Source: a virus
DNA length: 64,000 nucleotides
Strand: one strand, 5' to 3'
IMG/VR virus record: IMGVR_UViG_3300031707_000008
Location: 1-64,000 of that record
Under the pieces are notes generated by a model. That model was not told the DNA's origin and made no database searches. It worked only from the letters and a program-made list of their open reading frames with translations. Made by a program: the position numbers and the translations under genes. The stretch's first letter is position 1, and the number at the start of each line of letters is the position of its first letter. Below, piece by piece: positions 1-64,000 of this stretch.

Positions 1-165
1 TCTCGCGATTGCTATCGCATCCCCGATAGACACTTCCGCCTTCCACGTGAATTCCATATAACCTGCTACCGTGCCGTCGTTGTAGATATGCATACCGAGT
101 TCGACTTCAAACGTCTTCCCCCCCGGTGTGACCTCTCGGATTTCCACCACTTTCTTCAACTTCAC
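1..165 (-). CDS. Hypothetical protein, runs off the left edge (MKLKKVVEIREVTPGGKTFEVELGMH...)
   Basis: Manually translated; GTG at 165 preceded by GAGGGGGTGAGAGAG; open to position 1; same strand as two upstream ORFs. Confidence 0.6.
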   Translation of the reverse strand, partial: MKLKKVVEIREVTPGGKTFEVELGMHIYNDGTVAGYMEFTWKAEVSIGDAIAIAR

Positions 166-220
166 CTCTCTCACCCCCTCTCTATCTGGATATTGTGTGT
201 TCAGAAACTCTTTCACTTAC

Positions 221-541
221 TCAAGAGATCTTATCGAAGTCCTCTTGAGTAAGATACGCCGTGCCGTCCTTGATTGGCACTGTTACCCATGTAGAAAACA
301 TTCTGCTGTGAACCACATAGGCGCACATTATGCGTTCCTTTGGTGTATCCGGTGGAAGATCGATCGTCACGAGATCCCCTCCGCTGACGTCTACCCAAAG
401 TGAGTCGTCTCCTTCAGGTCCGCAACAATGTACATCACAGAACGACCCCCAATCTTCCCAGAATCTCTCGACCATTAACTTGATGTCCGGATCATCTGGG
501 AGTGCTTTCTTAAAGGTGTAGTATGCTTTTGGTTCGCTCAT
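221..541 (-). CDS. Hypothetical protein (early region)
   Basis: 106-aa ORF with GAGGTGA RBS, in a leftward operon. Confidence 0.75.
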   Translation of the reverse strand: MSEPKAYYTFKKALPDDPDIKLMVERFWEDWGSFCDVHCCGPEGDDSLWVDVSGGDLVTIDLPPDTPKERIMCAYVVHSRMFSTWVTVPIKDGTAYLTQEDFDKIS

Positions 542-576
542 AGTTTCTTCACCTCCTCTCTTCTTCTCTCACCTTT

Positions 577-888
577 TCATAGTGCATTCAAAACCTCAAA
601 TAATTTAGCCGTCCTTTGCTTGTCGAGTGTTATCCTTGTGGTGTTGTCCTTTCTCGGTGGATCCGGTGGTCTGAATTGGTGAATCCGATGGATGTGAACT
701 TGCACGCCTTTTGCCAGATACTCATCAACGATTGCATGCAAGTATCTGCTGGTCTGCTGTATGGTTGGCATTGTTGCCATGTAGTATGAAGCTATCACTC
801 TTGCTACTTCCTCTGCAAACTCTGCGGTCGCAACTTCATACTCTGTCAGCTTCAGTCCTTCTCTCTGCTCTTTCTTCTCCTCTTTCAT
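577..888 (-). CDS. Hypothetical protein (early region)
   Basis: ATG at 888 preceded by GGGAGGTGAGAGAG RBS; directly downstream of a sigma70-type promoter. Confidence 0.75.
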   Translation of the reverse strand: MKEEKKEQREGLKLTEYEVATAEFAEEVARVIASYYMATMPTIQQTSRYLHAIVDEYLAKGVQVHIHRIHQFRPPDPPRKDNTTRITLDKQRTAKLFEVLNAL

Positions 889-956
889 CTCTCTCACCTC
901 CCTTCTTCTCCTCTTTACCTGCAAAAGCCACATTCTACATTTTTCCTATTTTTAAT

Positions 957-985
957 ATTATAATTGGTGACCCTTGAAAAATCTA
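957..985 (-). promoter_or_regulatory. Sigma70-type promoter, leftward (TAGATT-N17-TATAAT)
   Basis: Perfect -10, 17-bp spacer, -35 resembles the TTGATT of the sister promoters. Confidence 0.65.
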
Positions 986-1024
986 GGGATAATTTCTTGT
1001 CTTTCCTGCCCTGCTTATCGTGGT

Positions 1025-1310
1025 TAACTTGTTTATTTTCAACCACTTACAATCCACTTCTCAATCTCCAATAAAAAAACTTTATCTGCTAATTTCTCTG
1101 CTATCACTTAAAGTGTTATTTTTCAACCATTTATCCAGGTTTTGCTGTTCCCTTCATCTAGTGATCTAACTTATTTATTTACAACCATTTATAAGGTACC
1201 TTCTAACTTATTTTATCTCAACCACTTACACCAACTCGCTAACTTATTTTATCTCAACCACTTATAGGTTTTCTTTTTTTCACGCTAACTTATTTTATCT
1301 CAACCATTTA
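1025..1310. repeat. Array 1: six copies of the 25-bp quasi-palindrome TAACTTRTTTATTTTCAACCACTTA
   Basis: Copies start at 1025, 1109, 1167, 1204, 1240, 1286. Confidence 0.9.
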
Positions 1311-1973
1311 ACTCTGGGGTGACTGAAAGGGGATTGAATTTCTCTTGTCCCATTCAAGTCTCTATATATCTGCAATCTCTTTTTCCTCTCCATATTTCCT
1401 ATATAGAGGACTGGCTGGTATATGGTTAGCATGTCAGCTTAGAGAGTACATGAAGCTCAATCAGGTGACATGAGATTGATGCTTACTTTAGAGAGAATTT
1501 CCGCAGAGAATTTCTACAAGTGATTGCGATACATTGTCGGGAAATAGTTTTTGGCGTTGGGTGGTGACGCAATAATGCGAGACTTTTGTGGAATGTTGTC
1601 AGGAGGTTGGGGGGTCTTGATAAAAAGCCCTACCGGGCCCCCCCAACAAGGAACACCATTGCGTGCATGCTGCGGGAGTCGGGGGGCAGAACCGCAAAAG
1701 CTAAAATGATACCGGAAACGTTGTACCTGCAGTGGACTCACTTAAGAATACACACCTTAACAAGTGCCTCAAGCGTCAAACTGTATACTTTCCACCAGGG
1801 TAACCCCAGGGGTAGACCGCCCACTCCCCGCATAAGGTGTCCAAAAACCTGGTAGGCGTAGAGTAATGTGTATCACGTACCATGTTAACCCCCCACTGGG
1901 AAGGCCATCGATAGGCGTGGAGGAACTCCCGGCGACTTCTCAAGAGTACACAAAGCACGATCAGGTGGCCACT

Positions 1974-2054
1974 TTATACGCCTACGTGGGGGGTTACGTT
2001 CAAGTAGAGGTTTTGCGGCGTGCAAGCTGCAAACGTTATACGCCTACGTGGGGG
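1974..2054 (+). repeat. 19-bp direct repeat TTATACGCCTACGTGGGGG (2 copies)
   Basis: Copies at 1974-1992 and 2036-2054. Confidence 0.8.
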
Positions 2055-2848
2055 TCTCCCAATGTTACGCAAAAGCTATAAAGTGTCCCGTGGCGTTGTA
2101 CCAGGGGGGGCCCAGGTAACCTTTCACACTTGTTTCATCTCTCCTTAGCATTTCTCTGGGGGGAAAGACAGGGTTTAGTGACTCTTTAACTCCATAAGTG
2201 ATAGATCCCCCTAGGTTTCCCTATATATAAGGACCGACCGATAGAGCACAACATATACCGGTTAACTTATTATGACTCCTCCCAACAATATTCCCCCCTC
2301 GATTGCCTTATTGTGATGAAGTATGTTTATAAGAGTGTATTGCATATGGTGGGGTGGACACTCTTGAGAATTTTCGTGGTGTCAGAACTGAGTAGAAGCA
2401 ACGTTACATTGAAGCAGAGAAGTTATACAAGTTTGTTGAGTCTTGGAATCCAGTGGAGGGCAAACGAAACGCTTGACATTGTTCGCTGGGGGGAAAGCTA
2501 AAATTTCCTACTCTTGTTTGTGTCCAGGGCAACCCTCAAACTAAAAAACTCACCGTGGCGGCGAAAGGCTATATACCTGGCCGTGGCGTTGTGTCCGGGG
2601 GCCCCCGTTGCGTGGGGCACCAAGGAATTCTGGTTTTTTGTTGTTTTTTGACATGTTACATTACAATAAAAATGTGTCATACCATTTTCGTTGGAAATTT
2701 TTCCATACCAATACGTTGCCGCCAATGCGATCACAGGGTAAAAACGAAATTTACCCGTGGTATAAACGGTTTATTTCATGTGTTTCGCGAACTATTGGAA
2801 TGGCACGTCATTTATGCACAATAGGTTTCCACCTTCTCCCGCCGGTTT

Positions 2849-2993
2849 CGGATATATCCGATTTTATCACTTACCTAAAGTGATACTATACCCGCGGGTT
2901 TCGGATATATCCGAATTATGTACGCAACCTTTCGGATATATCTGAAATATGTACGCAAATCGCCCACTCCCGCCCCGATCGGATATATCCGAT
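2849..2993. repeat. Cluster of CGGATATATCCG palindromes
   Basis: Copies at 2849, 2902, 2933 (1 mismatch), 2980; another at 5694; half-sites at ~3946, ~4000, ~4036. Confidence 0.85.
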
Positions 2994-3015
2994 TTTATCA
3001 TCTAAATTGAAGTTA

Positions 3016-3582
3016 TAAGTGATTGAATTTAAACAAGTTAGCGGTTTTTTATTTTTGGTGTAAAGTGACACTATAAGTGGTTGAAAATAAACAAGTTAGA
3101 CAGGGTACTATTTAAGTGGTTGAAAATAAACAAGTTAACTGGACTAAATTGAGTCACCATTTTACCGGCTAACTTGTTTATTTTCAACATGTTATTGGGT
3201 TTTTGCGTTAACTTGTTTATTTTCAATCATTTATAAGGACTTTTTTTGAAAATCGTTAACTTGTTTATTTTCAACCACTTACAAGAATTTCCCTCATACA
3301 CTTTAACCTGTTTAAAATCAATAACTTAAACCCTGCGGGTATAAGTGTGTGTAAAATAACAAGTTACCGAATCACTTTAAGTGCATGTTATTAAACAAGT
3401 TATATCGTCACATGTAACTGGTTGAAAATAAACAAGTTAAGTCCCCACTTTTTTATGCACTTATAAAAATCGTTAACTTATTTATTTTCAAGCACTTATA
3501 TGGTTATTTAAGAATGATTTTGTGCAAACAATAATTGTTGTGCATAAAGATTTTTGCTAAGTGGTTGAAAATAAACAAGTTA
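3016..3582. repeat. Array 2: twelve copies of the 25-bp TAA-N19-TTA motif
   Basis: Starts at 3016, 3074, 3113, 3170, 3209, 3257, 3304, 3342, 3378, 3415, 3474, 3558; degenerate extras at ~3631 and ~3708. Confidence 0.9.
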
Positions 3583-3598
3583 ACATGGATTTTTTTAC

Positions 3599-3627
3599 TT
3601 GATTTTTGATCGGGAATATACTATAAT
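3599..3627 (+). promoter_or_regulatory. Sigma70-type promoter (TTGATT-N17-TATAAT)
   Basis: Near-consensus -35, perfect -10, T-rich upstream tract. Confidence 0.8.
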
Positions 3628-3762
3628 ATATATGTGATTGAAAATAAACAAGATAGAGAGGAGGTGAGAGTATTGCAGATAAAATCGGATATAGTTTTCA
3701 ATCACTATAAAGTGTTGGAAAATAACAAGTTAGAGGTTTTTAAGGGTTTGGAAGGAGAAAAC

Positions 3763-3933
3763 GTGGATATCCAAAAGATTTTGGGGGATGAAGAATTTTT
3801 AGTGTGGTTGAAGAAAAACTTCTTCTATTTCATGAAAAAGGAGGTTTTAATTGAAAAGTATCTTCGATATCTTAGTAAAGACGAGATATCGATAAATAAA
3901 TTGTATTCTGTCTATAAAGACAGCAATACCTGA
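3763..3933 (+). CDS. Small hypothetical protein, paralog of 4447-4614
   Basis: GTG after AAGGAG; shares WLKKNFFYFMKKE.LIEKY with the minus-strand copy; alternative TTG start at 3673. Confidence 0.75.
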   Translation: MDIQKILGDEEFLVWLKKNFFYFMKKEVLIEKYLRYLSKDEISINKLYSVYKDSNT

Positions 3934-3962
3934 ATTTCATAAATAATATCCGATTTTATCAG

Positions 3963-3995
3963 ATAAAGGCGATATCAGATATCGCCTTTATTTTT
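3963..3995 (+). terminator. Intrinsic terminator (ATAAAGGCGATATC-A-GATATCGCCTTTAT + T tract)
   Basis: Perfect 14-bp inverted repeat just after the stop at 3933. Confidence 0.7.
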
Positions 3996-4391
3996 GGTTA
4001 TATCCGATTCGGAGATGTCCGAAAAAACCGCAGATATCCGAAACCGGCGGGAGTGGGTAGGGGACCACATCAACACACGGAGTGTTGATGCAAAACGATC
4101 TGGTGTTAAAATGACTATAAACGTTGGAGAGATTGTGTTGCGTTTAGTGATTTTATACGTCGGACGTTTTGATGGGAATACGGATCGCTCCTTTCGTAAA
4201 AACAGGATAATCGTTTACACCCTGTCGGGAATTTCGTTTTAAAGTAGGGTTCACCAACATGTCCCGGGATAACGTTCGACGTGAAAAACATCAATGCGAT
4301 TTACGTGTTGACCAACGTTTATAGTCATTTTAACACCAGGTTCTTGACTCACATGCACTCCGTGTGTTGATACAGAATTCCCGCAATAAGA

Positions 4392-4421
4392 AGAGAGCGG
4401 TCCGGCAGTGGATCGCTCTCT
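4392..4421 (-). terminator. Probable terminator of the leftward unit (AGAGAGCGGTCC...GGATCGCTCTCT)
   Basis: Hairpin downstream of the stop at 4447, followed by TCTTATT on the minus strand. Confidence 0.5.
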
Positions 4422-4446
4422 GTGAGGTCGATCGGTTTACGTTGCT

Positions 4447-4614
4447 CTACTGGTTGTCCTTGTAGACAGCGTAGAGCTTCCCGAGACTTTCGAGGTCCTT
4501 CCCGAGGTACTTCATGTACTTTTCGATGAGGATCTCCTTCTTCATGAAATAGAAGAAGTTTTTCTTCAGCCAGGTCGTGAAGTCTTCGTCCTTGAGAATC
4601 GTGTTGATGTCCAT
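4447..4614 (-). CDS. Small hypothetical protein, paralog of 3763-3933
   Basis: ATG after GGAGGTT; MDINTILKDEDFTTWLKKNFFYFMKKEILIEKY. Confidence 0.8.
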   Translation of the reverse strand: MDINTILKDEDFTTWLKKNFFYFMKKEILIEKYMKYLGKDLESLGKLYAVYKDNQ

Positions 4615-4765
4615 GTGCTTAACCTCCAAACCAAAACCGTTCTTGTTTGTTACTGGTCGCTTAATCACCTGCCGACCGACCTCCAGGACTACCAGTCCTT
4701 CCTCATGTCTATCACCTCCTTGCTGGGTTGTGGATATCCGTGCGGGCATTGCGTGCTTCCTTTCG

Positions 4766-4987
4766 TTAGGCGTTAGTCGTTACTGGGAACCATTCGCCTT
4801 TCTTGTAGAGATGGCATATCTCGGTTTCGTGGCGTTCGGAATCGAGAACGTATTCGCAAACTACGAAAGCGTCATCGTCGTCGAGAGGGTCTGGATGCAC
4901 GTCAATAAAGATGGCGCTAACGTTGGCACTCTGGATGAGTGTCGCGGCTTTTTCGATAGCGATTTTCTTGAGTTCTTCTCTTGTCAT
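4766..4987 (-). CDS. Hypothetical protein, first gene after the promoter at 5009-5037
   Basis: AAGGAGG RBS, 73 aa. Confidence 0.75.
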   Translation of the reverse strand: MTREELKKIAIEKAATLIQSANVSAIFIDVHPDPLDDDDAFVVCEYVLDSERHETEICHLYKKGEWFPVTTNA

Positions 4988-5008
4988 TCTTTGTCCTCCT
5001 TCATATTA

Positions 5009-5037
5009 ATTATATGATAGTACGGGAAGACAATCAA
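5009..5037 (-). promoter_or_regulatory. Sigma70-type promoter (TTGATT-N17-TATAAT)
   Basis: Mirror of 3599-3627, including the upstream AAGTTAACATGGATTTTTTT. Confidence 0.8.
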
Positions 5038-5053
5038 GAAAAAAAATCCATGT

Positions 5054-5616
5054 TAACTTATTTAGAATCAATCACTTACAAAAAACTTTTTGTTCAGAAT
5101 CATTATAAGTTCAGACTTATTGTGCTTTTTCAAGATAAGTGTTTGGATAATAAACGTTTAACGAATCTTTCCCTGCAGGAAAAAAGTGGCCATCTAACTT
5201 ATTTATTTTCAATCACTTACATGTGGTGAGCTATCTTATTTATTTCTATACACTTACAGCGATACGATAAACGTTTATTTAACACGCAGTTACAACGCCC
5301 TCTATAAGTGTTTGATTTTAAAAGTGTTAACGATACATGTGCAAGACTTGCTAACTTGTTTAGAATCAATCACTTATTCGATTTCAAAATATTCCTTGAT
5401 AAGTGTTTGATAATAAACCAATTAACGTATTCTCGTATAACTGATTGATTCTAAATAAGTTAACGCATAATCGTCTTTTCGAAATTATCCAGGTTAACTT
5501 ATTTATTAACAACAAGTTAGATATCATACATGCTAACTTATTATTATACAAACACTTACAACGTCACATTCCATTACAAATAAAAAATGGCTAACTTGTT
5601 TAAAATCAATTACTTA
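5054..5616. repeat. Array 3: twelve copies of the 25-bp TAA-N19-TTA motif
   Basis: Starts at 5054, 5136, 5195, 5232, 5268, 5305, 5352, 5400, 5438, 5495, 5534, 5592. Confidence 0.9.
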
Positions 5617-5899
5617 TAGTTGCTTAATAGATGAATAAATCAACTTCACCCGAATTCCGCGGGTAAGGTATCACTTTGGGTAAGTGATAAAATCGGATAT
5701 ATCCGAATCGGGCGGGAGTAGGTGTAAATATCGTTTGTCCGAAGGGATCATACACCTTTCTTGTTTATCCTTTCGAATGTTTCCTTTCATATGATAAACG
5801 TTTCATACATCCATCTAATTCCTTTTATACGTCAGGATCGTTCTGCATTAACACACCTTGTGTTGATGAACAATACTTTTTAATAAAGGGTGTGTCACT

Positions 5900-6192
5900 T
5901 CATTCTCGTCCGAATTTATCGTCCGGAATGAAGTTGCGTAATCATTCTCGTCCGAATTTATCGTCCGAGATTGAAGTTGCGTAATCATTCTCGTCCGAAT
6001 TTATCGTCCGAGATTGAAGTTGCGTAATCATTCTCGTCCGAATTTATCGTCCGAGATTGAAGTTGCGTAATCATTCTCGTCCGAATTTATCGTCCGGAAT
6101 GAAGTTGCGTAATCATTCTCGTCCGAATTTATCGTCCGGAATGAAGTTGCGTAATCATTCTCGTCCGAATTTATCGTCCGAGATTGAAGTTG
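5900..6192 (+). repeat. Tandem repeat, 7 units of 42/43 bp (TCATTCTCGTCCGAATTTATCGTCCG[GAAT/AGATT]GAAGTTGCGTAA)
   Basis: Units at 5900, 5942, 5985, 6028, 6071, 6113, 6155; variant order A B B B A A B. Confidence 0.95.
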
Positions 6193-7021
6193 TGTACCTT
6201 CTCAATCACATTGAGAAGGAATGATAGTCCTACATGATAGGACTGTCTGTGATGTTCTTAAATAGTTTATGTTTGGGAGGCTTCTTGGGGATGTGTACTT
6301 CCTTTCTGTTCTTCTCTTCTCCCTCTGCTTCACATACAACTTCTCAAATAACTCTTCTGCTCCTCCTATAGTAACCAAGGGTACCAACCCTGTACGCTTT
6401 GATAACGTTCGTATTCTTCTCTCCTATACATGTTAAGTATCATCACAACAACAACAACTTAACCCAAAGGTGTAGTGATTATAGAAGTCCTTTGTTGGTG
6501 AATGGTTCAAGAAGTATTGCAACGTAACAAGGAGACGAGTAACGTTTGAAACGTTCACTTCTTTCAAAACATGATACCGGTTCATACACTTGCTGGGTGC
6601 ATGGCATGCATGGTTGGGGTGAGTACTTCAACAATTCAAAACAGTTCCGGTACATGGGTTCGTTTTGATTGAGGTACACTTGATGGGTGGAGCATTACTT
6701 AATAATGTTTACATTCATATGAGTCCGATCGTGGGGTGGTGGTGGACTCCAATTAAATGTAACTTGTATTGCACTCAACAATAAATGTACAGGCCTGGGG
6801 TGTTGTCGGATGCAAAGAGAACGTCAACAACAACCCTGCGGGGGGTGAAACATTTCATGAGTATACGTAAAACAGCATGCGGGGTAGGGCCGCCAGTGGG
6901 CGCCCGGGTGAAAAATAATGGTGTATAATTTGGGAAATCGCGCCTGAATCTCGTATATTTCTTTTGAGCGGATAGATTACTTGGTTGTTTACACAACCAA
7001 AAAATTATGAGAGGAGGTTTC

Positions 7022-7213
7022 GTGTCAAACGTAAAATTGGGTTGGGCGGTTAACGTTATTCTCCTTTTCGTGGCACTCTTTACGCAGGCGCATTCTTGCC
7101 CTATCGAGAACACGCCACTGGGAGAATACATCACTGCCTTCGCGGCTTTTGTGAACTTGGGAATTTTCGTTATCTTGTGGATGCGAAAAGGTTCCAGTTT
7201 CTGGAAGACGTAA
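7022..7213 (+). CDS. Small membrane protein
   Basis: GAGGAGG RBS, two hydrophobic segments. Confidence 0.7.
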   Translation: MSNVKLGWAVNVILLFVALFTQAHSCPIENTPLGEYITAFAAFVNLGIFVILWMRKGSSFWKT

Positions 7214-7224
7214 GGTCGTTATAA

Positions 7225-7265
7225 AGTAACGAGTGACGCAGATTTCGTTCGCGTCACTCGTTACT
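7225..7265. terminator. 15-bp perfect stem-loop (AGTAACGAGTGACGC / GCGTCACTCGTTACT)
   Basis: Perfect inverted repeat just after the ORF; no strong U tract. Confidence 0.5.
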
Positions 7266-7350
7266 CAACATCATTGATGATGGATACAAATAAGGTTGTG
7301 ATGAAATTTTACAACCTTATTTGTATCAAGATGGGACTTTGGAAAAGACC

Positions 7351-7650
7351 ATGTCAGACTTGAAAAAGGAATTTCTGGACGAAGTAATGGATAGTAAGGA
7401 AGTTGCCGAGTTCTTGAAGATGCATGTAAAGACGGTGTGTCGTCTCGCGAAAATGGGGTGCATTCCAGCGTGGAAGTTTCGTGGTGTATGGCGTTATAGT
7501 AGGACATGTCTTGTTGCTTTCTTGCAGGGTAAACCCCCCAACGCCATCGTCACATATCTGGACAGCACGGGGACAAAGCACCGTCAACACTTGACAGTTC
7601 CCGGCCCACCCAAAAACGACCCCGCTTTTACTCACACACAGGACCGATGA
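7351..7650 (+). CDS. Excisionase-like (HTH_17/MerR-type) DNA-binding protein
   Basis: VMDSKEVAEFLKMHVKTVCRLAKMGCIPAWKFRGVWRY matches the Xis-like HTH pattern. Confidence 0.85.
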   Translation: MSDLKKEFLDEVMDSKEVAEFLKMHVKTVCRLAKMGCIPAWKFRGVWRYSRTCLVAFLQGKPPNAIVTYLDSTGTKHRQHLTVPGPPKNDPAFTHTQDR

Positions 7651-7652
7651 AC

Positions 7653-7751
7653 ATGACTAATAAGGTTCTCCCCTTCGTCTTCTACATTCTAGGAAGCGTA
7701 TGCTTCCCCGCGGGGTCAATATTATCGATCCTTCTAATGAAGAAAGGGTAA
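7653..7751 (+). CDS. 32-aa hydrophobic peptide (MTNKVLPFVFYILGSVCFPAGSILSILLMKKG)
   Basis: Manually translated; fills the gap between two genes. Confidence 0.4.
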   Translation: MTNKVLPFVFYILGSVCFPAGSILSILLMKKG

Positions 7752-7779
7752 TGAGCATTAACTAAAGTTGGTGCAAACC

Positions 7780-8160
7780 ATGATAGAAATCTTTGTATTC
7801 GGAAGCAATTTACGTGGAATCCATAGCGCAGGTGCAGCACTTACCGCACTCCAACAACATGGAGCAAAGTATGGCATAGGCGAAGGAAGAACGGGAAATT
7901 CATACGCCTTACCAACGATGGATCATTCTCTATATCCTTTGTCACTTACACGAATTGCATTCTACATCAATAGATTCAAGGATTACGCAAGAAATAATCC
8001 TGCGGAAACGTTCATGGTAACACGCATTGGGTGCGGGTACTGCGGGAAGACCAACGAGGAAATAGCACTTTTGTTCCGGAATTCTCCTGATAATTGTGAA
8101 TTCGATATCAAGTGGGAGCCCTTTCTAGAGCTTACCGCAAGATTTTGGGGGACGTACTGA
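7780..8160 (+). CDS. Conserved phage protein, IFVFGSN..G.H..GAA family (macrodomain-like)
   Basis: EIFVFGSNLRGIHSAGAA...GEGRTGNSYALPT...F.VTRIGCG motifs. Confidence 0.75.
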   Translation: MIEIFVFGSNLRGIHSAGAALTALQQHGAKYGIGEGRTGNSYALPTMDHSLYPLSLTRIAFYINRFKDYARNNPAETFMVTRIGCGYCGKTNEEIALLFRNSPDNCEFDIKWEPFLELTARFWGTY

Positions 8161-8363
8161 TGACATACGCGATTATGTATAACGAAAAACACCCTGATTG
8201 TGGGTTGTTTAACTTGGTTCGAAAAGTTGACCTGCAAACTACGTGGTGGATTTGTCCTGAGTGTCATACGTTTTGCTTTCGTGATGGACAAACATGTGAT
8301 TGTTTAGTGTCGATATTTAATCTTGAGATGTTTGACACTAGAGAAACGTTAAGAGTATGTTAA
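8160..8363 (+). CDS. Small Cys-rich hypothetical protein
   Basis: ATG overlaps the upstream stop; CPEC...CDC. Confidence 0.55.
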   Translation: MTYAIMYNEKHPDCGLFNLVRKVDLQTTWWICPECHTFCFRDGQTCDCLVSIFNLEMFDTRETLRVC

Positions 8364-9229
8364 GTATTGTGATGGCACATTTCAAACGAGAAACTCTTCT
8401 TGATCGAACGTTATGGGCGTATCGGCATTATCATTCTCTAGATACGCTACGTGATGTTGAGTTTATCATAATTGATGATGATGGTGGAAAGAGTCAACAT
8501 TTTTGGAATGTGATTGCGGAACATGGAAAGGCACTCAATATTTTTGCTACCGGAATAGATGAAGGAACTTATTGTCCTTGTATTCCGTTGAACTTCGCAA
8601 TAAAGCAAGCGCGTGGGAATGTTGTCGTAATAACGAATCCTGAATGTTTGCCCTTCACGAAAGACTTGCTGGACCAAATTAAAAAAAGAATAACAAATAA
8701 TATGTACCTCTCGTGTGCGTGTTATTCTTTGCCCTACGATGTTACGCAAGCTATGTATATGGTTGATTGGAAAACTAAGAAATATGCACTTACGTTTTTA
8801 GAATCAATACCAATTTACGATAACATGGCAGATGGTGACGGTATACCCGGCTGGTATAACCATAGTGAATATCGTCCAGTAAATTTGCATTGGTGTACGG
8901 CAATTTCTAGAGAATTCCTTGTTGCTATGGGTGCGTTTGATGAAGATTTTGCAATGGGGTTTGCTTACGAAGATAATGATTTTGCACGACGCATTGCAAA
9001 TTCTGGTTTGCGGATCCAATTCGCGAATGACTTACGCGTTTTCCATCAACATCATTACTTGCCTACATATTATACGCCAGAGAGACATGCACATATTGAA
9101 AGAAATCGCGTGGTATGTGAAAATAAACGCTATGCGGGTTTCGTTCGAAATCTAGGCAAAAAGTGGGGAACGTTACACAATCTACCTAAGCGAGTAGAGC
9201 GTTGGGAAGATGGGAAATTATGTCAATAA
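8357..9229 (+). CDS. Glycosyltransferase family 2 (GT-A fold)
   Basis: LSIVMAH, FIIIDDD, LNFAIKQARG, GAFDEDFAMGFAYEDNDFARR, HQHH. Confidence 0.9.
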   Translation: MLSIVMAHFKRETLLDRTLWAYRHYHSLDTLRDVEFIIIDDDGGKSQHFWNVIAEHGKALNIFATGIDEGTYCPCIPLNFAIKQARGNVVVITNPECLPFTKDLLDQIKKRITNNMYLSCACYSLPYDVTQAMYMVDWKTKKYALTFLESIPIYDNMADGDGIPGWYNHSEYRPVNLHWCTAISREFLVAMGAFDEDFAMGFAYEDNDFARRIANSGLRIQFANDLRVFHQHHYLPTYYTPERHAHIERNRVVCENKRYAGFVRNLGKKWGTLHNLPKRVERWEDGKLCQ

Positions 9230-10497
9230 AAGTTCTTGTTGCAAATCCACCGTGGCATTCTCCTGGGAAATGGGGTTTACGTGCTGGTGGACGTTGGTCG
9301 TATATGGCACCTTATCCTTGTATGACCAATCCACCGTTCTTCATGCTTTTCGCATTAACGTATGCGAGGAGACACTTCAGGAAAGACGAGGTTGAATTTT
9401 TCTTTCATGACTCTATTCCGAGTCGCGAGAGTTATGAAGCATTCTATGAGTACATGTTTGAGTTTAATCCTGACGTGTTGATAATTGAGCCCGCGACGGC
9501 GTCGTTCTATCACGACATGGAAGTGTGTCGTGAATTGCATAAACGACTTCCAAAAATGAAGATTATCCTTACAGGGGCACACGTGAGTGCTTTGGCCAGT
9601 GAAATCATGAACGAGTATGGAGATAAATCTCCGTATGACATATGGGCGATCTTCAAAGGTGAGTACGAACACACTTTAGTTAACTTCTTGCGAAAAGAGT
9701 TGGTGGTGGGGGAAAAGTCAATGGGGGTATGGGAATACGATCTCATGCCGCCTGAAGAAGTCTTAAACTCCCCCTTCGCCTGGAGAGGAATACCATCTGG
9801 CGATATTGCAAGGTATTGCGACTATCCCATTGAACCTCAACGTACTTACACGTTGTGGGGATCTCGTGGTTGCCCGTATCGTTGCATTTTTTGCCAATGG
9901 CCGGCGGTCATGTATAACACCAAGTATAGACCGCGTTCTCCTGCTAACATTCTTGCGGATATTGATGATGCCTTTCGATTGTGGCCACAATTGAATAGTG
10001 TGTACTTCGATGACGACACATTCAATATTGGAGAAGGTCGTTTGTATGAGATATCCGAAGGATTGATGAAGAGAAACATTCGTTGGGGGGCAATGTGTCG
10101 ACCCGATACGTGTTCAATAGATACGTGGCGTTTCATGGTGAAGTGTGGACTGACGAAAGTCAAGTTAGGAATTGAATCCGGCAGTCCGGAAATGATTAAG
10201 TGTTGCAAGAAACGACTTGACCTTGGGGTTGCTCGCGAAACAATTCGTGTTTTGAAGAGTTGTGGGGTTAAAGTCCACTTGACGTTTACTGAAGGTCTTC
10301 CTGGAGAGAAGGCAGAAGACTTAACCCTGTCGCATCAATTCCTTGAAGAGACGCGACCCGATACTTGGCAATGGAGTTATTGCGTCCCATTCCCAGGGAC
10401 ACCATTTTGGAAGCAGTATCGTGAACAATTGAAGGGGATTGATTTTGCATTATACGATGGGACGCGTTTCAAAATCGCGGATATGGTAAAGTTATGA
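9220..10497 (+). CDS. B12-binding radical SAM protein (class B methyltransferase-like)
   Basis: IILTGAHVS and GEYE in the B12 domain; SRGCPYRCIFC; FDDDTF; GIESGS; PFPGT. Confidence 0.9.
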   Translation: MSIKVLVANPPWHSPGKWGLRAGGRWSYMAPYPCMTNPPFFMLFALTYARRHFRKDEVEFFFHDSIPSRESYEAFYEYMFEFNPDVLIIEPATASFYHDMEVCRELHKRLPKMKIILTGAHVSALASEIMNEYGDKSPYDIWAIFKGEYEHTLVNFLRKELVVGEKSMGVWEYDLMPPEEVLNSPFAWRGIPSGDIARYCDYPIEPQRTYTLWGSRGCPYRCIFCQWPAVMYNTKYRPRSPANILADIDDAFRLWPQLNSVYFDDDTFNIGEGRLYEISEGLMKRNIRWGAMCRPDTCSIDTWRFMVKCGLTKVKLGIESGSPEMIKCCKKRLDLGVARETIRVLKSCGVKVHLTFTEGLPGEKAEDLTLSHQFLEETRPDTWQWSYCVPFPGTPFWKQYREQLKGIDFALYDGTRFKIADMVKL

Positions 10498-10859
10498 GAG
10501 CGATCATTGCGGGAAGTCGTAACATAAAGGACTTAAAAGTTGTAGAGGAAGCCATACGTGAATCTAGATTCGTCATTGATGAAGTTGTTTCCGGTGGGGC
10601 TTCGGGTGTTGATAGATTAGGCGAGCAATGGGCGACTCGCTACTCAAAACCCATAATAAGATTTCTTGCTAATTGGAACAAATTTGGTCGAGGTGCAGGT
10701 TTCGTTCGAAATGCGGAGATGGCAAGATATGGGGATGTGTTAATCGCCATTTGGGATGGCAAAAGTCCCGGAACGAAAAATATGATTAAAGTTATGCAGA
10801 AATATGGCAAGCCCGTACATGTAAAGGACTTGTCGGAAGTGTTATCTCACAAAGGTTGA
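10494..10859 (+). CDS. SLOG superfamily protein (DUF2493/YspA-like)
   Basis: IIAGSR, VVSGGASGVD, AGFVRNAEMA, AIWDGKSPGT. Confidence 0.85.
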   Translation: MRAIIAGSRNIKDLKVVEEAIRESRFVIDEVVSGGASGVDRLGEQWATRYSKPIIRFLANWNKFGRGAGFVRNAEMARYGDVLIAIWDGKSPGTKNMIKVMQKYGKPVHVKDLSEVLSHKG

Positions 10860-10863
10860 AATT

Positions 10864-11457
10864 ATGAAACAACATACGTATCGTGAAGTCTTAACGATGT
10901 TCCCGCAACTTGTTGTGGAGGAACAACATGGTTCTTTCTTCGTTTCTATAGTGTCTGAATGGTTAATGCGTCTTCGCCCAAGACTTGTTTTTGATGTGGG
11001 GATTGGTGTAGAAGGTTTTTGGGGGAGTTATATGCGAAAGTTGGGAATTCCTTGTGTGGGTATAGAGATTTGGGATAAGTACTTGACGCAACCCGCAATG
11101 CATGATTTTTACGATGGGATTATTGTTGGGGATATAGTCAATTTAGCTTCATCACTTTATGGTGATGTCATTATATTGGGGAACGTTCTTGAACATCTGA
11201 CGCAGGAAACAGCGTTGTCTGTGACGCGTTTATTGGCGGGGCATTGTAGGTGGTTAATTATTATGTCACCTTTAGGATTTCACGAACAAGCAGAGACAGA
11301 TGATTGTCCATACTCAAAGCATGTGTGTGGGTTTAGTCCAGAACATTTTGATTTCCTTTCGATTGTTGAATTGATACTTTTGAAGGAACCAGATGTTGTA
11401 GGTAGCGAATGCACTAAACCTTCGTGGTTCGCATTGCTTGCGAAGGGGAGCATGTGA
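10864..11457 (+). CDS. Class I SAM-dependent methyltransferase
   Basis: VFDVGIG.EG, VGIEIW, GDI, DVIILGNVLEHL. Confidence 0.8.
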   Translation: MKQHTYREVLTMFPQLVVEEQHGSFFVSIVSEWLMRLRPRLVFDVGIGVEGFWGSYMRKLGIPCVGIEIWDKYLTQPAMHDFYDGIIVGDIVNLASSLYGDVIILGNVLEHLTQETALSVTRLLAGHCRWLIIMSPLGFHEQAETDDCPYSKHVCGFSPEHFDFLSIVELILLKEPDVVGSECTKPSWFALLAKGSM

Positions 11458-12239
11458 TGCCCTTTACGAATGAAGTTAATATACTTCTTAAGCAATTCGA
11501 GTTTGATTGGTCTGGAAGTTATAAACACATTCGAGACGCTATTTATTTAATAACAAGATTGGTTGAAGCGCGAACGTATTTGGAGGTTGGTGCACCGAAA
11601 GACACATACTCGATACAATGTTTTAACGCACTTCCTGTGAAGATGAAGTTAACTATTGACAGGGACTTGAATGGAAGTGAAAATATTAACCCCACACAAA
11701 AATTGCAAATATCGAGTGACGACTTCTTTGGTTTACATGCTTTGAAGTATTTTCCTGAAGGTATAGATGTTGTTTTTATTGATGGGGATCATTCTTATAT
11801 TCAGTCGCGCCAAGATATAATAAACGCGTTGCAGTTTCTCACATCCCCCGGCGTGATACTCGTTCATGATTGTTTGCCGTCGAGTGAATATGCAACTGGG
11901 AAACAAACGTTTGAGGAACACCTTCAGTATTGTTCTTCACTTGAGGAATACACTCAAGCGGTTGCGATTTGGGTAGGTGAAGTATGGAAATCGATTGTGT
12001 ATTTTAGAAGTTTTCGTTCTGACGTGTATACGCGTGTCTTGAATTTTCCATTTATGGGGTTGGGTGTACTTTTCCCTACAAACATGTTTCAGAATACACA
12101 GTTGAATCTTGACTTGGCAACTATTGAAAACTTGCAATGGAAAGACGTTGAAAAAGATTTGAAGAAGTTCATTGGTTTAACGGAAATGCCTTACTTCACA
12201 AGAGTTTTGAGTAACATAACTCAGAGGCGGGTTTCATGA
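11457..12239 (+). CDS. Class I SAM methyltransferase (Methyltransf_24-like)
   Basis: YLEVG, SDDFF, DVVFIDGDHSY, PGVILVHDCLP, WVGEVWK. Confidence 0.85.
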   Translation: MPFTNEVNILLKQFEFDWSGSYKHIRDAIYLITRLVEARTYLEVGAPKDTYSIQCFNALPVKMKLTIDRDLNGSENINPTQKLQISSDDFFGLHALKYFPEGIDVVFIDGDHSYIQSRQDIINALQFLTSPGVILVHDCLPSSEYATGKQTFEEHLQYCSSLEEYTQAVAIWVGEVWKSIVYFRSFRSDVYTRVLNFPFMGLGVLFPTNMFQNTQLNLDLATIENLQWKDVEKDLKKFIGLTEMPYFTRVLSNITQRRVS

Positions 12240-12484
12240 CACCATCTTGCGGCATTAAAGTGAAGAGAATATTTCATCACGATGCGTGGGTTTTTGTAAA
12301 AGAAGAACTTGAGGGGAGAAGTTGGGATTTTTGTCTTTGCGCAATTTGCGCAAATTTGACACCAGAAGATGTTTTACACAATTGCCAAATCGCAAATGCA
12401 TTATATAGATTTTGCGTTGAGAACAACCTTGTTGCACCAATCTTTGAATGTCCTGTTTTTAGGGAGAAGGTCGAGAAGAAATGA
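12236..12484 (+). CDS. Cys-rich hypothetical protein
   Basis: ATGA overlaps at both ends; CLCAIC...C...C...ECP. Confidence 0.7.
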   Translation: MTPSCGIKVKRIFHHDAWVFVKEELEGRSWDFCLCAICANLTPEDVLHNCQIANALYRFCVENNLVAPIFECPVFREKVEKK

Positions 12485-13455
12485 CGACGATTTGTGCAGA
12501 AATTCAAGTCAAGGACGCCGACTGGATTCTTGGGGAGTGTTTAAGACATTTAAGTGACTTCGTCGATGAAGTCGTTGCCTTTGACGATGGATCTTCCGAC
12601 TTAACTCTTCCTTTATTACTATCATGGCCGTGCGTGAAGAAAATCTTCCGCAAACCCACTTCCGGTGTTTGGACCGAAAGTGAGAATCGTGCATTGCTTT
12701 TAGATATGGCAAAGACTTCTGGAAAGGAGTGGATTCTTTTCATTGACAGTGACGAAATTCTTGAGGCACGCGCTGCGAGAGGAATTAAGACGTTTTTACA
12801 AGAACGCCCGGAGATTTCAACTTGGAAGTGTGGAGAAATTAACTTGTGGAATAGTACGCATACGTATAGATGTGACGATTGGTTTGGTTTTGGGAAAGAC
12901 AACTTTCCACAGTTCGTGCGTTTTTTCCGAAATGATCCCGACTTGGTGTATCGACATACAGAAGGTTTGCATGGGAATCTTGTTCCAGTTAACGTAAAGT
13001 ACCCTGTCTTGAATAGTGGCTTCAATATTTTGCATTTTGCCTTTTTTGATCCAATTCGTCGCCAACGCAAAGCTGCATATTATCGTGAACGTGACGTTTC
13101 GTTGAGAAACGCCTCGGAAGATGATCCTTTACTGATTATGAATGTGAAGAGGTTGGTGTCAACTCCAAAACTCCCTCTCGTTGAAGTTGATACGTCTTGG
13201 TGGACACACGGGCAAGTTGAACTTCCATTGTTGGATTGTGACGCTCCAGTTGGACCATTCATTCAACACGATAGCGATACACGAAATCGTGTATGGGGGA
13301 AGGCCTTGTGGGGTAACTGGGATAAGAGTGGGAAAGTTTGGTTTGGAACACCTACGTGTGAGTCTAGAGAAGTTACGCGTCACGAACTTGTGTTACTTTA
13401 TTTCGAGGCGAAAAGAAGCGGAAAAGATATTTGTGAACTTTTCCAAAGGAGTTGA
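12481..13455 (+). CDS. Glycosyltransferase family 2
   Basis: VDEVVAFDDGSSD, WILFIDSDE; paralogous to the middle domain of 22821-25223. Confidence 0.9.
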   Translation: MTTICAEIQVKDADWILGECLRHLSDFVDEVVAFDDGSSDLTLPLLLSWPCVKKIFRKPTSGVWTESENRALLLDMAKTSGKEWILFIDSDEILEARAARGIKTFLQERPEISTWKCGEINLWNSTHTYRCDDWFGFGKDNFPQFVRFFRNDPDLVYRHTEGLHGNLVPVNVKYPVLNSGFNILHFAFFDPIRRQRKAAYYRERDVSLRNASEDDPLLIMNVKRLVSTPKLPLVEVDTSWWTHGQVELPLLDCDAPVGPFIQHDSDTRNRVWGKALWGNWDKSGKVWFGTPTCESREVTRHELVLLYFEAKRSGKDICELFQRS

Positions 13456-13456
13456 C

Positions 13457-14536
13457 ATGCCGTCTCCAAAATTGAGAATTCTCGTCACAGGTGATACCGG
13501 AACAATTGGTTGGTATCTTGTTCGTGAATTAAGACGCCGCGGGCATGAAGTTTTTGGTTGTTCGCGAAGACACGTTCCCGATGAGAAACATCTTCGTGCC
13601 GATGTGCGAGATTACCGTCAACTTGAACGGGTTTTTAGACAAGTTGAACCTACTGTGGTGTATCATCTCGCGGCTGAGTTTGGGCGTCATAATGGTGACA
13701 TGTTTTACGAACAATGTTGGGATACAAACGTGATTGGTGTTGAGAATGTTGCACTTCTATGCGCCGAATTTGGTGCGACTTTGATTTTTGCTTCTTCTAG
13801 TGAGGCGTATGGTGAAATAGATTTAGGTGACGACTTTATTCGTGAAGAGTATTTAAGTACACAACCTATTCACCACCTCAATAGTTACGCGATGTCGAAA
13901 TGGTGTGGTGAACACATTATTTTGAATGCTCAACGCAAATTCGATCTTCAGGCAGTTCGTTTGCGTTTCTTCAACGTTTACGGTCCGGGTGAGTTCTATC
14001 ATCCTTATCGCTCTGTTGTGTGTTTATTTTGTTATCGCGCTTTACATGGATTGCCTTACGAAGTGTATGACGGTTACCATAGAGTGTTTCAATTTGTTGG
14101 TGACTTCATTCCTACGGTAGCAAACGTTTGTGAATGTATTGATCCTCCAACAAGTCTCGCAATCAATATCGGCGGAGAAGAATACTGCTCCGTTGATTCA
14201 ATGTCTGCCAAAGTGCTTTCACTCGTGGGGGTGACTGAAGGGGACTTGCATATTCGCCATATAGCAAAAGACGAACATAACGTTGTCAATAAACGTCCCG
14301 ACAACACTTTAGCAAAAGGACTTTTGTCTCACAATCCTTCAACCCCCCTGTCTATCGGGTTAAAGGCCACGCTCGCTTGGATGACGAATATCTACGCGAA
14401 CACAATTGTACATCCACCGGCATTCTTGAAAGAGTGTACTTGCGAAGGTGAATATCAGTTACCCGTTCTTCAAGAAACAGTTGCGAAGAATACAAACTCC
14501 GAAACGAAGGAGACAGTAGACAATGTCGGTTTTTGA
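13457..14536 (+). CDS. NAD-dependent NDP-sugar epimerase/dehydratase (extended SDR)
   Basis: ILVTGDTGTIG, VYHLAA, ASSSEAYG, YAMSK, LRFFNVYGPGE; ATG at 13457 after AGGAG. Confidence 0.92.
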   Translation: MPSPKLRILVTGDTGTIGWYLVRELRRRGHEVFGCSRRHVPDEKHLRADVRDYRQLERVFRQVEPTVVYHLAAEFGRHNGDMFYEQCWDTNVIGVENVALLCAEFGATLIFASSSEAYGEIDLGDDFIREEYLSTQPIHHLNSYAMSKWCGEHIILNAQRKFDLQAVRLRFFNVYGPGEFYHPYRSVVCLFCYRALHGLPYEVYDGYHRVFQFVGDFIPTVANVCECIDPPTSLAINIGGEEYCSVDSMSAKVLSLVGVTEGDLHIRHIAKDEHNVVNKRPDNTLAKGLLSHNPSTPLSIGLKATLAWMTNIYANTIVHPPAFLKECTCEGEYQLPVLQETVAKNTNSETKETVDNVGF

Positions 14537-14648
14537 GATGGCGTACGCTCATCCATGGACAACTGCTTTACTTGCTTTGTGTTGTTGCTTCTTTGTCGTG
14601 GCGTTGGGGGCAATGGTAATAGAGGTTATTCGTGTGAGTAGGCATTGA
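14523..14648 (+). CDS. 41-aa membrane peptide
   Basis: Manually translated; AAGGAG RBS; one TM segment. Confidence 0.45.
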   Translation: MSVFEMAYAHPWTTALLALCCCFFVVALGAMVIEVIRVSRH

Positions 14649-14657
14649 GGGGATGCG

Positions 14658-15002
14658 ATGAAAATATTCATTGTTTGTCCGGTTCGTAAAATATCGGATT
14701 TGCTGAAATCAACAATCGAGGCAAAAATATTAGAATTAGAAAACGCAGGATATCTTGTTTATTACCCCGCTAGAGATACTGAACAGAATGATCCGACTGG
14801 ATATTCCATTTGTGCAACGAATAGAGAGGCAATTCGTGATGCGGATGAAATTCTGATCGCGTGGGATGGAAGTTCGGAGGGTGTTTTATTTGATATTGGG
14901 ATGGCATTTATGATGGGGAAGGCAATTAAGATTATAGAACCATTTCCTCCAAAAACCGAGGGTAAATCCTTCGCTTCAATGATACGGGAATGGGCAAGAT
15001 GA
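14658..15002 (+). CDS. Nucleoside 2-deoxyribosyltransferase-like protein
   Basis: KIFIVCP, VYYPARD, AIRDADE, SEGVLFDIGMAF. Confidence 0.75.
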   Translation: MKIFIVCPVRKISDLLKSTIEAKILELENAGYLVYYPARDTEQNDPTGYSICATNREAIRDADEILIAWDGSSEGVLFDIGMAFMMGKAIKIIEPFPPKTEGKSFASMIREWAR

Positions 15003-15003
15003 A

Positions 15004-15095
15004 TCTCGGCTCGCGGCGGCGTGATAGCGTCGGGGATGCGATGTAGAGCACTTATTAGCGGAGCCGGTTGTAGGAGCCCGGCCCGCGAGCCGAGA
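15004..15095 (+). ncRNA. Putative structured leader RNA element, copy 1
   Basis: 13-bp closing stem TCTCGGCTCGCGG/CCGCGAGCCGAGA enclosing hairpins, followed by an RBS; homologous copy at 63634. Confidence 0.55.
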
Positions 15096-15109
15096 GAAAA
15101 GGAGGCGTG

Positions 15110-15286
15110 ATGGAGGAGTTGAAGAAGTGTGCTCATTGTGGAGGTGTTGCCATTTGGCGCGTTTATGATGTATTCACAGGATGGGCACAATGCACAGAAT
15201 GCGGTATATCCACCCAAACAAGCACGCGAGAAATCGTGACAGAGATATGGAACCGCCGCGTGGAGGTGAAAGATGAGCAAGACTGA
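15110..15286 (+). CDS. Lar-family restriction alleviation protein (Zn ribbon)
   Basis: Not in the ORF track (58 aa): MEELKKCAHCGG...AQCTECG...EIWNRR; AGGAGG RBS. Confidence 0.8.
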   Translation: MEELKKCAHCGGVAIWRVYDVFTGWAQCTECGISTQTSTREIVTEIWNRRVEVKDEQD

Positions 15287-15857
15287 AAGAGAGGCATACG
15301 TATCTGGCTCTTTCGATGGGCAAGCAAGGAATTTAACGCCAAACGCAGCCGTTGAGATGGCGTTGGCATTATTCCCCAACAAGCCGTGCAAGAACGTAGA
15401 GGAAATAGTCGAACAATTTTTAGAGACACAAGAATGTGCGGGAACAGGATATCCTTCGGATATTTGCCCAAATTGTTTACGAGATAATCTACGAAGATTC
15501 TATGAATTCTTGAGAATAAACGAAGAAACGGAGGAAATATGTACTATTAATACGTGTCGGTTCTACGACGGAACGGTGGAGGAGCATTGTGCCGCAGAGG
15601 AACGATGCCCCAATCTGACAAAGAAGTCGTGCAAGGATGTACGGAAGATCGTCGATAAGTATTGCGCGGACGAAGACTATCAGGGCCTATTCAATGAAAG
15701 AAAACATTGCCAGTGTACGATTGGTATTAGTATCGAGGGAGAACCACCGTGGATGTGTTGTGAATGTGTCACAAGCGACTGTAAACCCGGCGTCTGGAGC
15801 GAGGGAAAGATTGTAGCGAAAGAAGGTGGTCAAGAACATGAATTTAGAGGAATTTAA
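15273..15857 (+). CDS. Cys-rich hypothetical protein
   Basis: GGAGGTG RBS; 194 aa. Confidence 0.7.
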   Translation: MSKTEREAYVSGSFDGQARNLTPNAAVEMALALFPNKPCKNVEEIVEQFLETQECAGTGYPSDICPNCLRDNLRRFYEFLRINEETEEICTINTCRFYDGTVEEHCAAEERCPNLTKKSCKDVRKIVDKYCADEDYQGLFNERKHCQCTIGISIEGEPPWMCCECVTSDCKPGVWSEGKIVAKEGGQEHEFRGI

Positions 15858-16125
15858 GGCGTGGGTAGATAAAGAGCGTTACTATGCCGAAATAGAAACT
15901 AGTATGGAAGCCTTAAATGTATGGCGCAAGGTTGAGGAGAATGTAAAGACAATTCCAAGTGATTTTAATTTGCGTGAATGGCAAAGATGCCCCGTTTGCG
16001 AAGGACATGGGTTAGTTCCTTACCCGCCTGGCGTTGCTGTAAGCATGCCTTTTACGAGTAGTTCTATGGGTCCGTGGGTATGTCCGACGTGTAAAGGAAT
16101 AGGAAAAATTGAGAAACCGTTGTAA
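15838..16125 (+). CDS. Protein with a DnaJ-type zinc finger
   Basis: CPVCEGHG...CPTCKGIG. Confidence 0.7.
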   Translation: MNLEEFKAWVDKERYYAEIETSMEALNVWRKVEENVKTIPSDFNLREWQRCPVCEGHGLVPYPPGVAVSMPFTSSSMGPWVCPTCKGIGKIEKPL

Positions 16126-16146
16126 ACCAGAGAAGGAGAATTCGCA

Positions 16147-17295
16147 ATGAAGAAATTGTGGAGACCAAAAATTTTTTGGGGTATATTTTTCATGGTCTTG
16201 TTTCTGGGAATGGGTTGCGACAATGATCCTGCTGTAATGTACCCACATCGAGCGGTAATCCATTGCGCAAGTCTTGCAGATTGGAGTGATGCAAAAATCA
16301 CGGAAGCGGCAAAGGGTTGGTTTATTGTTGTTCCAATGGATCGCATTTTCGCACCTGCAGAGAAAGTCGTTCTTGACAAAATTTACGCGGAAAATACATC
16401 TATGCAATTTCTCGGATATGTTACGGTATTGGGTGTGTATACATTGTGGCCGGATACTACGGGGTTTCGTGAGACTTTGCCTTTCAACTTGGACTATTAT
16501 TATGCGTGTCGGAGTGATTGGGTGTGGACGACAACTGGTGACACTGCAATGATTTGGCCGGGATTGGTCTTGTTGAATCCTATCAAAGATGGAATTGTAA
16601 ATAGAGCATTAATTTCACGAATTACGCGCTTGATCTATCATTACAAAATGCTTGGAACGTATCGCAACGACGGAATTTTTCATGATTACATAATGACTAG
16701 TGTTATAACTGGTTTGCCTACAATGTTTGGGAATGTTGATTTAGATGGTGATGGCGTGATTTTTCAGAATGATATTTCAGAAAAAGCACTTTTGTTGCAG
16801 TACCAAAGCGAATATTTAGACTCTTTACGAAGTGTCTTGGGTACGGATTACATCCAGATTGCGAATGGCAAGGCTGCTCAAGATGTCAACGAAATACGCA
16901 GACGATTAAATGGGATTAACTTCGAGAGTTTCCCCCGGCAACCGTGGCGCTTTACGGATCAAATGGGATTTCTTCGAATGTTAATAACGCAACGTCCGGG
17001 TTATTTATTGCCAGCGAAATCACGAACTTGGTCAATCGTGAACGATATTTCTGGTACGGGCAATTACCGTGTCTTCATTTGTAGTTTATTGGGAGGGACG
17101 TTCTACAATGAATTTTTCAATGGGGAGTCATTGTTCGATCATTGGAGTGTGAATGTTTCTACGGGGGCACCGATCGGATATTTGTCCGCGGTGAAATCCG
17201 GGAGTGACATCGTTATCACAAGGAAGTTTACCGGTGGAACTGCGACACTTTCGTTTGACTCAACAGGCACGATTAAGACGTGTATTTTTCAATAG
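16147..17295 (+). CDS. Putative lipoprotein with a glycoside-hydrolase-like TIM barrel
   Basis: Signal peptide ending LFLGMGC; DGIFHD, DLDGDG, IANG, NGINFESFP. Confidence 0.55.
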   Translation: MKKLWRPKIFWGIFFMVLFLGMGCDNDPAVMYPHRAVIHCASLADWSDAKITEAAKGWFIVVPMDRIFAPAEKVVLDKIYAENTSMQFLGYVTVLGVYTLWPDTTGFRETLPFNLDYYYACRSDWVWTTTGDTAMIWPGLVLLNPIKDGIVNRALISRITRLIYHYKMLGTYRNDGIFHDYIMTSVITGLPTMFGNVDLDGDGVIFQNDISEKALLLQYQSEYLDSLRSVLGTDYIQIANGKAAQDVNEIRRRLNGINFESFPRQPWRFTDQMGFLRMLITQRPGYLLPAKSRTWSIVNDISGTGNYRVFICSLLGGTFYNEFFNGESLFDHWSVNVSTGAPIGYLSAVKSGSDIVITRKFTGGTATLSFDSTGTIKTCIFQ

Positions 17296-17319
17296 TGTTT
17301 GTTAACTAGGAGGTGTATC

Positions 17320-18975
17320 ATGCCTTACCCCAACGAGCATGCGTGTAGGTTGCGGCAACCTGGGGCATTCTTGCGGAATACTTTCGCAAGAATGTCACGT
17401 AAATCGGCTGAGTTTCATAAGGTGTATTCTGTAATCTTAGCGAAACTCATTAAGGATGGTATTCGAGGACCCTTGACGGAGCAAGCCTATCGTTACAAAA
17501 AGTTAGTTTGGGCGGTTTCGCAAGCACGCTCGCATTGCAAGAGTCATAAAGGAATTTCTTTTGAACCCGCTAGTGAGTCGAAGTACTTCGTTGAATCCCG
17601 CATGAAGGAATCTGTGGATGGTTGTTGTGGTGGAGAGGAGCGATGCATGCAAGAACCTGACTTTTACTTTGCCCGCCCATCTATTACAGAACTTGCGGGG
17701 TCATTAATTTTCATCGATGAATTTCTTGAAGGCGAGTACGAGGCGTTGCATAATGGGATTGTGGCAATACGCAATCGGTTGGATGAGGATCTTCTTCTTG
17801 GGAATTTTCCGAATCCCATTTTAGAAGAGATGAAGGAGGCAGCTTCTGTTGGTAGATTGGAACCTGGGCAAGCTTCATTTATAGCGTCAGCGTCTTGTTT
17901 ATCTCGGGTAGGAGGAAAAAATACGTTTTCGGGCGTAGAGGGTGCACTCAAGTATTTCGTTGACACATTCCCAAATACGCGTATCCTTGCGGAGAAGATG
18001 ATAATGGGTGTTGGATGTCTTCTTATCAAGTCGCATGACAGTGTTCGAATTATATCTTCTCAAGGAAGAGATTTAACCAGTAAGTTGCCATCTTTGGTAC
18101 AAGCCGTACTTGCGTTGCCAGATAAGTATGTTACGTTGCATGGAATATTGGAGAAGTGGGAGGAAACTCAAACGGGATTGCGCCCAGCAAGCAAGTTGGA
18201 ATTGATGAATTACTTATTCTTCGCGCAAGACGTTGGAGATAAGACGATTGTTTGCAACGTTGTAGATGTTGTTTTTGCTATGGAGGATGTACACAACCTT
18301 CCTTTGACAGCACGCAAGACTTTACTTCGTAGTATCTTAATAACTTCTTCAGCGTGTCAAGAATTGAAGTATTCAGAAAAAGCGATTCCGACATTGACAA
18401 AGAAGTTAGTATTGTTGCCATACACAATTGAAATGTGTGCTGGATCGATCTCGCACGCGGTAGAGTTAAATGGAATCTTGCCGGGGTCGCTTGGGGTTAT
18501 ACTCAAATGCGCGAGTTCAACGTATCCACTTTCTGGAGTTTGTTCTGCTTGGGCAGAACTTCCTCGTGGGGAAACTTGCAATTGCGTAATTTGGCAGAAA
18601 GATGTTGTACCTGGCGGTTTATTCCAGTATCATTTGGGTTTAGGTTGTACTGAGGAAGAGTCCTATGAGGCGCTAAATGTAGTTTCTCTTCAAAAGGAGG
18701 ATGTTGTCAATATTGGTTTATCTTCTCCTGTGAGTTTTTCTTTTGGGGAGGGAGAGGTCGTTCGCGTTAGTTTTGAGAAGATGAACGTTTTTGCCTGCGA
18801 AGGGATTTACCGTATAATACTATCGAATGCTAAGATTTTAAGCCAATTCGATGGGGATATAGTGTCTACGGTTGCTGAAGTTCGAGAACAAGTTCGGGAG
18901 AAGAATTTGTTAATCGAAAGTGACTTTACGCAGAGGCATTTGGAACATCTTTTACGAGAAAGTGAAAGGCGGTGA
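17320..18975 (+). CDS. Head-module protein with a degenerate ATP-dependent DNA ligase domain
   Basis: N-terminal PYPNEHACRL domain; ligase-like IISSQGRDLTSKLPSL, DVHNLPLTARKTLL, GVILK..SSTYP; catalytic motifs altered. Confidence 0.65.
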   Translation: MPYPNEHACRLRQPGAFLRNTFARMSRKSAEFHKVYSVILAKLIKDGIRGPLTEQAYRYKKLVWAVSQARSHCKSHKGISFEPASESKYFVESRMKESVDGCCGGEERCMQEPDFYFARPSITELAGSLIFIDEFLEGEYEALHNGIVAIRNRLDEDLLLGNFPNPILEEMKEAASVGRLEPGQASFIASASCLSRVGGKNTFSGVEGALKYFVDTFPNTRILAEKMIMGVGCLLIKSHDSVRIISSQGRDLTSKLPSLVQAVLALPDKYVTLHGILEKWEETQTGLRPASKLELMNYLFFAQDVGDKTIVCNVVDVVFAMEDVHNLPLTARKTLLRSILITSSACQELKYSEKAIPTLTKKLVLLPYTIEMCAGSISHAVELNGILPGSLGVILKCASSTYPLSGVCSAWAELPRGETCNCVIWQKDVVPGGLFQYHLGLGCTEEESYEALNVVSLQKEDVVNIGLSSPVSFSFGEGEVVRVSFEKMNVFACEGIYRIILSNAKILSQFDGDIVSTVAEVREQVREKNLLIESDFTQRHLEHLLRESERR

Positions 18976-18979
18976 CGCG

Positions 18980-20293
18980 TTGAAAGAAGAGGGTGTTTTT
19001 ATTATACAGACAGACGTCCCATTCGATTTTCTCATTAGTCCAACGAAAGTCGCTGCTGAGACGGATGCATCTACGGGAGAAGAGTTGTGGATTTTAGAGG
19101 CGTTGGCGTGTACGTCGGACGTCGATCTTGGGGATGATGTCATTCTCCCAATCGCAATTAAGAATTCCGAAAGCGATTTGCTCGAGTATAGTACCGTCCT
19201 CGAGAATCATGACACTGATAAGCGCGTGGGCAAGATAATTGACTCAAGGGCAATTGATGTTGGTTTGTGGGTCAAAATCATGATTTCGAAGACCGTTCCT
19301 GCTGTGTGGCAACAGGTTCAAGAAGGTGTTTTGAGTAAACTTTCTATTCGTGGAAGAATTCTTGAAGTTATTAAGCATTCCGTGAATGGAAAGCCAGTAC
19401 GTGGTATTCAAAAGATGAAACTTGTTGAGACTTCTCTTGTGAGTGTTCCTATGAATGTGAAGGCAAGAGCACTACGGTGGTACGTATCGAAAGCTCTCGA
19501 CTCCGTCATGTGGGATAAAATAACTCCTGAAGGAGGTGAAAATATGCAAAGGAATCCTCGAGATGAAACGACACCCCTCCCTGCGGAGATACTCAAGGAA
19601 GCGGTGGTAGTCGAGAATTTGATTGTTCTTCCTGCGGTTGAGCAAAAGTCACTACCTATCGCTGGTGAAAGAAACGTTGAGATTCCTCCTGAGGTGAATC
19701 TTGCTGCACGACCAGATGTAGAAACTCGTAGTGTATTGCACAAAGAGACACCGGATCCCAATGACGCACCCGCTGAGGAAGAGACACCGGAAGAGGTACT
19801 AATTGAGAAAGTGATAAAAGTGCCTCTTGTTGAAAGTGTAGTAGAAGTTACTCCTTCTGAGATAGTGAAGGAGAAAGTGCTTCCTGCGGCAGAAGAGTCG
19901 GCTAAAGCGATTGCTCAAACGATTAACGTTTTGAAGGATGCTTTACCACACGTGATTGACAAGACTTCTCTTCCAGGAGAAGGTCTTTCTGTGGAAATGG
20001 CGAAGATAGCGAAAGACGTCGTGGATTTGCAAAACATTCTTGTTGCGGTCCAACAGGGTTTGGCGTTGGCTGAAAGCGTTGAGACCTTGAAGCAAGAGAT
20101 TGTTGGCTTGCGCAATCGTGTTGAGCAAACTCCTCTTCGTAAGGGTATTGACACCAAGCAACTTCCGAATGCACTCCCCACCCGCGATGCAATTTTGAAG
20201 GAATTGCGTGCATCAGAAGAGTTTAAACTATCAACCGCTCCCGAGCAACTTCGCATGGTGTTGGAAGTAATTGCTGCGACCATTTCAGCGTAA
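18980..20293 (+). CDS. HK97-type prohead protease fused to a scaffold
   Basis: DLGDDVI, VLENHD, GVLSKLSIRG, LVETSLVSVPMN; acidic coiled-coil C-terminus. Confidence 0.88.
   Translation: MKEEGVFIIQTDVPFDFLISPTKVAAETDASTGEELWILEALACTSDVDLGDDVILPIAIKNSESDLLEYSTVLENHDTDKRVGKIIDSRAIDVGLWVKIMISKTVPAVWQQVQEGVLSKLSIRGRILEVIKHSVNGKPVRGIQKMKLVETSLVSVPMNVKARALRWYVSKALDSVMWDKITPEGGENMQRNPRDETTPLPAEILKEAVVVENLIVLPAVEQKSLPIAGERNVEIPPEVNLAARPDVETRSVLHKETPDPNDAPAEEETPEEVLIEKVIKVPLVESVVEVTPSEIVKEKVLPAAEESAKAIAQTINVLKDALPHVIDKTSLPGEGLSVEMAKIAKDVVDLQNILVAVQQGLALAESVETLKQEIVGLRNRVEQTPLRKGIDTKQLPNALPTRDAILKELRASEEFKLSTAPEQLRMVLEVIAATISA
19544..20293 (+). CDS. Nested in-frame scaffold protein
   Basis: AAGGAGGTGA RBS upstream of the in-frame ATG at 19544, right after the protease domain. 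Confidence 0.65.
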   Translation: MQRNPRDETTPLPAEILKEAVVVENLIVLPAVEQKSLPIAGERNVEIPPEVNLAARPDVETRSVLHKETPDPNDAPAEEETPEEVLIEKVIKVPLVESVVEVTPSEIVKEKVLPAAEESAKAIAQTINVLKDALPHVIDKTSLPGEGLSVEMAKIAKDVVDLQNILVAVQQGLALAESVETLKQEIVGLRNRVEQTPLRKGIDTKQLPNALPTRDAILKELRASEEFKLSTAPEQLRMVLEVIAATISA

Positions 20294-20355
20294 GTTTCTT
20301 TCGTATAAAGAAGTCGCTTGTGTTTTTTTCTTTTTGAATTAAGGAGGTGAAAAAA

Positions 20356-21318
20356 ATGGAAAGACCCGACATTCTAAAGGCATTGTCTGGAGTCGTTGAG
20401 AAGGGAATTGCCGCGACTAATATCGCGTCAATTCTGGAGCAACCTGAGGTTGATGCCGTTGTAGCGCATCTGATTGATTATCAGAACCCGTTTCGGCAGA
20501 ATTTGCCGCGTAGGCCTGGTTCTGGTGCGGCTTACTTGTCAAACACTCGTACTGCGGGCAATACACCCGCGCAGTTTGTTGCTGACACGGATACGCTAAT
20601 GGAGGATACCGGAACGTATGGACGCATACCTTGGACGTACAAGACTATTGCGACGCGTGGAAAGATCACGCGTAAGGCGCAAAAGATTGGGATGTCTTTG
20701 TTGGACATCATGGCGGAAGAGTTAGAAGGGAAATCGGAAGACTTCCGCAACTACGAAGAGTGGGCCATTATCTATGGTAACTCCTCCACAGCGACACAAT
20801 TCGATGGACTCGACAAGATTTTCGTTGTGACGACTCCGGGAGCGCAATGCGTTGCAATGACGACAACGTCTGGCGGTCAAGCACTTTCGTTGACGAAGCT
20901 TGATCAGGCAATTGATAAGTGTGCACTACCTCCGAACATGCTTGTGATGTCTCGGAGGACGCGGAGGCAGTTGAGAACCCTTCTTCAGGCAAGTCAACGC
21001 TTTGTAAATACAGTAGAGGTGGTTGGTGGATTCAAGGTGTTGTCGTATGACGATATCCCGGTCTTTGTTTCGACGCAGATTTTGGATACGTATACGTTCA
21101 ACGGTACTGCCGATTCTGCATCTACAGGTGGAACTTGCACGAATCTTTACGCGTTGAATACCGCGGATTGCTTCATGTCGGTTTTAACGGATGTGACCGT
21201 GGAGCCGTTGGCGAAGGATTCTTCGCAATACCAACAGTTTGACATTTACGAGGATGTAGCTCTCGTAATGAAGAACATAAAGAAGCATGTGTGCTTAATC
21301 GGTATCAAGGATTCGTAA
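20356..21318 (+). CDS. Major capsid protein (HK97 fold)
   Basis: Follows protease/scaffold; EEWAIIYGN...QFDGL; strong RBS; followed by a hairpin. Confidence 0.88.
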   Translation: MERPDILKALSGVVEKGIAATNIASILEQPEVDAVVAHLIDYQNPFRQNLPRRPGSGAAYLSNTRTAGNTPAQFVADTDTLMEDTGTYGRIPWTYKTIATRGKITRKAQKIGMSLLDIMAEELEGKSEDFRNYEEWAIIYGNSSTATQFDGLDKIFVVTTPGAQCVAMTTTSGGQALSLTKLDQAIDKCALPPNMLVMSRRTRRQLRTLLQASQRFVNTVEVVGGFKVLSYDDIPVFVSTQILDTYTFNGTADSASTGGTCTNLYALNTADCFMSVLTDVTVEPLAKDSSQYQQFDIYEDVALVMKNIKKHVCLIGIKDS

Positions 21319-21335
21319 GGTAGGGGTGAAACGTT

Positions 21336-21382
21336 GTGAAAATGGAGTTGAACTCATGTTCGAGTGCAACTCCGTTTTTCAC
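21336..21382 (+). terminator. Stem-loop after the capsid gene
   Basis: GTGAAAATGGAGTTG...CAACTCCGTTTTTCAC. Confidence 0.55.
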
Positions 21383-21398
21383 CTAGGAGGAAAACTGC

Positions 21399-21611
21399 AT
21401 GTTCGTGTTGAAATACCAAACTCAACCGTGTCCAACTGAATGGAATGAGTTTCCACGTGACGAGACCATCAAGGTTGTAAATGGAATTGCTGTAATGGAG
21501 AAGGAAGTTTCTCGATTGCATTTGCTCTTTCGGGGGTTTGAAGATATTACGGAGACACCTGAGGGGATCGAAATTCGAAAAACGCATGGAGAACGTATTA
21601 GTAAAAAGTAG
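21399..21611 (+). CDS. Hypothetical virion-module protein
   Basis: AGGAGG RBS, between capsid and connector genes. Confidence 0.7.
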   Translation: MFVLKYQTQPCPTEWNEFPRDETIKVVNGIAVMEKEVSRLHLLFRGFEDITETPEGIEIRKTHGERISKK

Positions 21612-21620
21612 GAAACACGC

Positions 21621-22205
21621 GTGATTGGGAACTTGACTGACTTGAAAGTCTTTTGTGAGATTGTGGGAACAACGTATGATTCTCTTTTGAATATGTTGTT
21701 GGCACAAAAGAGTGCGTCTCTCGAGAGTGCGTGTAATCGTAGATTTGAATTGCATTCTAGGTGCGATCTTATAACGGTTAAACGCAATGTGTCACAAATT
21801 CACTTAGGGGATTATCCTGTCGTTAGCGTGGCAGCAATTACAATTGGTGACATAACGACAATTAACCCTTCAGAGTATTACGTTTCGAAGGCGCAAGGTA
21901 CTATTTACTTCTCTGACGGGGTTATTTTAGCAGGAACTACCGTGTGTGTTACGTATTCAGCGGGTTACACACCTTCTACATACATTCCGCAAGATATTGT
22001 TTTCGCTGTTTATTCTTGGGTTAATAGTCATTTTGTAACGAGGAAGTTACTTGGAATTCGTAGAGAACGTGTTGGGGATCGATCGATTGAGTTGGACACT
22101 TTAGGTTCAACAACGGATTTGCCGTCGTACGTTCGAGAAGTTGTCTACAATCGCAAACGCACTTTGACTCGCTATCATGATATTCTTGAGATAACAGGAG
22201 CGTAA
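21621..22205 (+). CDS. Head-tail connector (adaptor)
   Basis: LTDLK...ESACNRRF...YPVVSV...VTYSAGY...PQDIV.A...ERVGDRS. Confidence 0.8.
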   Translation: MIGNLTDLKVFCEIVGTTYDSLLNMLLAQKSASLESACNRRFELHSRCDLITVKRNVSQIHLGDYPVVSVAAITIGDITTINPSEYYVSKAQGTIYFSDGVILAGTTVCVTYSAGYTPSTYIPQDIVFAVYSWVNSHFVTRKLLGIRRERVGDRSIELDTLGSTTDLPSYVREVVYNRKRTLTRYHDILEITGA

Positions 22206-22212
22206 TGTTAAC

Positions 22213-22821
22213 GTGGCAGGAAATTTATTTTTCAACCAAGTTTTTAGTTTGTTGCGCTTTTCTGAAGTGGCGTATACACATGCTTTAGATTCTATGGTGT
22301 TGAACGTTCCCACTCTCACTTTTGAAAGGACTCCCTTCAAGATTTGGGTGGAACTTTCTGGAAGTGTAGCGGGAAATACATTTGATCTTGGTATCGTTGG
22401 ATTTGATGTCAATGCTGGGGTGACGTATGCTACTTTGGAGTTTACGGCGATTGGATTTCAATTGACACCTTGCGAATTCGGTACGTTAACTGCAGTGGCA
22501 ACCGGAGTGGTAGAACCCGCAGTTACAGTTACTTTATCGGGTTCGAATGATATGCACGAACGAATTCGCGTAAAAACTACGCAGTCAATTCTGGGGTATA
22601 TAGCGGAGAGAGGAGGTTTTTTTAGCAACCAACCTTATGGCAGTATTGTCCAAGGGGATGCTGCACTTTACGTGGAGTCTTTGAATGTCATCCAGGTTGG
22701 TGATATTATACTTTTTGGCGCGAAACAGTACTTGATTGAAGACGTTGTTGAAAAGTCAAGTTTGACTGGACAACTGAATTATGTTGTTGGCACGCTTCGC
22801 CATCAAGAAGGGAAACCATAA
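22213..22821 (+). CDS. Putative head-closure protein
   Basis: Position; C-terminal IQVGDII.F...Y.IEDV. Confidence 0.5.
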   Translation: MAGNLFFNQVFSLLRFSEVAYTHALDSMVLNVPTLTFERTPFKIWVELSGSVAGNTFDLGIVGFDVNAGVTYATLEFTAIGFQLTPCEFGTLTAVATGVVEPAVTVTLSGSNDMHERIRVKTTQSILGYIAERGGFFSNQPYGSIVQGDAALYVESLNVIQVGDIILFGAKQYLIEDVVEKSSLTGQLNYVVGTLRHQEGKP

Positions 22822-25223
22822 TGCGAGAGAAAGTCTCTATCGTAACGGTGTTGTTCAACGAAGTTGAACACACAATTCGTTTCGTTGAATCGTTGCGCAA
22901 GTACACGAGAGAATATGAGTTGATCGTAATTGACAATTGCAGTACAGATGGGACATGTGGTTTTTTAACAGAACTTGCAAGCAAAGGTGAAATTCCTATT
23001 CGAGTTTATCATAATGACACCAACTTGGGATATGTGAAGGGGATAAATCAAGGAATTAGGTTGGCGGAATTTTCTCTTATTTGCATAGTTAATAATGATA
23101 TTGTTTTCTCTCCAGGTTGGTTGGATAAGTTGCGTTGGGGATTGCTTACTGGGGTGAAGAAAGTGAAAACCCTGACGGGGCCTGTTGGTGCTGTCGGACC
23201 TACTGCTGACAATGTATCTGGAATGCAGGTTGTTCAGTTAAATCCTATACCGCGTGAATGGAACGATACTACAATGCGTTCCGTGAATGCGGAAGTCAGA
23301 AAGGGCAATCTCATAGAAACTGGATTCCTTGTTGGTTTTTGCATGTTGATAAGGCGTGAAGTTTTCGATTCGATTGGTTTGTTTGATGAAGAGAATTTTT
23401 CCAATGGTGGTTTTGACGATAACGATTTTTGCTTGCGTATGTTGCATGCTGGGTGGAAGATGTTGATAGTAGGAAATTGCTTTTTGCATCATGTGGGCGG
23501 GGCAACGATACGACATTTTCCTGAATTGAAGCGTGGTACGTCTAGTCGTTTTCAATTTTACAAGAAGTGGCATAATCCCAATCCTACGCGTGTGATTGCA
23601 GCATACCGGGTTAAAGATGGTGGGGAATTGTTCGCGAAGAGTTTGGCAAACGTGAGTGAGTTTGTTGATGGAATCGTCGTGTTTGATGATAACTCAACTG
23701 ATAACACTAGTGCAGTAGCACGAGCGTGTCCTAAAGTTCTTGAAGTTAAACGCACAAGTCGTACGACTTTTGATGAGAGAATGGATCGCAATGACGCACT
23801 CGAATTGGCACGAATGCATGGTGCGGAATGGATCCTTGCAATTGATTCCGACGAGCTTTTTGGACCGGAAATGACTTACGCGCGTATGCAGAATTTGACA
23901 CATCCAGTCAATCCGCAATACTTGAGTTTTGGTTTTTACTGGTACAATTTCTGGAATTCGTTGACGCATTACCGTACTGATGGCATTTGGGGACAAATGC
24001 GTGGAAGTCGTTTGTTTAAGGTGCTACCCAATCAACGAATTGTTCTTGGATCTACTCAAGGATTGCATTGTGGAAATATTCCTTACTTCGCCCCAACGAA
24101 TGTGATGCAAACTTGTATTCGTATCAAACATTACGGATATGTTTCTCCGCAACAGCGTTTGGATAAGTATAAATTTTACAGCAACGTAGATCAAGACTTG
24201 CGTCCAGAATTGGTGGGTGCGGAAAATTACAATCATCTTATTCATGACTCGGATATGCACATAAGACGTTGGCTCGACACGAATGGCATTTCTCTTGCCA
24301 TTATGGGGAAGAATGAAGCAGATGATTTGACTGCCGTTCTTGAGTTTATGCGATATCTCGTGGATGAAGTGATATACCTTGACACGGGGAGTTCTGATGC
24401 ATCACTGGATGTGGCGCGTGCATTGGGCGCACGCGTATTCGAAAAAGAATGGGTTGATGACTTTTCCGAGATGCGCAACTATTTGATTTCGCAGTCGACT
24501 CAACGCTGGATTTTTCATATGGATCCAGACGAGAGAATGTCCCCCGTTGACGCATTCAAGTTGCGTCACGTCATTGATGATACCGACACGGTTGCGTTTT
24601 TTGTGCCATTAATCAATCACCACCCGGATGGACGTCAAACGATGAACGAGAACGTGAGAATCTTCAGAAATTTGCCTATTATGAAGTATACTGGAAGAGT
24701 GCATGAAACATTCGATTTGGCATTGCGCCAGTTGCGAAATCAGGCCCCAATGCGTATGGCGCCTTTTGCAATCAACCATTTTGGATACATGAAACCGAAA
24801 CCGCGTGTGCAAGAAAAGTTGGACTTGTACGAACGCTTGAATATGGCACAATACAAAGAGTCTCCTGGGGATCCTCGCCCGTGTTTAAATCTTGCATTGC
24901 AACGATTAAACGATGGGAATATCGAGGAAGGTTCTGCATTACTTTGGGAAGCGTTGAAGCGTGATCCTAACTACTATCAGGCAGCGAAAGAATTGGCTTG
25001 CGTCAACGTCGAACAAGCAAAGGGTTTGTTGCGTTTGACAGTTAGCAAGCTGCCACCCAACTTCCCTTTGAGAGTTTGGGCGGAGAAATCTCTTGCCGCG
25101 ATGGATGAACACTTCCCGAATAGAGTTTATGCTGGTGAACCGAAGAAGTATAAAAAGCGTAGCAAGAATACGTTTGCAGGAAAATCTGAAGAACTGAAGA
25201 AGTTGGTGGAAGAAGTTGCCTGA
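22821..25223 (+). CDS. Multidomain glycosyltransferase: three GT2 domains + TPR
   Basis: Domain 1 LIVIDNCSTDGT/NNDI/DDNDFCLR; domain 2 VFDDNSTDNT/AIDSDE; domain 3 YLDTGSSD/DDFSEMRN/MDPDE/GRVHE; helical TPR-like end. Confidence 0.92.
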   Translation: MREKVSIVTVLFNEVEHTIRFVESLRKYTREYELIVIDNCSTDGTCGFLTELASKGEIPIRVYHNDTNLGYVKGINQGIRLAEFSLICIVNNDIVFSPGWLDKLRWGLLTGVKKVKTLTGPVGAVGPTADNVSGMQVVQLNPIPREWNDTTMRSVNAEVRKGNLIETGFLVGFCMLIRREVFDSIGLFDEENFSNGGFDDNDFCLRMLHAGWKMLIVGNCFLHHVGGATIRHFPELKRGTSSRFQFYKKWHNPNPTRVIAAYRVKDGGELFAKSLANVSEFVDGIVVFDDNSTDNTSAVARACPKVLEVKRTSRTTFDERMDRNDALELARMHGAEWILAIDSDELFGPEMTYARMQNLTHPVNPQYLSFGFYWYNFWNSLTHYRTDGIWGQMRGSRLFKVLPNQRIVLGSTQGLHCGNIPYFAPTNVMQTCIRIKHYGYVSPQQRLDKYKFYSNVDQDLRPELVGAENYNHLIHDSDMHIRRWLDTNGISLAIMGKNEADDLTAVLEFMRYLVDEVIYLDTGSSDASLDVARALGARVFEKEWVDDFSEMRNYLISQSTQRWIFHMDPDERMSPVDAFKLRHVIDDTDTVAFFVPLINHHPDGRQTMNENVRIFRNLPIMKYTGRVHETFDLALRQLRNQAPMRMAPFAINHFGYMKPKPRVQEKLDLYERLNMAQYKESPGDPRPCLNLALQRLNDGNIEEGSALLWEALKRDPNYYQAAKELACVNVEQAKGLLRLTVSKLPPNFPLRVWAEKSLAAMDEHFPNRVYAGEPKKYKKRSKNTFAGKSEELKKLVEEVA

Positions 25224-25692
25224 TTATGACGTTCGCATTCTAGGAAAGGAAAAAGTACTCGCGAAGATTGCTCATAAGAAGATGCAAATTACTTCGGGAA
25301 TTCATCTTGGTGTGGTTAAAGCAACACGCTCGTTGAAACAAGGTGTTGTTGCGAACGCTTCTCGAACGGACTATTCTTTAAATGAGTTGGAAGACATGGG
25401 GTACCCTTATGCACGTCGTGATCCTCATCCGCCGTTAGAACCACCTTGGCTGGTGCATACACGTTCTGGGAAGTTGGTTTCAGCAATTATGTCATTCACA
25501 CATAAAGAATCTTGGGGGTCTCTCGGGAGGGTATATATAGATGCAACCATTGCCCCCCACGCTCCAGCGGTACTATTCGGGACCACGCGCATGATTGGAA
25601 GAGATTTTTTAAGAGAAACGCGCATTATTATGTCAGCGCAAATCCGGAAAACCATCGTAGATACCTTGCGTTTGGAGGTTCGTGGTGGTTGA
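25216..25692 (+). CDS. HK97 gp10-like tail completion protein
   Basis: TRSGKL..AI, APHAPAVLFGTTRMIGRDFL. Confidence 0.75.
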   Translation: MPDYDVRILGKEKVLAKIAHKKMQITSGIHLGVVKATRSLKQGVVANASRTDYSLNELEDMGYPYARRDPHPPLEPPWLVHTRSGKLVSAIMSFTHKESWGSLGRVYIDATIAPHAPAVLFGTTRMIGRDFLRETRIIMSAQIRKTIVDTLRLEVRGG

Positions 25693-26131
25693 TACATACT
25701 TTGACTTTGAATCTGTTGTTTCTCGGGTTTTGACAACCGTTTTAATCGGGAATACGGACGTTTCGACCGAGGTACGGGATAAAGTATACCACGCCGAACT
25801 CGCTGAGGTGAACAATCCTGTGTTTCCGTGTGTTTGTTTCAAGATGTGGGGAAATCCTCCACTCTTCCGTGGTTTGCAAGGAGCCGAATATACGTTACGC
25901 ATTTGGTCTTGGGCGCAATCGCAAGTAGGTGCCTCATTGTTGTTGGCGAAAGTTTCTGCCGCGTTGGAGCCACGCCGCTTTACGGACGCCGACAAAACTT
26001 TTGCGATTGTATTTGAACCATCCGTGGGGGGAGGAGTTTACGTCGACACTACCGGAAACGTATTTGGTTCGGTTGAGACTTACCGCGTGAGGGCAATTGC
26101 TAGAAAATCTACAGAAAGACCCTTCCATTGA
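25682..26131 (+). CDS. Tail terminator-like protein
   Basis: Position before the tail tube; VY......FPCV pattern. Confidence 0.6.
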   Translation: MVVDTYFDFESVVSRVLTTVLIGNTDVSTEVRDKVYHAELAEVNNPVFPCVCFKMWGNPPLFRGLQGAEYTLRIWSWAQSQVGASLLLAKVSAALEPRRFTDADKTFAIVFEPSVGGGVYVDTTGNVFGSVETYRVRAIARKSTERPFH

Positions 26132-26388
26132 AGGATGGTGATAACGTGCAAGAAGAACAAAATGCTCTACGGAAAACTGGAAAACGTGTAAGTGATGACA
26201 GTAGGTGGGCTTGTGAAGGTTGTCATGCAACTTTGGGTTATGTTGATAAAACTGGGAAAATTCTACGTGTAAAGTACAGAGATTTGTACATTACCGTAGA
26301 AGGTGGAACTACCACTGTAGTGTGTCGCGTTTGTGGGCGTCATGCCCGACTCGAATACATCGAGGATGGCGAGACGAAACAAACGTAA
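26128..26388 (+). CDS. Zinc-ribbon protein (Mu Com-like)
   Basis: CEGC.ATLG...CRVCG. Confidence 0.6.
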   Translation: MKDGDNVQEEQNALRKTGKRVSDDSRWACEGCHATLGYVDKTGKILRVKYRDLYITVEGGTTTVVCRVCGRHARLEYIEDGETKQT

Positions 26389-26425
26389 ATTTTCTTCTTT
26401 AACTCTTCGAAGGAGGTGAAATATT

Positions 26426-26968
26426 GTGGGTTATAACATTCCTTCTTATTCCGTTGACAATATCACTTTCGGACCAGGTATTTTGTACCTTGGCACTTCC
26501 GGTGCTACACCGACAGTTGATATTGGTGCCGTGACGTCTGCGAAGCTTACGATGACGCGTGCCAAACTCGAGATCAAACAAGGTTCGCCAAAACAACTTG
26601 TCAAGCGTTACGCTTCGGAAGAGACCGTACAGTTCTCAATCACTGGTATCGAGTGGAAGCCAAATAACATCGCACGTGCTTTGGGTGCGGGTGTTACATC
26701 AGGATCGGCGACGACTGACATCCTTGAGTACGGTGGAGATATGAACTTTACTTCAGTAGCATTGAAGTTCGTTCATGTTATGCCATCGGGTGATACCATC
26801 AACTTATTCATTTGGTCAGCGCATGGTTCTGGTGATATGGAAATCACGTTCGGTGATGACGTTCATGAGATACCGTTGGCGTTTGACGCATTACGTTCCT
26901 CGACCGACTGGGCGGGTGCAACACTTGCGTCAAACAAACAGTTTTTCAAACTTCTTAAGGAGATATAG
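26426..26968 (+). CDS. Major tail tube protein
   Basis: NITFGPGILY...DIGA; strong AGGAGGTGA RBS; precedes chaperones and tape measure. Confidence 0.8.
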   Translation: MGYNIPSYSVDNITFGPGILYLGTSGATPTVDIGAVTSAKLTMTRAKLEIKQGSPKQLVKRYASEETVQFSITGIEWKPNNIARALGAGVTSGSATTDILEYGGDMNFTSVALKFVHVMPSGDTINLFIWSAHGSGDMEITFGDDVHEIPLAFDALRSSTDWAGATLASNKQFFKLLKEI

Positions 26969-26970
26969 GC

Positions 26971-27402
26971 ATGGTTGATCAAACCGCCAAGGAACTTGAC
27001 TTGTTCGCCCCCGGTGGAACAAAAGTGAAGACTATAGCAGGAGAAGAGTGCACTGTAGGTGCGGTCACTTGGGGCAAAGAGATCCAGATCATGAAATCGG
27101 TCAAACTTGTACTGGCGAATTTACGTGAAGTCGTTCCAGACATGACGAACGCAAGCGGAAGTACTATCTTGAAGATTATAGAGGTAGCCCTAGAAGTGGC
27201 TCCCGAGCAAATGACGAAGATTTGCGCAACTCTCCTTGACAAAGACCCACAATGGATTTCAGACAATCTTGATGGGGATGCAGTATATGGTTTGGTGGTG
27301 CCTTTTTTCAAGTGGAAGAAGCAGTCACTTCTAGGACTCCTCGCAAAGACTGGGTTGAAACTGCCTCCGGCAGTATCATCGCGCATGTCGTTGCATACTT
27401 AG
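26971..27402 (+). CDS. Tail assembly chaperone (G)
   Basis: Between tube and tape measure; contains CCT TTT TTC. Confidence 0.75.
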   Translation: MVDQTAKELDLFAPGGTKVKTIAGEECTVGAVTWGKEIQIMKSVKLVLANLREVVPDMTNASGSTILKIIEVALEVAPEQMTKICATLLDKDPQWISDNLDGDAVYGLVVPFFKWKKQSLLGLLAKTGLKLPPAVSSRMSLHT

Positions 27403-27611
27403 GTAGATTCTGTAGTTGTTCGCCGGAGGATGTTTTCAAATTGACGCGTGCGCAAGTAGAAGCTTTGTATATGGAGGCGATAGATTTACGCGAACGTGAC
27501 TACGAGGTACTAGCAACAATGTTGGGGGCGAAAGTAGAGAAACGTACGCGAAAAAGTGTACCAATTGAAGATGCACTGAACAAAGGGAATCTTCCGGTTG
27601 AGGTTGCGTAG
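27303..27611 (+). CDS. Tail chaperone -1 frameshift extension (GT)
   Basis: Slippery T TTT TTC at 27303-27309; -1 frame is open to 27611. Confidence 0.7.
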   Translation, partial: FFQVEEAVTSRTPRKDWVETASGSIIAHVVAYLGRFCSCSPEDVFKLTRAQVEALYMEAIDLRERDYEVLATMLGAKVEKRTRKSVPIEDALNKGNLPVEVA

Positions 27612-27613
27612 CG

Positions 27614-30600
27614 ATGGCATTTACCGAATCACTTGGATCACTCGTAGTTGATATTCAAGGACGAGTAACTGGTTTGGCAAACGCCTTGAATGAAGCTGGC
27701 TCGAAGATTGAGACTTTTTCCAGTCGCGCAACTACTAATCTTGATAGAACTTCAAAACGTTTTAGACGTGCAGCCTTTGGCATGGCTATTGAATTTACCG
27801 TCATGGCGATGGCCATGAAGAGTTTTCTTAAGATGGGTGTGGAGTGGGAAGATCAACTTGCTTTGATTTCGACTGTGTTAACTGAGGACATGTCGAAAGG
27901 TCTTCATGAAGTTTCGACATATCTAGTTGAATATGACAAACGTATGCAAGAATTGATGGTAACTTACGGACAGAGTGCGAAAACTGTAACGAAAGCTACA
28001 TATGATCTTTTAAGTTCAGAAGTTCCCGCTGCAGAAGCGATGGATATTTTGAATGGTGCGATGCGCGCATCCGTTGCCGGGTTCACAACAGTTGATATTG
28101 CAACTATGGCACTTATCAAGACGTTAAAGGGTTACGGAATGGCTACAAGTGAAGTCAATCACGTTAACGATGTGATGTTTGCTATGGTCAAGAAAGGTCT
28201 TGGATACTACGCAGATTTCGCTGGGGTGGTTGGTGATACGGCATCGTTGACACGCTTCGCGGGCATGCGTTTCGAAGAAGAAGCTGCTGCACTTGCGTTA
28301 CTTTCGTTGGTACTGGGTAGCGCAGAGAAGGCCTCAACTGCGTATAAAGCAATTTTAATAAAATTGCTTGTTCCGGAAAAGGCTGCTGTTGATGTTGGTA
28401 AAAAATACGGTTTGAACTTGAAAGAGAATGTCCTGCGTACACATGGTTTGATTGGCGTGGTTGAGAAGTTGCGTTACGCCAACGAAAAAGATATTGCAAC
28501 CATGTTCCGGCGAAGTCAGTCTATGGTTGGTATGATGACGTTGTTAACGAACCTTACGAAGTTTTACGACATGTACGACGCGATGTTGGGTTCTGTGGGA
28601 GAAACGGAAACTGCTTTTGCAAAACAATCTCAAGCTCCTGGGTTTGCTTTGAAGCAATTAGTAGCGACTTCACAAGTTCTTGCAATTCAGTTTGCCAGAA
28701 CGTTAAATCCCACATTGAAGGATACCGCACTTGCGTTAATGACGGTAGAGCGCGGACTTCTTTGGTTGCCTAAAGAGACAATGACGTTTTGGACGAAAAC
28801 GATAGGAGTTTTTGTATTATTTACTGGGGCAGTTCTTGTAGGATCCTTCGCAGTGTCAATGTTCTCGCGCGCGTTTGCAAGTTTGTTGGGCTCATTGAAA
28901 CCTATAGCGAACCTCATAACAGGAAAAGGTTTAACTGGAGCACTTCTTACGGGCAGGGGTGTCGTCTTAGGGTGGGTTTTTGTCATCTTTATTGCGATTT
29001 CAGCAATTTTGACCCTCAAGGGAAAATTGCAAGAGTTAGATGACACGTTACTAACCTCTGGTGCTGGATGGAGAGAATTTGGTCTTCAAATGATTGACAC
29101 TTGGAATTGGATGCATGGTGGAATGTCACTTGGTGCAGCAGCACTCGAACGCCGAATGGAACGCATGCGGTTGGGGATGAACCGTACTGCAGAAGATACG
29201 AAGAAGGGTGCGGCCGAAGCGAAGGCACGTTTGGTAGAACTCCTTCGTGCATATGGATATTCAGAAGAACAAATTCAGCATATGTTAGAGATGGGAGAAG
29301 ACCTTGGGGCTAGTGACACAAAACACATTCAAGAAGTTCAAAAATTCGTTGAGAATTTGACGATAGAACTTGCTGGGGATTACGACAAACTCCGACTTAT
29401 ACGCGACCGTGATCTAAAAGAGTATGGCGATAATGCGGAAGCGGTTAAGTTAATTAATCAACGTTACGCAAAAGACGTTGGTGAATTGATGCAAAAGGAG
29501 TTGGAGACTTTCAACGAACAAGTTGAAGGATATGAAGACGCCTTGGTGGGGTACTATCGGAAAACGCAAATGTCAACTCACGAGATGGATCTGACGTATT
29601 ACGCAAAACGTTTGGATGCTTTGCGGTCAAATGGGAAGGAATACACTGCAGAATTCGTGCGTTTCCAAACAGAATTTTTGGGTGTTGTAGAGGAGTGGGA
29701 TTCAAGTTGGATTGAAAATCATAAGAAAGCACTCAAACAAATTTTGCAGTTGACGGAAGAGGCATATAGAGAATTGTTGAAAAAGGTGAAGGAAAATGAG
29801 GAGAAAAAAGCCGAGAGTGCGAAGACATCTATGTATACGGGAACACCTATGTCACCCTTTTTCGCCTTGGAACCTATGATTCCTGAGGCATACGCCGCTG
29901 AGCGCGCACTTGATGCGGTTGGTGATTCCTTACGCGACTTGGGTATTGCTGGTATTTTCGCTACGGATGCCTTGCAACCCATCACGAGAGCTTTACGAAA
30001 CTTCATGTCCTCCGGTGATTGGATGAGTGAAACTATCCTTAAGGGTGGAAAGGCACTTACCTCTGGAATGAATATGTTTATAACTGGGTTTATTGGTGGA
30101 GTTGCCGGCGTAATGGTTGACTCCTTAATGAAAACTTTTGGTGTTGGAAATGAAGCTTGGTCGAAAGCGATAGAACGTCAAACGCAGGCCTTGGAAGCCC
30201 TGAAGCAATCATTGGATGCCGCCCGTAATGCTATTGAAAGTATGACGATGACTGAACTTACGGGTAGTGCCAAATCTTTGCAGAAGTACGTAGACGAAAT
30301 GTCGGCTGCTAAAGAATCCGGACGAACGATTGTTTATGGCAAACGTTACAACAAAGAGACTGGCAAATGGGAAGAGCCAAACGTCCTTGGAGTTCCTATC
30401 AAGATGGAGAATTTGGAGTCTTTAAAAGAGTTGTTGAAATGGCTTAATGAAGCTATCGTGGGTTATGGCTCGTTAGATGTAATGAACGTGTCCGAACAGT
30501 TGAGTGCGTTGCAACAACAATTTGACCTTTTCGACATTCACGATCCCGCAACACAACTGGCGAAGATTGTAGAACACTTCAAGAAGATGTTGGGAATTGA

Positions 30601-31111
30601 ACTCCCGCAAAACATTGACGATCTTCAACAGTATATAGAAGACTTGTATAATGCTTTGCGCGGCGGGACACTTTTGACTGATCCACGTTGGGCAGCATGG
30701 CAAGCAATGTCTCCTGATGAGATTCTTACTTCACTTGTGGAATTGAAGAAGTTACTTGATGCGATTCGCGAACAGAATGGCACGTATAACGAAAACGCTA
30801 TTGAGTCACAAGGTTTCACGATTTCGCGAATGATCACAGAAGCACAAGGAAATGCTGTTATTGATTGGTTGTCTACGATTGCCTTCCACACACGTGGAGT
30901 CTTTGACATTCTCCGAGGCAATTACGAAGGTGTTCCAGGTTGGGCAGCTGGGGGTTCAAGGGGGGTAAATGTAACCATTGGAGACATCATCGTTGCTGTT
31001 AATGTAGACAGCGTAGCTACCAAGGAGGCAGCCACGGATGCCGCAACGACAATAGGTCAATCGATCAAGGATCAACTTCGTAGTTCGGGGGTTTCAATAT
31101 ATGCAAGCTAA
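27614..31111 (+). CDS. Tape measure protein (TP901-like)
   Basis: LGSLVVDI N-terminus, Ala/Leu-rich helical repeats, TM region, 1165 aa. Confidence 0.92.
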   Translation: MAFTESLGSLVVDIQGRVTGLANALNEAGSKIETFSSRATTNLDRTSKRFRRAAFGMAIEFTVMAMAMKSFLKMGVEWEDQLALISTVLTEDMSKGLHEVSTYLVEYDKRMQELMVTYGQSAKTVTKATYDLLSSEVPAAEAMDILNGAMRASVAGFTTVDIATMALIKTLKGYGMATSEVNHVNDVMFAMVKKGLGYYADFAGVVGDTASLTRFAGMRFEEEAAALALLSLVLGSAEKASTAYKAILIKLLVPEKAAVDVGKKYGLNLKENVLRTHGLIGVVEKLRYANEKDIATMFRRSQSMVGMMTLLTNLTKFYDMYDAMLGSVGETETAFAKQSQAPGFALKQLVATSQVLAIQFARTLNPTLKDTALALMTVERGLLWLPKETMTFWTKTIGVFVLFTGAVLVGSFAVSMFSRAFASLLGSLKPIANLITGKGLTGALLTGRGVVLGWVFVIFIAISAILTLKGKLQELDDTLLTSGAGWREFGLQMIDTWNWMHGGMSLGAAALERRMERMRLGMNRTAEDTKKGAAEAKARLVELLRAYGYSEEQIQHMLEMGEDLGASDTKHIQEVQKFVENLTIELAGDYDKLRLIRDRDLKEYGDNAEAVKLINQRYAKDVGELMQKELETFNEQVEGYEDALVGYYRKTQMSTHEMDLTYYAKRLDALRSNGKEYTAEFVRFQTEFLGVVEEWDSSWIENHKKALKQILQLTEEAYRELLKKVKENEEKKAESAKTSMYTGTPMSPFFALEPMIPEAYAAERALDAVGDSLRDLGIAGIFATDALQPITRALRNFMSSGDWMSETILKGGKALTSGMNMFITGFIGGVAGVMVDSLMKTFGVGNEAWSKAIERQTQALEALKQSLDAARNAIESMTMTELTGSAKSLQKYVDEMSAAKESGRTIVYGKRYNKETGKWEEPNVLGVPIKMENLESLKELLKWLNEAIVGYGSLDVMNVSEQLSALQQQFDLFDIHDPATQLAKIVEHFKKMLGIELPQNIDDLQQYIEDLYNALRGGTLLTDPRWAAWQAMSPDEILTSLVELKKLLDAIREQNGTYNENAIESQGFTISRMITEAQGNAVIDWLSTIAFHTRGVFDILRGNYEGVPGWAAGGSRGVNVTIGDIIVAVNVDSVATKEAATDAATTIGQSIKDQLRSSGVSIYAS

Positions 31112-33332
31112 TATCATTTACAAAGGAATCGATCTCGAAGTCGATTTGGGTATGGAAATTTTAACTGAACCTCCTGATGGAAGAGGTTATCCCCTCGCGA
31201 AAACTTTTACGTCAGAAGTCGCAACTGTGGCCGGACAACTTCTGCATAAGATTCAACATGGAATACGTTTAATTGAAATCCGCGGAATGATTGTGGGAAC
31301 TTCGAATTCTGACTTGATGGTGAAGTTGGATTCTATTAAACAAACGTTGGATAATGTTACGTCTAACACTCCTGGGAAGTTGACAATAACTTCGGGGCGT
31401 TACTACAAAGCTTTATTTACAGAGTTGATATTTGGTGAAATGGGGCCCTGGCGTGAAACTTTTCACGCGGAATTCACGTTACGTTTCACGTGTACAGATC
31501 CGTTTGAGTATGCCGATCCAACTGTAGTATGTAAAGCTACTGCAGCGAATGAAGTAATTCGTCTTGATGGGGGGAACGTTGATACTCGCCCCGATATTCT
31601 TGTTCAAGGAAAGACAACCTCGGGTGTGAAAGTGATTTCTAGTCGTCAACAGTGTGTTGGGAACTTTGACAAAAATGTTGAACTCTTACTTAATTCCGGC
31701 GGACATGCTGACGGTATATTGTTTTGTCCTTTCAACTATTTAACCGATGGTGATATGGAATTGGATGGTGTCACCAATTGGTCTGCAGGCGTAAATGCGA
31801 CTGTCGTTAAGTCTAGTGATTACGTACGCCATGGCAGTCAGTCATTAAAGGTTACGACAACTGCCGCCAATGGTTATGCCGCGCAAGCATTTAATGGTGG
31901 GAGTATGTGGTACGGGTCGTGGGAAGTTTGGATTTTTGATCCACTTGCGGCGGGTTTAGCCGTAGAAGTAATTATTTACGATACTGGTGGAGCAGGAACC
32001 GAACTAGATAAGATTTCGTTTAGTACGAATGGTAAGTGGCAGTGCGCTTCCGGAACTTTTACTTATCTCACAAATGCGTATCAAGTGCGCATCAAAATTG
32101 GTCCAACTGCTTCGACTGTGTACGTGAGTGAAGCGTGGGTAACTGATAATGTGGTGGTAAATCCTGGATTTGAACATGCAACACCTTTGTATGGTTGGAC
32201 GCAGGGTGGAGGAGCTGGAACGTGTGGAGTATCTGCTGGGAGTAAACACTCTGGAAGTCAAGGTGCGTATATTTATCCGACAACACCTACTGATCGCTAT
32301 TTGTATCAAACTATAACGGGATTGACCAATGGGCAATACTACTTGTTGCGTTTGTTTGCTTCTGCTCCTGTCATTGGGAGTGGGGGTTCGGTTTCTTCTT
32401 ACTACGTGAATACCGAACCACCTAGAGCATTATATACGGCAACGTCTGGGATGACGCTAACCGAACACGTTATAAAAATGAGTGGAACGTCTATAACAAT
32501 TTATTTGCGCGCTGGCACGAATACTACAATTGGATTATTTGATGACGTATCATTGATTCCGTTGTATCTTACGGATTTGCCACGTTATAGACAATCGCGT
32601 CATCACTCAGGCGTTGTAGTACGTTCGGGGGAGGTATTAGCATTTTCTCCGTTGAATGATCAAGTAGAGTTTTCATTGCACGTTCGTGCAAAATTGTTGT
32701 GGAGTGCCGTAGGACCTTGGTATGAGACGTTACATCGTGAAGTTATAACTTTATGTAGATTATTCGTAGGTAACTTGCGTGATTGCGCAATTGAGTTCGA
32801 TTGTAAAACTTCTAAATGGCGTGCACACTTGTTCTCTAATGTTGGCGAAACTCAACTTGCGGGTACGCCTGCTAGTTCGCATACTGAGAATGATGTAGTG
32901 GACATTGTTGTTGTTGTCAACAGCATTGGTTTGTACTTGTACGTTAATGGTGTGTTGTTGGGGACGGGGACGACACGCGCTATCGAAAATCCCTTAACAT
33001 TCTTGGCATTCAATGGTGATATTGTGGTGGAAGCTTGCCAAGTATTTTTTGTTGCACTAACTTCAAGAGAAGTTAAAATACTTTGCAAAGAAGAGACCTT
33101 TTCGTATAAGGGAACACTTTTGAACACTACAGCGAATTTGGCGGAAAATGATACGTTGCAATTAAAGTGTGATCAAACTGCATGGTTTTACGATCAAAGT
33201 GCCGAAACGTTAACGAATATTGATGGATCTTTCACGGGTGATTTTCCTATAGTGTATGCCTCGCGTGGGGCTTTGGTATTCGTGCGAGATTTGAGATATG
33301 TTGAGATTGCATACCAGAAGCGGTGGTTATAA
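31101..33332 (+). CDS. Distal tail protein (Dit) with inserted carbohydrate-binding and LamG-like domains
   Basis: Dit-like FTLRFTCTDPFEY and terminal YQKRWL; NYLTDGDME and NVVVNPGFE CBM starts; LYLYVNG. Confidence 0.75.
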   Translation: MQANIIYKGIDLEVDLGMEILTEPPDGRGYPLAKTFTSEVATVAGQLLHKIQHGIRLIEIRGMIVGTSNSDLMVKLDSIKQTLDNVTSNTPGKLTITSGRYYKALFTELIFGEMGPWRETFHAEFTLRFTCTDPFEYADPTVVCKATAANEVIRLDGGNVDTRPDILVQGKTTSGVKVISSRQQCVGNFDKNVELLLNSGGHADGILFCPFNYLTDGDMELDGVTNWSAGVNATVVKSSDYVRHGSQSLKVTTTAANGYAAQAFNGGSMWYGSWEVWIFDPLAAGLAVEVIIYDTGGAGTELDKISFSTNGKWQCASGTFTYLTNAYQVRIKIGPTASTVYVSEAWVTDNVVVNPGFEHATPLYGWTQGGGAGTCGVSAGSKHSGSQGAYIYPTTPTDRYLYQTITGLTNGQYYLLRLFASAPVIGSGGSVSSYYVNTEPPRALYTATSGMTLTEHVIKMSGTSITIYLRAGTNTTIGLFDDVSLIPLYLTDLPRYRQSRHHSGVVVRSGEVLAFSPLNDQVEFSLHVRAKLLWSAVGPWYETLHREVITLCRLFVGNLRDCAIEFDCKTSKWRAHLFSNVGETQLAGTPASSHTENDVVDIVVVVNSIGLYLYVNGVLLGTGTTRAIENPLTFLAFNGDIVVEACQVFFVALTSREVKILCKEETFSYKGTLLNTTANLAENDTLQLKCDQTAWFYDQSAETLTNIDGSFTGDFPIVYASRGALVFVRDLRYVEIAYQKRWL

Positions 33333-33379
33333 ATACACCCATCTTAAACTGTTACGTGTATTTAAAGAAGGATGAAATA

Positions 33380-34828
33380 ATGTCTATCAGAAAATGGTAT
33401 GTGGGTGACCCACCTATAAATGATGACGATTGGAATGCTGCTACTGACGAAATTAATGGTATGGATACTGCTTTCGAAGCGAAGAACGCGAACATTCAAG
33501 CACACATTGGGTCACCGCATGCACCTTCCAATGCACAGAAGAACTCGGATATCGCGAAGGTAGAGATTGAGGCGAAACTAACTGGTGACATATCCTCACA
33601 CGGACATCCAACATACATTACTCAAGCCGATGCCGTAATTCCAAATGCGGCTATCACAGCGGCAACTAAAACCAAAATAACCTATGATGCCAAAGGTTTG
33701 GTGACTACCGGCGCGAATGCTACTACGGTTGATATCGCCGATTCAGCCGATAAACGGTATTGCACGGATGCTCAAAAGACAATTATCGGAAATACTTCAG
33801 GGGCAAACACCGGAGACCAAACAGCCATTCCAAACTCCAATCTAGCGACGATGCCCACGAAAACCTATAAGGGTAGGACTGCAGGGACAACAGGGGCACC
33901 GGAGGATGTGGTTGTGGCAACCTTGAAAACGGATTTGGTTTTGGTGAAGGGAGATGTGGGGCTGGGTAATGTAGATAATACAACTGATGTTGGTAAACCC
34001 GTTTCTTCCGCAACTCAAACGGCTCTTGATGGCAAGGCGGCAACTGCTCATGACCAAGCTGCCACCACGATAACTACGGGAACATTGGATGGCGATAGAT
34101 TACCTGCGATATCTACTACCAAAAAAGGTGGAGTGCCATTAACAGGAACGCCAACTGGAAAATACTTGAAAGATGATGGTACTTGGGCGACTGTTGCAGG
34201 TGGAAGTAATACCCTTTTAGACGGTTCATTTCATACCGATACAATCGTGGGGACTGTGGCTCGTGGGGATGTTATTACTGGTCAAGGAGCGACACCTAAA
34301 TGGACGCGACTTGCTAAAGGAATAGCAGACCAAGTTTTAGCAATGGATGCGACAGCTACTGATGTGATATGGAAAACTCCTGCTGGAGGTGGCGAAAGTG
34401 AAAATATAGTTGTGGCTACGTCAGACACGCAGAATGCTACGGTGAATTTAGTTAATGCTGAAGGGTTAACTTTTTCTGCTCTTGCTAATAGCACTTATAT
34501 TATTGAAGTTTTTTTGCTTTGGGATTCATCTGCGACATCGGTCGGTATCAAAGTGAGTGCCACAGCAAGCGGAACCCCAACAATCACAGCAGGACGTTTT
34601 GCTAGTGATTCCGCCAATGGAACACCCGATAGTTCATCTTATAATGCTAATGACGTTACAGTTACTACTAGTGCTTCACCTTTTACTACATATTCTCTTG
34701 GTATGTTGTATGCAGTTTTAAAAACTGCAGCTAGCGCCAGCACGTGGCAATTAAGATTTGCGGCAGAAACGACGGGGACAATAACCATTAAGATAGGTTC
34801 AATCTTGAGGTACAGGAAAGTAGCTTAA
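33380..34828 (+). CDS. Tail fibre / receptor-binding protein
   Basis: TKITYDAKGLVT, DVGLGNVDNTTD.GKPVS, KYLKDDGTW fibre repeats. Confidence 0.8.
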   Translation: MSIRKWYVGDPPINDDDWNAATDEINGMDTAFEAKNANIQAHIGSPHAPSNAQKNSDIAKVEIEAKLTGDISSHGHPTYITQADAVIPNAAITAATKTKITYDAKGLVTTGANATTVDIADSADKRYCTDAQKTIIGNTSGANTGDQTAIPNSNLATMPTKTYKGRTAGTTGAPEDVVVATLKTDLVLVKGDVGLGNVDNTTDVGKPVSSATQTALDGKAATAHDQAATTITTGTLDGDRLPAISTTKKGGVPLTGTPTGKYLKDDGTWATVAGGSNTLLDGSFHTDTIVGTVARGDVITGQGATPKWTRLAKGIADQVLAMDATATDVIWKTPAGGGESENIVVATSDTQNATVNLVNAEGLTFSALANSTYIIEVFLLWDSSATSVGIKVSATASGTPTITAGRFASDSANGTPDSSSYNANDVTVTTSASPFTTYSLGMLYAVLKTAASASTWQLRFAAETTGTITIKIGSILRYRKVA

Positions 34829-34895
34829 GAGGACAAAAATGAATGGGGTAAGGAGCACGCAGGTTTAGAAATACGTGAAAGAAAGATAACATGAT

Positions 34896-36896
34896 ATGTT
34901 TATATTATTTGATCCAATTGTTTTTGACGTGGAAGTTTTTACTCTTGCATTTGGTGGAGGTGACTTACCCGAAATGATAGATGGTGTAATAGAAATTTAT
35001 TCACCGAGTCTTGTTAAATTAACGCAGTTCGAAGAGAACGAGTTAGTCTCTTGCGTTAGAACCACTGCATTGGATCAGGAACAGAGTCTTGTCTTTGGTG
35101 TACCTCAAGAAAGTATTACTAAGGCGGATTCGTTGATTTGTCGAAACGTTGTGGGGATAACAACAGCAACTTACACAGATCTTTATCGTATAGTACGGGT
35201 TGATTCCCCAACTTCTTCTTCGGGTGAGGGTATTTTTAAAGTCACGTGTGATCCTCTTCTTAATGATTTGTCTTCACAAATTGCTACTTTTGAAAGCAAG
35301 AAGTGGTTTACGTTGAAGCAGACTTCCCCGGATGCAATTTTGTATCAACTATTGCTTAATACGGGTTTTTATTATGGCAGTTGTCCATTGACACCTGTTG
35401 TGGATATCGAAATGCACTACCGTTCTGTGGTAGACACACTCCGTGAGATTGCCGAGAAGTGTGAAAAAGACTTGTATACAACGGTTGTTGGTATGAGTGT
35501 ATTCGTTCATATAGGTACACGAGGAGAGACACGTTTAATTACTCTGCGTGAAGAACGTGACGGGCTTGAGGTTAACAAACTTATTCAATCGGATGAATTC
35601 GCGAATAAGTTGTTTGTTTATGGTTCTGCACTAAATGATGCTATGCCTAGTTCTATTCAACACGCTTACATTCCAGTAATAAACAAGTTGGGCACCTTAA
35701 TATACTTGCCAATTAATACTTTTGCTTTCGAAGATGACATGATTGGGATGAAGGGTTGTGTCGTAAAACGCTTACCCGCTTATATGATACATGGTGTCCC
35801 CGGGGACATTTTTACAATTACGGATACTACCCGGAGTGCCACAGCAGATGTTATGATAATTAACGACAGCACTAAGTTGTGGCCTGGGGATCAATTCGTC
35901 TTTCTTGATAGTGTACTTCAGTTTTTGGATTACGTAGAGAGTTCTGTTTCTCAAGCGGTTTATGGTGTGGCAGAAGGCACGTATGAAGATGGAAATGTCG
36001 CAATTGGATACAATTTCATTCAAACTCCCGCCTTGGATGGAATTTATACGGGTGGACTTTGCGAAAATTGGCTAGACTCTTCAGGGGTGGGTCCTTCGCA
36101 TCCACATACCTTTAGTGAATGTTCGGACTATACATTTATTCGTGCTGGAACGCGTTCGCAAAAAATTGAAACTTGTGCCTCTGGCGACGGGGTTTGGCAA
36201 GTACGATATTATACTTCGAACATGACGAGTTACTACGACACATTTGACGTGGGTGATTACGCGTCATGTTTTGTTGATTTGTATGTTGCGGCAGGAACAA
36301 TTGAAGTTATGCCGTATGGTGTTGACGCCTTGGGGGTTAACGCAATAACGTTAGGAACTGGTTGGAGACGAATCTCGATTGAAGGTATGCGTGTGAATTC
36401 GCCATGGTGGATTGGTTTACGTCTAGCGCAATTTGGTGCTGCAGCTTGTTGCTTTTATCTTGATTTCGCTCAATTTGAAAAGGGGGCTTATTGTACGCAA
36501 GAACCTCTTATGGGGATGGAAGCGGTTAATTTAAGAAGTGTTGCTATACAAAAATTGCGTGAAATGGCTGAACCCAAAGTAATTTATGATGTGAGTGGAA
36601 AGGGTGAGGCATACGGAATATTGTCTGCCGGAGACGTAATTCGAGTAGAGGTTGATGATGCAATTGTAAGTACGCGTATTCAACAAGTTTCACAAGACTT
36701 GTTAATGGCACAAGAGACGTCATTCTCGGCTACCAATACTGATAAACGCATTCAAGAGATTATTACACGTTTGTATGTTGAAGTACAAGATTTGAAGGTG
36801 CGGAATAGTGTGGGTGAAGAGAAGTTGCGTTCGCATACCGTGGGAAAGGTTGTTCGTGTAACTGAGTCGGATTTTTCTAGTATTAAACAATTGTAG
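34896..36896 (+). CDS. Tal / baseplate hub-like tail protein
   Basis: LREIAEK, FANKLFVYG, S.AVYGV.E, P.VIYDV, AGDVIRV; CBM-like insert. Confidence 0.7.
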   Translation: MFILFDPIVFDVEVFTLAFGGGDLPEMIDGVIEIYSPSLVKLTQFEENELVSCVRTTALDQEQSLVFGVPQESITKADSLICRNVVGITTATYTDLYRIVRVDSPTSSSGEGIFKVTCDPLLNDLSSQIATFESKKWFTLKQTSPDAILYQLLLNTGFYYGSCPLTPVVDIEMHYRSVVDTLREIAEKCEKDLYTTVVGMSVFVHIGTRGETRLITLREERDGLEVNKLIQSDEFANKLFVYGSALNDAMPSSIQHAYIPVINKLGTLIYLPINTFAFEDDMIGMKGCVVKRLPAYMIHGVPGDIFTITDTTRSATADVMIINDSTKLWPGDQFVFLDSVLQFLDYVESSVSQAVYGVAEGTYEDGNVAIGYNFIQTPALDGIYTGGLCENWLDSSGVGPSHPHTFSECSDYTFIRAGTRSQKIETCASGDGVWQVRYYTSNMTSYYDTFDVGDYASCFVDLYVAAGTIEVMPYGVDALGVNAITLGTGWRRISIEGMRVNSPWWIGLRLAQFGAAACCFYLDFAQFEKGAYCTQEPLMGMEAVNLRSVAIQKLREMAEPKVIYDVSGKGEAYGILSAGDVIRVEVDDAIVSTRIQQVSQDLLMAQETSFSATNTDKRIQEIITRLYVEVQDLKVRNSVGEEKLRSHTVGKVVRVTESDFSSIKQL

Positions 36897-36925
36897 GTGT
36901 TCGAAGTAGAAAGGTTTGTGACGAA

Positions 36926-37267
36926 ATGGAAATAAAACCTGTCACTTTAAAAAATGGTGGCGTGTTTACTTTTTTGCAAGTGACGTTACTTTTACTTGCG
37001 ATTGGGAGTATACTCTTCAATATTGGATTTAGTTACGCAAGGCAAGTTACACGAAGTGACTTAGATATTTTGAAGGAACGCGTGTACGCAAATGAATCCA
37101 AAAGTGTTGAAGTAATAACGCGTTTGGGCACGCAAGAACAATGTGTACTTGAGATCAAGAAGTCTATAGATGTGATTTTGCAACGTCAACTTGAAAACAT
37201 GCGCGCCCTTGAGGAATTGAAAGGAATGCAACGTAAAAACTACTTACAAGAAACGAAGGGAGGTTGA
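36926..37267 (+). CDS. Membrane-anchored coiled-coil protein (lysis module)
   Basis: One TM segment plus coiled coil, after the tail genes. Confidence 0.6.
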   Translation: MEIKPVTLKNGGVFTFLQVTLLLLAIGSILFNIGFSYARQVTRSDLDILKERVYANESKSVEVITRLGTQEQCVLEIKKSIDVILQRQLENMRALEELKGMQRKNYLQETKGG

Positions 37268-37272
37268 ATACT

Positions 37273-37500
37273 ATGTGGAAGGGTTTTGACTTTTTTGGCG
37301 GTAGAAAGTCGTTTTTTGCTTTAGTCATTATCGTTCTCACGTACATAATGGTGTGGACGAAGACTCCGTTGACAGAGCAACATGTCGAGATTCTTAAGAC
37401 CGTCATACAATGGTTCTTCATTGGTAATGCGGGAATAGGAATTGCTTCCGGTATTGCGACTGCAATGGGGAAGAATGGGCAGGTGGCGAATGGTAAGTAA
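37273..37500 (+). CDS. Putative holin
   Basis: GGRK followed by two TM segments; small. Confidence 0.6.
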   Translation: MWKGFDFFGGRKSFFALVIIVLTYIMVWTKTPLTEQHVEILKTVIQWFFIGNAGIGIASGIATAMGKNGQVANGK

Positions 37501-37762
37501 ATTCAAGTTTATTTTTTGGTCGGTAGTTCTCGTTGGACTCTTGGTGTTGGTTTTCTTCTTGCGAAGTAAGTTTCGTCAAACTGAATCGCGTGCAACAGTA
37601 GAGGATTTGTTGAACAGAATTGAATCACACCGTCAACGCGAGAGTAAAATCGATGAAGTTGCGGCGGGAAAAAAGGAAACCGCCGAGAAGGAACGCAATG
37701 ATGCGAAGAAATCTTCTATTGCTAATCGCATTCATGATTTGTTGGACTCTAACAAGTCGTGA
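37490..37762 (+). CDS. i-spanin-like membrane protein
   Basis: N-terminal TM segment plus charged coiled coil. Confidence 0.5.
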   Translation: MVSKFKFIFWSVVLVGLLVLVFFLRSKFRQTESRATVEDLLNRIESHRQRESKIDEVAAGKKETAEKERNDAKKSSIANRIHDLLDSNKS

Positions 37763-38093
37763 GGTAACGCCTGCGGCACGTGGTGAAATTCGAACATTGT
37801 CCCCCGGGGAAACTTTGTGTGTTAACACATCGGGGACGTTTCTTGATTCGTTAACACTCGATTCCTTATTGACAACCGCAGAAGAATTTCGTTACAAATT
37901 TCGTGTTTGCTCAATAGATCTTGAGCGACAACGTGAATTGTGTGACGAAAGTATTGCCTTCCGGGATACTTTGTGGCAAATGCGTTTAGATGCTGTGGTT
38001 GAGCAACACCCTTGGTTTTCGAATGCGTATTTCGTTTACATGTGGGGAGTTGTGTCTACAATCGGAATCTTTTTTGTTGCTTCACGTTTTTGA
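37698..38093 (+). CDS. Exported protein with C-terminal TM, overlapping the previous gene (spanin partner-like)
   Basis: Signal peptide, coiled coil, terminal hydrophobic segment. Confidence 0.5.
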   Translation: MMRRNLLLLIAFMICWTLTSREVTPAARGEIRTLSPGETLCVNTSGTFLDSLTLDSLLTTAEEFRYKFRVCSIDLERQRELCDESIAFRDTLWQMRLDAVVEQHPWFSNAYFVYMWGVVSTIGIFFVASRF

Positions 38094-38165
38094 TGTGTGA
38101 AGACACGGGACCATTCCGTATAATTTTTTGAAGGATTGAAGTTCTTTTCTTTATGGAGGTGATTC

Positions 38166-38615
38166 GTGCCTACTTTTGAATATGTTGTTGAAGGTTCTTT
38201 CGATGCGGCACATTCTTTACCAAATTATGATGGTCCTTGTAAGTTCTTGCATGGTCATACATGGAAGGTGAGGATTCTTGTATCAGTTTTCGTGATGGAG
38301 CAGTTATTTCGAGAATTAGAAGGATTGTTGATTGATTTCAAGTTGATAAAGAGTTGTTTCCGCAAATATGACCATACACATCTTAATGCTTCCTTCCCGT
38401 TTCCCTTTCGCCCAACTGCAGAAACACTTGCGTGTACAATTTGGAGTGATTGTTATAACGCGATTACGCGTGTTGATCCGACACTAACAATTCAACGTTT
38501 GTGTGTTGAATTGTGGGAGTCTGTTGATTCTTGCGTAACTATTCGTGCGGGTGCAGAATGTGCTTGTTGTGTTGATACGATGAAGCGCTATGTGGAAGGT
38601 TGTATAACTCCATGA
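38166..38615 (+). CDS. queD: 6-carboxy-5,6,7,8-tetrahydropterin synthase
   Basis: FDAAHSLPNYDGPCKFLHGHTW, IDF, DHTHLN, PTAE, LWES. Confidence 0.95.
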   Translation: MPTFEYVVEGSFDAAHSLPNYDGPCKFLHGHTWKVRILVSVFVMEQLFRELEGLLIDFKLIKSCFRKYDHTHLNASFPFPFRPTAETLACTIWSDCYNAITRVDPTLTIQRLCVELWESVDSCVTIRAGAECACCVDTMKRYVEGCITP

Positions 38616-39271
38616 TAAAGGAATGTCTTGAGTCCTTGCAAATAACATTGCGTTCCTTGGGTTTACCCATTGGCAAAATTGATGGGATTTGTGGCCCAAG
38701 GACAGAGTTTTGTACAACGTTTGCAATGCATGAACTATGCAAGACGGGTATAATTGAAGAAGTGTTGCATTCACCCTTGGATAATAACTTGAGTAAGGCA
38801 CTTGTGTCACTCTTGCAAAGTTATATGCAAACATATTACGGCGTAGGGTGTCGTTTGAATTGGTGGATTACGTTGTTGCATCGTCAAGTAGGAAAACCTT
38901 ACAATTTTGGCATTGAAATTTCCGCGACGGATCCCAATCCGTCAGCATTCGATTGTAGTGAATTGATTGAGTGGTCTTTAAAGCAGTTCGACATTGATAT
39001 CCCGGATGGGGCGAACAATCAATTTGAGTTTTGTGTGAAAAACGGTAGAGTTATTCCGAAGGAACGTTTGTTGGATACAAAAGGTGCGTTTGGTTTTATT
39101 CATGGTAAACGTGACCACTTTGTGGGGAAGATTCACGTGGGTGTTGCCGATGGGGTAGGAAATATGATTGAAGCTCGTGGCAAAGCTTATGGTGTAATCG
39201 TTTCCCCTGTCGATTTGTCGCGATGGACGCACGCGTGTGTGTTACCCTTTTTGCAAGAAGGAGTGGTGTAG
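38612..39271 (+). CDS. Endolysin: peptidoglycan-binding domain + NlpC/P60 peptidase
   Basis: LQ..L..LG...GKIDGICGPRT; QVGKPY, AFDCSEL, HVG, MIEARG. Confidence 0.85.
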   Translation: MIKECLESLQITLRSLGLPIGKIDGICGPRTEFCTTFAMHELCKTGIIEEVLHSPLDNNLSKALVSLLQSYMQTYYGVGCRLNWWITLLHRQVGKPYNFGIEISATDPNPSAFDCSELIEWSLKQFDIDIPDGANNQFEFCVKNGRVIPKERLLDTKGAFGFIHGKRDHFVGKIHVGVADGVGNMIEARGKAYGVIVSPVDLSRWTHACVLPFLQEGVV

Positions 39272-39903
39272 TGGAAGAAAAAGATGATGTAGAGTGTTGC
39301 GAAGCAGAAGAAGAACTTTTTGCAAGATTGTACTGGAAGCGGTTACTACCAATTGCTGTACGAAAGATGCTTGATGATTTCGGTTTGGTAGGGCAGCACT
39401 TTGTTGAAACACCAGAGCGTGTGACGAAAGCTTTCGCGGAATTACTTGAGTTTACACATGACGATGTAAGATTGGCGGAATTACATGAATTATTTACGAG
39501 ACGTTTCTCGACTAACTCGTCGGGTATGGTTATATACCGTGATTTACAGGCGAGTTCTGTGTGTCCGCATCACCTTCTTCCGGTTTTGTATGAGGTAGTG
39601 ATAGGGTATATTCCGCGGGAGTTTGTCCTAGGTGCATCGAAATTCGCGCGAGCTGTTCGCGTTATTGCTGCCCAACCTGTCACACAAGAAGCCTTTACGG
39701 ACCAGGTTGCAGACGAATTCTTTAAAGCTTTAGACGCACGTGGGGTTATTGTTATGGTTCAGGGCACGCATACATGTATGTGTTCACGCGGGGCGAAGAC
39801 AAATTCGAAGATGTTGACTTCTTCAGTTCGTGGTATTTTTGCTGCAGAAGATACCGCGAAACAAGAATTCTTTAATGTGTTGCGAACCATGCCGGGAAAT
39901 TGA
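39271..39903 (+). CDS. folE: GTP cyclohydrolase I
   Basis: ETPERV, SVCPHHLLP, GASKFAR, QE, HTCMCSRG. Confidence 0.95.
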   Translation: MEEKDDVECCEAEEELFARLYWKRLLPIAVRKMLDDFGLVGQHFVETPERVTKAFAELLEFTHDDVRLAELHELFTRRFSTNSSGMVIYRDLQASSVCPHHLLPVLYEVVIGYIPREFVLGASKFARAVRVIAAQPVTQEAFTDQVADEFFKALDARGVIVMVQGTHTCMCSRGAKTNSKMLTSSVRGIFAAEDTAKQEFFNVLRTMPGN

Positions 39904-39916
39904 GGAGGTTAACTAA

Positions 39917-41602
39917 ATGTGTTCGGTTGGAGGTTTTATTGTACACGAATTTAATCTTGCGAATGCTTCAAGAATTCAGCGGATTTTGTCTAGATTCGAT
40001 TCTTTGATTTTAGAAGGGACTGAACGCGGAAGAGATGCATGGGGGAGTGTCTTGTTGTGGAAGGACGGGGAAGCATTCCATAAGTTGGTGTCAAAGGGAA
40101 TTGGTTGTGCGACTTCTGAAGAACTTGAAAACAAAATGTGGAAGGGCATTCGGGAATTTTTAACTACATCGCCTAAAGCAAAACTTGTTGCAGGCATTTT
40201 TAATAATCGTGCAGAACCCACAACAGAATGGATCAAAGAGAAAACTCTTGAAACGGTACAACCGTTTTCGTTTGGTGATATTGATCTTGCGCATAATGGT
40301 ACGATCGCGAACGATAAGGATTTGTACGCAACGTTGGGTTTACCTGTCGGTAGTGTGGATTCTCAAGTTCTCCCCCGAGTATTGCAATCGAATTGGTCAC
40401 CGAATGCGCATAGACACTTGGGTGAGTTGTGGAATTTATTCACGAATACTGTAAAGGGGAGTTTTGCAATTACTTTCTTGCATAAGGCAGATCCTGAGGC
40501 ACTTTACGTTGGTACAAACTATAAACCGTTGTTTTTGATTCGCGATCGACAACTTGATACGACGTTTGTCACTTCGATCCCGCATACATACTCAATTTTT
40601 AGCGAACGTTCTGCAGCAGAACAAGTTTCTCCATATTCGTGGATGCGCTTAACTGCTAAAAGAGAAGTTGAATCATGTGATTTGTGGACGGAAGAATCTT
40701 TGTTACCTTGCACACAAGAAGATTTGATGTCTCTTAAACCTCGCCCTGTCGTTGTCATTTGCAGTGGAGGTTTGGACTCAGTAACAGCCGCCACTTTATA
40801 TGTAAAGGATTCACGAAGAATCTTTAACGTACACTTGTTTCATGCATTATACAAATGTAATGCAGAAACAAGTGAAATTTCTGCTATAGAACGTGTTGCC
40901 AACACTTTAGGAGTTCCTTATGTGACCGCGTGTGTTCCTTTCTTCAAGGAATGGGGGCATTCTCCGATCTTAGATGACAACGTCACCGATTACTCGCATC
41001 GTAATGCTGGCGAGAGTGGAGCGGAATTTGCCTTCGAATGGGTCCCTGCACGAAATCTTGTATTGTACGCGATGGGGTTGGCTTACTTGGAAACGTTAGG
41101 TGGTGGAGAGTTAATTTCCGGAATCAATTTGGAGGAAGCGGGTGCGTATCCCGATAACGAACAAGCTTTTATACGAGCTTTACGCAAAGTTGTTCCCTTT
41201 GCAGTGCGTGCTTACATCAACATTCGATTGCAATTACCGGTTGCAAATTTGATGAAGCACGAGATCGTGAAGTTGGGAATTGGTCTTGATGCGCCTCTTC
41301 AACATACATGGAGTTGTTACAATAGTGCAAAACAACATTGTGGATCGTGTGGTCCTTGTTACATGAGACAAAGAGCTTTTGCGATGAATCACGCGATCGA
41401 CCCCGTTGATTACAAGTTTGTTCCTGAAGGTTTGTGGAAAGATTGTGAAACTTGGGTTGTTGCCCAAAAACGAATTGTTGTCAGCAAAGACTTTCAAGAA
41501 TTGTTAGCAATGGTGAGGTTGCAATGTCAGATGCAATCCTATCCGTTGGAAGTATTTGGACGCGCGTTGACGCAGTCAATCCCAACGGTTCAGCAAGAAT
41601 AA
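39917..41602 (+). CDS. queC: Gat-QueC fusion (class II glutamine amidotransferase + 7-cyano-7-deazaguanine synthase)
   Basis: N-terminal MC, ERGRDAWG, HNGTIAND, DS; SGGLDS, VPARN, YPDN, TWSCY, HCGSCGPC. Confidence 0.93.
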   Translation: MCSVGGFIVHEFNLANASRIQRILSRFDSLILEGTERGRDAWGSVLLWKDGEAFHKLVSKGIGCATSEELENKMWKGIREFLTTSPKAKLVAGIFNNRAEPTTEWIKEKTLETVQPFSFGDIDLAHNGTIANDKDLYATLGLPVGSVDSQVLPRVLQSNWSPNAHRHLGELWNLFTNTVKGSFAITFLHKADPEALYVGTNYKPLFLIRDRQLDTTFVTSIPHTYSIFSERSAAEQVSPYSWMRLTAKREVESCDLWTEESLLPCTQEDLMSLKPRPVVVICSGGLDSVTAATLYVKDSRRIFNVHLFHALYKCNAETSEISAIERVANTLGVPYVTACVPFFKEWGHSPILDDNVTDYSHRNAGESGAEFAFEWVPARNLVLYAMGLAYLETLGGGELISGINLEEAGAYPDNEQAFIRALRKVVPFAVRAYINIRLQLPVANLMKHEIVKLGIGLDAPLQHTWSCYNSAKQHCGSCGPCYMRQRAFAMNHAIDPVDYKFVPEGLWKDCETWVVAQKRIVVSKDFQELLAMVRLQCQMQSYPLEVFGRALTQSIPTVQQE

Positions 41603-42942
41603 TTGAATTGGTAGATGAAGCATCTTCCTTTCTGGTAGAGGGGCATTGGTATGCCGAAGTTTATCGTATGCGTTTATGGGATGGGAAGAAACATCTTTAC
41701 CACAAGGGTTTCAAACGGTTCCCCGCTGGATTAACTTCTCGTGTAAAAGTGCATTTGGAAGCGAATGGTTTCTCGGTTGCAATCACATCGGAAATACGTC
41801 GCCCGCGTTTAAGTCCTTTCTCGCGAGAAGCGTTACGACTTCGTGGAATTGAATTGCGCCCTTATCAGATTGAAGCTATTACGAATTGTATAAACCAACA
41901 ACGGGGTTTTGTAGAATCTCCACCGGGTTCCGGAAAGACTGAAATTATTTGTGCAATTTCTAAGATTCTAAACCAATATGGTTTGCGTGTACTCGTTTTA
42001 ACACATGCTCAAGAAATTTTTGAACAATTAATCGAGCGATTCGATATGCGGAATGACGTGCGTGTAGGCAAAATTCAATCAAAGAATTTTTGTGACCCCA
42101 CACAATTCCCTGTTGTAGTGGGTATGATTCCAACAATGGGTTTGCGTGCACGTGGTAGTATTACGACTGCCTTGTCGCAATACTTGAGTTTTTTTCATTG
42201 TTGCGTTTCAGATGAATGTCATCATGAAGCTGCGGATTCTTGGTATCGCGTGGTGATGCATTGTCCGGCTACGTGGAGATTTGGTTTTTCGGCAACTCCC
42301 ACGAAACGCGGTGACGGTCGTGACATAATGTTAGTTGGTGCAACAGGGGAGTGTCTTTTTCGGATTTCTGCAAAGGAACTTGTTGAATTGGGTTTTGTCG
42401 TTCCACCCACGTGCGTTTTCTTTAACGTAAAACGAAATCACGCTTCCGATATGTCTTTTGCGGAAATTGAAGATCAATTTATTGTTCACAATGATATAAG
42501 AAATCGTCAGATTTTGAACGTTACTAGAAAGGCGGTTGAAGCTGGGGAGCAAGTTTTGATTCGTGTGCGAAGAATCGAACACGGCGTTACTCTAAGTGCA
42601 ATGAGTGAATTTCCCTTTGTCTCAGGGCAAAGTGATAGTAACGATCGACGGGAGACTTTACGTGATTTTCGTGAAGGAAGAACGCGCGCGATTATATCCA
42701 CAGTTTTGGGTGAAGGAGTGGATATTCCTGCAATTGATGTTGTGATTAATGCCGCTGGTGGGGAGTCTCGAATTCAGACCGAACAACTGCTTGGTCGGGG
42801 GATGCGCTTGAGGGAAGGGAAGACATACTTCAAGTATTTTGATTTTAATGATCAAACACGTTTGTTACAAAAGCAAGCCAACCACCGGAAGCACGCGATA
42901 GAGGAATTGGGATTTCAAGTACATTTGGAGGAAGTGAAATGA
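41524..42942 (+). CDS. Superfamily 2 helicase (UvsW-like)
   Basis: LRPYQ, PPGSGKT, DECHH, SATP, EGVDIP, QLLGRGMR. Confidence 0.92.
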   Translation: MSDAILSVGSIWTRVDAVNPNGSARIIELVDEASSFLVEGHWYAEVYRMRLWDGKKHLYHKGFKRFPAGLTSRVKVHLEANGFSVAITSEIRRPRLSPFSREALRLRGIELRPYQIEAITNCINQQRGFVESPPGSGKTEIICAISKILNQYGLRVLVLTHAQEIFEQLIERFDMRNDVRVGKIQSKNFCDPTQFPVVVGMIPTMGLRARGSITTALSQYLSFFHCCVSDECHHEAADSWYRVVMHCPATWRFGFSATPTKRGDGRDIMLVGATGECLFRISAKELVELGFVVPPTCVFFNVKRNHASDMSFAEIEDQFIVHNDIRNRQILNVTRKAVEAGEQVLIRVRRIEHGVTLSAMSEFPFVSGQSDSNDRRETLRDFREGRTRAIISTVLGEGVDIPAIDVVINAAGGESRIQTEQLLGRGMRLREGKTYFKYFDFNDQTRLLQKQANHRKHAIEELGFQVHLEEVK

Positions 42943-43205
42943 TTGCACGCGCTTTCGGGTTGCTCCCACAGCAAATTGGCATACAACGTAATTGGTTGGA
43001 ACCGGGTCAGTATAACGTATTTGATTGGATTATCCGACGAAGGTTTTTTTATTGTGAAATTTGTGGAACACGAAAAGGTTTCCCGGATACACTTACGAAA
43101 GAAATTGCGCAAAAATGTGGTTGGGGGTGTGGTGGGGTTGCTACGCGTGAATGTTTTGTTACGAAACATGTAAAGCGTTACCCCCGAAGGAGGATACCTC
43201 GATGA
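42939..43205 (+). CDS. Hypothetical protein (Cys-rich)
   Basis: ATGA overlaps at both ends; CEICG. Confidence 0.5.
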   Translation: MIARAFGLLPQQIGIQRNWLEPGQYNVFDWIIRRRFFYCEICGTRKGFPDTLTKEIAQKCGWGCGGVATRECFVTKHVKRYPRRRIPR

Positions 43206-43996
43206 GAAGGAATTGTTTGATGTTGTTTACGTTATTGTGGGGTTTGCTTGCATTTTTGGGGTGCGGTATTTTGAAACAAAACCTGCCTGTCGCAATTGCA
43301 CTTGAGGATACCATAACGGCAATTTTTACACCGGATACTTCGTTGGCAATTGCTTTTGAAGACTTCTTGTACGATCCAGAAGCGTTTGCTAAACGCGTCC
43401 CCGCTGCAGTTTTGGCACAAGTCGATACCGTAGATGCACATCTTGTTTTCTTTGGTTCAGTTAGTGGATTAACTAAAACGTTTCTTTATTCAGCTCTCCA
43501 ACCCGACACACTAAAGATGAACGTTATTGGAGTGGTTGATAGTTGTCTCCCTTCGAAACGTTATACCTATCCTGTAAAATTATTGAATGGGAGAAGACAC
43601 TATTATGCAGCGAAGGCTGAGTGGGTTCCCGCACACGGATCTCAATCACCATTTTCATCACTTGTAAGTATCATGACGGTTAATTTTACACAAGGTGCAA
43701 CTCAACCTGCTTTAATTGAACGTGTAGATTCTGTTACGATTCCTCACGTGAAATACACGCAATTGTGGGTGTGGACAACAAATCCGTATTGGGAAATTTC
43801 GTGGACACTGTCACCTACACGCGAGAAAGTTTTGGGATCGTGCTCGCACTACGATGTGTACAAACCGTTGTGTTTTTTAAACCTTTCCGACTTGGTTTTT
43901 CTCGCTAGAAAGCCTTACACGCTAACAGATTTGGTGTGGTTCGCGGGATCTTATCAAAAACCAACTTGTGATACACTCGAAATGATTAACCCGTAG
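43202..43996 (+). CDS. Putative lipoprotein
   Basis: MRR + hydrophobic segment ending AFLGC; AGGAGG RBS. Confidence 0.7.
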   Translation: MRRNCLMLFTLLWGLLAFLGCGILKQNLPVAIALEDTITAIFTPDTSLAIAFEDFLYDPEAFAKRVPAAVLAQVDTVDAHLVFFGSVSGLTKTFLYSALQPDTLKMNVIGVVDSCLPSKRYTYPVKLLNGRRHYYAAKAEWVPAHGSQSPFSSLVSIMTVNFTQGATQPALIERVDSVTIPHVKYTQLWVWTTNPYWEISWTLSPTREKVLGSCSHYDVYKPLCFLNLSDLVFLARKPYTLTDLVWFAGSYQKPTCDTLEMINP

Positions 43997-44020
43997 TAAG
44001 TTTGAAGGGAGAATTCTGTT

Positions 44021-44287
44021 GTGTTTTTAAAGTTGATGTACTTCATGGGTCCCGGGTGCAATGCTTGTAGAATTTCTTTGCCAATTATACAACGTGTCGC
44101 AACGGAATTGTCACTGCCTTTGGAAGTTGTTGATGTGTTTTTGCACCCGGAAATATCGCATAAGTTTGGTGTGAGGAGTTTACCCACAACATTGATATTA
44201 TGCGATGACGAACCCGTTGATTTTTGGATAGGTTGTTTAGAGGAAGCCAATATGTTAAAGAGGTTGTTGGTGCATGTTGCGAAATGA
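44021..44287 (+). CDS. Thioredoxin-like protein
   Basis: CNAC active site, FGVRSLPT. Confidence 0.85.
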   Translation: MFLKLMYFMGPGCNACRISLPIIQRVATELSLPLEVVDVFLHPEISHKFGVRSLPTTLILCDDEPVDFWIGCLEEANMLKRLLVHVAK

Positions 44288-44855
44288 AAATTTACGCACA
44301 ATCGACTTTATGCGCGCGTATCAAGAAGTGCGCCATGCGTTTGGAGACGATTCGTATTATTGCATGCGTGATCCACTTCAGCATCCGCGTTTTGAAATAT
44401 TCGAAAAAGCTCGTCAAAATGCTGATGTGGTGGGGGCAAACTACCGAAGTTTTGTGATGGCTTCTTTTCATGTGTTTAAAAAAATTGTCTTCCCGGAAAT
44501 GTTGATTGGCAGAGTTGCACAACAAATTTACTTGAATGCGCGTTTTTCCTTCAACAAATCCGTAGAGAATATATCTCGCGCACGCGAGATGACTGTAAAT
44601 GAAGCCTTAATAGAACAACTTCATGTATTTGACGATGTTGTAGACGTACGTGCATTCGTGTGCGATGAGAGCAATTGGGACAAGTTTCTTAACGATGCGG
44701 TTTTAGTTACGTTGATGCGTGTACTTTGTGTAGAACCCGAAAGTGAATTGAAATTATCTTCAGAGGCCTTCTTGCAAGATTGTTCTCCCGAGTGGTTGTG
44801 TGGTTTGCGGTTGTTGAAGGATAAATTTATTAATACATACGCGAGATTTGTTTGA
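44274..44855 (+). CDS. Hypothetical protein
   Basis: 193-aa ORF in operon. Confidence 0.65.
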   Translation: MLRNENLRTIDFMRAYQEVRHAFGDDSYYCMRDPLQHPRFEIFEKARQNADVVGANYRSFVMASFHVFKKIVFPEMLIGRVAQQIYLNARFSFNKSVENISRAREMTVNEALIEQLHVFDDVVDVRAFVCDESNWDKFLNDAVLVTLMRVLCVEPESELKLSSEAFLQDCSPEWLCGLRLLKDKFINTYARFV

Positions 44856-44883
44856 ACAAAACGTATATTATTAGTATAGGAGG

Positions 44884-45132
44884 TTGTTTGTGTGGGAGTT
44901 TGAAAAAGATTCATTTGCGTTGAAGGATGACAAGTTGTCGCATATGGGTATGTGTTTTCTTTTTATGCATATACTTTATAGATTAGATGTTATTTATTTT
45001 CCTGCGGGGGTACTCGTCTTTGGATGTGGAATCTTTGTAGAGATTTATCAAGTATACGTAAAAGTTGCGAAAGTTTCGTTGCACGATATTGCGTACAACT
45101 TCTTCGGGATTATATTGGCTGGGTGGTTTTGA
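44884..45132 (+). CDS. Small membrane protein (VanZ-like pattern)
   Basis: DKLSH...E.YQ...S.HD..YN..G. Confidence 0.6.
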   Translation: MFVWEFEKDSFALKDDKLSHMGMCFLFMHILYRLDVIYFPAGVLVFGCGIFVEIYQVYVKVAKVSLHDIAYNFFGIILAGWF

Positions 45133-45227
45133 TTCCAAAGGATTTTTTTCTTGAGTTTTTTTGTGGGTGACGTTGGTTTCTACCGTCCCACGACGTAAAC
45201 CTTAATCCTATGGGATTTAGGTAGGCT

Positions 45228-45422
45228 TTGGGAGGTCTGCGATTGGATGAGGTAACTGTAAGTTTGTTGATGCGGGAAAGGACAAACTATCTTGAAATTT
45301 GGACATTTTCACTTGCGACAGGGAAGGTAATAATAAAACGTGTTCTCACGCGTGTTATTCGGAAGAAGTCTGATGAATGGATACTCGTTCACGAAGGAGC
45401 GATTCTTGATGCAAAATCGTAA
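45228..45422 (+). CDS. Hypothetical protein
   Basis: Fills the operon gap; start uncertain. Confidence 0.45.
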   Translation: MGGLRLDEVTVSLLMRERTNYLEIWTFSLATGKVIIKRVLTRVIRKKSDEWILVHEGAILDAKS

Positions 45423-45732
45423 CTGGGAAGGATTGCGTCGTCGAATGTTGTTGGCGGAGAATCAATCCTTTACAGGGAAAGATATTTTACGAATGATGGT
45501 GGAACTCGATCAAAAGTTAAGTGAGACTCCCGGAGAGTTGTTAAAACATGTTGGTGTTGGGGAGCGTTTACAATTGTTGACTGCCTTGATTGATTCTTTG
45601 TTGAAAGAGACTCGTGAACTTTCGCGTGACGAATTGAGTTGTTATGTCGAACATATCGAAAGTGTCCGCGAAAGTCTGCGACGAGTGCATGAAGGCAAAT
45701 CAATTGACAATTCTTCAGAAAGTAATTCCTGA
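45409..45732 (+). CDS. Hypothetical helical protein
   Basis: AAGGAG RBS before ATG 45409. Confidence 0.6.
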   Translation: MQNRNWEGLRRRMLLAENQSFTGKDILRMMVELDQKLSETPGELLKHVGVGERLQLLTALIDSLLKETRELSRDELSCYVEHIESVRESLRRVHEGKSIDNSSESNS

Positions 45733-45749
45733 ACGTCAAGGATGTGTGA

Positions 45750-45947
45750 ATGCAAACACCCCAAAATGAGTTCATGTTGTTTATGATGTCGAATATGGTG
45801 GTGTCGATTTTTATGTGTGTTGCTTTGAGAATTTTTATGCTTTCTGCAGGATTTCTTGAAGTGACGTTTTTGAAGGTTTGCGTTGGTGTATTTGCTTGGA
45901 TTTTTTTACAGTTGTTGTGGGTGATTGTGAGGGCAAAATGTCAATAA
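45750..45947 (+). CDS. Small membrane protein
   Basis: Two TM segments. Confidence 0.55.
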   Translation: MQTPQNEFMLFMMSNMVVSIFMCVALRIFMLSAGFLEVTFLKVCVGVFAWIFLQLLWVIVRAKCQ

Positions 45948-46171
45948 AGTGCAATTGTAATTTTTGTCGTTTGCAAGATCTCCGACGAGAGGCAAAGCGC
46001 GAAGGAAAAAAACTATCCGTTTTTAGCGATGTGTGTTGGGGTGCGTATGTTTATATACATCCGAAGAATGTCATTATAGATAAGTCAATGATTGCTACAT
46101 CTGTAGTTGAAAAATATTTAGTTATGTGGCAACCAGCGTTGTCTAATCATTGTGTTGGAGGTGTTCAATGA
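45938..46171 (+). CDS. Hypothetical protein
   Basis: Overlaps both neighbours; CNCNFC. Confidence 0.55.
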   Translation: MSIKCNCNFCRLQDLRREAKREGKKLSVFSDVCWGAYVYIHPKNVIIDKSMIATSVVEKYLVMWQPALSNHCVGGVQ

Positions 46172-47499
46172 ACAACTCGTGGAAGGTCTTGCACCTTTCC
46201 GACCTTCATTTTTCGCGGCGTAATTACGATGAACTTTACAAAATCATAGATGAACAGGTTCGTCCGCGTGTAGAGGAAAGTGATGTCATTGTATTTGCGG
46301 GTGATTTGTGGGAACATCTCGTGCCTAATAACGAACTCCCATTCGAAGGCGTTATGGAGTTGTTGACGTCTTTGTTCTTTAACAAACGTCTTGTTGTGTT
46401 ATATGGCACCCCCAACCACGACGTCGCAGGATCATTGGGTTTTCTCAGAAGTTTACCACAAGCAATAATTGTTGACTACCCCACGATGGTCAACTTTGGT
46501 GATCCTTCAAATCCTTCACGTGGAGAAATTTATTTCGCTTGCTGCCCAGGCAATACACCTTACGCTGAAGCAATTGAGTTTTTCGACAAGGTTAAACATA
46601 AAGCACGTACAATCGCTGTTGCACATCACCATCTCTGGGGGGCAAATTTATCGGCGGGGATCTTGCCCCCCACGACCGAGGTATTACTTCCTGAACACTT
46701 TAAGGATTTCGCTGCCGCTATGCTAGGTCACATTCATAAACCTCAAGTACATGCCATTTCTCGAAAAACACTTCGATTGGAAAATCTAGAGAGTCATTCT
46801 GAATCTCCCACATCCCCGTGTGTCTATACGCCACCGTTGCAAATAATTCCGATTGCCTATTCGGGCTCGCTAATTCAGCTAACATCAGGGGAGTTAGAAG
46901 AGAAAACATTCTTTCTTTGGGAGTTTTGCACGGAACTCGATCCTCATATAGGGACGCCTGCTTGTGATGTGACATCAGTGCAGTCACAAATAATTGCTGA
47001 ATCGGGGGGTTTATTCGCGAGACGCATCACCGCGTATCCAACTTTCGCCGTCCCAATTTTGAAAGAAGAATTTGATCTTACGACATGCTCTTTAGAACAA
47101 TGTTTTGAACGCGTTCGTCCTTTTATCAAAGGCGCACGCTTTTTTGTTACCGTAATTTCATCACCAAGTTGTTGGGGGAAAACCGAATCACAAACGCTTC
47201 GATTAAGGGCATTAGAGTTGGGGGCGGTAGAGGTTCAATTGACACTGGTGTACTCCCAACACATTGCTACACGCATGAGAGAGATTGCACTTGTCCCGGA
47301 AGATGAGAAATTCCGTATGTATTTTGCTTCTACGCAACGTGAATTGACTCCACATGTTTTGGAATTGTTACAAGCGTTGCAAGGTGAAAACCTTCTTGCG
47401 TGTGAGATTGCTTCTATGGAAAAACAACTAGTGCCCGGGAGTGTTTGTGAAAAACTTTTTGGTGAAGCTGTAATTCGAAAGAAAGTTAAACGCGATTGA
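46168..47499 (+). CDS. SbcD/Mre11-like nuclease
   Basis: HLSDLH, AGDLW, GTPNHD, LGHIHKPQ, YSGS. Confidence 0.88.
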   Translation: MNNSWKVLHLSDLHFSRRNYDELYKIIDEQVRPRVEESDVIVFAGDLWEHLVPNNELPFEGVMELLTSLFFNKRLVVLYGTPNHDVAGSLGFLRSLPQAIIVDYPTMVNFGDPSNPSRGEIYFACCPGNTPYAEAIEFFDKVKHKARTIAVAHHHLWGANLSAGILPPTTEVLLPEHFKDFAAAMLGHIHKPQVHAISRKTLRLENLESHSESPTSPCVYTPPLQIIPIAYSGSLIQLTSGELEEKTFFLWEFCTELDPHIGTPACDVTSVQSQIIAESGGLFARRITAYPTFAVPILKEEFDLTTCSLEQCFERVRPFIKGARFFVTVISSPSCWGKTESQTLRLRALELGAVEVQLTLVYSQHIATRMREIALVPEDEKFRMYFASTQRELTPHVLELLQALQGENLLACEIASMEKQLVPGSVCEKLFGEAVIRKKVKRD

Positions 47500-47522
47500 A
47501 AAAAGCTAAAATATTTTGAGAA

Positions 47523-48077
47523 GTGTTGTTGCAGGAGGGATGTCCGTTGACAGAACGAAGTGAGAGAGAGGCATTGAATAATTGCGAACCCGTCTTAACC
47601 CATGCGCAAATTCGTAAAGCAATTTTTCGGATTGCACGCGAAATTGATTCTCGGCATAATGGTCAAGAGGTTGAGTTCGTGGTAGTATTGAAGGGTGCGT
47701 TACCATTCTTTGCGTTCTTGTTAGTAGAATTGGTGGATTGTGGAGTTGGGTACAATTACCACTTTGTTCGAGAATTGCGTGGTGGAAGGGATGAATGTTT
47801 TCTTTTTTCACCCGCAACCGTGTTGGAAGGGAAGATTGTGATCATTGTGGAGGATATTGTAGACGAAGGACTCACATTGAAGCATTTGTTAAAAAGTATT
47901 TGTGGAGTTTGCAAACCTGCTTCAATTGAGATTGCTGCGCTGGTTTCTAGGCAAGATAACCACGATTTAAAGTTAGATTACACCGGGTTTACATTGCCAG
48001 CGGGATACTTATATGGCTTTGGTTTAGACATTAATGAACGTTTTCGTGATTTGTGCAACATTTATGTGTCGAAATGA
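47523..48077 (+). CDS. hpt: Purine phosphoribosyltransferase (HPRT-like)
   Basis: VVLKGALPF, IIVEDIVDEGLTL, YGFGLD..E.FRDL. Confidence 0.88.
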   Translation: MLLQEGCPLTERSEREALNNCEPVLTHAQIRKAIFRIAREIDSRHNGQEVEFVVVLKGALPFFAFLLVELVDCGVGYNYHFVRELRGGRDECFLFSPATVLEGKIVIIVEDIVDEGLTLKHLLKSICGVCKPASIEIAALVSRQDNHDLKLDYTGFTLPAGYLYGFGLDINERFRDLCNIYVSK

Positions 48078-48109
48078 GAGAAAATACATTTTTGCGGAGG
48101 AAATATCCT

Positions 48110-48484
48110 ATGTTGTGTGTATATGTTGCAGGAAAATATTCTGCTAATAGCGTTCTCGGGGTGTTTGAAAATATGCGTTTGGGGATGCAAATGTCCGCGA
48201 AACTTTTGCATTTAGGGTATGCTGTGTATTCTCCTTGGATGGACTATCATTTTAATTTGATGTCTCCTGAAGGGGAGATGTGTACTTTAGAGATGCTATA
48301 CGAAAACGGCTTGGCGTGGTTGGAAGTCTCTGACATTCTTTTCGTAATGCTCGATAGTAAAGATTCCGTTGGCGTTCAACAAGAAATAGCATTCGCAAAC
48401 GCCCACGGCATTCCTGTCGTTTTATATGACGTGTTCGAATTGCTTAAACGTTTTCCCCCGGAGGGACCAGATGCGACTCCGTAA
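48110..48484 (+). CDS. Nucleoside deoxyribosyltransferase-fold protein (DUF4406/DUF1937-like)
   Basis: VYVAGKYS, SP, WLEVSD, SVGVQQEIAFA..HGIPV. Confidence 0.75.
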   Translation: MLCVYVAGKYSANSVLGVFENMRLGMQMSAKLLHLGYAVYSPWMDYHFNLMSPEGEMCTLEMLYENGLAWLEVSDILFVMLDSKDSVGVQQEIAFANAHGIPVVLYDVFELLKRFPPEGPDATP

Positions 48485-50480
48485 GTTGTATTTGAGTGGT
48501 TTTAAGGGCCTCAAATACGGTTTGATGAACGTTAACGAATTGAAGATTAACTTTGACGAAATCCCTGAAGGGTTGTGTGCAATTGTGGGTGAAAATGGTT
48601 GTGGAAAAACAACCATCATGGACAATTGTCAACCATACGTGACGTTACCTTCGCGGGTTGGGAAATTGTCAGAACACGTAATAGGTGAAGGTGTACGCGA
48701 TTTGGAGTTTACGGTTGGTGCAAAAACTTATCGCTCGATTATACGTGTTTCGGAAAAAGGAAAACATGATGTAGAATTGTCGTGTGATGGTGAATCGTTA
48801 ACAAAATCATATCGAGAGTATGAGGAGAGACTCGAGAAACTTCTTGGGCCCCTTGAAGTGTTTCTCGCAGGAGTTTTTTGCGCGCAAAAGCGTGTACTTT
48901 TTGGGCAGATGGAACGTGGAACGCGCAAGGAGTTATTCTTTCATCTTTATGATTTACGCAAGTATTTGAAGTGGTTCGAAGACTTGGGGAATTTACAAGG
49001 GTTGTTGACAACGTACATTTCGTTGCTGGATGGAGCGATTGCAAGTACACGTGATCGTTTAAGCAACAAAATCGCACAATTGCCAACGTATAACGTTCAC
49101 CCAGCAAAGAGTGCAACTTCTCGCGTGTTTTTAGATACGGCGGATGCGTTACACAAACGCCAAAGTGTAGTGAACAACCTAGAGAAGAATTCTACATTAC
49201 TTGAAGAATTACAACGTAGTTTGAGTGAGACGATTGCAGAAAAGATTTCTATAGATACGCGAGTAAATTACTACAGAGAAACTTTATTGAGTTTGTCGAA
49301 CGAAGAGAACGTCTTGCTTTCGCAGATACTTAGTGTTGGGGAACTTGAACTTTGGACGGAAGATGCTCTTCGTGGAGTGCGTGTTTCTTTGGATGAATTG
49401 TCGCGATTACAAACGTTACAAGCACAATTGCGCGACCGTTTAGCGAATGCTGCGATTGCAGAGAGTGTACCATGTGTTCGGACGACGTATGCAGATGCTT
49501 GTCCGTTGTTGGAGAAGTTTCTTGTAGAAGGTTCGAAGGCTTCCTTGGAAGAAACATGGAAGGAAACGACAGAGAAGATTGATGCCTTACTAAAAGAACG
49601 CGACCGCTGGAATACTTATTTGACAACGGTCTCACTTTTAAAATCAACTCAGGACAAGCAAGCGCGTTTGACGCAAGTGCGGGAACGCATATCGTCTGGC
49701 CAAAAGTTTTTTGAAGAGGCACAATCTAAGCAATGTGAACTTATACTTAAGTTGACGACTTTGAACGAACGCGTTGAGTCCTTGCGTGAGGACTTCACAG
49801 TTCTGTCTAGTGCGCGAATGGAATTGTCCGAAACCTCACAAATTTTCACGAGATTACGTAAAGAACTTGATTTGTTTTTCGATGGTACTTTGGAAATTGA
49901 ACGTTTGAACCAAGAAGTACGCGATTTCAACAAGGCGTTGATATTGGCACACGCGCGACTTTTGGATGTTTTGTCTTTGAAGGACGCTTGTGGGAAAAAC
50001 GGTATTCCGGCACTTGAATTGGATGCGGCGGGGGAAGAATTTGCCTCGATTGCGAATACGTTGCTAGAAGAGTTTGGTTATCGTTTATGGTTGACTACAC
50101 TGAAAAGGAATCGTGATGGTTCTCTTGCGGAAGATTTTTCTGTGCAAGTTTCCCATGGGGATGGGGTCGTAACACCCTTACAATGGCTTTCTGGAGGAGA
50201 AGCGGTTTGGGTTGAAGCGGCTATCGCTGTAGCTGTACAAATTGTGCATTGTCGCCGGGCAGTTGCGCCGTTCGCTACTGCGTTTATCGATGAATTTGAC
50301 GGGAGTCTTTCCCACGAGAATCGCGTAAAATATTATAGATTGTTGCGTCTTGCTCATGATTTAACAAATCGCCGTCATACGTTCGTGATAACGCAAGACA
50401 GAACTTTAGCATCTATGCTTGGCAACGCGTTAATTTGTGAACCCGGTGGCGTGCGAATTTCAACTTTACCCGTGAGGTAA
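48471..50480 (+). CDS. SbcC/Rad50-like ATPase
   Basis: GENGCGKTT, coiled coil with central Cys hook region, LSGGE, FIDE.DG. Confidence 0.9.
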   Translation: MRLRKLYLSGFKGLKYGLMNVNELKINFDEIPEGLCAIVGENGCGKTTIMDNCQPYVTLPSRVGKLSEHVIGEGVRDLEFTVGAKTYRSIIRVSEKGKHDVELSCDGESLTKSYREYEERLEKLLGPLEVFLAGVFCAQKRVLFGQMERGTRKELFFHLYDLRKYLKWFEDLGNLQGLLTTYISLLDGAIASTRDRLSNKIAQLPTYNVHPAKSATSRVFLDTADALHKRQSVVNNLEKNSTLLEELQRSLSETIAEKISIDTRVNYYRETLLSLSNEENVLLSQILSVGELELWTEDALRGVRVSLDELSRLQTLQAQLRDRLANAAIAESVPCVRTTYADACPLLEKFLVEGSKASLEETWKETTEKIDALLKERDRWNTYLTTVSLLKSTQDKQARLTQVRERISSGQKFFEEAQSKQCELILKLTTLNERVESLREDFTVLSSARMELSETSQIFTRLRKELDLFFDGTLEIERLNQEVRDFNKALILAHARLLDVLSLKDACGKNGIPALELDAAGEEFASIANTLLEEFGYRLWLTTLKRNRDGSLAEDFSVQVSHGDGVVTPLQWLSGGEAVWVEAAIAVAVQIVHCRRAVAPFATAFIDEFDGSLSHENRVKYYRLLRLAHDLTNRRHTFVITQDRTLASMLGNALICEPGGVRISTLPVR

Positions 50481-50484
50481 ATAA

Positions 50485-51744
50485 GTGAGAAAACGTGGAG
50501 GAATTCCTTCGAATGTTGATGCACGTGAACGACTTTTAACGAAGGCGGTTGAGTTCGTAAGAACTTGTAGAGGTGCCGCATTCAAGATAAATCAAGAACG
50601 GTTTGAACGGTTCGCTACAACGGACAGAAATACCATCAGGAAGCACTTTACCTCTTTCGCGGGGATGATAGTGGAAGCCTTGATGGAGAATCAGGATGCG
50701 ATTGAGGCAATATCTGGGGAGAATCGCTTTTATTCATCTGTGTTGAAACAATTGTTGAAAGAACGTGGGTCGGCGAATCGTTTGATTGCTGCAGTTGAAG
50801 AACGTTTATGCGCGGCGAAGTTTGCGACAGTAGATCCGCCACATCCTCGGGCAGTTCGTGCGGGATCGGAGTTGGTGTTTTTTCTGTTGATGTCTGATCA
50901 TCATATAGGAAGTTTCGTGTCTTCACCGGATACGGCGGGTTTGGAAGTATATAACTTTGGTGTATATCAAAAGCGTTTGGATACACTACTCGATCGTGTT
51001 TTGCTTTTCAAATCCCTTCACAGTTCTCATTCGGTTGTGAGAAAGATTATTCTTCCGGTATTGGGTGACGTTGTGGAAGGTGCCAATATTTACGCGACGC
51101 AAGCTTACGAAGTGGATCGTGTGGTTGTCGATCAAGTATTTTCAGGACTTGAATTGTGGCATCAGTTTTTGTTGAAACTTTGTGCGGAGTTCGAGGTGGT
51201 AGAGTTGTTTTGTGTTTGGGGCAATCATGGAAGACTTGGTAAAGAACACCCAACACGCGTGAATTGGGATTATGTTTTTTATCGTTTCTTGCAAAACTTG
51301 TTTAGGGAGAAGCAATCTAATTTGAGAATTTACGTTTCGGAAACGCCCTTTATGATCTTTCGCGAAGGAGAGAAGCATTTTTACTTGCATCACGGAGATA
51401 ATGTACAACGGTATGTTTCTTTGCCCTTTTACGGACTGGATAGAATGGCTCGGCGTTTAAGTGGACTTTTTCGTGTATTTTTGGATTACGTAATGATTGG
51501 GCACTTTCACCAACCCGCGACATTACCTTTCACTTATGGTAAAATGTTTATAAATGGTAGTATGCGGGGGACGTCTCAGTTTGCGATTGAACGTTTGACT
51601 GAAGGAGGAATCCCTTCGCAAACATTGTTGACTTTTCATGCGCAACAAGGTGTAACAGGAATACACGAGTTAGTTCTAAGCACTCAACCGAAGTTGCGTG
51701 CGAATGCTCGGGGAATTTTTACAAAAACTTCACGTGGGAGTTGA
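50485..51744 (+). CDS. Calcineurin-like metallophosphoesterase
   Basis: SDHHIG, LGDVVEG, GNHGR, HHGD, GHFH. Confidence 0.85.
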   Translation: MRKRGGIPSNVDARERLLTKAVEFVRTCRGAAFKINQERFERFATTDRNTIRKHFTSFAGMIVEALMENQDAIEAISGENRFYSSVLKQLLKERGSANRLIAAVEERLCAAKFATVDPPHPRAVRAGSELVFFLLMSDHHIGSFVSSPDTAGLEVYNFGVYQKRLDTLLDRVLLFKSLHSSHSVVRKIILPVLGDVVEGANIYATQAYEVDRVVVDQVFSGLELWHQFLLKLCAEFEVVELFCVWGNHGRLGKEHPTRVNWDYVFYRFLQNLFREKQSNLRIYVSETPFMIFREGEKHFYLHHGDNVQRYVSLPFYGLDRMARRLSGLFRVFLDYVMIGHFHQPATLPFTYGKMFINGSMRGTSQFAIERLTEGGIPSQTLLTFHAQQGVTGIHELVLSTQPKLRANARGIFTKTSRGS

Positions 51745-51746
51745 TT

Positions 51747-52127
51747 ATGAGTAAGTTACCGCGAGATGAAACGACTTGTAAGCAGTTTATAGCGCGTGGA
51801 AATTCTGTCGATTATGCAGAGAAGAAGGCACTGGGGGAATTGTTGGCAATTGTCGAGTTAATGAGGAAAACGTTCAACAAGTTAAATTCGCTTTCACTTG
51901 CGAAGGAATTAGTTTTGCGCGAAGGGGATTTTGGATTATGTTTGTACACTCATTGTGCACCGGGGTGTTACGCGGATGTGATTTTTTCGCCTTCTTCCAA
52001 AGAAGTTCAAGTGGATGTATTCGTTGCAGAAACTCGTGAAAAAATTGCCTCGAACACATTTCTTCCTCAGGTGACGGAAGCAGAAATTTTACACTTTATT
52101 GATAAGGTTTTTTGGACGAATACGTGA
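51747..52127 (+). CDS. Hypothetical protein
   Basis: ORF in operon. Confidence 0.6.
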   Translation: MSKLPRDETTCKQFIARGNSVDYAEKKALGELLAIVELMRKTFNKLNSLSLAKELVLREGDFGLCLYTHCAPGCYADVIFSPSSKEVQVDVFVAETREKIASNTFLPQVTEAEILHFIDKVFWTNT

Positions 52128-52134
52128 GGTGTGT

Positions 52135-53397
52135 GTGGAATTTACACTGGATTTTCAACGCAAAATTTTAGCGTGTCTTTATCGTCTTCCTGTATTTATG
52201 CAACAAAATTGTACTTTGGTGTCAGAAGGGATGTTTGACGCGGCAACGTATTCACTTTTGTCTACAGTGTTGACGACTTTTTGGAATGAGCATACTGTTC
52301 TTCCCTCGAAGACGTCAATCTTGCAAGTGTTAACCAATGCGGGGCAGGCTTCTGGAACTATTGAGGGTATAAGTTCTTTGTTGGACGAATTGGATAAAGA
52401 GAATTTGGAAGATATTGTCTTTGTCGAACAACAAATCTCGATATTTGCTCGCGTTCAAGCGATTGTTAGAGCTATTGAGGAGAATAATCGTTTGTTAACT
52501 GTAGGCGAAGTAGAAGACTTTCAGAGTATTCTACAAAAAGCCTTTCTAGTAGGAACCCACCGCGAATTTGGGATTGATTTCTTTGATCATGAACCTGAGT
52601 TTGAAGAAGATATTGTTAATGCCGTCCCGACACTGATTCCTCCATTGGATGCGAGAATTGGTTGGGGTTTGTTGCCGGGCGAATTGGGTGTGTGGTTAGG
52701 TGATACTGGGATGGGGAAAACTCATGCATTGATTCACTGCGCGAAGGCGGGAGTGTATTTTCGCAAGAACGTTGTGATGTACACGTTCGAAATGTCGCAT
52801 GAGCAATTGGTGGTGCGTTTATCTTCAAGTTTTATTGGTGTTCCCCCGCAACAGTTGCGTTTTTCTCGTGCGAAGTTGAGAGCATTCCGGAATCATATGC
52901 GTCTTTGCGCGGGCAAATTGTTAATAAAAGAGTTTCCTATGGGTGGCGCCACTGTGGCACAATTGAAAGAACATTTGTATAGTTTGGATTTTGTTCCGGG
53001 GTTGGTCGTAGTCGATTACGCAGACGTAATGAAACCTACGAAGGATTACGACGATTTGTACCGCACGATTGGTGCGGTATATGAGCAATTGAAAGGTCTC
53101 GCTCAAGAGTTTCATGTTCCTGTTTGGACGGCTTCACAAGCTTCTCGAGAAAGCCGAAAAGTGGAGCAAGTAGATTTAATTCATATCGCGGATTCTTACG
53201 AGAAGGCGCGAAAAGCGGATGTTATCGTTGGAATGTCGCAGAACGAACAGGAGAGACAAGATCACATTATGCGTTTAACTTTAAACAAAAGCCGAAAGTC
53301 CGCTGGTGGAATGACCTTTGAGATTCGACAGGACTACAATCGCATGTTATTTTACAAAATTGATGTGAATACCGCGTCTTTTGCGAATAGGGGATAG
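52135..53397 (+). CDS. DnaB-like replicative helicase (SF4)
   Basis: GDTGMGKT, TFEMS, VVDYAD, WTASQ, KSR. Confidence 0.92.
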   Translation: MEFTLDFQRKILACLYRLPVFMQQNCTLVSEGMFDAATYSLLSTVLTTFWNEHTVLPSKTSILQVLTNAGQASGTIEGISSLLDELDKENLEDIVFVEQQISIFARVQAIVRAIEENNRLLTVGEVEDFQSILQKAFLVGTHREFGIDFFDHEPEFEEDIVNAVPTLIPPLDARIGWGLLPGELGVWLGDTGMGKTHALIHCAKAGVYFRKNVVMYTFEMSHEQLVVRLSSSFIGVPPQQLRFSRAKLRAFRNHMRLCAGKLLIKEFPMGGATVAQLKEHLYSLDFVPGLVVVDYADVMKPTKDYDDLYRTIGAVYEQLKGLAQEFHVPVWTASQASRESRKVEQVDLIHIADSYEKARKADVIVGMSQNEQERQDHIMRLTLNKSRKSAGGMTFEIRQDYNRMLFYKIDVNTASFANRG

Positions 53398-53401
53398 TTT
53401 G

Positions 53402-54382
53402 ATGTCAAACTTTTCGCGTGGGGCGGCTAGGACGATGCATGAGTATTTAGAAACTCTCCCAGGATTTCATACGCAAACTGGTGAAGAAGTTTCTATAAAT
53501 TGCTTGAAGCGTAATTGTGGTGACGTACGTTCTCACTTATGGTTTAACACACAGATAGGTTTGGGGTATTGTTATAAGTGCCGTAGTCGGTGGAGTATGA
53601 CTACAGTTATTCAAGTTATCGAAGGTCTCCCTCGCCCACCCGCGTTGATGCGGGCGAAGCAGTTGGGATTTGTTGAAAATCCTTTGTTGCGCCCGCGTCT
53701 CGAGGAGACGGACTTGGATAAATTTACTTTACCTCAAAGTGTTGATCTTGAAAAGTTGGGTTTTATGAAAGCCGCTTGGAATGAGATAGCACGAACGTAC
53801 TTGCACAATCGTGGTGTATCTTATCAGCAAATGTGGGAGTTTAATATTCAATTTGGGATTAATGGCAAGTATCGCGGACGGATTGGTTTCCCGATTGAAA
53901 TGTTTGGGAGGTGTCGGGGTTTCGTTAGTCGTGATTTAGCACCAAAGGGTTCTTGGCGAATAATGTCTGGACTCTCACGCGATAGTGTGATTTATAACTT
54001 TGATGTTTGTCGGAATTCTTTGCATATAGTTTTAGTTGAAGGACCCTTCGATGTGATTCATATGCCGTTTGTTGCTGGTGGTTTGCTTTCTAATAACATT
54101 TCTGACAAACAAATCGCGTTATTGCGTTGTAGCAAAGTCGAAACTGTTTACGTCATGCTCGATAGCGATGCCGGACCAGAGGCAGCTGGTGTTTGTCGGA
54201 AATTGTTACCTTATTTTCACGTAATGTTGTGCCCTATTAAGGGTGATCCGACAGATGTGCCTCAAGAACGCTTGCGAACTCTTTTGCGTTGTGCGAAACC
54301 TTATGATATAAAAGAGTCGTTTAATTTCGTAGCAACTTCGCTGCGAGAAAGGGTGTTTGGCCATGCCGCTGTTCATAAATGA
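53402..54382 (+). CDS. DNA primase (Zn finger + TOPRIM)
   Basis: C....C...CYKC, YLHNRG, VEGPFD, MLDSD. Confidence 0.88.
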   Translation: MSNFSRGAARTMHEYLETLPGFHTQTGEEVSINCLKRNCGDVRSHLWFNTQIGLGYCYKCRSRWSMTTVIQVIEGLPRPPALMRAKQLGFVENPLLRPRLEETDLDKFTLPQSVDLEKLGFMKAAWNEIARTYLHNRGVSYQQMWEFNIQFGINGKYRGRIGFPIEMFGRCRGFVSRDLAPKGSWRIMSGLSRDSVIYNFDVCRNSLHIVLVEGPFDVIHMPFVAGGLLSNNISDKQIALLRCSKVETVYVMLDSDAGPEAAGVCRKLLPYFHVMLCPIKGDPTDVPQERLRTLLRCAKPYDIKESFNFVATSLRERVFGHAAVHK

Positions 54383-55076
54383 AATTTTCGATAGCTTCCA
54401 GGGTGAGGGAATTCATGCTGGTAGATTTTGTACGTTCGTGAGATTCGAAGGATGCTCCGTGGGTTGCCCCTGGTGTGACACAAAATATGCCGCACGATAT
54501 CATACGGGTTGCGTTACCCCCCCGGAAGACATCGAGAAAGGATGTTTGCCTTTTGTAGTACTAACTGGTGGTGAACCACTTGAGCAAGATTTAAAGTCAC
54601 TTGACTACTTGTGTGGAGTCTTGTTGAATACGGGGCATCAAGTTTGTATTGAAACAGCGGGACACATTTTATTTCCCCACGCAACTTGCAACTTACGCGC
54701 AGTTGATGGTATTGGTGTTTCTCCTAAAGTAGGTTTTTGGTTGGACATGAAAGTTAAACAAGCCATCCTTCGTTGGAACAACTATCATGTCTTGTACGAT
54801 ATTCCCGTGTGGTTTAAGTTCGTGGTTGACTCTCTGGAGGATGTTTATCACGTAATTGAAGTGTTAAAACCTCTACAGAAAATTATGTGTACTGGAAAGT
54901 GCCCTTTTATTTTGCAACCTCAAGGTTTGCGTAGCATCCCGGAAATAAAACGCTTGCAGTTGCAGATAGTGCGTGACTTGCGTGTGAAGAGTTTCGTGAA
55001 ACAAAGTGGATTCGATATACGTTTGTTGCCACAACAACACAGATTATTGTGGGGTCGCGGAAAAAGGGGTGTTTAA
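54363..55076 (+). CDS. queE: 7-carboxy-7-deazaguanine synthase (radical SAM)
   Basis: EIFDSFQGEG, FVRFEGCSVGCPWCDTKY, LTGGEP, IET, VSPK, PQQH. Confidence 0.95.
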   Translation: MPLFINEIFDSFQGEGIHAGRFCTFVRFEGCSVGCPWCDTKYAARYHTGCVTPPEDIEKGCLPFVVLTGGEPLEQDLKSLDYLCGVLLNTGHQVCIETAGHILFPHATCNLRAVDGIGVSPKVGFWLDMKVKQAILRWNNYHVLYDIPVWFKFVVDSLEDVYHVIEVLKPLQKIMCTGKCPFILQPQGLRSIPEIKRLQLQIVRDLRVKSFVKQSGFDIRLLPQQHRLLWGRGKRGV

Positions 55077-55570
55077 TGCAAGAAGTGCAAACACCGAATA
55101 ACTTTACGTCAGTTGCGTTACGTTTTTGGGACAAACCTAAAATTTTACGTATTTTCTTTATAGCTTGGCATGTCCATACTCACACCAACGAAGAAATACA
55201 CGAACTGGATGTTATCCTCAAAGTTGCCGTAGAGAGAGTTTTCGAAAAAGTTCGTGATCGTTGTATTGCACCCGTAAAACGTTGGAGCGAAATGCAACAC
55301 AAGGAAGATAACTTCTCTTATTTCATGTTTGATGCAGATTCCTTGAATTGTACTCACTTGTTTGAGAATATGCTTTTTCGTGCAGCGTTACGGAAGAAGA
55401 GTGCATTATTAGATTTTCACAACTTCCGCGATATAGGTTTCGAGATTCGTGAAGCAGTCTCCGCAACAACACATGTCCCGGTAGATTATACGGTTCGCGT
55501 GCGACTTGTACGTTTTATGCCTCCCGTTGTTTTTTCTCGTGAAGATGTGAAGAGATGGCAAAATGGGTAG
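55076..55570 (+). CDS. Hypothetical protein coupled to queE
   Basis: TAATG overlap; HVHTH motif. Confidence 0.6.
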   Translation: MQEVQTPNNFTSVALRFWDKPKILRIFFIAWHVHTHTNEEIHELDVILKVAVERVFEKVRDRCIAPVKRWSEMQHKEDNFSYFMFDADSLNCTHLFENMLFRAALRKKSALLDFHNFRDIGFEIREAVSATTHVPVDYTVRVRLVRFMPPVVFSREDVKRWQNG

Positions 55571-56123
55571 AGGAAGAACACGTATTTGTGGGAATTGTGC
55601 TGCATGGGAACGTTTGGGTGAAGGATGTATATGGGGAAGGTGTATTAACGATAACGTTCTTGCACACGTGTTAGATAGGCGAGTATTTTATCATGAACAG
55701 ATGCTCCGATGTGCTTTCTTCAAGAACGCTAGTGATCGCGAAGCGATTGCGACGTCTCACCTCAAAAAGCATTTTGCGAGTGAGGATTTGATTTCTTTGC
55801 GTGAACTTCAGCAAGTATCTCATACGCATGCATTGGTGAAGCATTTTTGGGAAGACTCGCTTGATACGATTCCTACTAAGTTGGCATTAATTCATTCTGA
55901 AGTCTCGGAAGCGCTTGAAGAATTTCGTTGTGGGGGGGAATTGAGGGGTTTTACCCTTGGAATCGATGGTAAACCAGAAGGGTTTTCAATAGAGTTAGCT
56001 GATATCATAATTCGTGTTGCTGATTTAGCAGAACACTTCGGGATTGATTTGACGGATGCAGTTCGCGTGAAAACTACTTTTAACTTTACTCGTCCCACAC
56101 GTCACGGGGGCAAGAAACTATGA
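55563..56123 (+). CDS. MazG-like NTP pyrophosphohydrolase with N-terminal Cys domain
   Basis: KLALIHSEVSEALEE...ELADIIIRVADL. Confidence 0.85.
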   Translation: MGRGRTRICGNCAAWERLGEGCIWGRCINDNVLAHVLDRRVFYHEQMLRCAFFKNASDREAIATSHLKKHFASEDLISLRELQQVSHTHALVKHFWEDSLDTIPTKLALIHSEVSEALEEFRCGGELRGFTLGIDGKPEGFSIELADIIIRVADLAEHFGIDLTDAVRVKTTFNFTRPTRHGGKKL

Positions 56124-56716
56124 AAAAAAAAGCGTTGCGTGTAGTTACCTCCAAGAAGAAACGTCTGCTGAATAAGAATCCTGTGGAAGACTTGTTGAAA
56201 CGACACATCCTTTTTGTCCCAGATGACATTTCCGCGAGTTCGTGTGCACAACTCTTGAAAGAATTGATAGCAATAGCTACCTCGCGTTGTAGGCGGGATG
56301 TACATTTATTTGTGTGTAGTTCTGGCGGGCAGGTTGATATTTCTCGCGCTCTTGTTGAGGTCTTACTCGCAATGCCGCAGAAAGTTGTGACTTATGGAAT
56401 TGGAACAGTTTGTTCTGCAGCGTTGACGATCTTTCTCGCGGGCAAGGAACGTATTACACTTCCCAGTACGATTTTCTTGTTGCACCAATTTTCTTGGGGG
56501 GAGGCTCACGTGAAATATCACGAGTTGGTGGGTCGTCGCGAAATTGAGGATACTGTTTACAAGTTGACGGAAGAGTATTACTATGCTCGTACTCGTAGTG
56601 ATCTTGTTCGGGTTTTGTGTAGGGAAAAGACAGATAAATGGTTTACAGGGAAGCAGGCTTTTACGTGGAATATCGCAACGAAGTTGGTTGATCACTTAAC
56701 GATTCCTCAAGTGTAA
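56120..56716 (+). CDS. ClpP-like serine protease
   Basis: SSGG, G.VCSAA, R...P...FLLHQ, DKWFT. Confidence 0.85.
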   Translation: MKKKALRVVTSKKKRLLNKNPVEDLLKRHILFVPDDISASSCAQLLKELIAIATSRCRRDVHLFVCSSGGQVDISRALVEVLLAMPQKVVTYGIGTVCSAALTIFLAGKERITLPSTIFLLHQFSWGEAHVKYHELVGRREIEDTVYKLTEEYYYARTRSDLVRVLCREKTDKWFTGKQAFTWNIATKLVDHLTIPQV

Positions 56717-56811
56717 GTTGTTAGAAAGGAATGAAGCAATTCTATTGCAACACTGAAGAATAGGGTTGCTACTACCTCACAGATGAAAAGGTATTTCGAT
56801 AAAAAATTTAC

Positions 56812-56840
56812 TTGATTTTTGGATTGGCATATCGTATATT
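56812..56840 (+). promoter_or_regulatory. Sigma70-type promoter (TTGATT-N17-TATATT) upstream of the sigma factor
   Basis: Same -35 and upstream context as the early promoters. Confidence 0.65.
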
Positions 56841-56884
56841 ATTATTGAAGGCAAGCGAAATGAAAGAACACGTAAATCTGCGAG

Positions 56885-57460
56885 GTGATTGTGAAACAGA
56901 ATGAAGTTTCTGAGAAGAAGTTCGAAGAGGCTTTGAAGGAATTGCAAGGTTTGATAGTGTGGCAGGCAAAGAGATTTCAACCAAGTTTGTACAGTTTAGG
57001 TGCAGAACTTGATGATCTTATTCAAGTTGGCAAGATTGTATTACTTCGTGCCATGAGAACTTACTCTGAGGGGCATAAGGCGTCTTTTCGAACGTGGTTT
57101 ACGCAATGTCTCGAAAATGAATTTCGCGAAATGGCGGATTCGGCAAAAGTTCGACAACGCGTTGCTTTTTACGAAGATATTTCGCCTTTGTGTATGGGGA
57201 TGACTTCACAACCCGTTGGGGATGAACATCTTTACGTCGAAGAGATATCGGCACGATTAAGTCAGAAGGCGCGTTCAATTTTTATGTGTCTTGTTAGACC
57301 GTCTATGGAGTTTATGGAGTTTGTACTTGAACGTAAGGCGGGAAGAAGTCTGGTAACGGTAAATCAAATCGACATTGCTGAGTTTCTTCACTTGTCTGAC
57401 GTTTGTGTGGGCGACTACATGAAAGAAGTTCGTAAAGTTTCTTTGGAGATTTTAACATGA
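56885..57460 (+). CDS. Phage RNA polymerase sigma factor
   Basis: Region 2 DDLIQVG.I.L..A..TY.....SFRTW; C-terminal QIDIAEFL HTH. Confidence 0.85.
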   Translation: MIVKQNEVSEKKFEEALKELQGLIVWQAKRFQPSLYSLGAELDDLIQVGKIVLLRAMRTYSEGHKASFRTWFTQCLENEFREMADSAKVRQRVAFYEDISPLCMGMTSQPVGDEHLYVEEISARLSQKARSIFMCLVRPSMEFMEFVLERKAGRSLVTVNQIDIAEFLHLSDVCVGDYMKEVRKVSLEILT

Positions 57461-57544
57461 GGGTGTTCCGAGTGGCAACCATCTCGCAGTGGTTGACGCA
57501 TGCCGGACACCCTCACCCTTCGGGGTTTAAGGAGGTGTGTTCGC

Positions 57545-58042
57545 TTGGTGGATAATGTTTCGGGTGGTGAAGATTGTTTTGGGAAGTATTTCGATTCTAC
57601 TTGTGAAGATTGTATGAGGTGTTCCGCAAAGGATGCATGTTCGAAAGGAACCGCTGCATTCGTTACGAATGTGTCCGATTCACTTGTAACAAAACAGAAG
57701 GAGGTGCCAAATATTATGGTAGAGGAAACCAAGACTGCCGCGAGTGCCACAACGGAAGTAGTTGACGAGAAGGATCCTATCGCTGTAAAGGCGTTAGAGA
57801 TTTGCAAGAAGACGGGTATTCGTTACAACACGATCGGTGGTGGAGTAATTCGCTGGCTTATTCAGGGAGAGGGACAACTAACGGTAGATGAAATCATCGC
57901 CAAGTTGGCCGAGGCTCACCCTGGCAAGGAAGCCAAGAATATCCGTACTCGCTTCTACGAGACTGTAGCCAAGGTACGTGAGACGCTTGGTGCAGACGCC
58001 GTCGTTCGCGAGGACAAGAAGTGGTTTATGAAGCTTGCCTAG
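57545..58042 (+). CDS. Putative DNA-binding protein: Cys cluster + winged-helix-like C-terminus; second start at 57716
   Basis: AGGAGGTG RBS before both starts; LTVDEIIAKL...RTRFY; followed by a terminator. Confidence 0.65.
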   Translation: MVDNVSGGEDCFGKYFDSTCEDCMRCSAKDACSKGTAAFVTNVSDSLVTKQKEVPNIMVEETKTAASATTEVVDEKDPIAVKALEICKKTGIRYNTIGGGVIRWLIQGEGQLTVDEIIAKLAEAHPGKEAKNIRTRFYETVAKVRETLGADAVVREDKKWFMKLA

Positions 58043-58075
58043 ACAGCAAACTCTTTGATTACTTCTTGAGTTGAT

Positions 58076-58115
58076 GATGGGGTGAGCCATCGTGGGTCCC
58101 ACCCCATCTTTTTTT
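58076..58115 (+). terminator. Intrinsic terminator
   Basis: GATGGGGTG...CACCCCATC + T8. Confidence 0.85.
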
Positions 58116-58128
58116 CTTGGAGGAGGTT

Positions 58129-58770
58129 ATGGAAACGACGAAGGAAGCTTTAACGAATTTTTCACACCGAATAAAAAAGCGTGTTGTTAGTTTGTCAGGT
58201 TTAATGCGCACGCGACCCGTTTGCTTGAGTTATACTGTAGGTGTTTATACATTTGGTGGGGTAGCTGATGTGTTGTTGAGGGCTAGAGAGAATTTCTTTC
58301 CTGATCGTGGATTGACTTTACTTGAATCGGAAGATTCTTTGCAAACATGTGGGAGTTTATTTCTTTTGGCTGCAAGTATTGAGGCTTGGTTGAAAGACGC
58401 GGAAACGTTGCTGCCCCAAGAGATTGACGATCCCTTTCAGTTACCACTTGAAGCGTATGCCTTGACGGCTACACGTGTTGGAATACTTTTCCCCCCCATT
58501 CAATGTGCTCAAGATTTGGTTATTGCACGATATGAGACGCATGGTGAAACCTATCTTGAGGCGGGCAAAACTCATTTAATTTCGACGATTTGTGACAAGA
58601 TCGATAGATTTCGACATGTTGTGAATTCTATGCAGGGAGACGCTCGGAAAATGCGTGAACCTTGGGTTCAACATGGATTGCACGATCCAAGTATTGACAT
58701 TGTTGGATATTGCATTCTCTTACTTGATTGCTGCTTGTACCGAGGAGAAAACGTGGGCAATGGGTTTTAA
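58129..58770 (+). CDS. Protein with C-terminal nucleotide-modification-associated (Nmad1/DUF1599-like) helical pyrophosphatase domain
   Basis: HGETY....ICDKIDRF....DPSIDIVGYCILL. Confidence 0.55.
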   Translation: METTKEALTNFSHRIKKRVVSLSGLMRTRPVCLSYTVGVYTFGGVADVLLRARENFFPDRGLTLLESEDSLQTCGSLFLLAASIEAWLKDAETLLPQEIDDPFQLPLEAYALTATRVGILFPPIQCAQDLVIARYETHGETYLEAGKTHLISTICDKIDRFRHVVNSMQGDARKMREPWVQHGLHDPSIDIVGYCILLLDCCLYRGENVGNGF

Positions 58771-59287
58771 GAAAGTGGTTTTTGATCTGGAAATTTCCGT
58801 CAGTCCGGATGACGTTGGTGGGTGGAAGCATGATTTGTTGCCGGTTTCAGTTGCTGTGGTATCTGCTCTTGATGATACAAGGTATTTGGTATTTTTGGAA
58901 CATCAAATGCCTGCATTGATTGATTTACTTTCGCGTGTAGAAGTAATTGGTTTTAACACGGAGGCTTTCGATTTTAACGTTTTAAGAAAATATGGGTTTG
59001 TTTCCCCCGGTGGATCGATTGATATGCTTGCTTACTTGATGAAGAATCTTACGCGTCGTGTTTCTCTTGCGCACTTATTGGAAGTGAACTTTTGTGATTG
59101 GCACAAGAAAGAAAAGGGGGAGGATGCCCCACGATTGTGGCAAGCCGGAGAAAAAACACGCGTAATTGAGTATTGTCGTGAAGATGTTCGTCAAACGAAA
59201 ATGTTGTACTTGTTGGGGAGAGAACGGGGTTGGTTGTATGCACGTTACGGCGGATGGGATATCAAAAAGGTTGTAGTTGATTGGTAA
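58760..59287 (+). CDS. RNase H-fold (DEDD-like) exonuclease
   Basis: VVFDLEI, IGFN..AFDF, SL..L, YCREDV. Confidence 0.85.
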   Translation: MGFKKVVFDLEISVSPDDVGGWKHDLLPVSVAVVSALDDTRYLVFLEHQMPALIDLLSRVEVIGFNTEAFDFNVLRKYGFVSPGGSIDMLAYLMKNLTRRVSLAHLLEVNFCDWHKKEKGEDAPRLWQAGEKTRVIEYCREDVRQTKMLYLLGRERGWLYARYGGWDIKKVVVDW

Positions 59288-59298
59288 GGAGGCGTGGG

Positions 59299-59487
59299 AT
59301 GAAGGTAACAACCAAATTCATGGACAAGTTCAAAAACGAGAGTTTTACTGGCGAGATTGCTGAATGTTGTGGAAAGACATTGTTTGACGAATGCGGAAAT
59401 GTAGATACGTTCGTCCTAAATGATTTTCTTGTACTACTCACAAAGGAATTAATAGAGATAAGGCGTGAAAGATACAAGGTGTTTTAA
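59299..59487 (+). CDS. Hypothetical protein
   Basis: AAGGAGG RBS. Confidence 0.55.
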   Translation: MKVTTKFMDKFKNESFTGEIAECCGKTLFDECGNVDTFVLNDFLVLLTKELIEIRRERYKVF

Positions 59488-59584
59488 GTTTCTTGATACG
59501 CGGGCGCGGAAGACATTGCTTAATAGATTTCAAATACGTACTCATCAAGGAAATCTTAACAAGACTTTTCGAAAGAGGTGAAAC

Positions 59585-60445
59585 GTGAAGTTGGCGTTTG
59601 AAGTGCCTTTAACTTGCTTGGAATTTTTTGAACCCTTAGAGGATTATGGTTTTGCTCTTTCGAAATATGTTTTGTCGGATGCGAATTACGCAGCGTTTTT
59701 TCGTAAAAGGTCCCCCACGATTCTTGATTGTATGACGTATGAGGAAGGGGATTCTGGATCGTTCGAGTCCATTCTACAGGCAATTGACTTAATTGATCCG
59801 AGTGCAATTATCATTCCGGATACGTTGTACGAATGTGATAAGACAATCGAGAAGGGTCGAAATTTTATTCAATTGTTAAAGAAGACGCAGTTGTGGAAAG
59901 GTCAATCATTGATTGGGGTGTTGCAAGGACGTACACCGGACGAATATATGAAGTGCTTGCACTTTTTTCGCTCGTACACGGACTTTTTCGCGTTACCTAC
60001 TTCTCCTCGTATTGGGGAAGAGGCTGCCGAAGGGGTTTCACTCAAGGAACGTTTGGAGTTGCGTTCGGCTTTTCGCGCAAGAATTCTTCAACAATTAAGA
60101 TTCGAGTCAGGAGAAAGTGTGCATTTGTTAGGAATAGACAACCCAATTGAGGTGAGTTTCTTCAAGGAATTTCCCTTTATTGTTTCTGCGGATACATCAA
60201 AACCGATCAAATATGGTTTTGCTGATATTATGTTTGAACCCCTACAAGGGTTACCTGAAGACGCATCATTAAATGTTCGTAAGGATATGCTAGTTGAAGA
60301 ATTGAATCGTGGGGCGCTATATCGTGCTGCTTATAACATTATCGTGATGCGTTATTGGTTGGGTGAGTCCTTTGATAGTGTGTTTGCAAAGTTATTGCGC
60401 TTGACTCGTGGGGCGTTTGTGTTTGGAAGGTCACCAGTCGCATGA
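59585..60445 (+). CDS. TGT/DpdA-like TIM-barrel protein (candidate DNA 7-deazaguanine transglycosylase)
   Basis: ILD....E.G, IIPD, GVLQG, VHLLG, SADTS pattern; genome carries folE/queD/queE/gat-queC. Confidence 0.65.
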   Translation: MKLAFEVPLTCLEFFEPLEDYGFALSKYVLSDANYAAFFRKRSPTILDCMTYEEGDSGSFESILQAIDLIDPSAIIIPDTLYECDKTIEKGRNFIQLLKKTQLWKGQSLIGVLQGRTPDEYMKCLHFFRSYTDFFALPTSPRIGEEAAEGVSLKERLELRSAFRARILQQLRFESGESVHLLGIDNPIEVSFFKEFPFIVSADTSKPIKYGFADIMFEPLQGLPEDASLNVRKDMLVEELNRGALYRAAYNIIVMRYWLGESFDSVFAKLLRLTRGAFVFGRSPVA

Positions 60446-62949
60446 GTTTTTGTGGAAGATGCGAGTTATGTAAGGGTTTACCCCCACAATTTCGCCATCC
60501 TACTGAAGGTGTTGGAAATCCTCATGCTGAAATAATGTTCGTAGGAGAAGCACCAGGTTATAACGAAATGGTGCAAGGTCAACCCTTTGTGGGGAGAGCA
60601 GGGAAAGTCTTAGATAAAATGTTGTCTGTTATGGGGTTATGGCGCGCGGATGTTCGCCTTGAAAATGCAGTAAGATGCAAACCCCCCGACAATCGCGATC
60701 CGAACAAACATGAGATGGTGGCATGCAAACCCTATTTGGATGACACGATTGTGAAGTTAAAACCCAAGTTGATTGTTACTTTGGGGCACATTCCGTTGGA
60801 GACGCTTTTAGGTTTCAAGACAATTACTGCTGGTAGAGGTGTTCACAAACTCGAAGTTGAAAATCGTTCTGGTGAAAAACATGTTTGTTGGTGTTGCAGT
60901 ACTTACCACCCCGCAGCCGTTTCTCGTAATTGGGGTTTGCTTGAATCAGTTTTGTGTGATATCGAACGTTTTTTGACGTTTAAGGATCAACCAATTACTG
61001 CCTCCGTCCCGCCGTTCCAACCAATTTACCGAATTTTAACGGTGGAAGACATGGTGAAATTGGCTGCAACAACCACCGGAAGAATTTTTTCTCTCGATCT
61101 AGAAACGACAGGGTTTCATTGGAGACGCGATAAGATTTTATGCGCGGGTTTTTGTGATGTGGAGGTATCTTTGCAAGAAATGGTTTACATTCTTCCTTTG
61201 CACGGATATGCTACTACAAAACTTTGCACAGAGTATTGGACGCCTGAAGATAAGGCAATTGTACTCGCTGCCTTCAAGAAGTTCTTGAGCAATAACCGTT
61301 TCTTTGGGCACAACATCAAGTTTGATTTTCGGTTTTTGTTAGCGCAATTGGGTGTCGAATTGGATATTGAGTTTGACACCATGTTGGCACATCATACGTT
61401 AGATGAGAATTCACCCCACGATATTTATTATTGTGCTGCAACATATCTCGGAATCGATCGTTGGGACAATAACTTGAAGGCTTACTTGCCAAATAGCAAA
61501 GTACCTTATAGTCGCGTTCCTAATGTGGTTTTGTGGGAGTACTTGTCGAAGGATGTTGCGTCATGCAAGTTGTTGCGTGAGGTTTTCTTGCGTCGCTTGA
61601 AAAAGGAAAATTTGCTCGATTTTTATAAAGAGTTTGTTGTCCCAATGATCACGGCCTTGGTGCATGTAGAGTCACGAGGAATTTTGCTTGATTTGAGTTT
61701 GCTTGATGTTTTGAGTGAACAACTGACAAGTGATATTGAAGATAAAACCGAACAGTTATTTAAGTTGACGGGTAAATTCAATTACCGTTCGGTACAACAA
61801 TTGCGCACAATTTTGTTCGAGCAATTGCATTTTCCTACTATTAAGAAAACGCCTACAGGCGCACCTAGTACAGACAAGGAGATTTTGGAAAGATATCAGA
61901 ATTTAGACTTTTTCTGTAGTGGCGATAAGACGAGATTTCGTGAAGCAGCAAACGTTCCACGTTTGTTGCTTGAACTGAGAGGGCTCGAAAATGATTTGTC
62001 TCGCTTCAAGAGTGATGCTGGGTTGAAGGCAAGTGTTTGGGCGGATGGAAGAATTCACTCGAACTTTAACATTCATGGTACGCGTAATGGACGTTTGTCG
62101 AGTTCGGAACCCAACATTCATACATTACCTCGAGCGGGGGCTCTTGAGGGGATGGCAAGATTATTGTTTACTGCCCCCAAGGATTGGAAGATACTGGAGG
62201 CGGACTACTCCCAAGCCGAATTGAGAGTTGCTGCTTGGTTGTCACAGGATTACGCAATGTGTGAGAGTTTTAGAAACAAGAAAGATATTCATGTTCTCTC
62301 AGCGTCAGCGATGTACAACAAACCTCCTGAGGAAATCACTGACGACGAACGCTATCTTGCAAAGTTTATCAATTTCGGTTTGTTGTACGGACGAGGTTAT
62401 AAGTCACTTGCAGAACAATTTAAGGTGTCAGAACAACAAGCGCAAGAGTATATTGCACGCTACTTCAAATTGTATGAGGGTTTGAATCGGTGGATTGATG
62501 ATTTACATGAGCATGCGAAGGCGTTGGGGGAATTGCGGAATGTCTTTGGAAGAAGGAGAACATTTCCTGGACACATTAGTGATGAAGAGTGGGAGTTGTC
62601 GGAAATTGAGAGGCAGGCCGTAAACTTCCCATGTGCATCAACGGTCTCGGATTGCATCACACGTTCGACTATCATGTTAGACAAAGTTGGGAAACAACTT
62701 GGTTTGCGAGGCGGAATGACAATGAGTCTTCATGACTCAATTTTTATCGAGAGTCCGCCGGATGAAATCCGTATATTTCTTAAACTGATCCGTTGCTTTA
62801 TGTTGATACCTGTCAAAGGTGATTTTGCGATTCCCGTGGATGTGAAAATAGGTCCACGTTGGGGAGATGCGGAAGAGAAGCATTCGTTCTCGGAAGGAGA
62901 CTACATACCATGGTCGGTATTGAAGGAAGAACTCTTGCCGAGCAACTGA
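60442..62949 (+). CDS. Family A DNA polymerase with N-terminal family-4 uracil-DNA glycosylase domain (SPO1-like)
   Basis: FVGEAPG, PFVGRAG, RCKPP.NR, YHPAA; exonuclease DLETTG/HN..FD; GRLSSSEPN, ADYSQAELR, AKFINFGLLYG, HDSI. Confidence 0.95.
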   Translation: MSFCGRCELCKGLPPQFRHPTEGVGNPHAEIMFVGEAPGYNEMVQGQPFVGRAGKVLDKMLSVMGLWRADVRLENAVRCKPPDNRDPNKHEMVACKPYLDDTIVKLKPKLIVTLGHIPLETLLGFKTITAGRGVHKLEVENRSGEKHVCWCCSTYHPAAVSRNWGLLESVLCDIERFLTFKDQPITASVPPFQPIYRILTVEDMVKLAATTTGRIFSLDLETTGFHWRRDKILCAGFCDVEVSLQEMVYILPLHGYATTKLCTEYWTPEDKAIVLAAFKKFLSNNRFFGHNIKFDFRFLLAQLGVELDIEFDTMLAHHTLDENSPHDIYYCAATYLGIDRWDNNLKAYLPNSKVPYSRVPNVVLWEYLSKDVASCKLLREVFLRRLKKENLLDFYKEFVVPMITALVHVESRGILLDLSLLDVLSEQLTSDIEDKTEQLFKLTGKFNYRSVQQLRTILFEQLHFPTIKKTPTGAPSTDKEILERYQNLDFFCSGDKTRFREAANVPRLLLELRGLENDLSRFKSDAGLKASVWADGRIHSNFNIHGTRNGRLSSSEPNIHTLPRAGALEGMARLLFTAPKDWKILEADYSQAELRVAAWLSQDYAMCESFRNKKDIHVLSASAMYNKPPEEITDDERYLAKFINFGLLYGRGYKSLAEQFKVSEQQAQEYIARYFKLYEGLNRWIDDLHEHAKALGELRNVFGRRRTFPGHISDEEWELSEIERQAVNFPCASTVSDCITRSTIMLDKVGKQLGLRGGMTMSLHDSIFIESPPDEIRIFLKLIRCFMLIPVKGDFAIPVDVKIGPRWGDAEEKHSFSEGDYIPWSVLKEELLPSN

Positions 62950-63326
62950 ACGTACGTGCAGACGTAAAAATCTCGACGCGTGCGGAACTCGTTCACGAGT
63001 TAGCGGTTGTCCCAGCAGAATTTTATGCCGTGATTGGAGAATTGTCGGCTGCACGGCGCGCGTTGAATCAAGCTAAACGTGACTTGAGAATATACGAGGG
63101 AGAGTCCGACTTGAAATCTCGTCGGCAACTAACTATTGGGAATTGGGCACCTTCTGATAAACAGGTGGATCGCGCAATTCAGGCAACTGTGCGTTGGCGA
63201 GAGTTGGATGAGCGATTCTCTAGTGCTCAAGAGTATACGAAGAGTCTTGAAGATTTGCGTGAGTTGTTGTTAATCAAAAAAGAGATGTTGCAATCCATTG
63301 GTGGACAATTACGTGGTGATGAGTAG
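62910..63326 (+). CDS. Coiled-coil protein, possibly a UvsY-like recombination mediator
   Basis: Size, helical pattern and position between polymerase and SSB. Confidence 0.45.
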   Translation: MVGIEGRTLAEQLNVRADVKISTRAELVHELAVVPAEFYAVIGELSAARRALNQAKRDLRIYEGESDLKSRRQLTIGNWAPSDKQVDRAIQATVRWRELDERFSSAQEYTKSLEDLRELLLIKKEMLQSIGGQLRGDE

Positions 63327-63350
63327 TTTTAACTTGTGAAGGAGGACGAG

Positions 63351-63617
63351 ATGGATAAGGCAACTAGGGCGACTCAGGTATCAGAGCAGGTGTGTGCGAA
63401 TAGTTCCGTTATTGGCACGATTGAGCAACAAACAACAGAACTTTTCAAGAGGTTGAAGCCATTAATACGTGATTGCCCTCCTCCACCCCCCTCCGGATCG
63501 GTGGACAAAGCGGAAGAAGTTTTAGTCGATCATGCCGCAACCCTAAAAGGAATGCACATGCGACTAACGCTTATTAGTGAAACGCTCGATTCTATTATTG
63601 ACCGGCTTGAATTTTAG
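63351..63617 (+). CDS. Hypothetical protein
   Basis: AAGGAGG RBS; 88 aa. Confidence 0.7.
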   Translation: MDKATRATQVSEQVCANSSVIGTIEQQTTELFKRLKPLIRDCPPPPPSGSVDKAEEVLVDHAATLKGMHMRLTLISETLDSIIDRLEF

Positions 63618-63633
63618 TAACGCAAGAAGGAAT

Positions 63634-63711
63634 TCTCGGCTTGTGGTGGTGCCACAGATGAAAACGGCATTACCTGATAGTGGCTTAACGGTAGCCGCCC
63701 GCGAGCCGAGA
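63634..63711 (+). ncRNA. Putative structured leader RNA element, copy 2
   Basis: TCTCGGCTTGTGG/CCGCGAGCCGAGA closing stem (G-U variants of copy 1), internal hairpins. Confidence 0.55.
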
Positions 63712-63726
63712 GAGAAGGAGGACGAG

Positions 63727-64000
63727 ATGGATCTCGAGAAGATTAAGAAGCGCTTCGGCGAATTGCAAACGGGGAGTTATTTCACTCCCAAGCCGGGGCA
63801 AAATCGCGTTCGTTTTTTGCCTCCCAAGGAACCGACGGATGTTTACTATCGTGAAGTATACGTCCATTGGAACGTTGGGCCTGCTAAACAAATGGTATTG
63901 TGTTTGGCAAAGAGTCGTGGTCAAAGGTGTTTCATTTGTGAGCAGATTGCTGCGTTACGCGCAGTAAATGATCCCGCACGCGCACCCCATTCGCAAGCAC
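63727..64000 (+). CDS. gp32-like single-stranded DNA-binding protein (partial)
   Basis: Manually translated: NRVRFLPP...VHW...VLCL.....CFICE. Confidence 0.75.
   Translation, partial: MDLEKIKKRFGELQTGSYFTPKPGQNRVRFLPPKEPTDVYYREVYVHWNVGPAKQMVLCLAKSRGQRCFICEQIAALRAVNDPARAPHSQA

What the first reader, a model, noticed from the sequence alone, without database searches (positions are those of the whole stretch)
1025..5616. Three helically phased arrays of a 25-bp double IHF-like site with conserved spacing, each upstream of a strong promoter
Seen: 30 copies of TAA-N19-TTA (consensus TAAGTGGTTGAAAATAAACAAGTTA) in three arrays. Start-to-start spacings read outward from the promoter are 84,59,37,36,38,47,48,39,57,39,58 (array 2), 82,59,37,36,37,47,48,38,57,39,58 (array 3) and 84,58,37,36,46 (array 1). 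The DNA between copies has diverged while its length is kept. Spacings cluster near 37, 47.5 and 58 bp, i.e. about 3.5, 4.5 and 5.5 helical turns, so neighbouring sites sit on opposite helix faces. Known: each half resembles the IHF consensus WATCAANNNNTTR, with exact matches at 3316, 5066, 5364 and 5604, and IHF bends DNA into a U-turn. Inference: these are scaffolds that fold ~0.3-0.6 kb into a defined serpentine nucleoprotein structure using an IHF/HU-type or phage protein. Possible roles are early promoter control, genome entry or packaging, or origin function. I do not know of this architecture being described.
Basis: partly seen in the sequence, partly recalled or inferred. Interest (0 to 1): 0.88.

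Follow-up and report, generated by a model that had tools for sequence, protein, structure and literature searches.

The report
Phased protein-binding site arrays at phage promoters
An uncultured sediment phage carries three arrays of a 25-bp protein-binding motif upstream of its small-gene promoters, and the distances between sites have been kept while the DNA between them has randomised, so this is a real, selected DNA scaffold whose binding protein and exact job are still unknown.

Summary
All lie in three arrays within 1025-5616, and there are none in the other ~70 kb of the contig.

The refutation test fails. Array 1 and arrays 2/3 share spacer lengths of 11/11, 12/12, 33/34 and 59/59(57), yet their spacer sequences are no more alike than shuffled DNA (46-48% versus 46%). 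Arrays 2 and 3 are a diverged inverted duplication: sites 77% identical, spacers 60%, and 8 of 11 spacer lengths identical. One site is flipped in place.

The ten inner spacings share one helical phase, about half a turn (p about 0.001).

Two arrays sit 41 bp upstream of conserved near-consensus promoters. The array 1 promoter is weaker and lies 23 bp further away.

The IHF reading is only partly supported. One half of the motif resembles an IHF core (7 exact matches). The motif carries about 29 bits, far more than that consensus specifies. No HU/IHF gene is present in the contig, and the motif is not enriched in 301 Bacteroidota genomes.

Best reading: multi-site platforms for a sequence-specific, probably phage-encoded, architectural regulator of early promoters. 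No relatives were found for comparison. It is a new variant of a known kind.

The parts
1025..1310 (-). Array 1: six motif copies at 1025, 1109, 1167, 1204, 1240 and 1286, all in one orientation. Spacings read outward from the promoter are 84, 58, 37, 36, 46.
   Evidence: Its spacers show no detectable similarity to those of arrays 2/3, yet their lengths match.
957..985 (-). Promoter P1 (candidate): weak -35 hexamer TAGATT at 985-980, a 17-bp spacer, and a TATAAT -10 hexamer at 962-957. The -35 begins 64 bp from the start of the nearest site, against 41 bp in arrays 2 and 3.
   Evidence: Alignment, sequence. It was not among the best hits of the scan.
577..888 (-). First gene downstream of array 1, 103 aa counted from the ATG behind a strong ribosome-binding site. 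It has no family. A low-confidence model has a strand-helix-helix order.
3016..3582 (+). Array 2: twelve motif copies in orientation pattern FFFRRRRFFFRF toward the promoter. Spacings are 58, 39, 57, 39, 48, 47, 38, 36, 37, 59, 84.
3599..3627 (+). Promoter P2: TTGATT, 17 bp, TATAAT. The centre of the nearest site lies at about -64 from the estimated transcription start.
   Evidence: Best-scoring promoter-like site in 1-8400. The hexamers are identical to those of P3 although the 17-bp spacer between them has diverged.
3631..3732 (+). Two further motif copies, at 3631-3655 (over the estimated transcription start) and 3708-3732 (in the 5' leader). Array 3 has no equivalent of either.
   Evidence: 30.1 and 23.7 bits.
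3763..3933 (+). Microprotein gene, copy 1 (56 aa; an in-frame TTG at 3673 with a strong ribosome-binding site would give 86 aa). It is followed by an intrinsic terminator at 3961-3993.
4447..4614 (-). Microprotein gene, copy 2 (55 aa, 69% identical to copy 1). It is followed by a hairpin at 4393-4421.
   Evidence: inverted repeat I5.
4766..4987 (-). 73-aa gene directly behind promoter P3. It has no family.
5009..5037 (-). Promoter P3: TTGATT, 17 bp, TATAAT. The centre of the nearest site lies at about -64.
5054..5616 (-). Array 3: twelve motif copies, the mirror image of array 2. Spacings are 58, 39, 57, 38, 48, 47, 37, 36, 37, 59, 82. Orientation matches array 2 at 11 of 12 positions. The sites score lower and carry a T-rich centre variant that gives six exact IHF-core matches.
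7351..7650 (+). HTH_17 (excisionase / MerR-like) protein. It is the only family-supported DNA-binding protein near the arrays, so it is a candidate binder. This is inference only.
   Evidence: (E 4.6e-10).

Best explanation
The three arrays are cis-acting, double-stranded DNA platforms. Each binds many copies of one sequence-specific DNA-binding protein, most likely phage-encoded, upstream of a sigma-70-type promoter that drives small, probably early, genes.

Base-specific contacts fall at the two ends of the 25-29 bp site, around an A/T-rich centre. Because sites are spaced at about 3.5, 4.5 and 5.5 helical turns, neighbouring proteins sit on opposite faces of the DNA. Together they would fold 0.3-0.6 kb of upstream DNA into one defined higher-order complex.

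That complex sets the activity of the promoter. My guess is timed shut-off, because promoter P2 also has a site over its transcription start. Activation through upstream wrapping is also possible.

Shown: the sites exist, they are confined to these arrays, their positions and spacings are under purifying selection, and they are coupled to conserved promoters.

Inferred: that a protein binds, which protein it is, the shape of the complex and the sign of the regulation.
For: - Specificity. There are 32 sites with about 29 bits of information, and no look-alike of even 8 bits in the remaining ~70 kb.
- Selection on geometry. Array 1 versus arrays 2/3: spacer identity 46-48% equals the shuffled baseline (46 +/- 1.7%), yet lengths are 11/11, 12/12, 33/34 and 59/59(57). 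Array 2 versus 3: sites 77% and spacers 60% identical, 8 of 11 spacer lengths identical and the other three off by 1-2 bp.
- Contrast with the flanks. The flanks of the same palindrome differ by tens of bp, and the two units have different DNA downstream of their promoters.
- A site kept regardless of orientation. One site (3257 versus 5352) is inverted at exactly the same position.
- Shared strength pattern. Positions 7-9 are among the weakest sites in both arrays 2 and 3, and positions 6, 10 and 12 among the strongest; position 11 disagrees.
- Phasing. The ten inner spacings share one phase for a period of 10.2-10.5 bp (R 0.82, mean 0.56 turn). Monte Carlo p is about 0.001.
- Promoters. The -35 and -10 hexamers are identical in P2 and P3, across a diverged 17-bp spacer. 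The nearest site starts 41 bp before the -35 in both.
- The motif sequence itself is conserved in both orientations, as expected for recognition of duplex DNA rather than of a hairpin.
- Published precedents for small phage proteins that bind repeats near promoters: D29 Gp36, a MerR-like repressor (PMC12266134), and the phi29 p4/p6 complexes (PMC3100819, PMC10899789).
Against: - No binder is identified. The microprotein has no homologue or fold match. The 103-aa protein gave only a low-confidence model. The HTH_17 protein is a candidate by family and position only.
- No related phage could be found, so all evidence for constraint comes from paralogues inside one contig.
- The array 1 promoter is weak and offset by 23 bp, so the coupling to promoters is not uniform.
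- Twelve sites is far more than ordinary operators need.
- Early timing of these promoters is assumed, not shown.
- Array 1 may belong to a co-occurring variant rather than the same molecule.
Confidence: 0.5

Rival explanations
1. The sites are bound by a host IHF/HU-family protein that sharply bends DNA. The arrays would either build a zigzag architecture at the promoters or act as a sink for the host protein.
For: - Read on the opposite strand, the left half of the motif fits WATCAANNNNTTR at 8 of 9 positions in the consensus, and exactly in 7 sites. The rest of the window holds 6 such matches, close to the 4.9 expected for the whole window.
- The minimum centre-to-centre distance of 36 bp equals an IHF-sized footprint (my knowledge).
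- The phage carries 7-deazaguanine synthesis genes. That base change alters the major groove, which would spare a protein that binds in the minor groove (inference).
- A few unrelated viral contigs hold 2-4 look-alike sites in promoter-bearing intergenic DNA, and some of these match the IHF core exactly.
Against: - The motif holds about 29 bits. Positions 5-6 and 16-25, which the IHF core consensus leaves unspecified, are among the best conserved.
- The right half never has the core C.
- Exact IHF matches are almost confined to the weakest-scoring array, array 3.
- No PF00216 gene is in the contig.
- The host is unknown.
- The extended motif is no more frequent than its reversed control in 301 Bacteroidota genomes, 13 versus 16 matches.
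Confidence: 0.2
2. The arrays are iteron-type replication origins, or parts of one. They would bind a phage initiator, with the adjacent promoters supplying transcriptional activation.
For: - They lie in the 6-kb non-coding zone where transcription diverges and cumulative GC skew is lowest.
- The arrays have only 28-30% G+C, against 43.5% for the genome.
- Repeat-rich origins at junctions between early and late genes are known in lactococcal phages (my knowledge).
Against: - Orientations are mixed and spacing is at half-integral turns, unlike iterons, which are direct repeats on one face.
- There are three arrays, each tied to a promoter.
- No 60-bp window reaches 82% A+T, and DnaA boxes are not enriched, 3 in 8 kb.
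- No initiator gene is adjacent.
- The 42/43-bp tandem repeat at 5883-6223 is a better iteron candidate.
Confidence: 0.1
3. The arrays act in genome handling rather than transcription. Options are a T5-like DNA-entry pause or anchoring signal, a partition centromere, or a packaging recognition site.
For: - The overall picture resembles the untranslated repeat regions of T5: a large non-coding zone next to small genes under strong promoters, with inverted copies of a box-bearing module kilobases apart and fixed spacer lengths (bioRxiv 10.1101/866236).
- Centromeres such as parC and sopC are also multi-site arrays at promoters (my knowledge).
Against: - There are no DnaA-box pairs.
- No ParB or ParA gene is in the 74.5 kb held.
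- The likely small and large terminase genes and the portal gene sit at about 69-73.6 kb, far from the arrays.
- The genome ends are unknown, and contig data gave no termini.
Confidence: 0.1
4. The arrays work as folded single strands or cruciforms, for example hairpin promoters or priming signals, because they hold many inverted site pairs.
For: As single-stranded DNA, array 2 folds far better than shuffled sequence: -106 versus -54 kcal/mol, z = -11.2, with site blocks pairing in a nested way.
Against: - The fold follows automatically from having one motif in both orientations.
- The motif sequence itself is conserved, rather than pairing being kept by compensating changes.
- Array 1 has all sites in one orientation and cannot form such hairpins.
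- Spacers are not complementary.
Confidence: 0.03
5. The arrays are leftovers of duplication with no function of their own.
For: Arrays 2 and 3 are clearly an inverted duplication, and their spacers keep residual similarity: 60% against a 46% baseline.
Against: - Array 1 shares the spacing code with no spacer similarity at all.
- Sites are much better conserved than spacers.
- Indels are nearly absent inside the arrays but common just outside them.
Confidence: 0.02

Closest known systems
Untranslated repeat regions of the phage T5 left terminal repeat (injection-stop region; Davison, bioRxiv 10.1101/866236)
   Same: - A large non-coding, repeat-rich zone lies beside small genes under strong promoters in a large siphovirus.
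- Inverted copies of a module lie kilobases apart and carry several boxes for a DNA-binding protein.
- Spacer length is strictly conserved (52 bp there) and read as helical phasing.
   Different: - The T5 boxes are 9-bp DnaA boxes, 8 in all and in pairs. Here there is a 25-29 bp unrelated motif in 32 copies at half-turn phasing.
- Here each array is attached to a promoter.
- Gene similarity to named phages is distant at best. The only protein compared, the DNA polymerase, reached at most 31% identity. No T5-specific gene was searched for.
- Terminal repeats and two-step injection are untested.
- The function of the T5 region is itself only a hypothesis.
Phage phi29 early-promoter nucleoprotein complexes (p6 and p4) and host Spo0A boxes (PMC10899789, PMC3100819, PMC2731898)
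   Same: - Many copies of a small protein organise a few hundred bp around early promoters into a defined wrapped or hairpin structure.
- That structure switches early transcription off.
- Clusters of binding sites near early promoters are part of the design.
   Different: - p6 reads DNA bendability at a 24-bp period, not a high-information motif.
- p4 has only a few sites.
- No p4 or p6 homologue was found or specifically searched for here.
Plasmid and phage centromeres and iteron arrays (R1 parC, F sopC, P1 incC/incA, lambda ori; from my own knowledge)
   Same: - They are arrays of roughly 4-12 repeated binding sites, often at the promoter of a small autoregulated DNA-binding protein gene.
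- They form a higher-order complex.
   Different: - Those repeats are usually direct, regularly spaced and on one helix face.
- Their partner genes (ParA/ParM/TubZ, Rep) lie next to them. None is seen here.
- Here orientation is mixed and the spacing is a fixed irregular series.
IHF-assisted promoters and intasomes (lambda pL, Mu operator, attP; from my own knowledge)
   Same: Bending-protein sites upstream of a strong early phage promoter, placed at fixed helical positions.
   Different: - Those systems use 1-3 IHF sites together with other proteins' sites.
- Here 6-12 copies of one much more specific motif are used.
- IHF binding is unproven.
Mycobacteriophage D29 Gp36 (PMC12266134)
   Same: A small phage-encoded MerR/excisionase-like protein binds repeated DNA sites and represses phage genes. 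This phage encodes an HTH_17 protein 1.7 kb from array 3.
   Different: - Gp36 binds GC-rich direct repeats.
- No array with coded spacing is mentioned in that paper's abstract.
- No link between the HTH_17 protein and the motif has been tested here.

Membership tests
IHF binding site | Core WATCAANNNNTTR | tested here: inconclusive
   7 of 32 sites match exactly, six of them in array 3. The consensus of arrays 1 and 2 misses one position. The right half always lacks the C.
IHF binding site | The consensus accounts for the conserved positions, with little specificity outside the core and an A/T-rich flank | tested here: not met
   Positions 5, 6, 17, 18 and 20-25 are 84-100% conserved. Total information is about 29 bits.
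IHF binding site | An IHF/HU-family protein is available | tested here: inconclusive
   No PF00216 match in the 74.5-kb contig. The genome is incomplete and the host is unknown.
Iteron-type replication origin | Direct repeats in one orientation at integral helical spacing | tested here: not met
   Orientations are mixed in arrays 2 and 3. The mean phase is 0.56 turn.
Iteron-type replication origin | Adjacent A/T-rich unwinding element, DnaA boxes or an initiator gene | tested here: not met
   No 60-bp window in 900-7400 reaches 82% A+T. There are 3 DnaA boxes in 8 kb. The neighbouring small genes have no family.
Partition centromere (parC / sopC / parS / tubC) | Partner NTPase and adaptor genes in the genome, normally adjacent | tested here: not met
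   No ParB_N match. The only CbiA/ParA hit is the P-loop of a helicase at 13.6 bits. This holds only for the 74.5 kb available.
Partition centromere (parC / sopC / parS / tubC) | Site array at the promoter of a small DNA-binding protein gene | tested here: inconclusive
   The arrays do precede small genes. None of those products is shown to bind DNA.
T5-type injection-stop repeat region | Paired DnaA boxes in inverted modules | tested here: not met
   The motif differs from TTWTNCACA at 3 of 8 defined positions. DnaA boxes are not enriched.
T5-type injection-stop repeat region | Location inside a long terminal repeat next to pre-early genes | not testable with these tools
   The genome ends are unknown. 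Only assembled contigs, not raw reads, could be laid on the region.
Multi-operator promoter control region | Sites at fixed positions relative to a conserved promoter | tested here: met
   The nearest site starts 41 bp before the -35 in both P2 and P3 (centre about -64). The hexamers are conserved across a diverged spacer. In array 1 the distance is 23 bp longer.
Multi-operator promoter control region | A site overlapping the core promoter or transcription start | tested here: inconclusive
   Present at P2 (3631-3655). Absent at P3 and P1.
CRISPR array | Direct repeats in one orientation with unique spacers of uniform length | tested here: not met
   Orientation is mixed, spacers are 11-59 bp, and the same spacer lengths recur in paralogous arrays.

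The most novel reading that the evidence does not exclude
The fixed, irregular series of distances (84, 58-59, 37, 36 and onward) is a structural code. It specifies one three-dimensional nucleoprotein fold, with proteins on alternating faces of the DNA.

Because arrays 2 and 3 are mirror images, they could also pair site by site across the 2.9-kb palindrome. That would clamp the two convergent microprotein genes into a closed loop. This would be a new kind of phage 'chromatin' switch, built from a single high-information motif and a phage-specific architectural protein.
Probability: 0.2. Interest if true: 0.8.

Novelty: new variant of a known kind. Interest (0 to 1): 0.6.

Why it matters
Multi-site arrays that fold DNA are known at origins, centromeres, intasomes and a few phage promoters. 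In most cases the evidence that spacing matters comes from experiments.

Here the sequence alone gives an unusually clean natural experiment. Three paralogous arrays keep the same irregular series of distances, to within a base pair or two, while the spacer DNA has drifted to randomness and one site has flipped in place. That points to a defined higher-order complex on 0.3-0.6 kb of DNA at the promoters of a novel large phage.

If the binder is found, the system would offer:
- a compact model for how site spacing encodes nucleoprotein shape;
- a new phage regulator and operator set;
- a view into how an uncultured phage lineage controls its first genes.

If the binder turns out to be a host bending protein, it would be an extreme case of a phage recruiting or soaking up a nucleoid protein.

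Tried and rejected
**Search for relatives**
- Megablast of 1-8000 against cultured phages gave no match.
- Exact and degenerate motif scans of viral, metagenome and genome collections gave only single, chance-level hits.
- A looser 16-base pattern gave mostly single hits. A few contigs had 2-4 look-alike sites in promoter regions: L010, L073, L124/L131, L057/L150, L085. Secondary hits were about 9 times more frequent near the primary hit than far from it.
- Those contigs share no DNA-binding gene with this phage. Their flanking genes are unrelated, apart from distant matches to replication and 7-deazaguanine genes (L124 and L010 share QueD-like genes). I treat them as a weak lead only.
- A BLAST of one site against cultured phages hit only coding regions by chance.
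- The conserved site-plus-promoter junction has no match in viral contigs.
- Protein-based locus searches with the 118-aa, HTH_17 and polymerase proteins found nothing.
- The microprotein has no homologue by word search.
- The A1S_2505-like neighbour has 1555 homologues, but the best is only 61% identical.

**Sequencing runs**
- No RNA holder is listed. The two holders are sediment DNA runs kept as contigs.

**Binder candidates**
- Sequence searches against solved structures gave nothing.
- The AlphaFold model of the microprotein (pLDDT 76, four helices) has no Foldseek match. Its best structural Z is 4.9. Several HMG boxes appear at Z 3.4-4.0, which is not significant.
- The model of the 103-aa protein is poor (pLDDT 55) and its matches are meaningless.
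- The protein atlas gave no usable lead.

**Other checks**
- Rfam found nothing in the region.
- The motif is not a DnaA box (checked).
- By eye and from memory of the consensus sequences only, it is also not a Spo0A box, CodY box, cre, FNR box or Fis site.
- I considered reading it as a Bacteroidota promoter (-7 box) and rejected that, because it does not fit that consensus.

Full report
**Context**

The window is the first 64 kb of a 74.6-kb linear viral contig from a sediment metagenome. Structural genes show a large tailed phage: tape measure, distal tail protein, capsid, protease and head-tail adaptor. It also has:
- family A polymerase and SbcC-like genes;
- gp32-like and RecA-like genes, a portal gene and a likely terminase at the far end;
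- a 7-deazaguanine synthesis set of FolE, QueD and amidotransferase-QueC.

Its polymerase is at most 31% identical to that of any cultured phage. Genes at 1-933 run leftward and genes from 7321 onward run rightward. The 6 kb between them is almost free of convincing genes, and the finding lies there.

Yes. The 25-bp consensus TAAGTGGTTGAAAATAAACAAGTTA has 13 matches at up to three mismatches, against none in 100 shuffles. A wider scan and a weight matrix give 32 sites:
- six in array 1 (1025-1310);
- twelve in array 2 (3016-3582), plus two just downstream of its promoter (3631, 3708);
- twelve in array 3 (5054-5616).

No other position in the whole contig scores even 8 bits, whereas the sites score 14.5-38.8 bits. 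That matrix was built from these same sites.

**The motif**

The logo carries about 29 bits. It extends by two conserved positions on each side. Eight of twelve mirrored position pairs are palindromic, but three strongly conserved pairs are not. Each site therefore has an unambiguous orientation, with at least 10 bits between the two strands.

The best-conserved bases lie at the two ends (positions 1-10 and 16-25). The centre is A/T-rich, and its register shifts by one base in some copies. This suggests base contacts at both ends and shape reading or bending in the middle. That last point is inference.

Arrays 2 and 3 align colinearly as an inverted duplication.
- Sites are 77% identical.
- Spacers are 60% identical, against 46 +/- 1.7% for shuffled spacers under the same alignment scheme.
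- Spacer lengths are 33/33, 14/14, 32/32, 14/13, 23/23, 22/22, 13/12, 11/11, 12/12, 34/34 and 59/57.

Array 1 is more telling. Its spacers are 46-48% identical to those of arrays 2 and 3, which is the random baseline. Yet their lengths are 11/11, 12/12, 33/34 and 59/59(57).

Just outside the arrays the same palindrome is fluid. The left flank has four copies of a 14-bp palindrome box where the right flank has one. The DNA downstream of the two promoters is also different.

One site (3257 versus 5352) is inverted in place. Positions 7-9 are among the weakest sites in both arrays 2 and 3, and positions 6, 10 and 12 among the strongest.

So spacing is not a by-product of recent duplication. Site positions are under selection.

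**Helical phasing**

The ten inner spacings of array 2 fall in three clusters: 36-39, 47-48 and 57-59 bp. They share one phase for a period of 10.2-10.5 bp, with resultant length 0.82 and mean phase 0.56 turn. Random spacings in the same range reach this in about 0.1% of trials for periods of 10-11 bp, and 0.4% for any period of 7-15 bp.

The promoter-proximal gaps are close to whole turns: 84 bp, and 73 bp to the site over the transcription start of P2. Only about ten spacings are independent, so this is good but not overwhelming support.

**Promoters and units**

The two best sigma-70-like sites in 1-8400 are those behind arrays 2 and 3. Their hexamers are identical, although the 17-bp spacer between them has diverged. 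In both, the nearest motif copy starts 41 bp before the -35, so its centre lies at about -64.

- P2 drives a 56-aa microprotein gene and a clean terminator.
- P3 drives a 73-aa gene and the second microprotein copy, which is 69% identical to the first.
- Array 1 has a consensus -10 and a weak -35 that lies 23 bp further away. It leads into the leftward genes.

'Each upstream of a strong promoter' is therefore right for two arrays and only roughly right for the third.

**Who binds?**

Read on the opposite strand, the left half of the motif resembles the IHF core. Seven sites match it exactly, against six matches in the other 62 kb, which is about the chance level.

Several points go against IHF:
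- The right half never has the critical C.
- Positions that IHF leaves free are highly conserved.
- Six of the seven exact matches sit in the weakest-scoring array.
- No HU/IHF-family gene is in the contig.

The host is unknown. One phage protein carries a type IX secretion sorting domain, which hints at the Bacteroidota-Fibrobacterota-Chlorobiota group of bacteria. Against that, the strong ribosome-binding sites are atypical for Bacteroidota. In 301 Bacteroidota genomes the extended motif is no commoner than its reversed control, 13 versus 16 matches, so there is no sign of a host regulon.

I therefore favour a phage-encoded, sequence-specific protein. The candidates are:
- the HTH_17 protein at 7351-7650, the only one with family support;
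- the duplicated microprotein, whose gene is the constant cargo of the array-promoter unit;
- the 103-aa product behind array 1.

None could be confirmed.

**Other functions considered**

*Replication origin.* The location and low G+C fit. Mixed orientation, half-turn spacing, three promoter-linked copies, and the lack of an unwinding element, DnaA boxes or a nearby initiator gene do not fit.

*Partition.* There is no ParA or ParB in the 74.5 kb held.

*Packaging.* The likely terminase genes and the portal gene are at about 69-73.6 kb.

*T5-like entry signal.* The overall look is similar. There are no DnaA boxes, and the genome ends are unknown.

*Single-strand or cruciform structure.* Array 2 folds very well as a single strand, z = -11. 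This follows from one motif occurring in both orientations, and array 1 cannot fold this way.

**Comparison and novelty**

The closest published architecture is the set of untranslated repeat regions in the T5 terminal repeat. The closest functional analogues are the phi29 p4/p6 complexes and small MerR-like phage repressors such as D29 Gp36.

None of them combines a high-information motif, 6-12 sites per array, a fixed irregular half-turn spacing series, and three paralogous copies. My literature searches found nothing matching this. I class it as a new variant of a known kind: multi-site nucleoprotein control regions.

**Caveats**

- All evidence for constraint comes from within one contig, because no relative was found.
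- In the source run, the assembler's pieces covering 1-1633 have depth 6-10. The piece covering 1767-5929 has depth 26, and the bridging piece has depth 4. Array 1 may therefore belong to a co-occurring variant. That would make the comparison one between phages, and it would not weaken the argument.
- Expression timing, protein binding and the shape of the complex are all inferred.

Noticed in passing
window 2826-5728: The two array-promoter-microprotein-terminator units form a degenerate 2.9-kb palindrome. Its arms are 72-89% complementary in patches, and the axis shifts between patches because of indels outside the arrays.
   Followed up: partly
window 2848-2994, 3994-4024, 5693-5706 (also 3678-3693): A second repeat family is built on the perfect 14-bp palindrome TCGGATATATCCGA with conserved flanks. 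There are four copies at the far edge of array 2, one at the far edge of array 3, two degenerate copies after the left terminator and a partial copy in the P2 leader. It is probably the operator of a different dimeric protein.
   Followed up: partly
window 4100-4127 and 4312-4339: A perfect 28-bp inverted repeat encloses 184 bp, between the two convergent terminators. It is flanked by a second 16-bp inverted pair (4069-4084 and 4357-4372). It stands out because the rest of the palindrome has diverged. It could be a small mobile element or a functional centre.
   Followed up: no
window 5883-6223: Seven tandem units of 42/43 bp in two sequence variants. Assembly depth there is about three times that of the flanks. 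It is a better candidate than the arrays for an iteron-type origin.
   Followed up: partly
window 1550-2640: A non-coding stretch with runs of G and C. It holds three copies of a roughly 43-nt module (1696, 2071, 2564), a 22-nt repeat (1971, 2033) and two terminator-like hairpins on the minus strand (about 1628-1651 and 2549-2565). These may be small RNA genes. Rfam finds nothing.
   Followed up: partly
window 38166-41602: QueD-like, GTP cyclohydrolase I and amidotransferase-QueC genes. The phage probably replaces some guanines with a 7-deazaguanine derivative, which changes the major groove that DNA-binding proteins see.
   Followed up: partly
L157 3026-4081 (contig 66025-67080): A 351-aa protein with a type IX secretion C-terminal sorting domain (31.4 bits, cut-off 27). 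This hints at a host in the Bacteroidota-Fibrobacterota-Chlorobiota group, although the strong ribosome-binding sites of the phage are unusual for Bacteroidota.
   Followed up: no
L157 5995-10626 (contig 68994-73625): A 193-aa gene, a 512-aa gene with no family and an 872-aa portal gene lie at the right end of the contig. They are probably the small terminase, the large terminase and the portal. The head module therefore seems split between the two contig ends, which fits a circularly permuted or incompletely assembled genome.
   Followed up: partly
window 1-1800 versus 1767-9000: In the source run the assembler's pieces differ in depth: about 6-10 for 1-1633, 4 for the 172-bp bridge, 26 for 1767-5929 and 20 beyond 6163. 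A separate 10.3-kb contig (depth 9) carries a 66-bp look-alike of the nearest site plus promoter (3562-3627, 10 differences). This suggests a second related phage or an unassembled part with a fourth unit.
   Followed up: partly
L010 8620-8775; L073 4770-4985: Two unrelated viral contigs hold 3-4 sites that are up to 24 of 25 identical to this motif. They lie upstream of sigma-70-like promoters in intergenic DNA. This could be chance plus IHF-likeness, or a shared binding-protein family.
   Followed up: partly

Follow-up and report, generated by a model that had tools for sequence, protein, structure and literature searches.

A three-domain glycosyltransferase with a TPR-like repeat in the neck operon of an uncultivated tailed phage, a candidate enzyme for virion glycosylation

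To our knowledge, glycosylation of phage virions has been shown experimentally in a few mycobacteriophages only. Mycobacteriophage virion glycosylation shields the particles from antibodies. [quoted passage not shown] 2023, as cited in PMC12363180 and PMC11600133). Whereas the systems in these accounts rely on separate single-domain GT genes, the gene described here is a three-domain fusion with a TPR-like repeat, located in a neck operon. Three-domain GTs for capsid glycans are known from the chlorovirus PBCV-1, where A111/114R and A064R combine three transferase domains in one polypeptide and add successive residues of the capsid glycan in the cytoplasm (PMC7826918). However, PBCV-1 is a eukaryotic giant virus with atypical, N-linked glycans and its GTs lack a TPR; the likeness to the phage enzyme is one of logic and does not imply ancestry.

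Cellular protein glycosylation offers the closer relatives. GmaR of Listeria monocytogenes transfers GlcNAc to flagellin and is built as a GT domain followed by a TPR region (PMC9638930), while the TPR domain of FlmG binds the flagellin substrate (PMC7591256). The phage enzyme shares with GmaR the GT-then-TPR order and a predicted soluble, cytoplasmic character. GmaR has a single GT domain, a long TPR, a linker and a MogR-binding antirepressor part, unlike the phage enzyme, which carries two extra N-terminal GT-A domains and a TPR of five helices and lacks the antirepressor domain. FlmG and Maf-type flagellin islands likewise feature a cytoplasmic O-GT whose TPR domain binds the substrate in its folded state, with sugar-making and tailoring genes nearby, as is probable here (PMC7591256). 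FlmG differs in its GT-B-like catalytic domain, its N-terminal TPR and its flagellin substrate.

The gene lies in a window of 64,000 nucleotides, the whole stretch of DNA analysed, from an uncultivated tailed phage; the entire analysis is computational (Table 1). All 800 codons of the frame are uninterrupted, and the GC content is like that of the adjoining genes. Both overlaps described in the sequence-only reading are present: the first base of the ATG is also the last base of the TAA that ends the upstream ORF (TAATG), and the TGA sits 8 nt within the downstream ORF, whose start codon is TTG. The proposed translational coupling inside the neck operon is borne out by these overlaps. Terminator-like sites occur at chance-level frequency, and none is found at the junctions of the GT gene. 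A Kyte-Doolittle search of the protein revealed no transmembrane segment (maximum 19-residue mean 1.29; family range 0.97–1.72), and the enzyme is thus not a membrane synthase, nor is it a lipid-carrier GT. The GtrB-type, lipid-carrier GT2 enzymes of seroconverting phages were rejected as a model, as a membrane anchor is missing and no GtrA/GtrC-type partners occur among the genes annotated near the GT or in the upstream cluster.

Table 1. Coordinates of the glycosyltransferase gene, its predicted parts and neighbouring genes in the window
Feature	Residues	Position	Strand	Evidence or remark
GT2		8357-9229	+	Pfam; upstream glycan-tailoring cluster 8357..14536 (probable)
B12-binding radical SAM		9202-10497	+	upstream cluster
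YspA/SLOG		10494-10859	+	upstream cluster
Methyltransferases		10864-11457 and 11424-12239	+	upstream cluster
GT2_4, domain-2 paralog		12481-13455	+	upstream cluster
NAD epimerase/dehydratase		ends 14536	+	longest ORF from 13181; true start probably near 13455
Major capsid protein, HK97-type		20347..21318	+	PHROG 212, PF17236, PF05065
Head-tail adaptor		21621..22205	+	PHROG 442, E 1.8e-19
g202, head-closure-like, extra N-terminal domain		22213..22821	+	positional ortholog of c2
Triple GT-A + TPR glycosyltransferase gene (P0001)		22821..25223	+	800 aa, soluble
Domain 1, canonical GT2 GT-A	1-254	22821..23582	+	PF00535 residues 6-183, PF13641
Domain 2, Glyco_tranf_2_4-type GT-A	255-485	23583..24275	+	PF13704 at 282-347
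Domain 3, predicted GmaR/SunS/ThuS-type GT-A	486-662	24276..24806	+	GmaR match, PHROG 13126, partial TIGR04195
TPR-like helical repeat, five helices	663-764	24807..25112	+	AlphaFold2, family profile
Lys-rich C-terminal tail, partly disordered, unconserved		25113..25220	+	pLDDT <50 at 777-787
g158, neck protein		25216..25692	+	AlphaFold2 pLDDT 80; SaPI1 neck chain match
g149, tail-completion-like		25682..26131	+	PF11367 E 0.008, below cut-off; position conserved
g86, small Cys-pair (CxxC...CxxC) protein		26128..26388	+	position before tail tube gene conserved
Major tail (tube) protein, candidate acceptor		26426..26968	+	PHROG 807, 2175; alignments A4, A6

Pfam, AlphaFold2 and the family profile concur with the earlier description of an 800-residue protein with three GT-A domains and a TPR. 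The whole protein matches PF00535 with 130.4 bits (cut-off 23.3) in three separate stretches. The AlphaFold2 model (pLDDT 91.3, pTM 0.89) contains three Rossmann-like GT-A domains, which match GT-A enzymes with Z values of 19–23 (VIA), and a helical repeat at residues 660–764 with helices at 660–680, 685–697, 701–714, 719–743 and 749–764. From the single sequence, the TPR stays below threshold (PF14561, E 0.028), while the family profile matches consensus TPR proteins and the TPR of OGT at positions 665–756. The acidic and His motifs show little or no variation in any of the three domains across 41 homologs with 28–41% identity, and the DxD-type motifs D93, D342xD344 and D568xD570 are invariant or at least 90% conserved. 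The family alignment is ragged at the Lys-rich tail.

Domain 1 is a generic GT2. Its residues D93 and D200 are invariant in the 41 sequences, and N39, D43, N91, D189, D202, R206 and H224 are nearly so. Superimposing its model on ppGalNAc-T2 (4d11_F; VIA) yields a Z of 21.3 and an rmsd of 2.5 over 196 aligned residues (model residues 1–227), level with the matches to WrtF, TarP and RmlT (VIA); a match to PHROG 841 is restricted to residues 3–104 of the protein. Domain 2 carries the motifs W337..D342xD344-E345 and H437 and has GmaR as its closest solved sequence (E 1e-3). Its paralogs are domain 3 and, elsewhere in the same genome, the free-standing GT2_4 of the upstream cluster (E 1.4e-21).

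Comparing the C-terminal half with solved enzymes reveals its kinship to protein and peptide GTs, as had been suggested for the TPR-linked domain and as profile, motif and structure matches now corroborate. As a single sequence, domain 3 matches GmaR (22ao_A) with an E of 6e-17 over 177 residues, and besides GmaR only ThuS and SunS among the solved sequences reach this domain at E <= 1e-3. With the family profile, the E values are 1.3e-40 for GmaR, 3e-26 for SunS and 1e-21 for ThuS. The motifs of domain 3 are DTGSSD, DDFSEMRN, W563..D568xD570-E571, R613, H628-E629 and H653. The string DTGSxD...DDFS..RN...HE, previously read as typical of protein O-GTs, indeed occurs and lines up with the motifs of GmaR, ThuS and SunS; common to GmaR (PDB 22ao) and domain 3 are DTGSxD, DFSxxRN, W..DxDE, RxFxN, HE and HxGY. 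The best structural matches of domain 3 and the TPR together are the glycocin S-glycosyltransferases SunS and ThuS (PDB 7msn, 7msp, 7msk), with a Z of 22.9 and an rmsd of 3.2 over 262 aligned residues for ThuS (7msk_B, model residues 390–752; VIA) and a Z of 22.5 for SunS (7msp_B, model residues 375–800; VIA). Unlike SunS and ThuS, the phage enzyme is a multi-GT fusion, and there are no glycocin precursor or transporter genes nearby. It is also not a SunS ortholog, as the SunS equivalog model TIGR04195, whose cut-off is 350 bits, scores 64.4 bits and is matched only at positions 55–253 of 421. Based on sequence profiles and the structural model, domain 3 and the TPR are predicted to form a GmaR/SunS/ThuS-type protein/peptide glycosyltransferase module.

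The genes on either side of the enzyme encode a head-closure-like protein and a neck protein. Upstream, g202 aligns with the profile of the c2 family, proteins of about 200 aa that precede the GT in most relatives (hhalign, 170 columns, E 1e-4). The C-terminus of c2 weakly matches the head-closure protein 9mt4_E (E 0.058), and the g202 structure compares with Phage_HCP and Phage_attach at TM 0.36–0.43. Downstream, the model of g158 matches the solved SaPI1 neck chain 9mu2_P with a Z of 10.4 and an rmsd of 3.1 over 109 of 109 residues (next match Z 6.2), and g158 is therefore a neck protein; it is kept 3' of the GT in most loci. The earlier label "gp10-like" finds no backing as a name, with g158 lacking any Pfam or PHROG match. 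The upstream cluster, annotated by Pfam, PHROG 540 and paralogy, probably serves donor synthesis and glycan tailoring.

A synteny survey, proposed in the sequence-only reading as a check, shows that dozens of distant phages keep the gene at this place in the neck operon, frequently next to genes for glycan tailoring. More than 35 IMG/VR loci, metagenomic phage contigs whose GTs share 29–42% identity, have the order adaptor, head-closure-like c2, GT, g158, g149, g86 and tail tube. The position of the GT is constant over at least three capsid families, namely HK97/SU10-type, Phage_capsid_4 with a cement protein, and PHROG 138. A search seeded with the tail tube rather than with the GT recovered the GT or a reduced form of it in 29 of 33 assessable loci. 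In relatives, the tailoring genes beside the GT within the structural operon encode a CmcI-like methyltransferase, a GT4, radical SAM/SPASM proteins, a polysaccharide pyruvyl transferase, a sulfatase-family enzyme and an epimerase, and in some a sub-threshold Maf/MptE-like match adjoins the GT. Domain 3 with the TPR is the common core of the multi-domain forms, from which domains 1 and 2 are split off, replaced or swapped.

Taken together, we consider it moderately likely that the gene encodes a cytoplasmic assembly line, expressed late, for the O-glycosylation of virion proteins. The enzyme, soluble and made late alongside the particle proteins, would build a short glycan on phage structural proteins from one polypeptide, in the cytoplasm, before or during assembly. 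The TPR would bind a folded virion protein, domain 3 would transfer the first sugar onto a Ser/Thr (or Cys) on the surface of that protein, and domains 2 and 1 would add subsequent sugars. A modified donor and the tailoring of the glycan would come from the stand-alone GTs, methyltransferases, radical-SAM enzyme and NDP-sugar epimerase/dehydratase of the upstream cluster. We infer that the acceptor is a protein, specifically a virion protein, and likewise the order of the domains and the type of linkage. The earlier proposal that the TPR-linked domain primes and the others extend fits a common core of domain 3 and TPR around which the remaining modules are swapped. As acceptors we favour the tail tube or another neck or tail protein, since the GT stays linked to that gene block when the capsid families change; the capsid is a further candidate.

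The generic nature of domain 1 bears on another explanation, in which the enzyme would glycosylate a host envelope polymer (teichoic acid or an LPS/EPS precursor) or polymerise a free oligo- or polysaccharide late in infection. Such activity could block superinfection or keep progeny from sticking to debris. The GT-A fold is also found in polymer-directed enzymes, domain 1 resembles TarS/TarP, RmlT, the chondroitin polymerase K4CP and heparosan synthase equally to ppGalNAc-Ts, multi-GT-A polymerases are soluble or peripheral, and the matching families are filed under moron / host takeover in PHROGs. However, the common core is closest to protein/peptide GTs, the enzyme has no transmembrane segment, the gene is fixed in the neck operon and is neither an early nor a lysogeny gene, and the annotated genes near the GT and those of the upstream cluster include no Gtr/Wzx/Wzy partners. 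Moreover, the cellular homologs described below reside in T6SS islands of Gram-negative bacteria and not in envelope-polysaccharide loci. We regard this explanation as unlikely.

We searched the structural proteins for an acceptor signature by Ser/Thr content, tube alignments and the c2 domain and identified none. The Ser/Thr-rich stretches claimed earlier for these proteins were found only as a mild enrichment (15.9% Ser+Thr against 11.5% in other proteins, p 5e-5; maximum 10 Ser/Thr per 20 residues), and low-complexity Ser/Thr tails are absent from them. Enrichment of this degree is usual for phage structural proteins. A Ser/Thr-rich C-terminal extension was found neither in the capsid (323 aa) and tube (180 aa) proteins nor in their relatives. 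Aligned tail tubes from relatives with and without the GT showed no acceptor-like difference, and the extra domain of c2/g202 does not correlate with the presence of the GT. A tblastn search with the GT against 50,697 phage records (E 1e-5) returned 9 records, no mycobacteriophage among them. Lack of an acceptor signature, combined with the assignment of domain 3 to a protein-GT family, would suit an enzyme that modifies a protein outside the particle, of the host or a non-structural one of the phage, with the neck operon providing late timing only. This is decidedly improbable, given that the neck/tail position is constant while capsid families and the remaining genome vary and that tailoring genes are recruited to the same structural operon.

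Unforeseen in the sequence-only reading, full-length homologs of the GT were also found in cellular genomes of Myxococcota and Acidobacteriota, inside conserved VgrG-DUF2169-PAAR islands. The carriers are Sorangium, Pyxidicoccus, Hyalangium, Archangium, a Holophagae MAG and Sulfidibacter; their proteins are 33–37% identical over the full length, have intact motifs and group in a single clade that branches within the phage copies. In one locus (L121), VgrG (PF05954, E 2e-71), DUF2169 (E 2e-95) and a Tox-PAAR-like protein (E 5e-42) were identified. Over nine genomes, the neighbour clusters comprise a zincin-like protein (9/9), DUF2169 (8/9), VgrG (7/9) and a PAAR-like protein (7/9), and the TssC sheath protein is encoded in all five genomes tested. 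The cellular homologs are fixed members of loci resembling T6SS auxiliary islands, which consist of VgrG, a DUF2169 adaptor, a PAAR-like protein and an effector. In contrast, the GT of the window belongs to the neck operon of a phage, and neither VgrG nor PAAR is encoded near it. Islands and phage loci share no protein besides the GT, which argues against a common acceptor family and makes a non-virion role possible; membership in VgrG/PAAR islands suggests that acceptors or roles may extend beyond capsid and tail proteins.

One tentative explanation, which we hold to be possible but doubtful, is a single mobile protein-glycosylation module that serves two cytoplasm-assembled puncturing machines, phage and T6SS. 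The phage copy would decorate neck, tail or capsid proteins, and the apparently phage-derived copy of Myxococcota and Acidobacteriota would decorate the T6SS spike or the zincin-like effector. The same islands are the usual place of effector genes, and this, the TssC genes and the location of the phage gene at the head/tail junction could alternatively indicate injected cargo, loaded onto VgrG/PAAR in bacteria and packaged and ejected by the phage, that glycosylates a target in the recipient with the nucleotide sugars of the recipient. We give this only a slim chance. Three distinct conserved GT domains with donor and tailoring genes in the producer cell fit the building of a glycan and not a single toxic modification, and the HExxH zincin-like protein of the island is already an obvious candidate for the effector. 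Furthermore, the alignments, judged by eye, reveal neither a sizeable N-terminal extension nor an added domain such as a fused PAAR, Rhs or MIX, and a literature search for a glycosyltransferase role or effector in T6SS found no report. Glycosylation of phage DNA as a hypermodified base against restriction is highly improbable: phage GTs are frequently DNA-acting, and SLOG and NDT-like genes lie close to the upstream cluster, but no known DNA glycosyltransferase family was matched in any search, the enzyme has a TPR and the fold and motifs of the GmaR/SunS type, the gene lies in the neck operon and DNA modification cannot explain the T6SS-island homologs.

The phage GT is a compact, soluble and easily expressed enzyme for testing virion glycosylation. 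If its domains act sequentially, it would represent a natural three-step assembly line for protein glycans, with possible use in the glyco-engineering of phage particles. The link to VgrG/PAAR islands provides a new lead in cultivable bacteria, among them Sorangium cellulosum So ce56, Pyxidicoccus fallax DSM 14698 and Sulfidibacter corallicola M133. It raises the questions of whether components or effectors of the T6SS carry glycans and how genes pass between T6SS loci and phage tails; should one module indeed serve both machines, these would be the first glycosylated T6SS components. If this conserved, single-gene, three-domain enzyme glycosylates virions, the trait would be old and widespread among uncultivated phages, and virion glycosylation would be a common feature of environmental siphoviruses rather than a mycobacteriophage curiosity.

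The 800-residue glycosyltransferase (GT) consists of three GT-A domains (D1, D2 and D3) and a TPR-like tail, as the sequence-only reading had proposed. Pfam PF00535 scored 130 bits over three separate stretches, and PF13704 matched residues 282–347. An AlphaFold2 prediction from a 41-sequence alignment yielded a confident model (pLDDT 91.3, pTM 0.89), in which D1 (~1–254), D2 (~255–485) and D3 (~486–662) are followed by five TPR-like helices (660–764) and a disordered, Lys-rich tail. Since no hydrophobic segment occurs anywhere in the family, the GT is predicted to be a soluble protein. Among homologs of only 28–41% identity, D1 retains D93 and D200; D2 retains W337, D342xD344-E345 and H437; and D3 retains W563, D568xD570-E571, R613, H628-E629 and H653. 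The acidic and His motifs kept in each domain thus indicate that all three are probably active.

When solved sequences were searched with the family profile, D3 matched GmaR best (E 1.3e-40), followed by SunS (3e-26) and ThuS (1e-21). In a single-sequence search at E ≤ 1e-3, only GmaR (6e-17), ThuS and SunS were retrieved, and column-by-column alignment with these three bore out the motif string noted earlier (DTGSxD, DDFSxxRN, DxDE, HE, HxGY). Residues 665–756 of the family profile matched consensus TPR proteins and the TPR of OGT. The structure of D3 plus TPR superposes on ThuS (Z 22.9, RMSD 3.2, 262 residues) and SunS (Z 22.5). The protein is not a SunS ortholog, scoring 64 bits with TIGR04195 against a cut-off of 350. 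D2 is a diverged paralog of D3, its closest solved sequence again being GmaR (E 1e-3), and has a stand-alone paralog in the window. D1 is a generic GT2, to which ppGalNAc-T2 (Z 21.3), WrtF, TarP, RmlT, K4CP and heparosan polymerases are equally close; because these are both protein- and polymer-type enzymes, the fold of D1 does not indicate an acceptor type.

The virus record is linear and 74.6 kb long, its first 64 kb being the window, in which the GT is encoded by an uninterrupted ORF of 800 codons. Its ATG overlaps the TAA of the preceding ORF by one base (TAATG), and its stop falls 8 nt within the next ORF, which begins with TTG. The start codon is supported by the alignment of the GT N-terminus with those of 40 homologs. 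From the adaptor to g86 the genes abut or overlap, with gaps of +7, –1, –8, –11 and –4. The GC content of the GT is like that of the adjoining genes, terminator-like sites occur at the chance rate, with none at its junctions, and promoter-like sites exceed the average of shuffled sequence only by a modest margin. On these features and the overlaps, the moron reading was rejected.

Upstream of the GT lie a prohead protease, an HK97-type capsid protein, the head-tail adaptor and g202; downstream follow, in order, g158, g149, g86, the tail tube protein, a chaperone, the tape measure and Dit. End-to-end alignment (E 1e-4) links g202 to c2, the ~200-residue family that precedes the GT in most relatives. 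The c2 profile has a weak head-closure likeness at its C-terminus, and the g202 Atlas model returned weak head-closure/head-attachment rows. Among solved structures, the g158 model best matched a chain of 109 residues (9mu2_P) in the neck of SaPI1, with Z 10.4 versus 6.2 for the second-best match, and g149 shows a weak tail-completion likeness. Given the identities of the genes on either side, head-closure-like g202 and SaPI1-neck-like g158, the GT truly lies within the neck gene set, and its earlier placement among head-tail joining genes holds. The g86 product has no family match; it carries two Cys pairs (CEGC ... CRVC) in a zinc-ribbon-like arrangement, and its gene lies directly 5′ of the tube gene in most relatives. 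Two large ORFs (382 and 558 aa) 5′ of the prohead protease, where terminase and portal are expected, matched neither Pfam nor PHROG at the thresholds applied. The window contains no tRNA genes.

Coordinates (nt) of features in the window and in related loci (L plus number, a locus on another contig or genome)
Sequence	Position	Feature
Window	8357-14536	Upstream tailoring cluster
Window	12481-13455	Stand-alone D2 paralog
Window	from 13181	Longest epimerase ORF
Window	16147-18975	382- and 558-aa ORFs
Window	20347-21318	Capsid
Window	21621-22205	Adaptor
Window	22213-22821	g202
Window	22821-25223 (+)	GT
Window	25216-25692	g158
Window	25682-26131	g149
Window	26128-26388	g86
Window	26426-26968	Tube
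L004	2464-6616	Extra genes between c2 and GT
L007	10838-12277	Long g158 homolog
L008	1444-8839	Large ORFs, capsid to adaptor/GT
L010	2533-8371	Large ORFs, capsid to adaptor/GT
L010	13047-14231	Split tube gene
L010	13277-13732	151-aa ORF
L020	4999-7887	Large ORFs, capsid to adaptor/GT
L029	6205-8901	Large ORFs, capsid to adaptor/GT
L031	2992-6402	Large ORFs, capsid to adaptor/GT
L121	2751-13685	Bacterial GT island
L199	13126-18249	GT row

Megablast of window positions 20000–28000 against GenBank phages gave no match, and when viral contigs were scanned with a pattern from one protein, either the GT or the capsid protein, nothing was found; relatives were reached by profile-based scans of viral and genome collections. 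GenBank phages held no close relative of the GT; the nearest is only a stand-alone GT that Caudovirales GX15bay encodes within a GT-rich cluster. A large protein collection yielded ~20 full-length homologs, and a profile scan of IMG/VR yielded ~30 contigs encoding the full D1-D2-D3-TPR protein (29–42% identity). The synteny survey proposed earlier was run on these contigs using tblastn, ORF clustering and domain HMMs. Nearly all of them carry capsid, adaptor, c2, GT, g158, g149, g86, tube, chaperone and tape measure genes in this order, the GT keeping its place in the neck operon. The capsid family varies while the GT-to-tube block stays: the block is found beside Phage_capsid/SU10, as in the window, or Phage_capsid_4 with a cement protein (L015, L016, L023–L025, L028). 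In L012 and L017, the GT lies directly 5′ of the protease and capsid genes of still other head modules. In a GT-independent search that started from the tube protein, 33 loci were assessable; 29 of them encode the GT or a reduced version of it, and L108/L109 and L114/L117 lack it. More distant contigs carry single-domain GT genes between adaptor or neck genes and the tape measure.

Further peculiarities were observed in individual relatives. Between the c2 gene and the GT of L004 lie two extra tube paralogs, of 175 and 219 aa, plus a 990-aa protein that contains a CBM_4_9 carbohydrate-binding domain; the regular tube gene is also present, after g86. The g158 homolog of L007, directly 3′ of the GT, is a fusion or extended form of 479 aa versus the usual ~160 aa. 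The tube gene looks split in L010, and likewise in L011, L101 and L102: residues 1–56 and 25–179 match ~570 nt apart in L010, with a 151-aa ORF in between, and the split could reflect insertion of a homing element or intron. ORFs of 800–1534 aa between capsid and adaptor/GT in L008, L010, L020, L029 and L031 have no Pfam matches and could encode decoration or fibre proteins. The database protein P0022 is a homolog of 750 aa, 37% identical over 41% of the query; its precomputed LAGLIDADG_3 (PF14528), Intein_splicing (PF14890) and GT2 hits suggest an intein-bearing GT copy.

The architecture of the GT is modular. D1 is a gene of its own beside D2-D3-TPR in L034, and an N-terminal part of unassigned type is joined to D3-TPR in L092–L094, L110 and L116. 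L036–L040 and L048 encode D1-D3, L043 encodes D3-TPR-GT4, and L063 has three separate genes. The multi-domain forms have D3 in common, usually together with the TPR. Genes for glycan tailoring adjoin the GT within the structural operon of several lineages, encoding a Methyltransf_24/CmcI-like methyltransferase, a GT1-family (GT4-like) enzyme, radical SAM/SPASM, polysaccharide pyruvyl transferase, a sulfatase-family enzyme, an epimerase and a sub-threshold MptE/Maf-like hit. In the window, a tailoring cluster sits just 5′ of the packaging and head genes; according to Pfam and HMMs it comprises a GT2, a B12-binding radical-SAM enzyme, a SLOG protein, two methyltransferases, the D2 paralog and an NAD-dependent NDP-sugar epimerase/dehydratase. 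Because the longest epimerase ORF overlaps the preceding GT gene by 275 nt, its true start is probably near 13455. The cultured-sequence phage record Caudovirales GX15bay (L199, MK557849.1) has a row of six annotated glycosyltransferase genes and a methyltransferase gene 5′ of the terminase, paralleling the cluster of the window, and a seventh GT2 ~4.7 kb farther upstream.

The Ser/Thr-rich stretches previously ascribed to structural proteins were only partly borne out. Structural proteins have a higher S+T content than the others (15.9% versus 11.5%, p 5e-5), but this level is usual for such proteins, and a composition scan found no low-complexity S/T tracts or S/T tails in them. Relatives that carry the GT and those without it (L108, L114) do not differ consistently in the loops or extensions of their tube proteins. 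An extra N-terminal domain of c2/g202 was rejected as an acceptor mark: the short-form c2 of GT-less L114 was the initial lead, but the long form occurs in L108, which has no GT, and the short form occurs alongside the GT in L023, L024 and L098. Neither composition, tube alignments nor the c2 pattern gave an acceptor signature. Neck or tail proteins are slightly preferred to the capsid as candidate acceptors, since the GT stays with the neck and tube block when the capsid is swapped.

The analysis shows the anatomy and family of the GT, its conserved motifs, its coupling to the operon, and its synteny, modularity and linkage with tailoring genes. Read most economically, the GT is a late, cytoplasmic assembly line that builds glycans on protein; we infer that the acceptor is a protein, its identity, the linkage and the order of domain action. 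D3, which is GmaR/SunS-like, would with its TPR hold a folded acceptor and start the glycan with a first sugar; D1 and D2 would then lengthen the glycan, and the separate upstream cluster (neighbouring genes in relatives) would provide modified donors as well as methyl or other caps. An envelope polymer or DNA is a less likely target than protein. Precedents are GmaR, the Listeria flagellin O-GlcNAc transferase (PMC9638930), FlmG, which binds flagellin through its TPR domain (PMC7591256), and chlorovirus PBCV-1 with its three-domain GTs (PMC7826918). Virus-encoded virion glycosylation is already known, and that of mycobacteriophages is a further precedent (PMC12363180, PMC11600133, PMC12619734). 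In the literature searched, we found neither the three-GT-A-plus-TPR fusion family nor its fixed neck-operon place in a broad set of uncultivated siphoviruses.

Full-length homologs also occur in bacteria (33–37% identity, residues 4–779). A scan of one genome per prokaryotic species found them in Sorangium (four genomes, including So ce56), Pyxidicoccus fallax, Hyalangium versicolor, an Archangium MAG, a Holophagae MAG and Sulfidibacter corallicola. Cultivable carriers include So ce56, P. fallax DSM 14698 and S. corallicola M133. None of the nine cellular loci has phage structural neighbours. Nearly all share a conserved neighbour set, that of a type VI secretion system (T6SS) auxiliary island, the zincin-like gene being present in 9/9 and each other neighbour in most. 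The order is VgrG (Phage_GPD + gp5_C), DUF2169, a ~355-aa protein, a Tox-PAAR-like protein, a ~465-aa protein, two small proteins, the GT and a HEAT-like or small protein (L119–L128; L123 is Sorangium cellulosum So ce56, NC_010162.1, about 11.64 Mb). An HExxH motif is present in the ~465-aa protein, whose Atlas neighbours are zincin-like; the N-terminus of the ~355-aa protein appears ketoacyl-synthase-like by eye. The sheath protein TssC is encoded elsewhere in 5/5 genomes tested. A T6SS auxiliary island with the GT is common to Myxococcota and Acidobacteriota. HMMs of the island neighbours found nothing significant in phage loci, the sole match being marginal (PAAR-like model, L105, E 0.008). 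The literature searched contained neither this family in VgrG/PAAR islands nor anything relevant on a T6SS glycosyltransferase effector or a VgrG-island GT.

The T6SS context leaves a low probability that the GT is a delivered effector. Three conserved GT domains and producer-side tailoring genes suit glycan building better, and the islands already hold a zincin-like effector candidate. In a tree of 61 sequences, 13 were labelled cellular: nine from the genome loci, and the database proteins P0009, P0011, P0014 and P0017, grouped by resemblance, with context seen only for P0011 (identical to L121). The 13 form one clade (SH-aLRT 100) within a phage-dominated tree, sister to phage L012 (100) and then to the window protein plus P0002 (85). 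With a midpoint root rather than an established one, this topology suggests that T6SS islands captured a phage gene. For the protein-directed assembly line, the existence of a T6SS context means that the GT family is not tied to one acceptor family.
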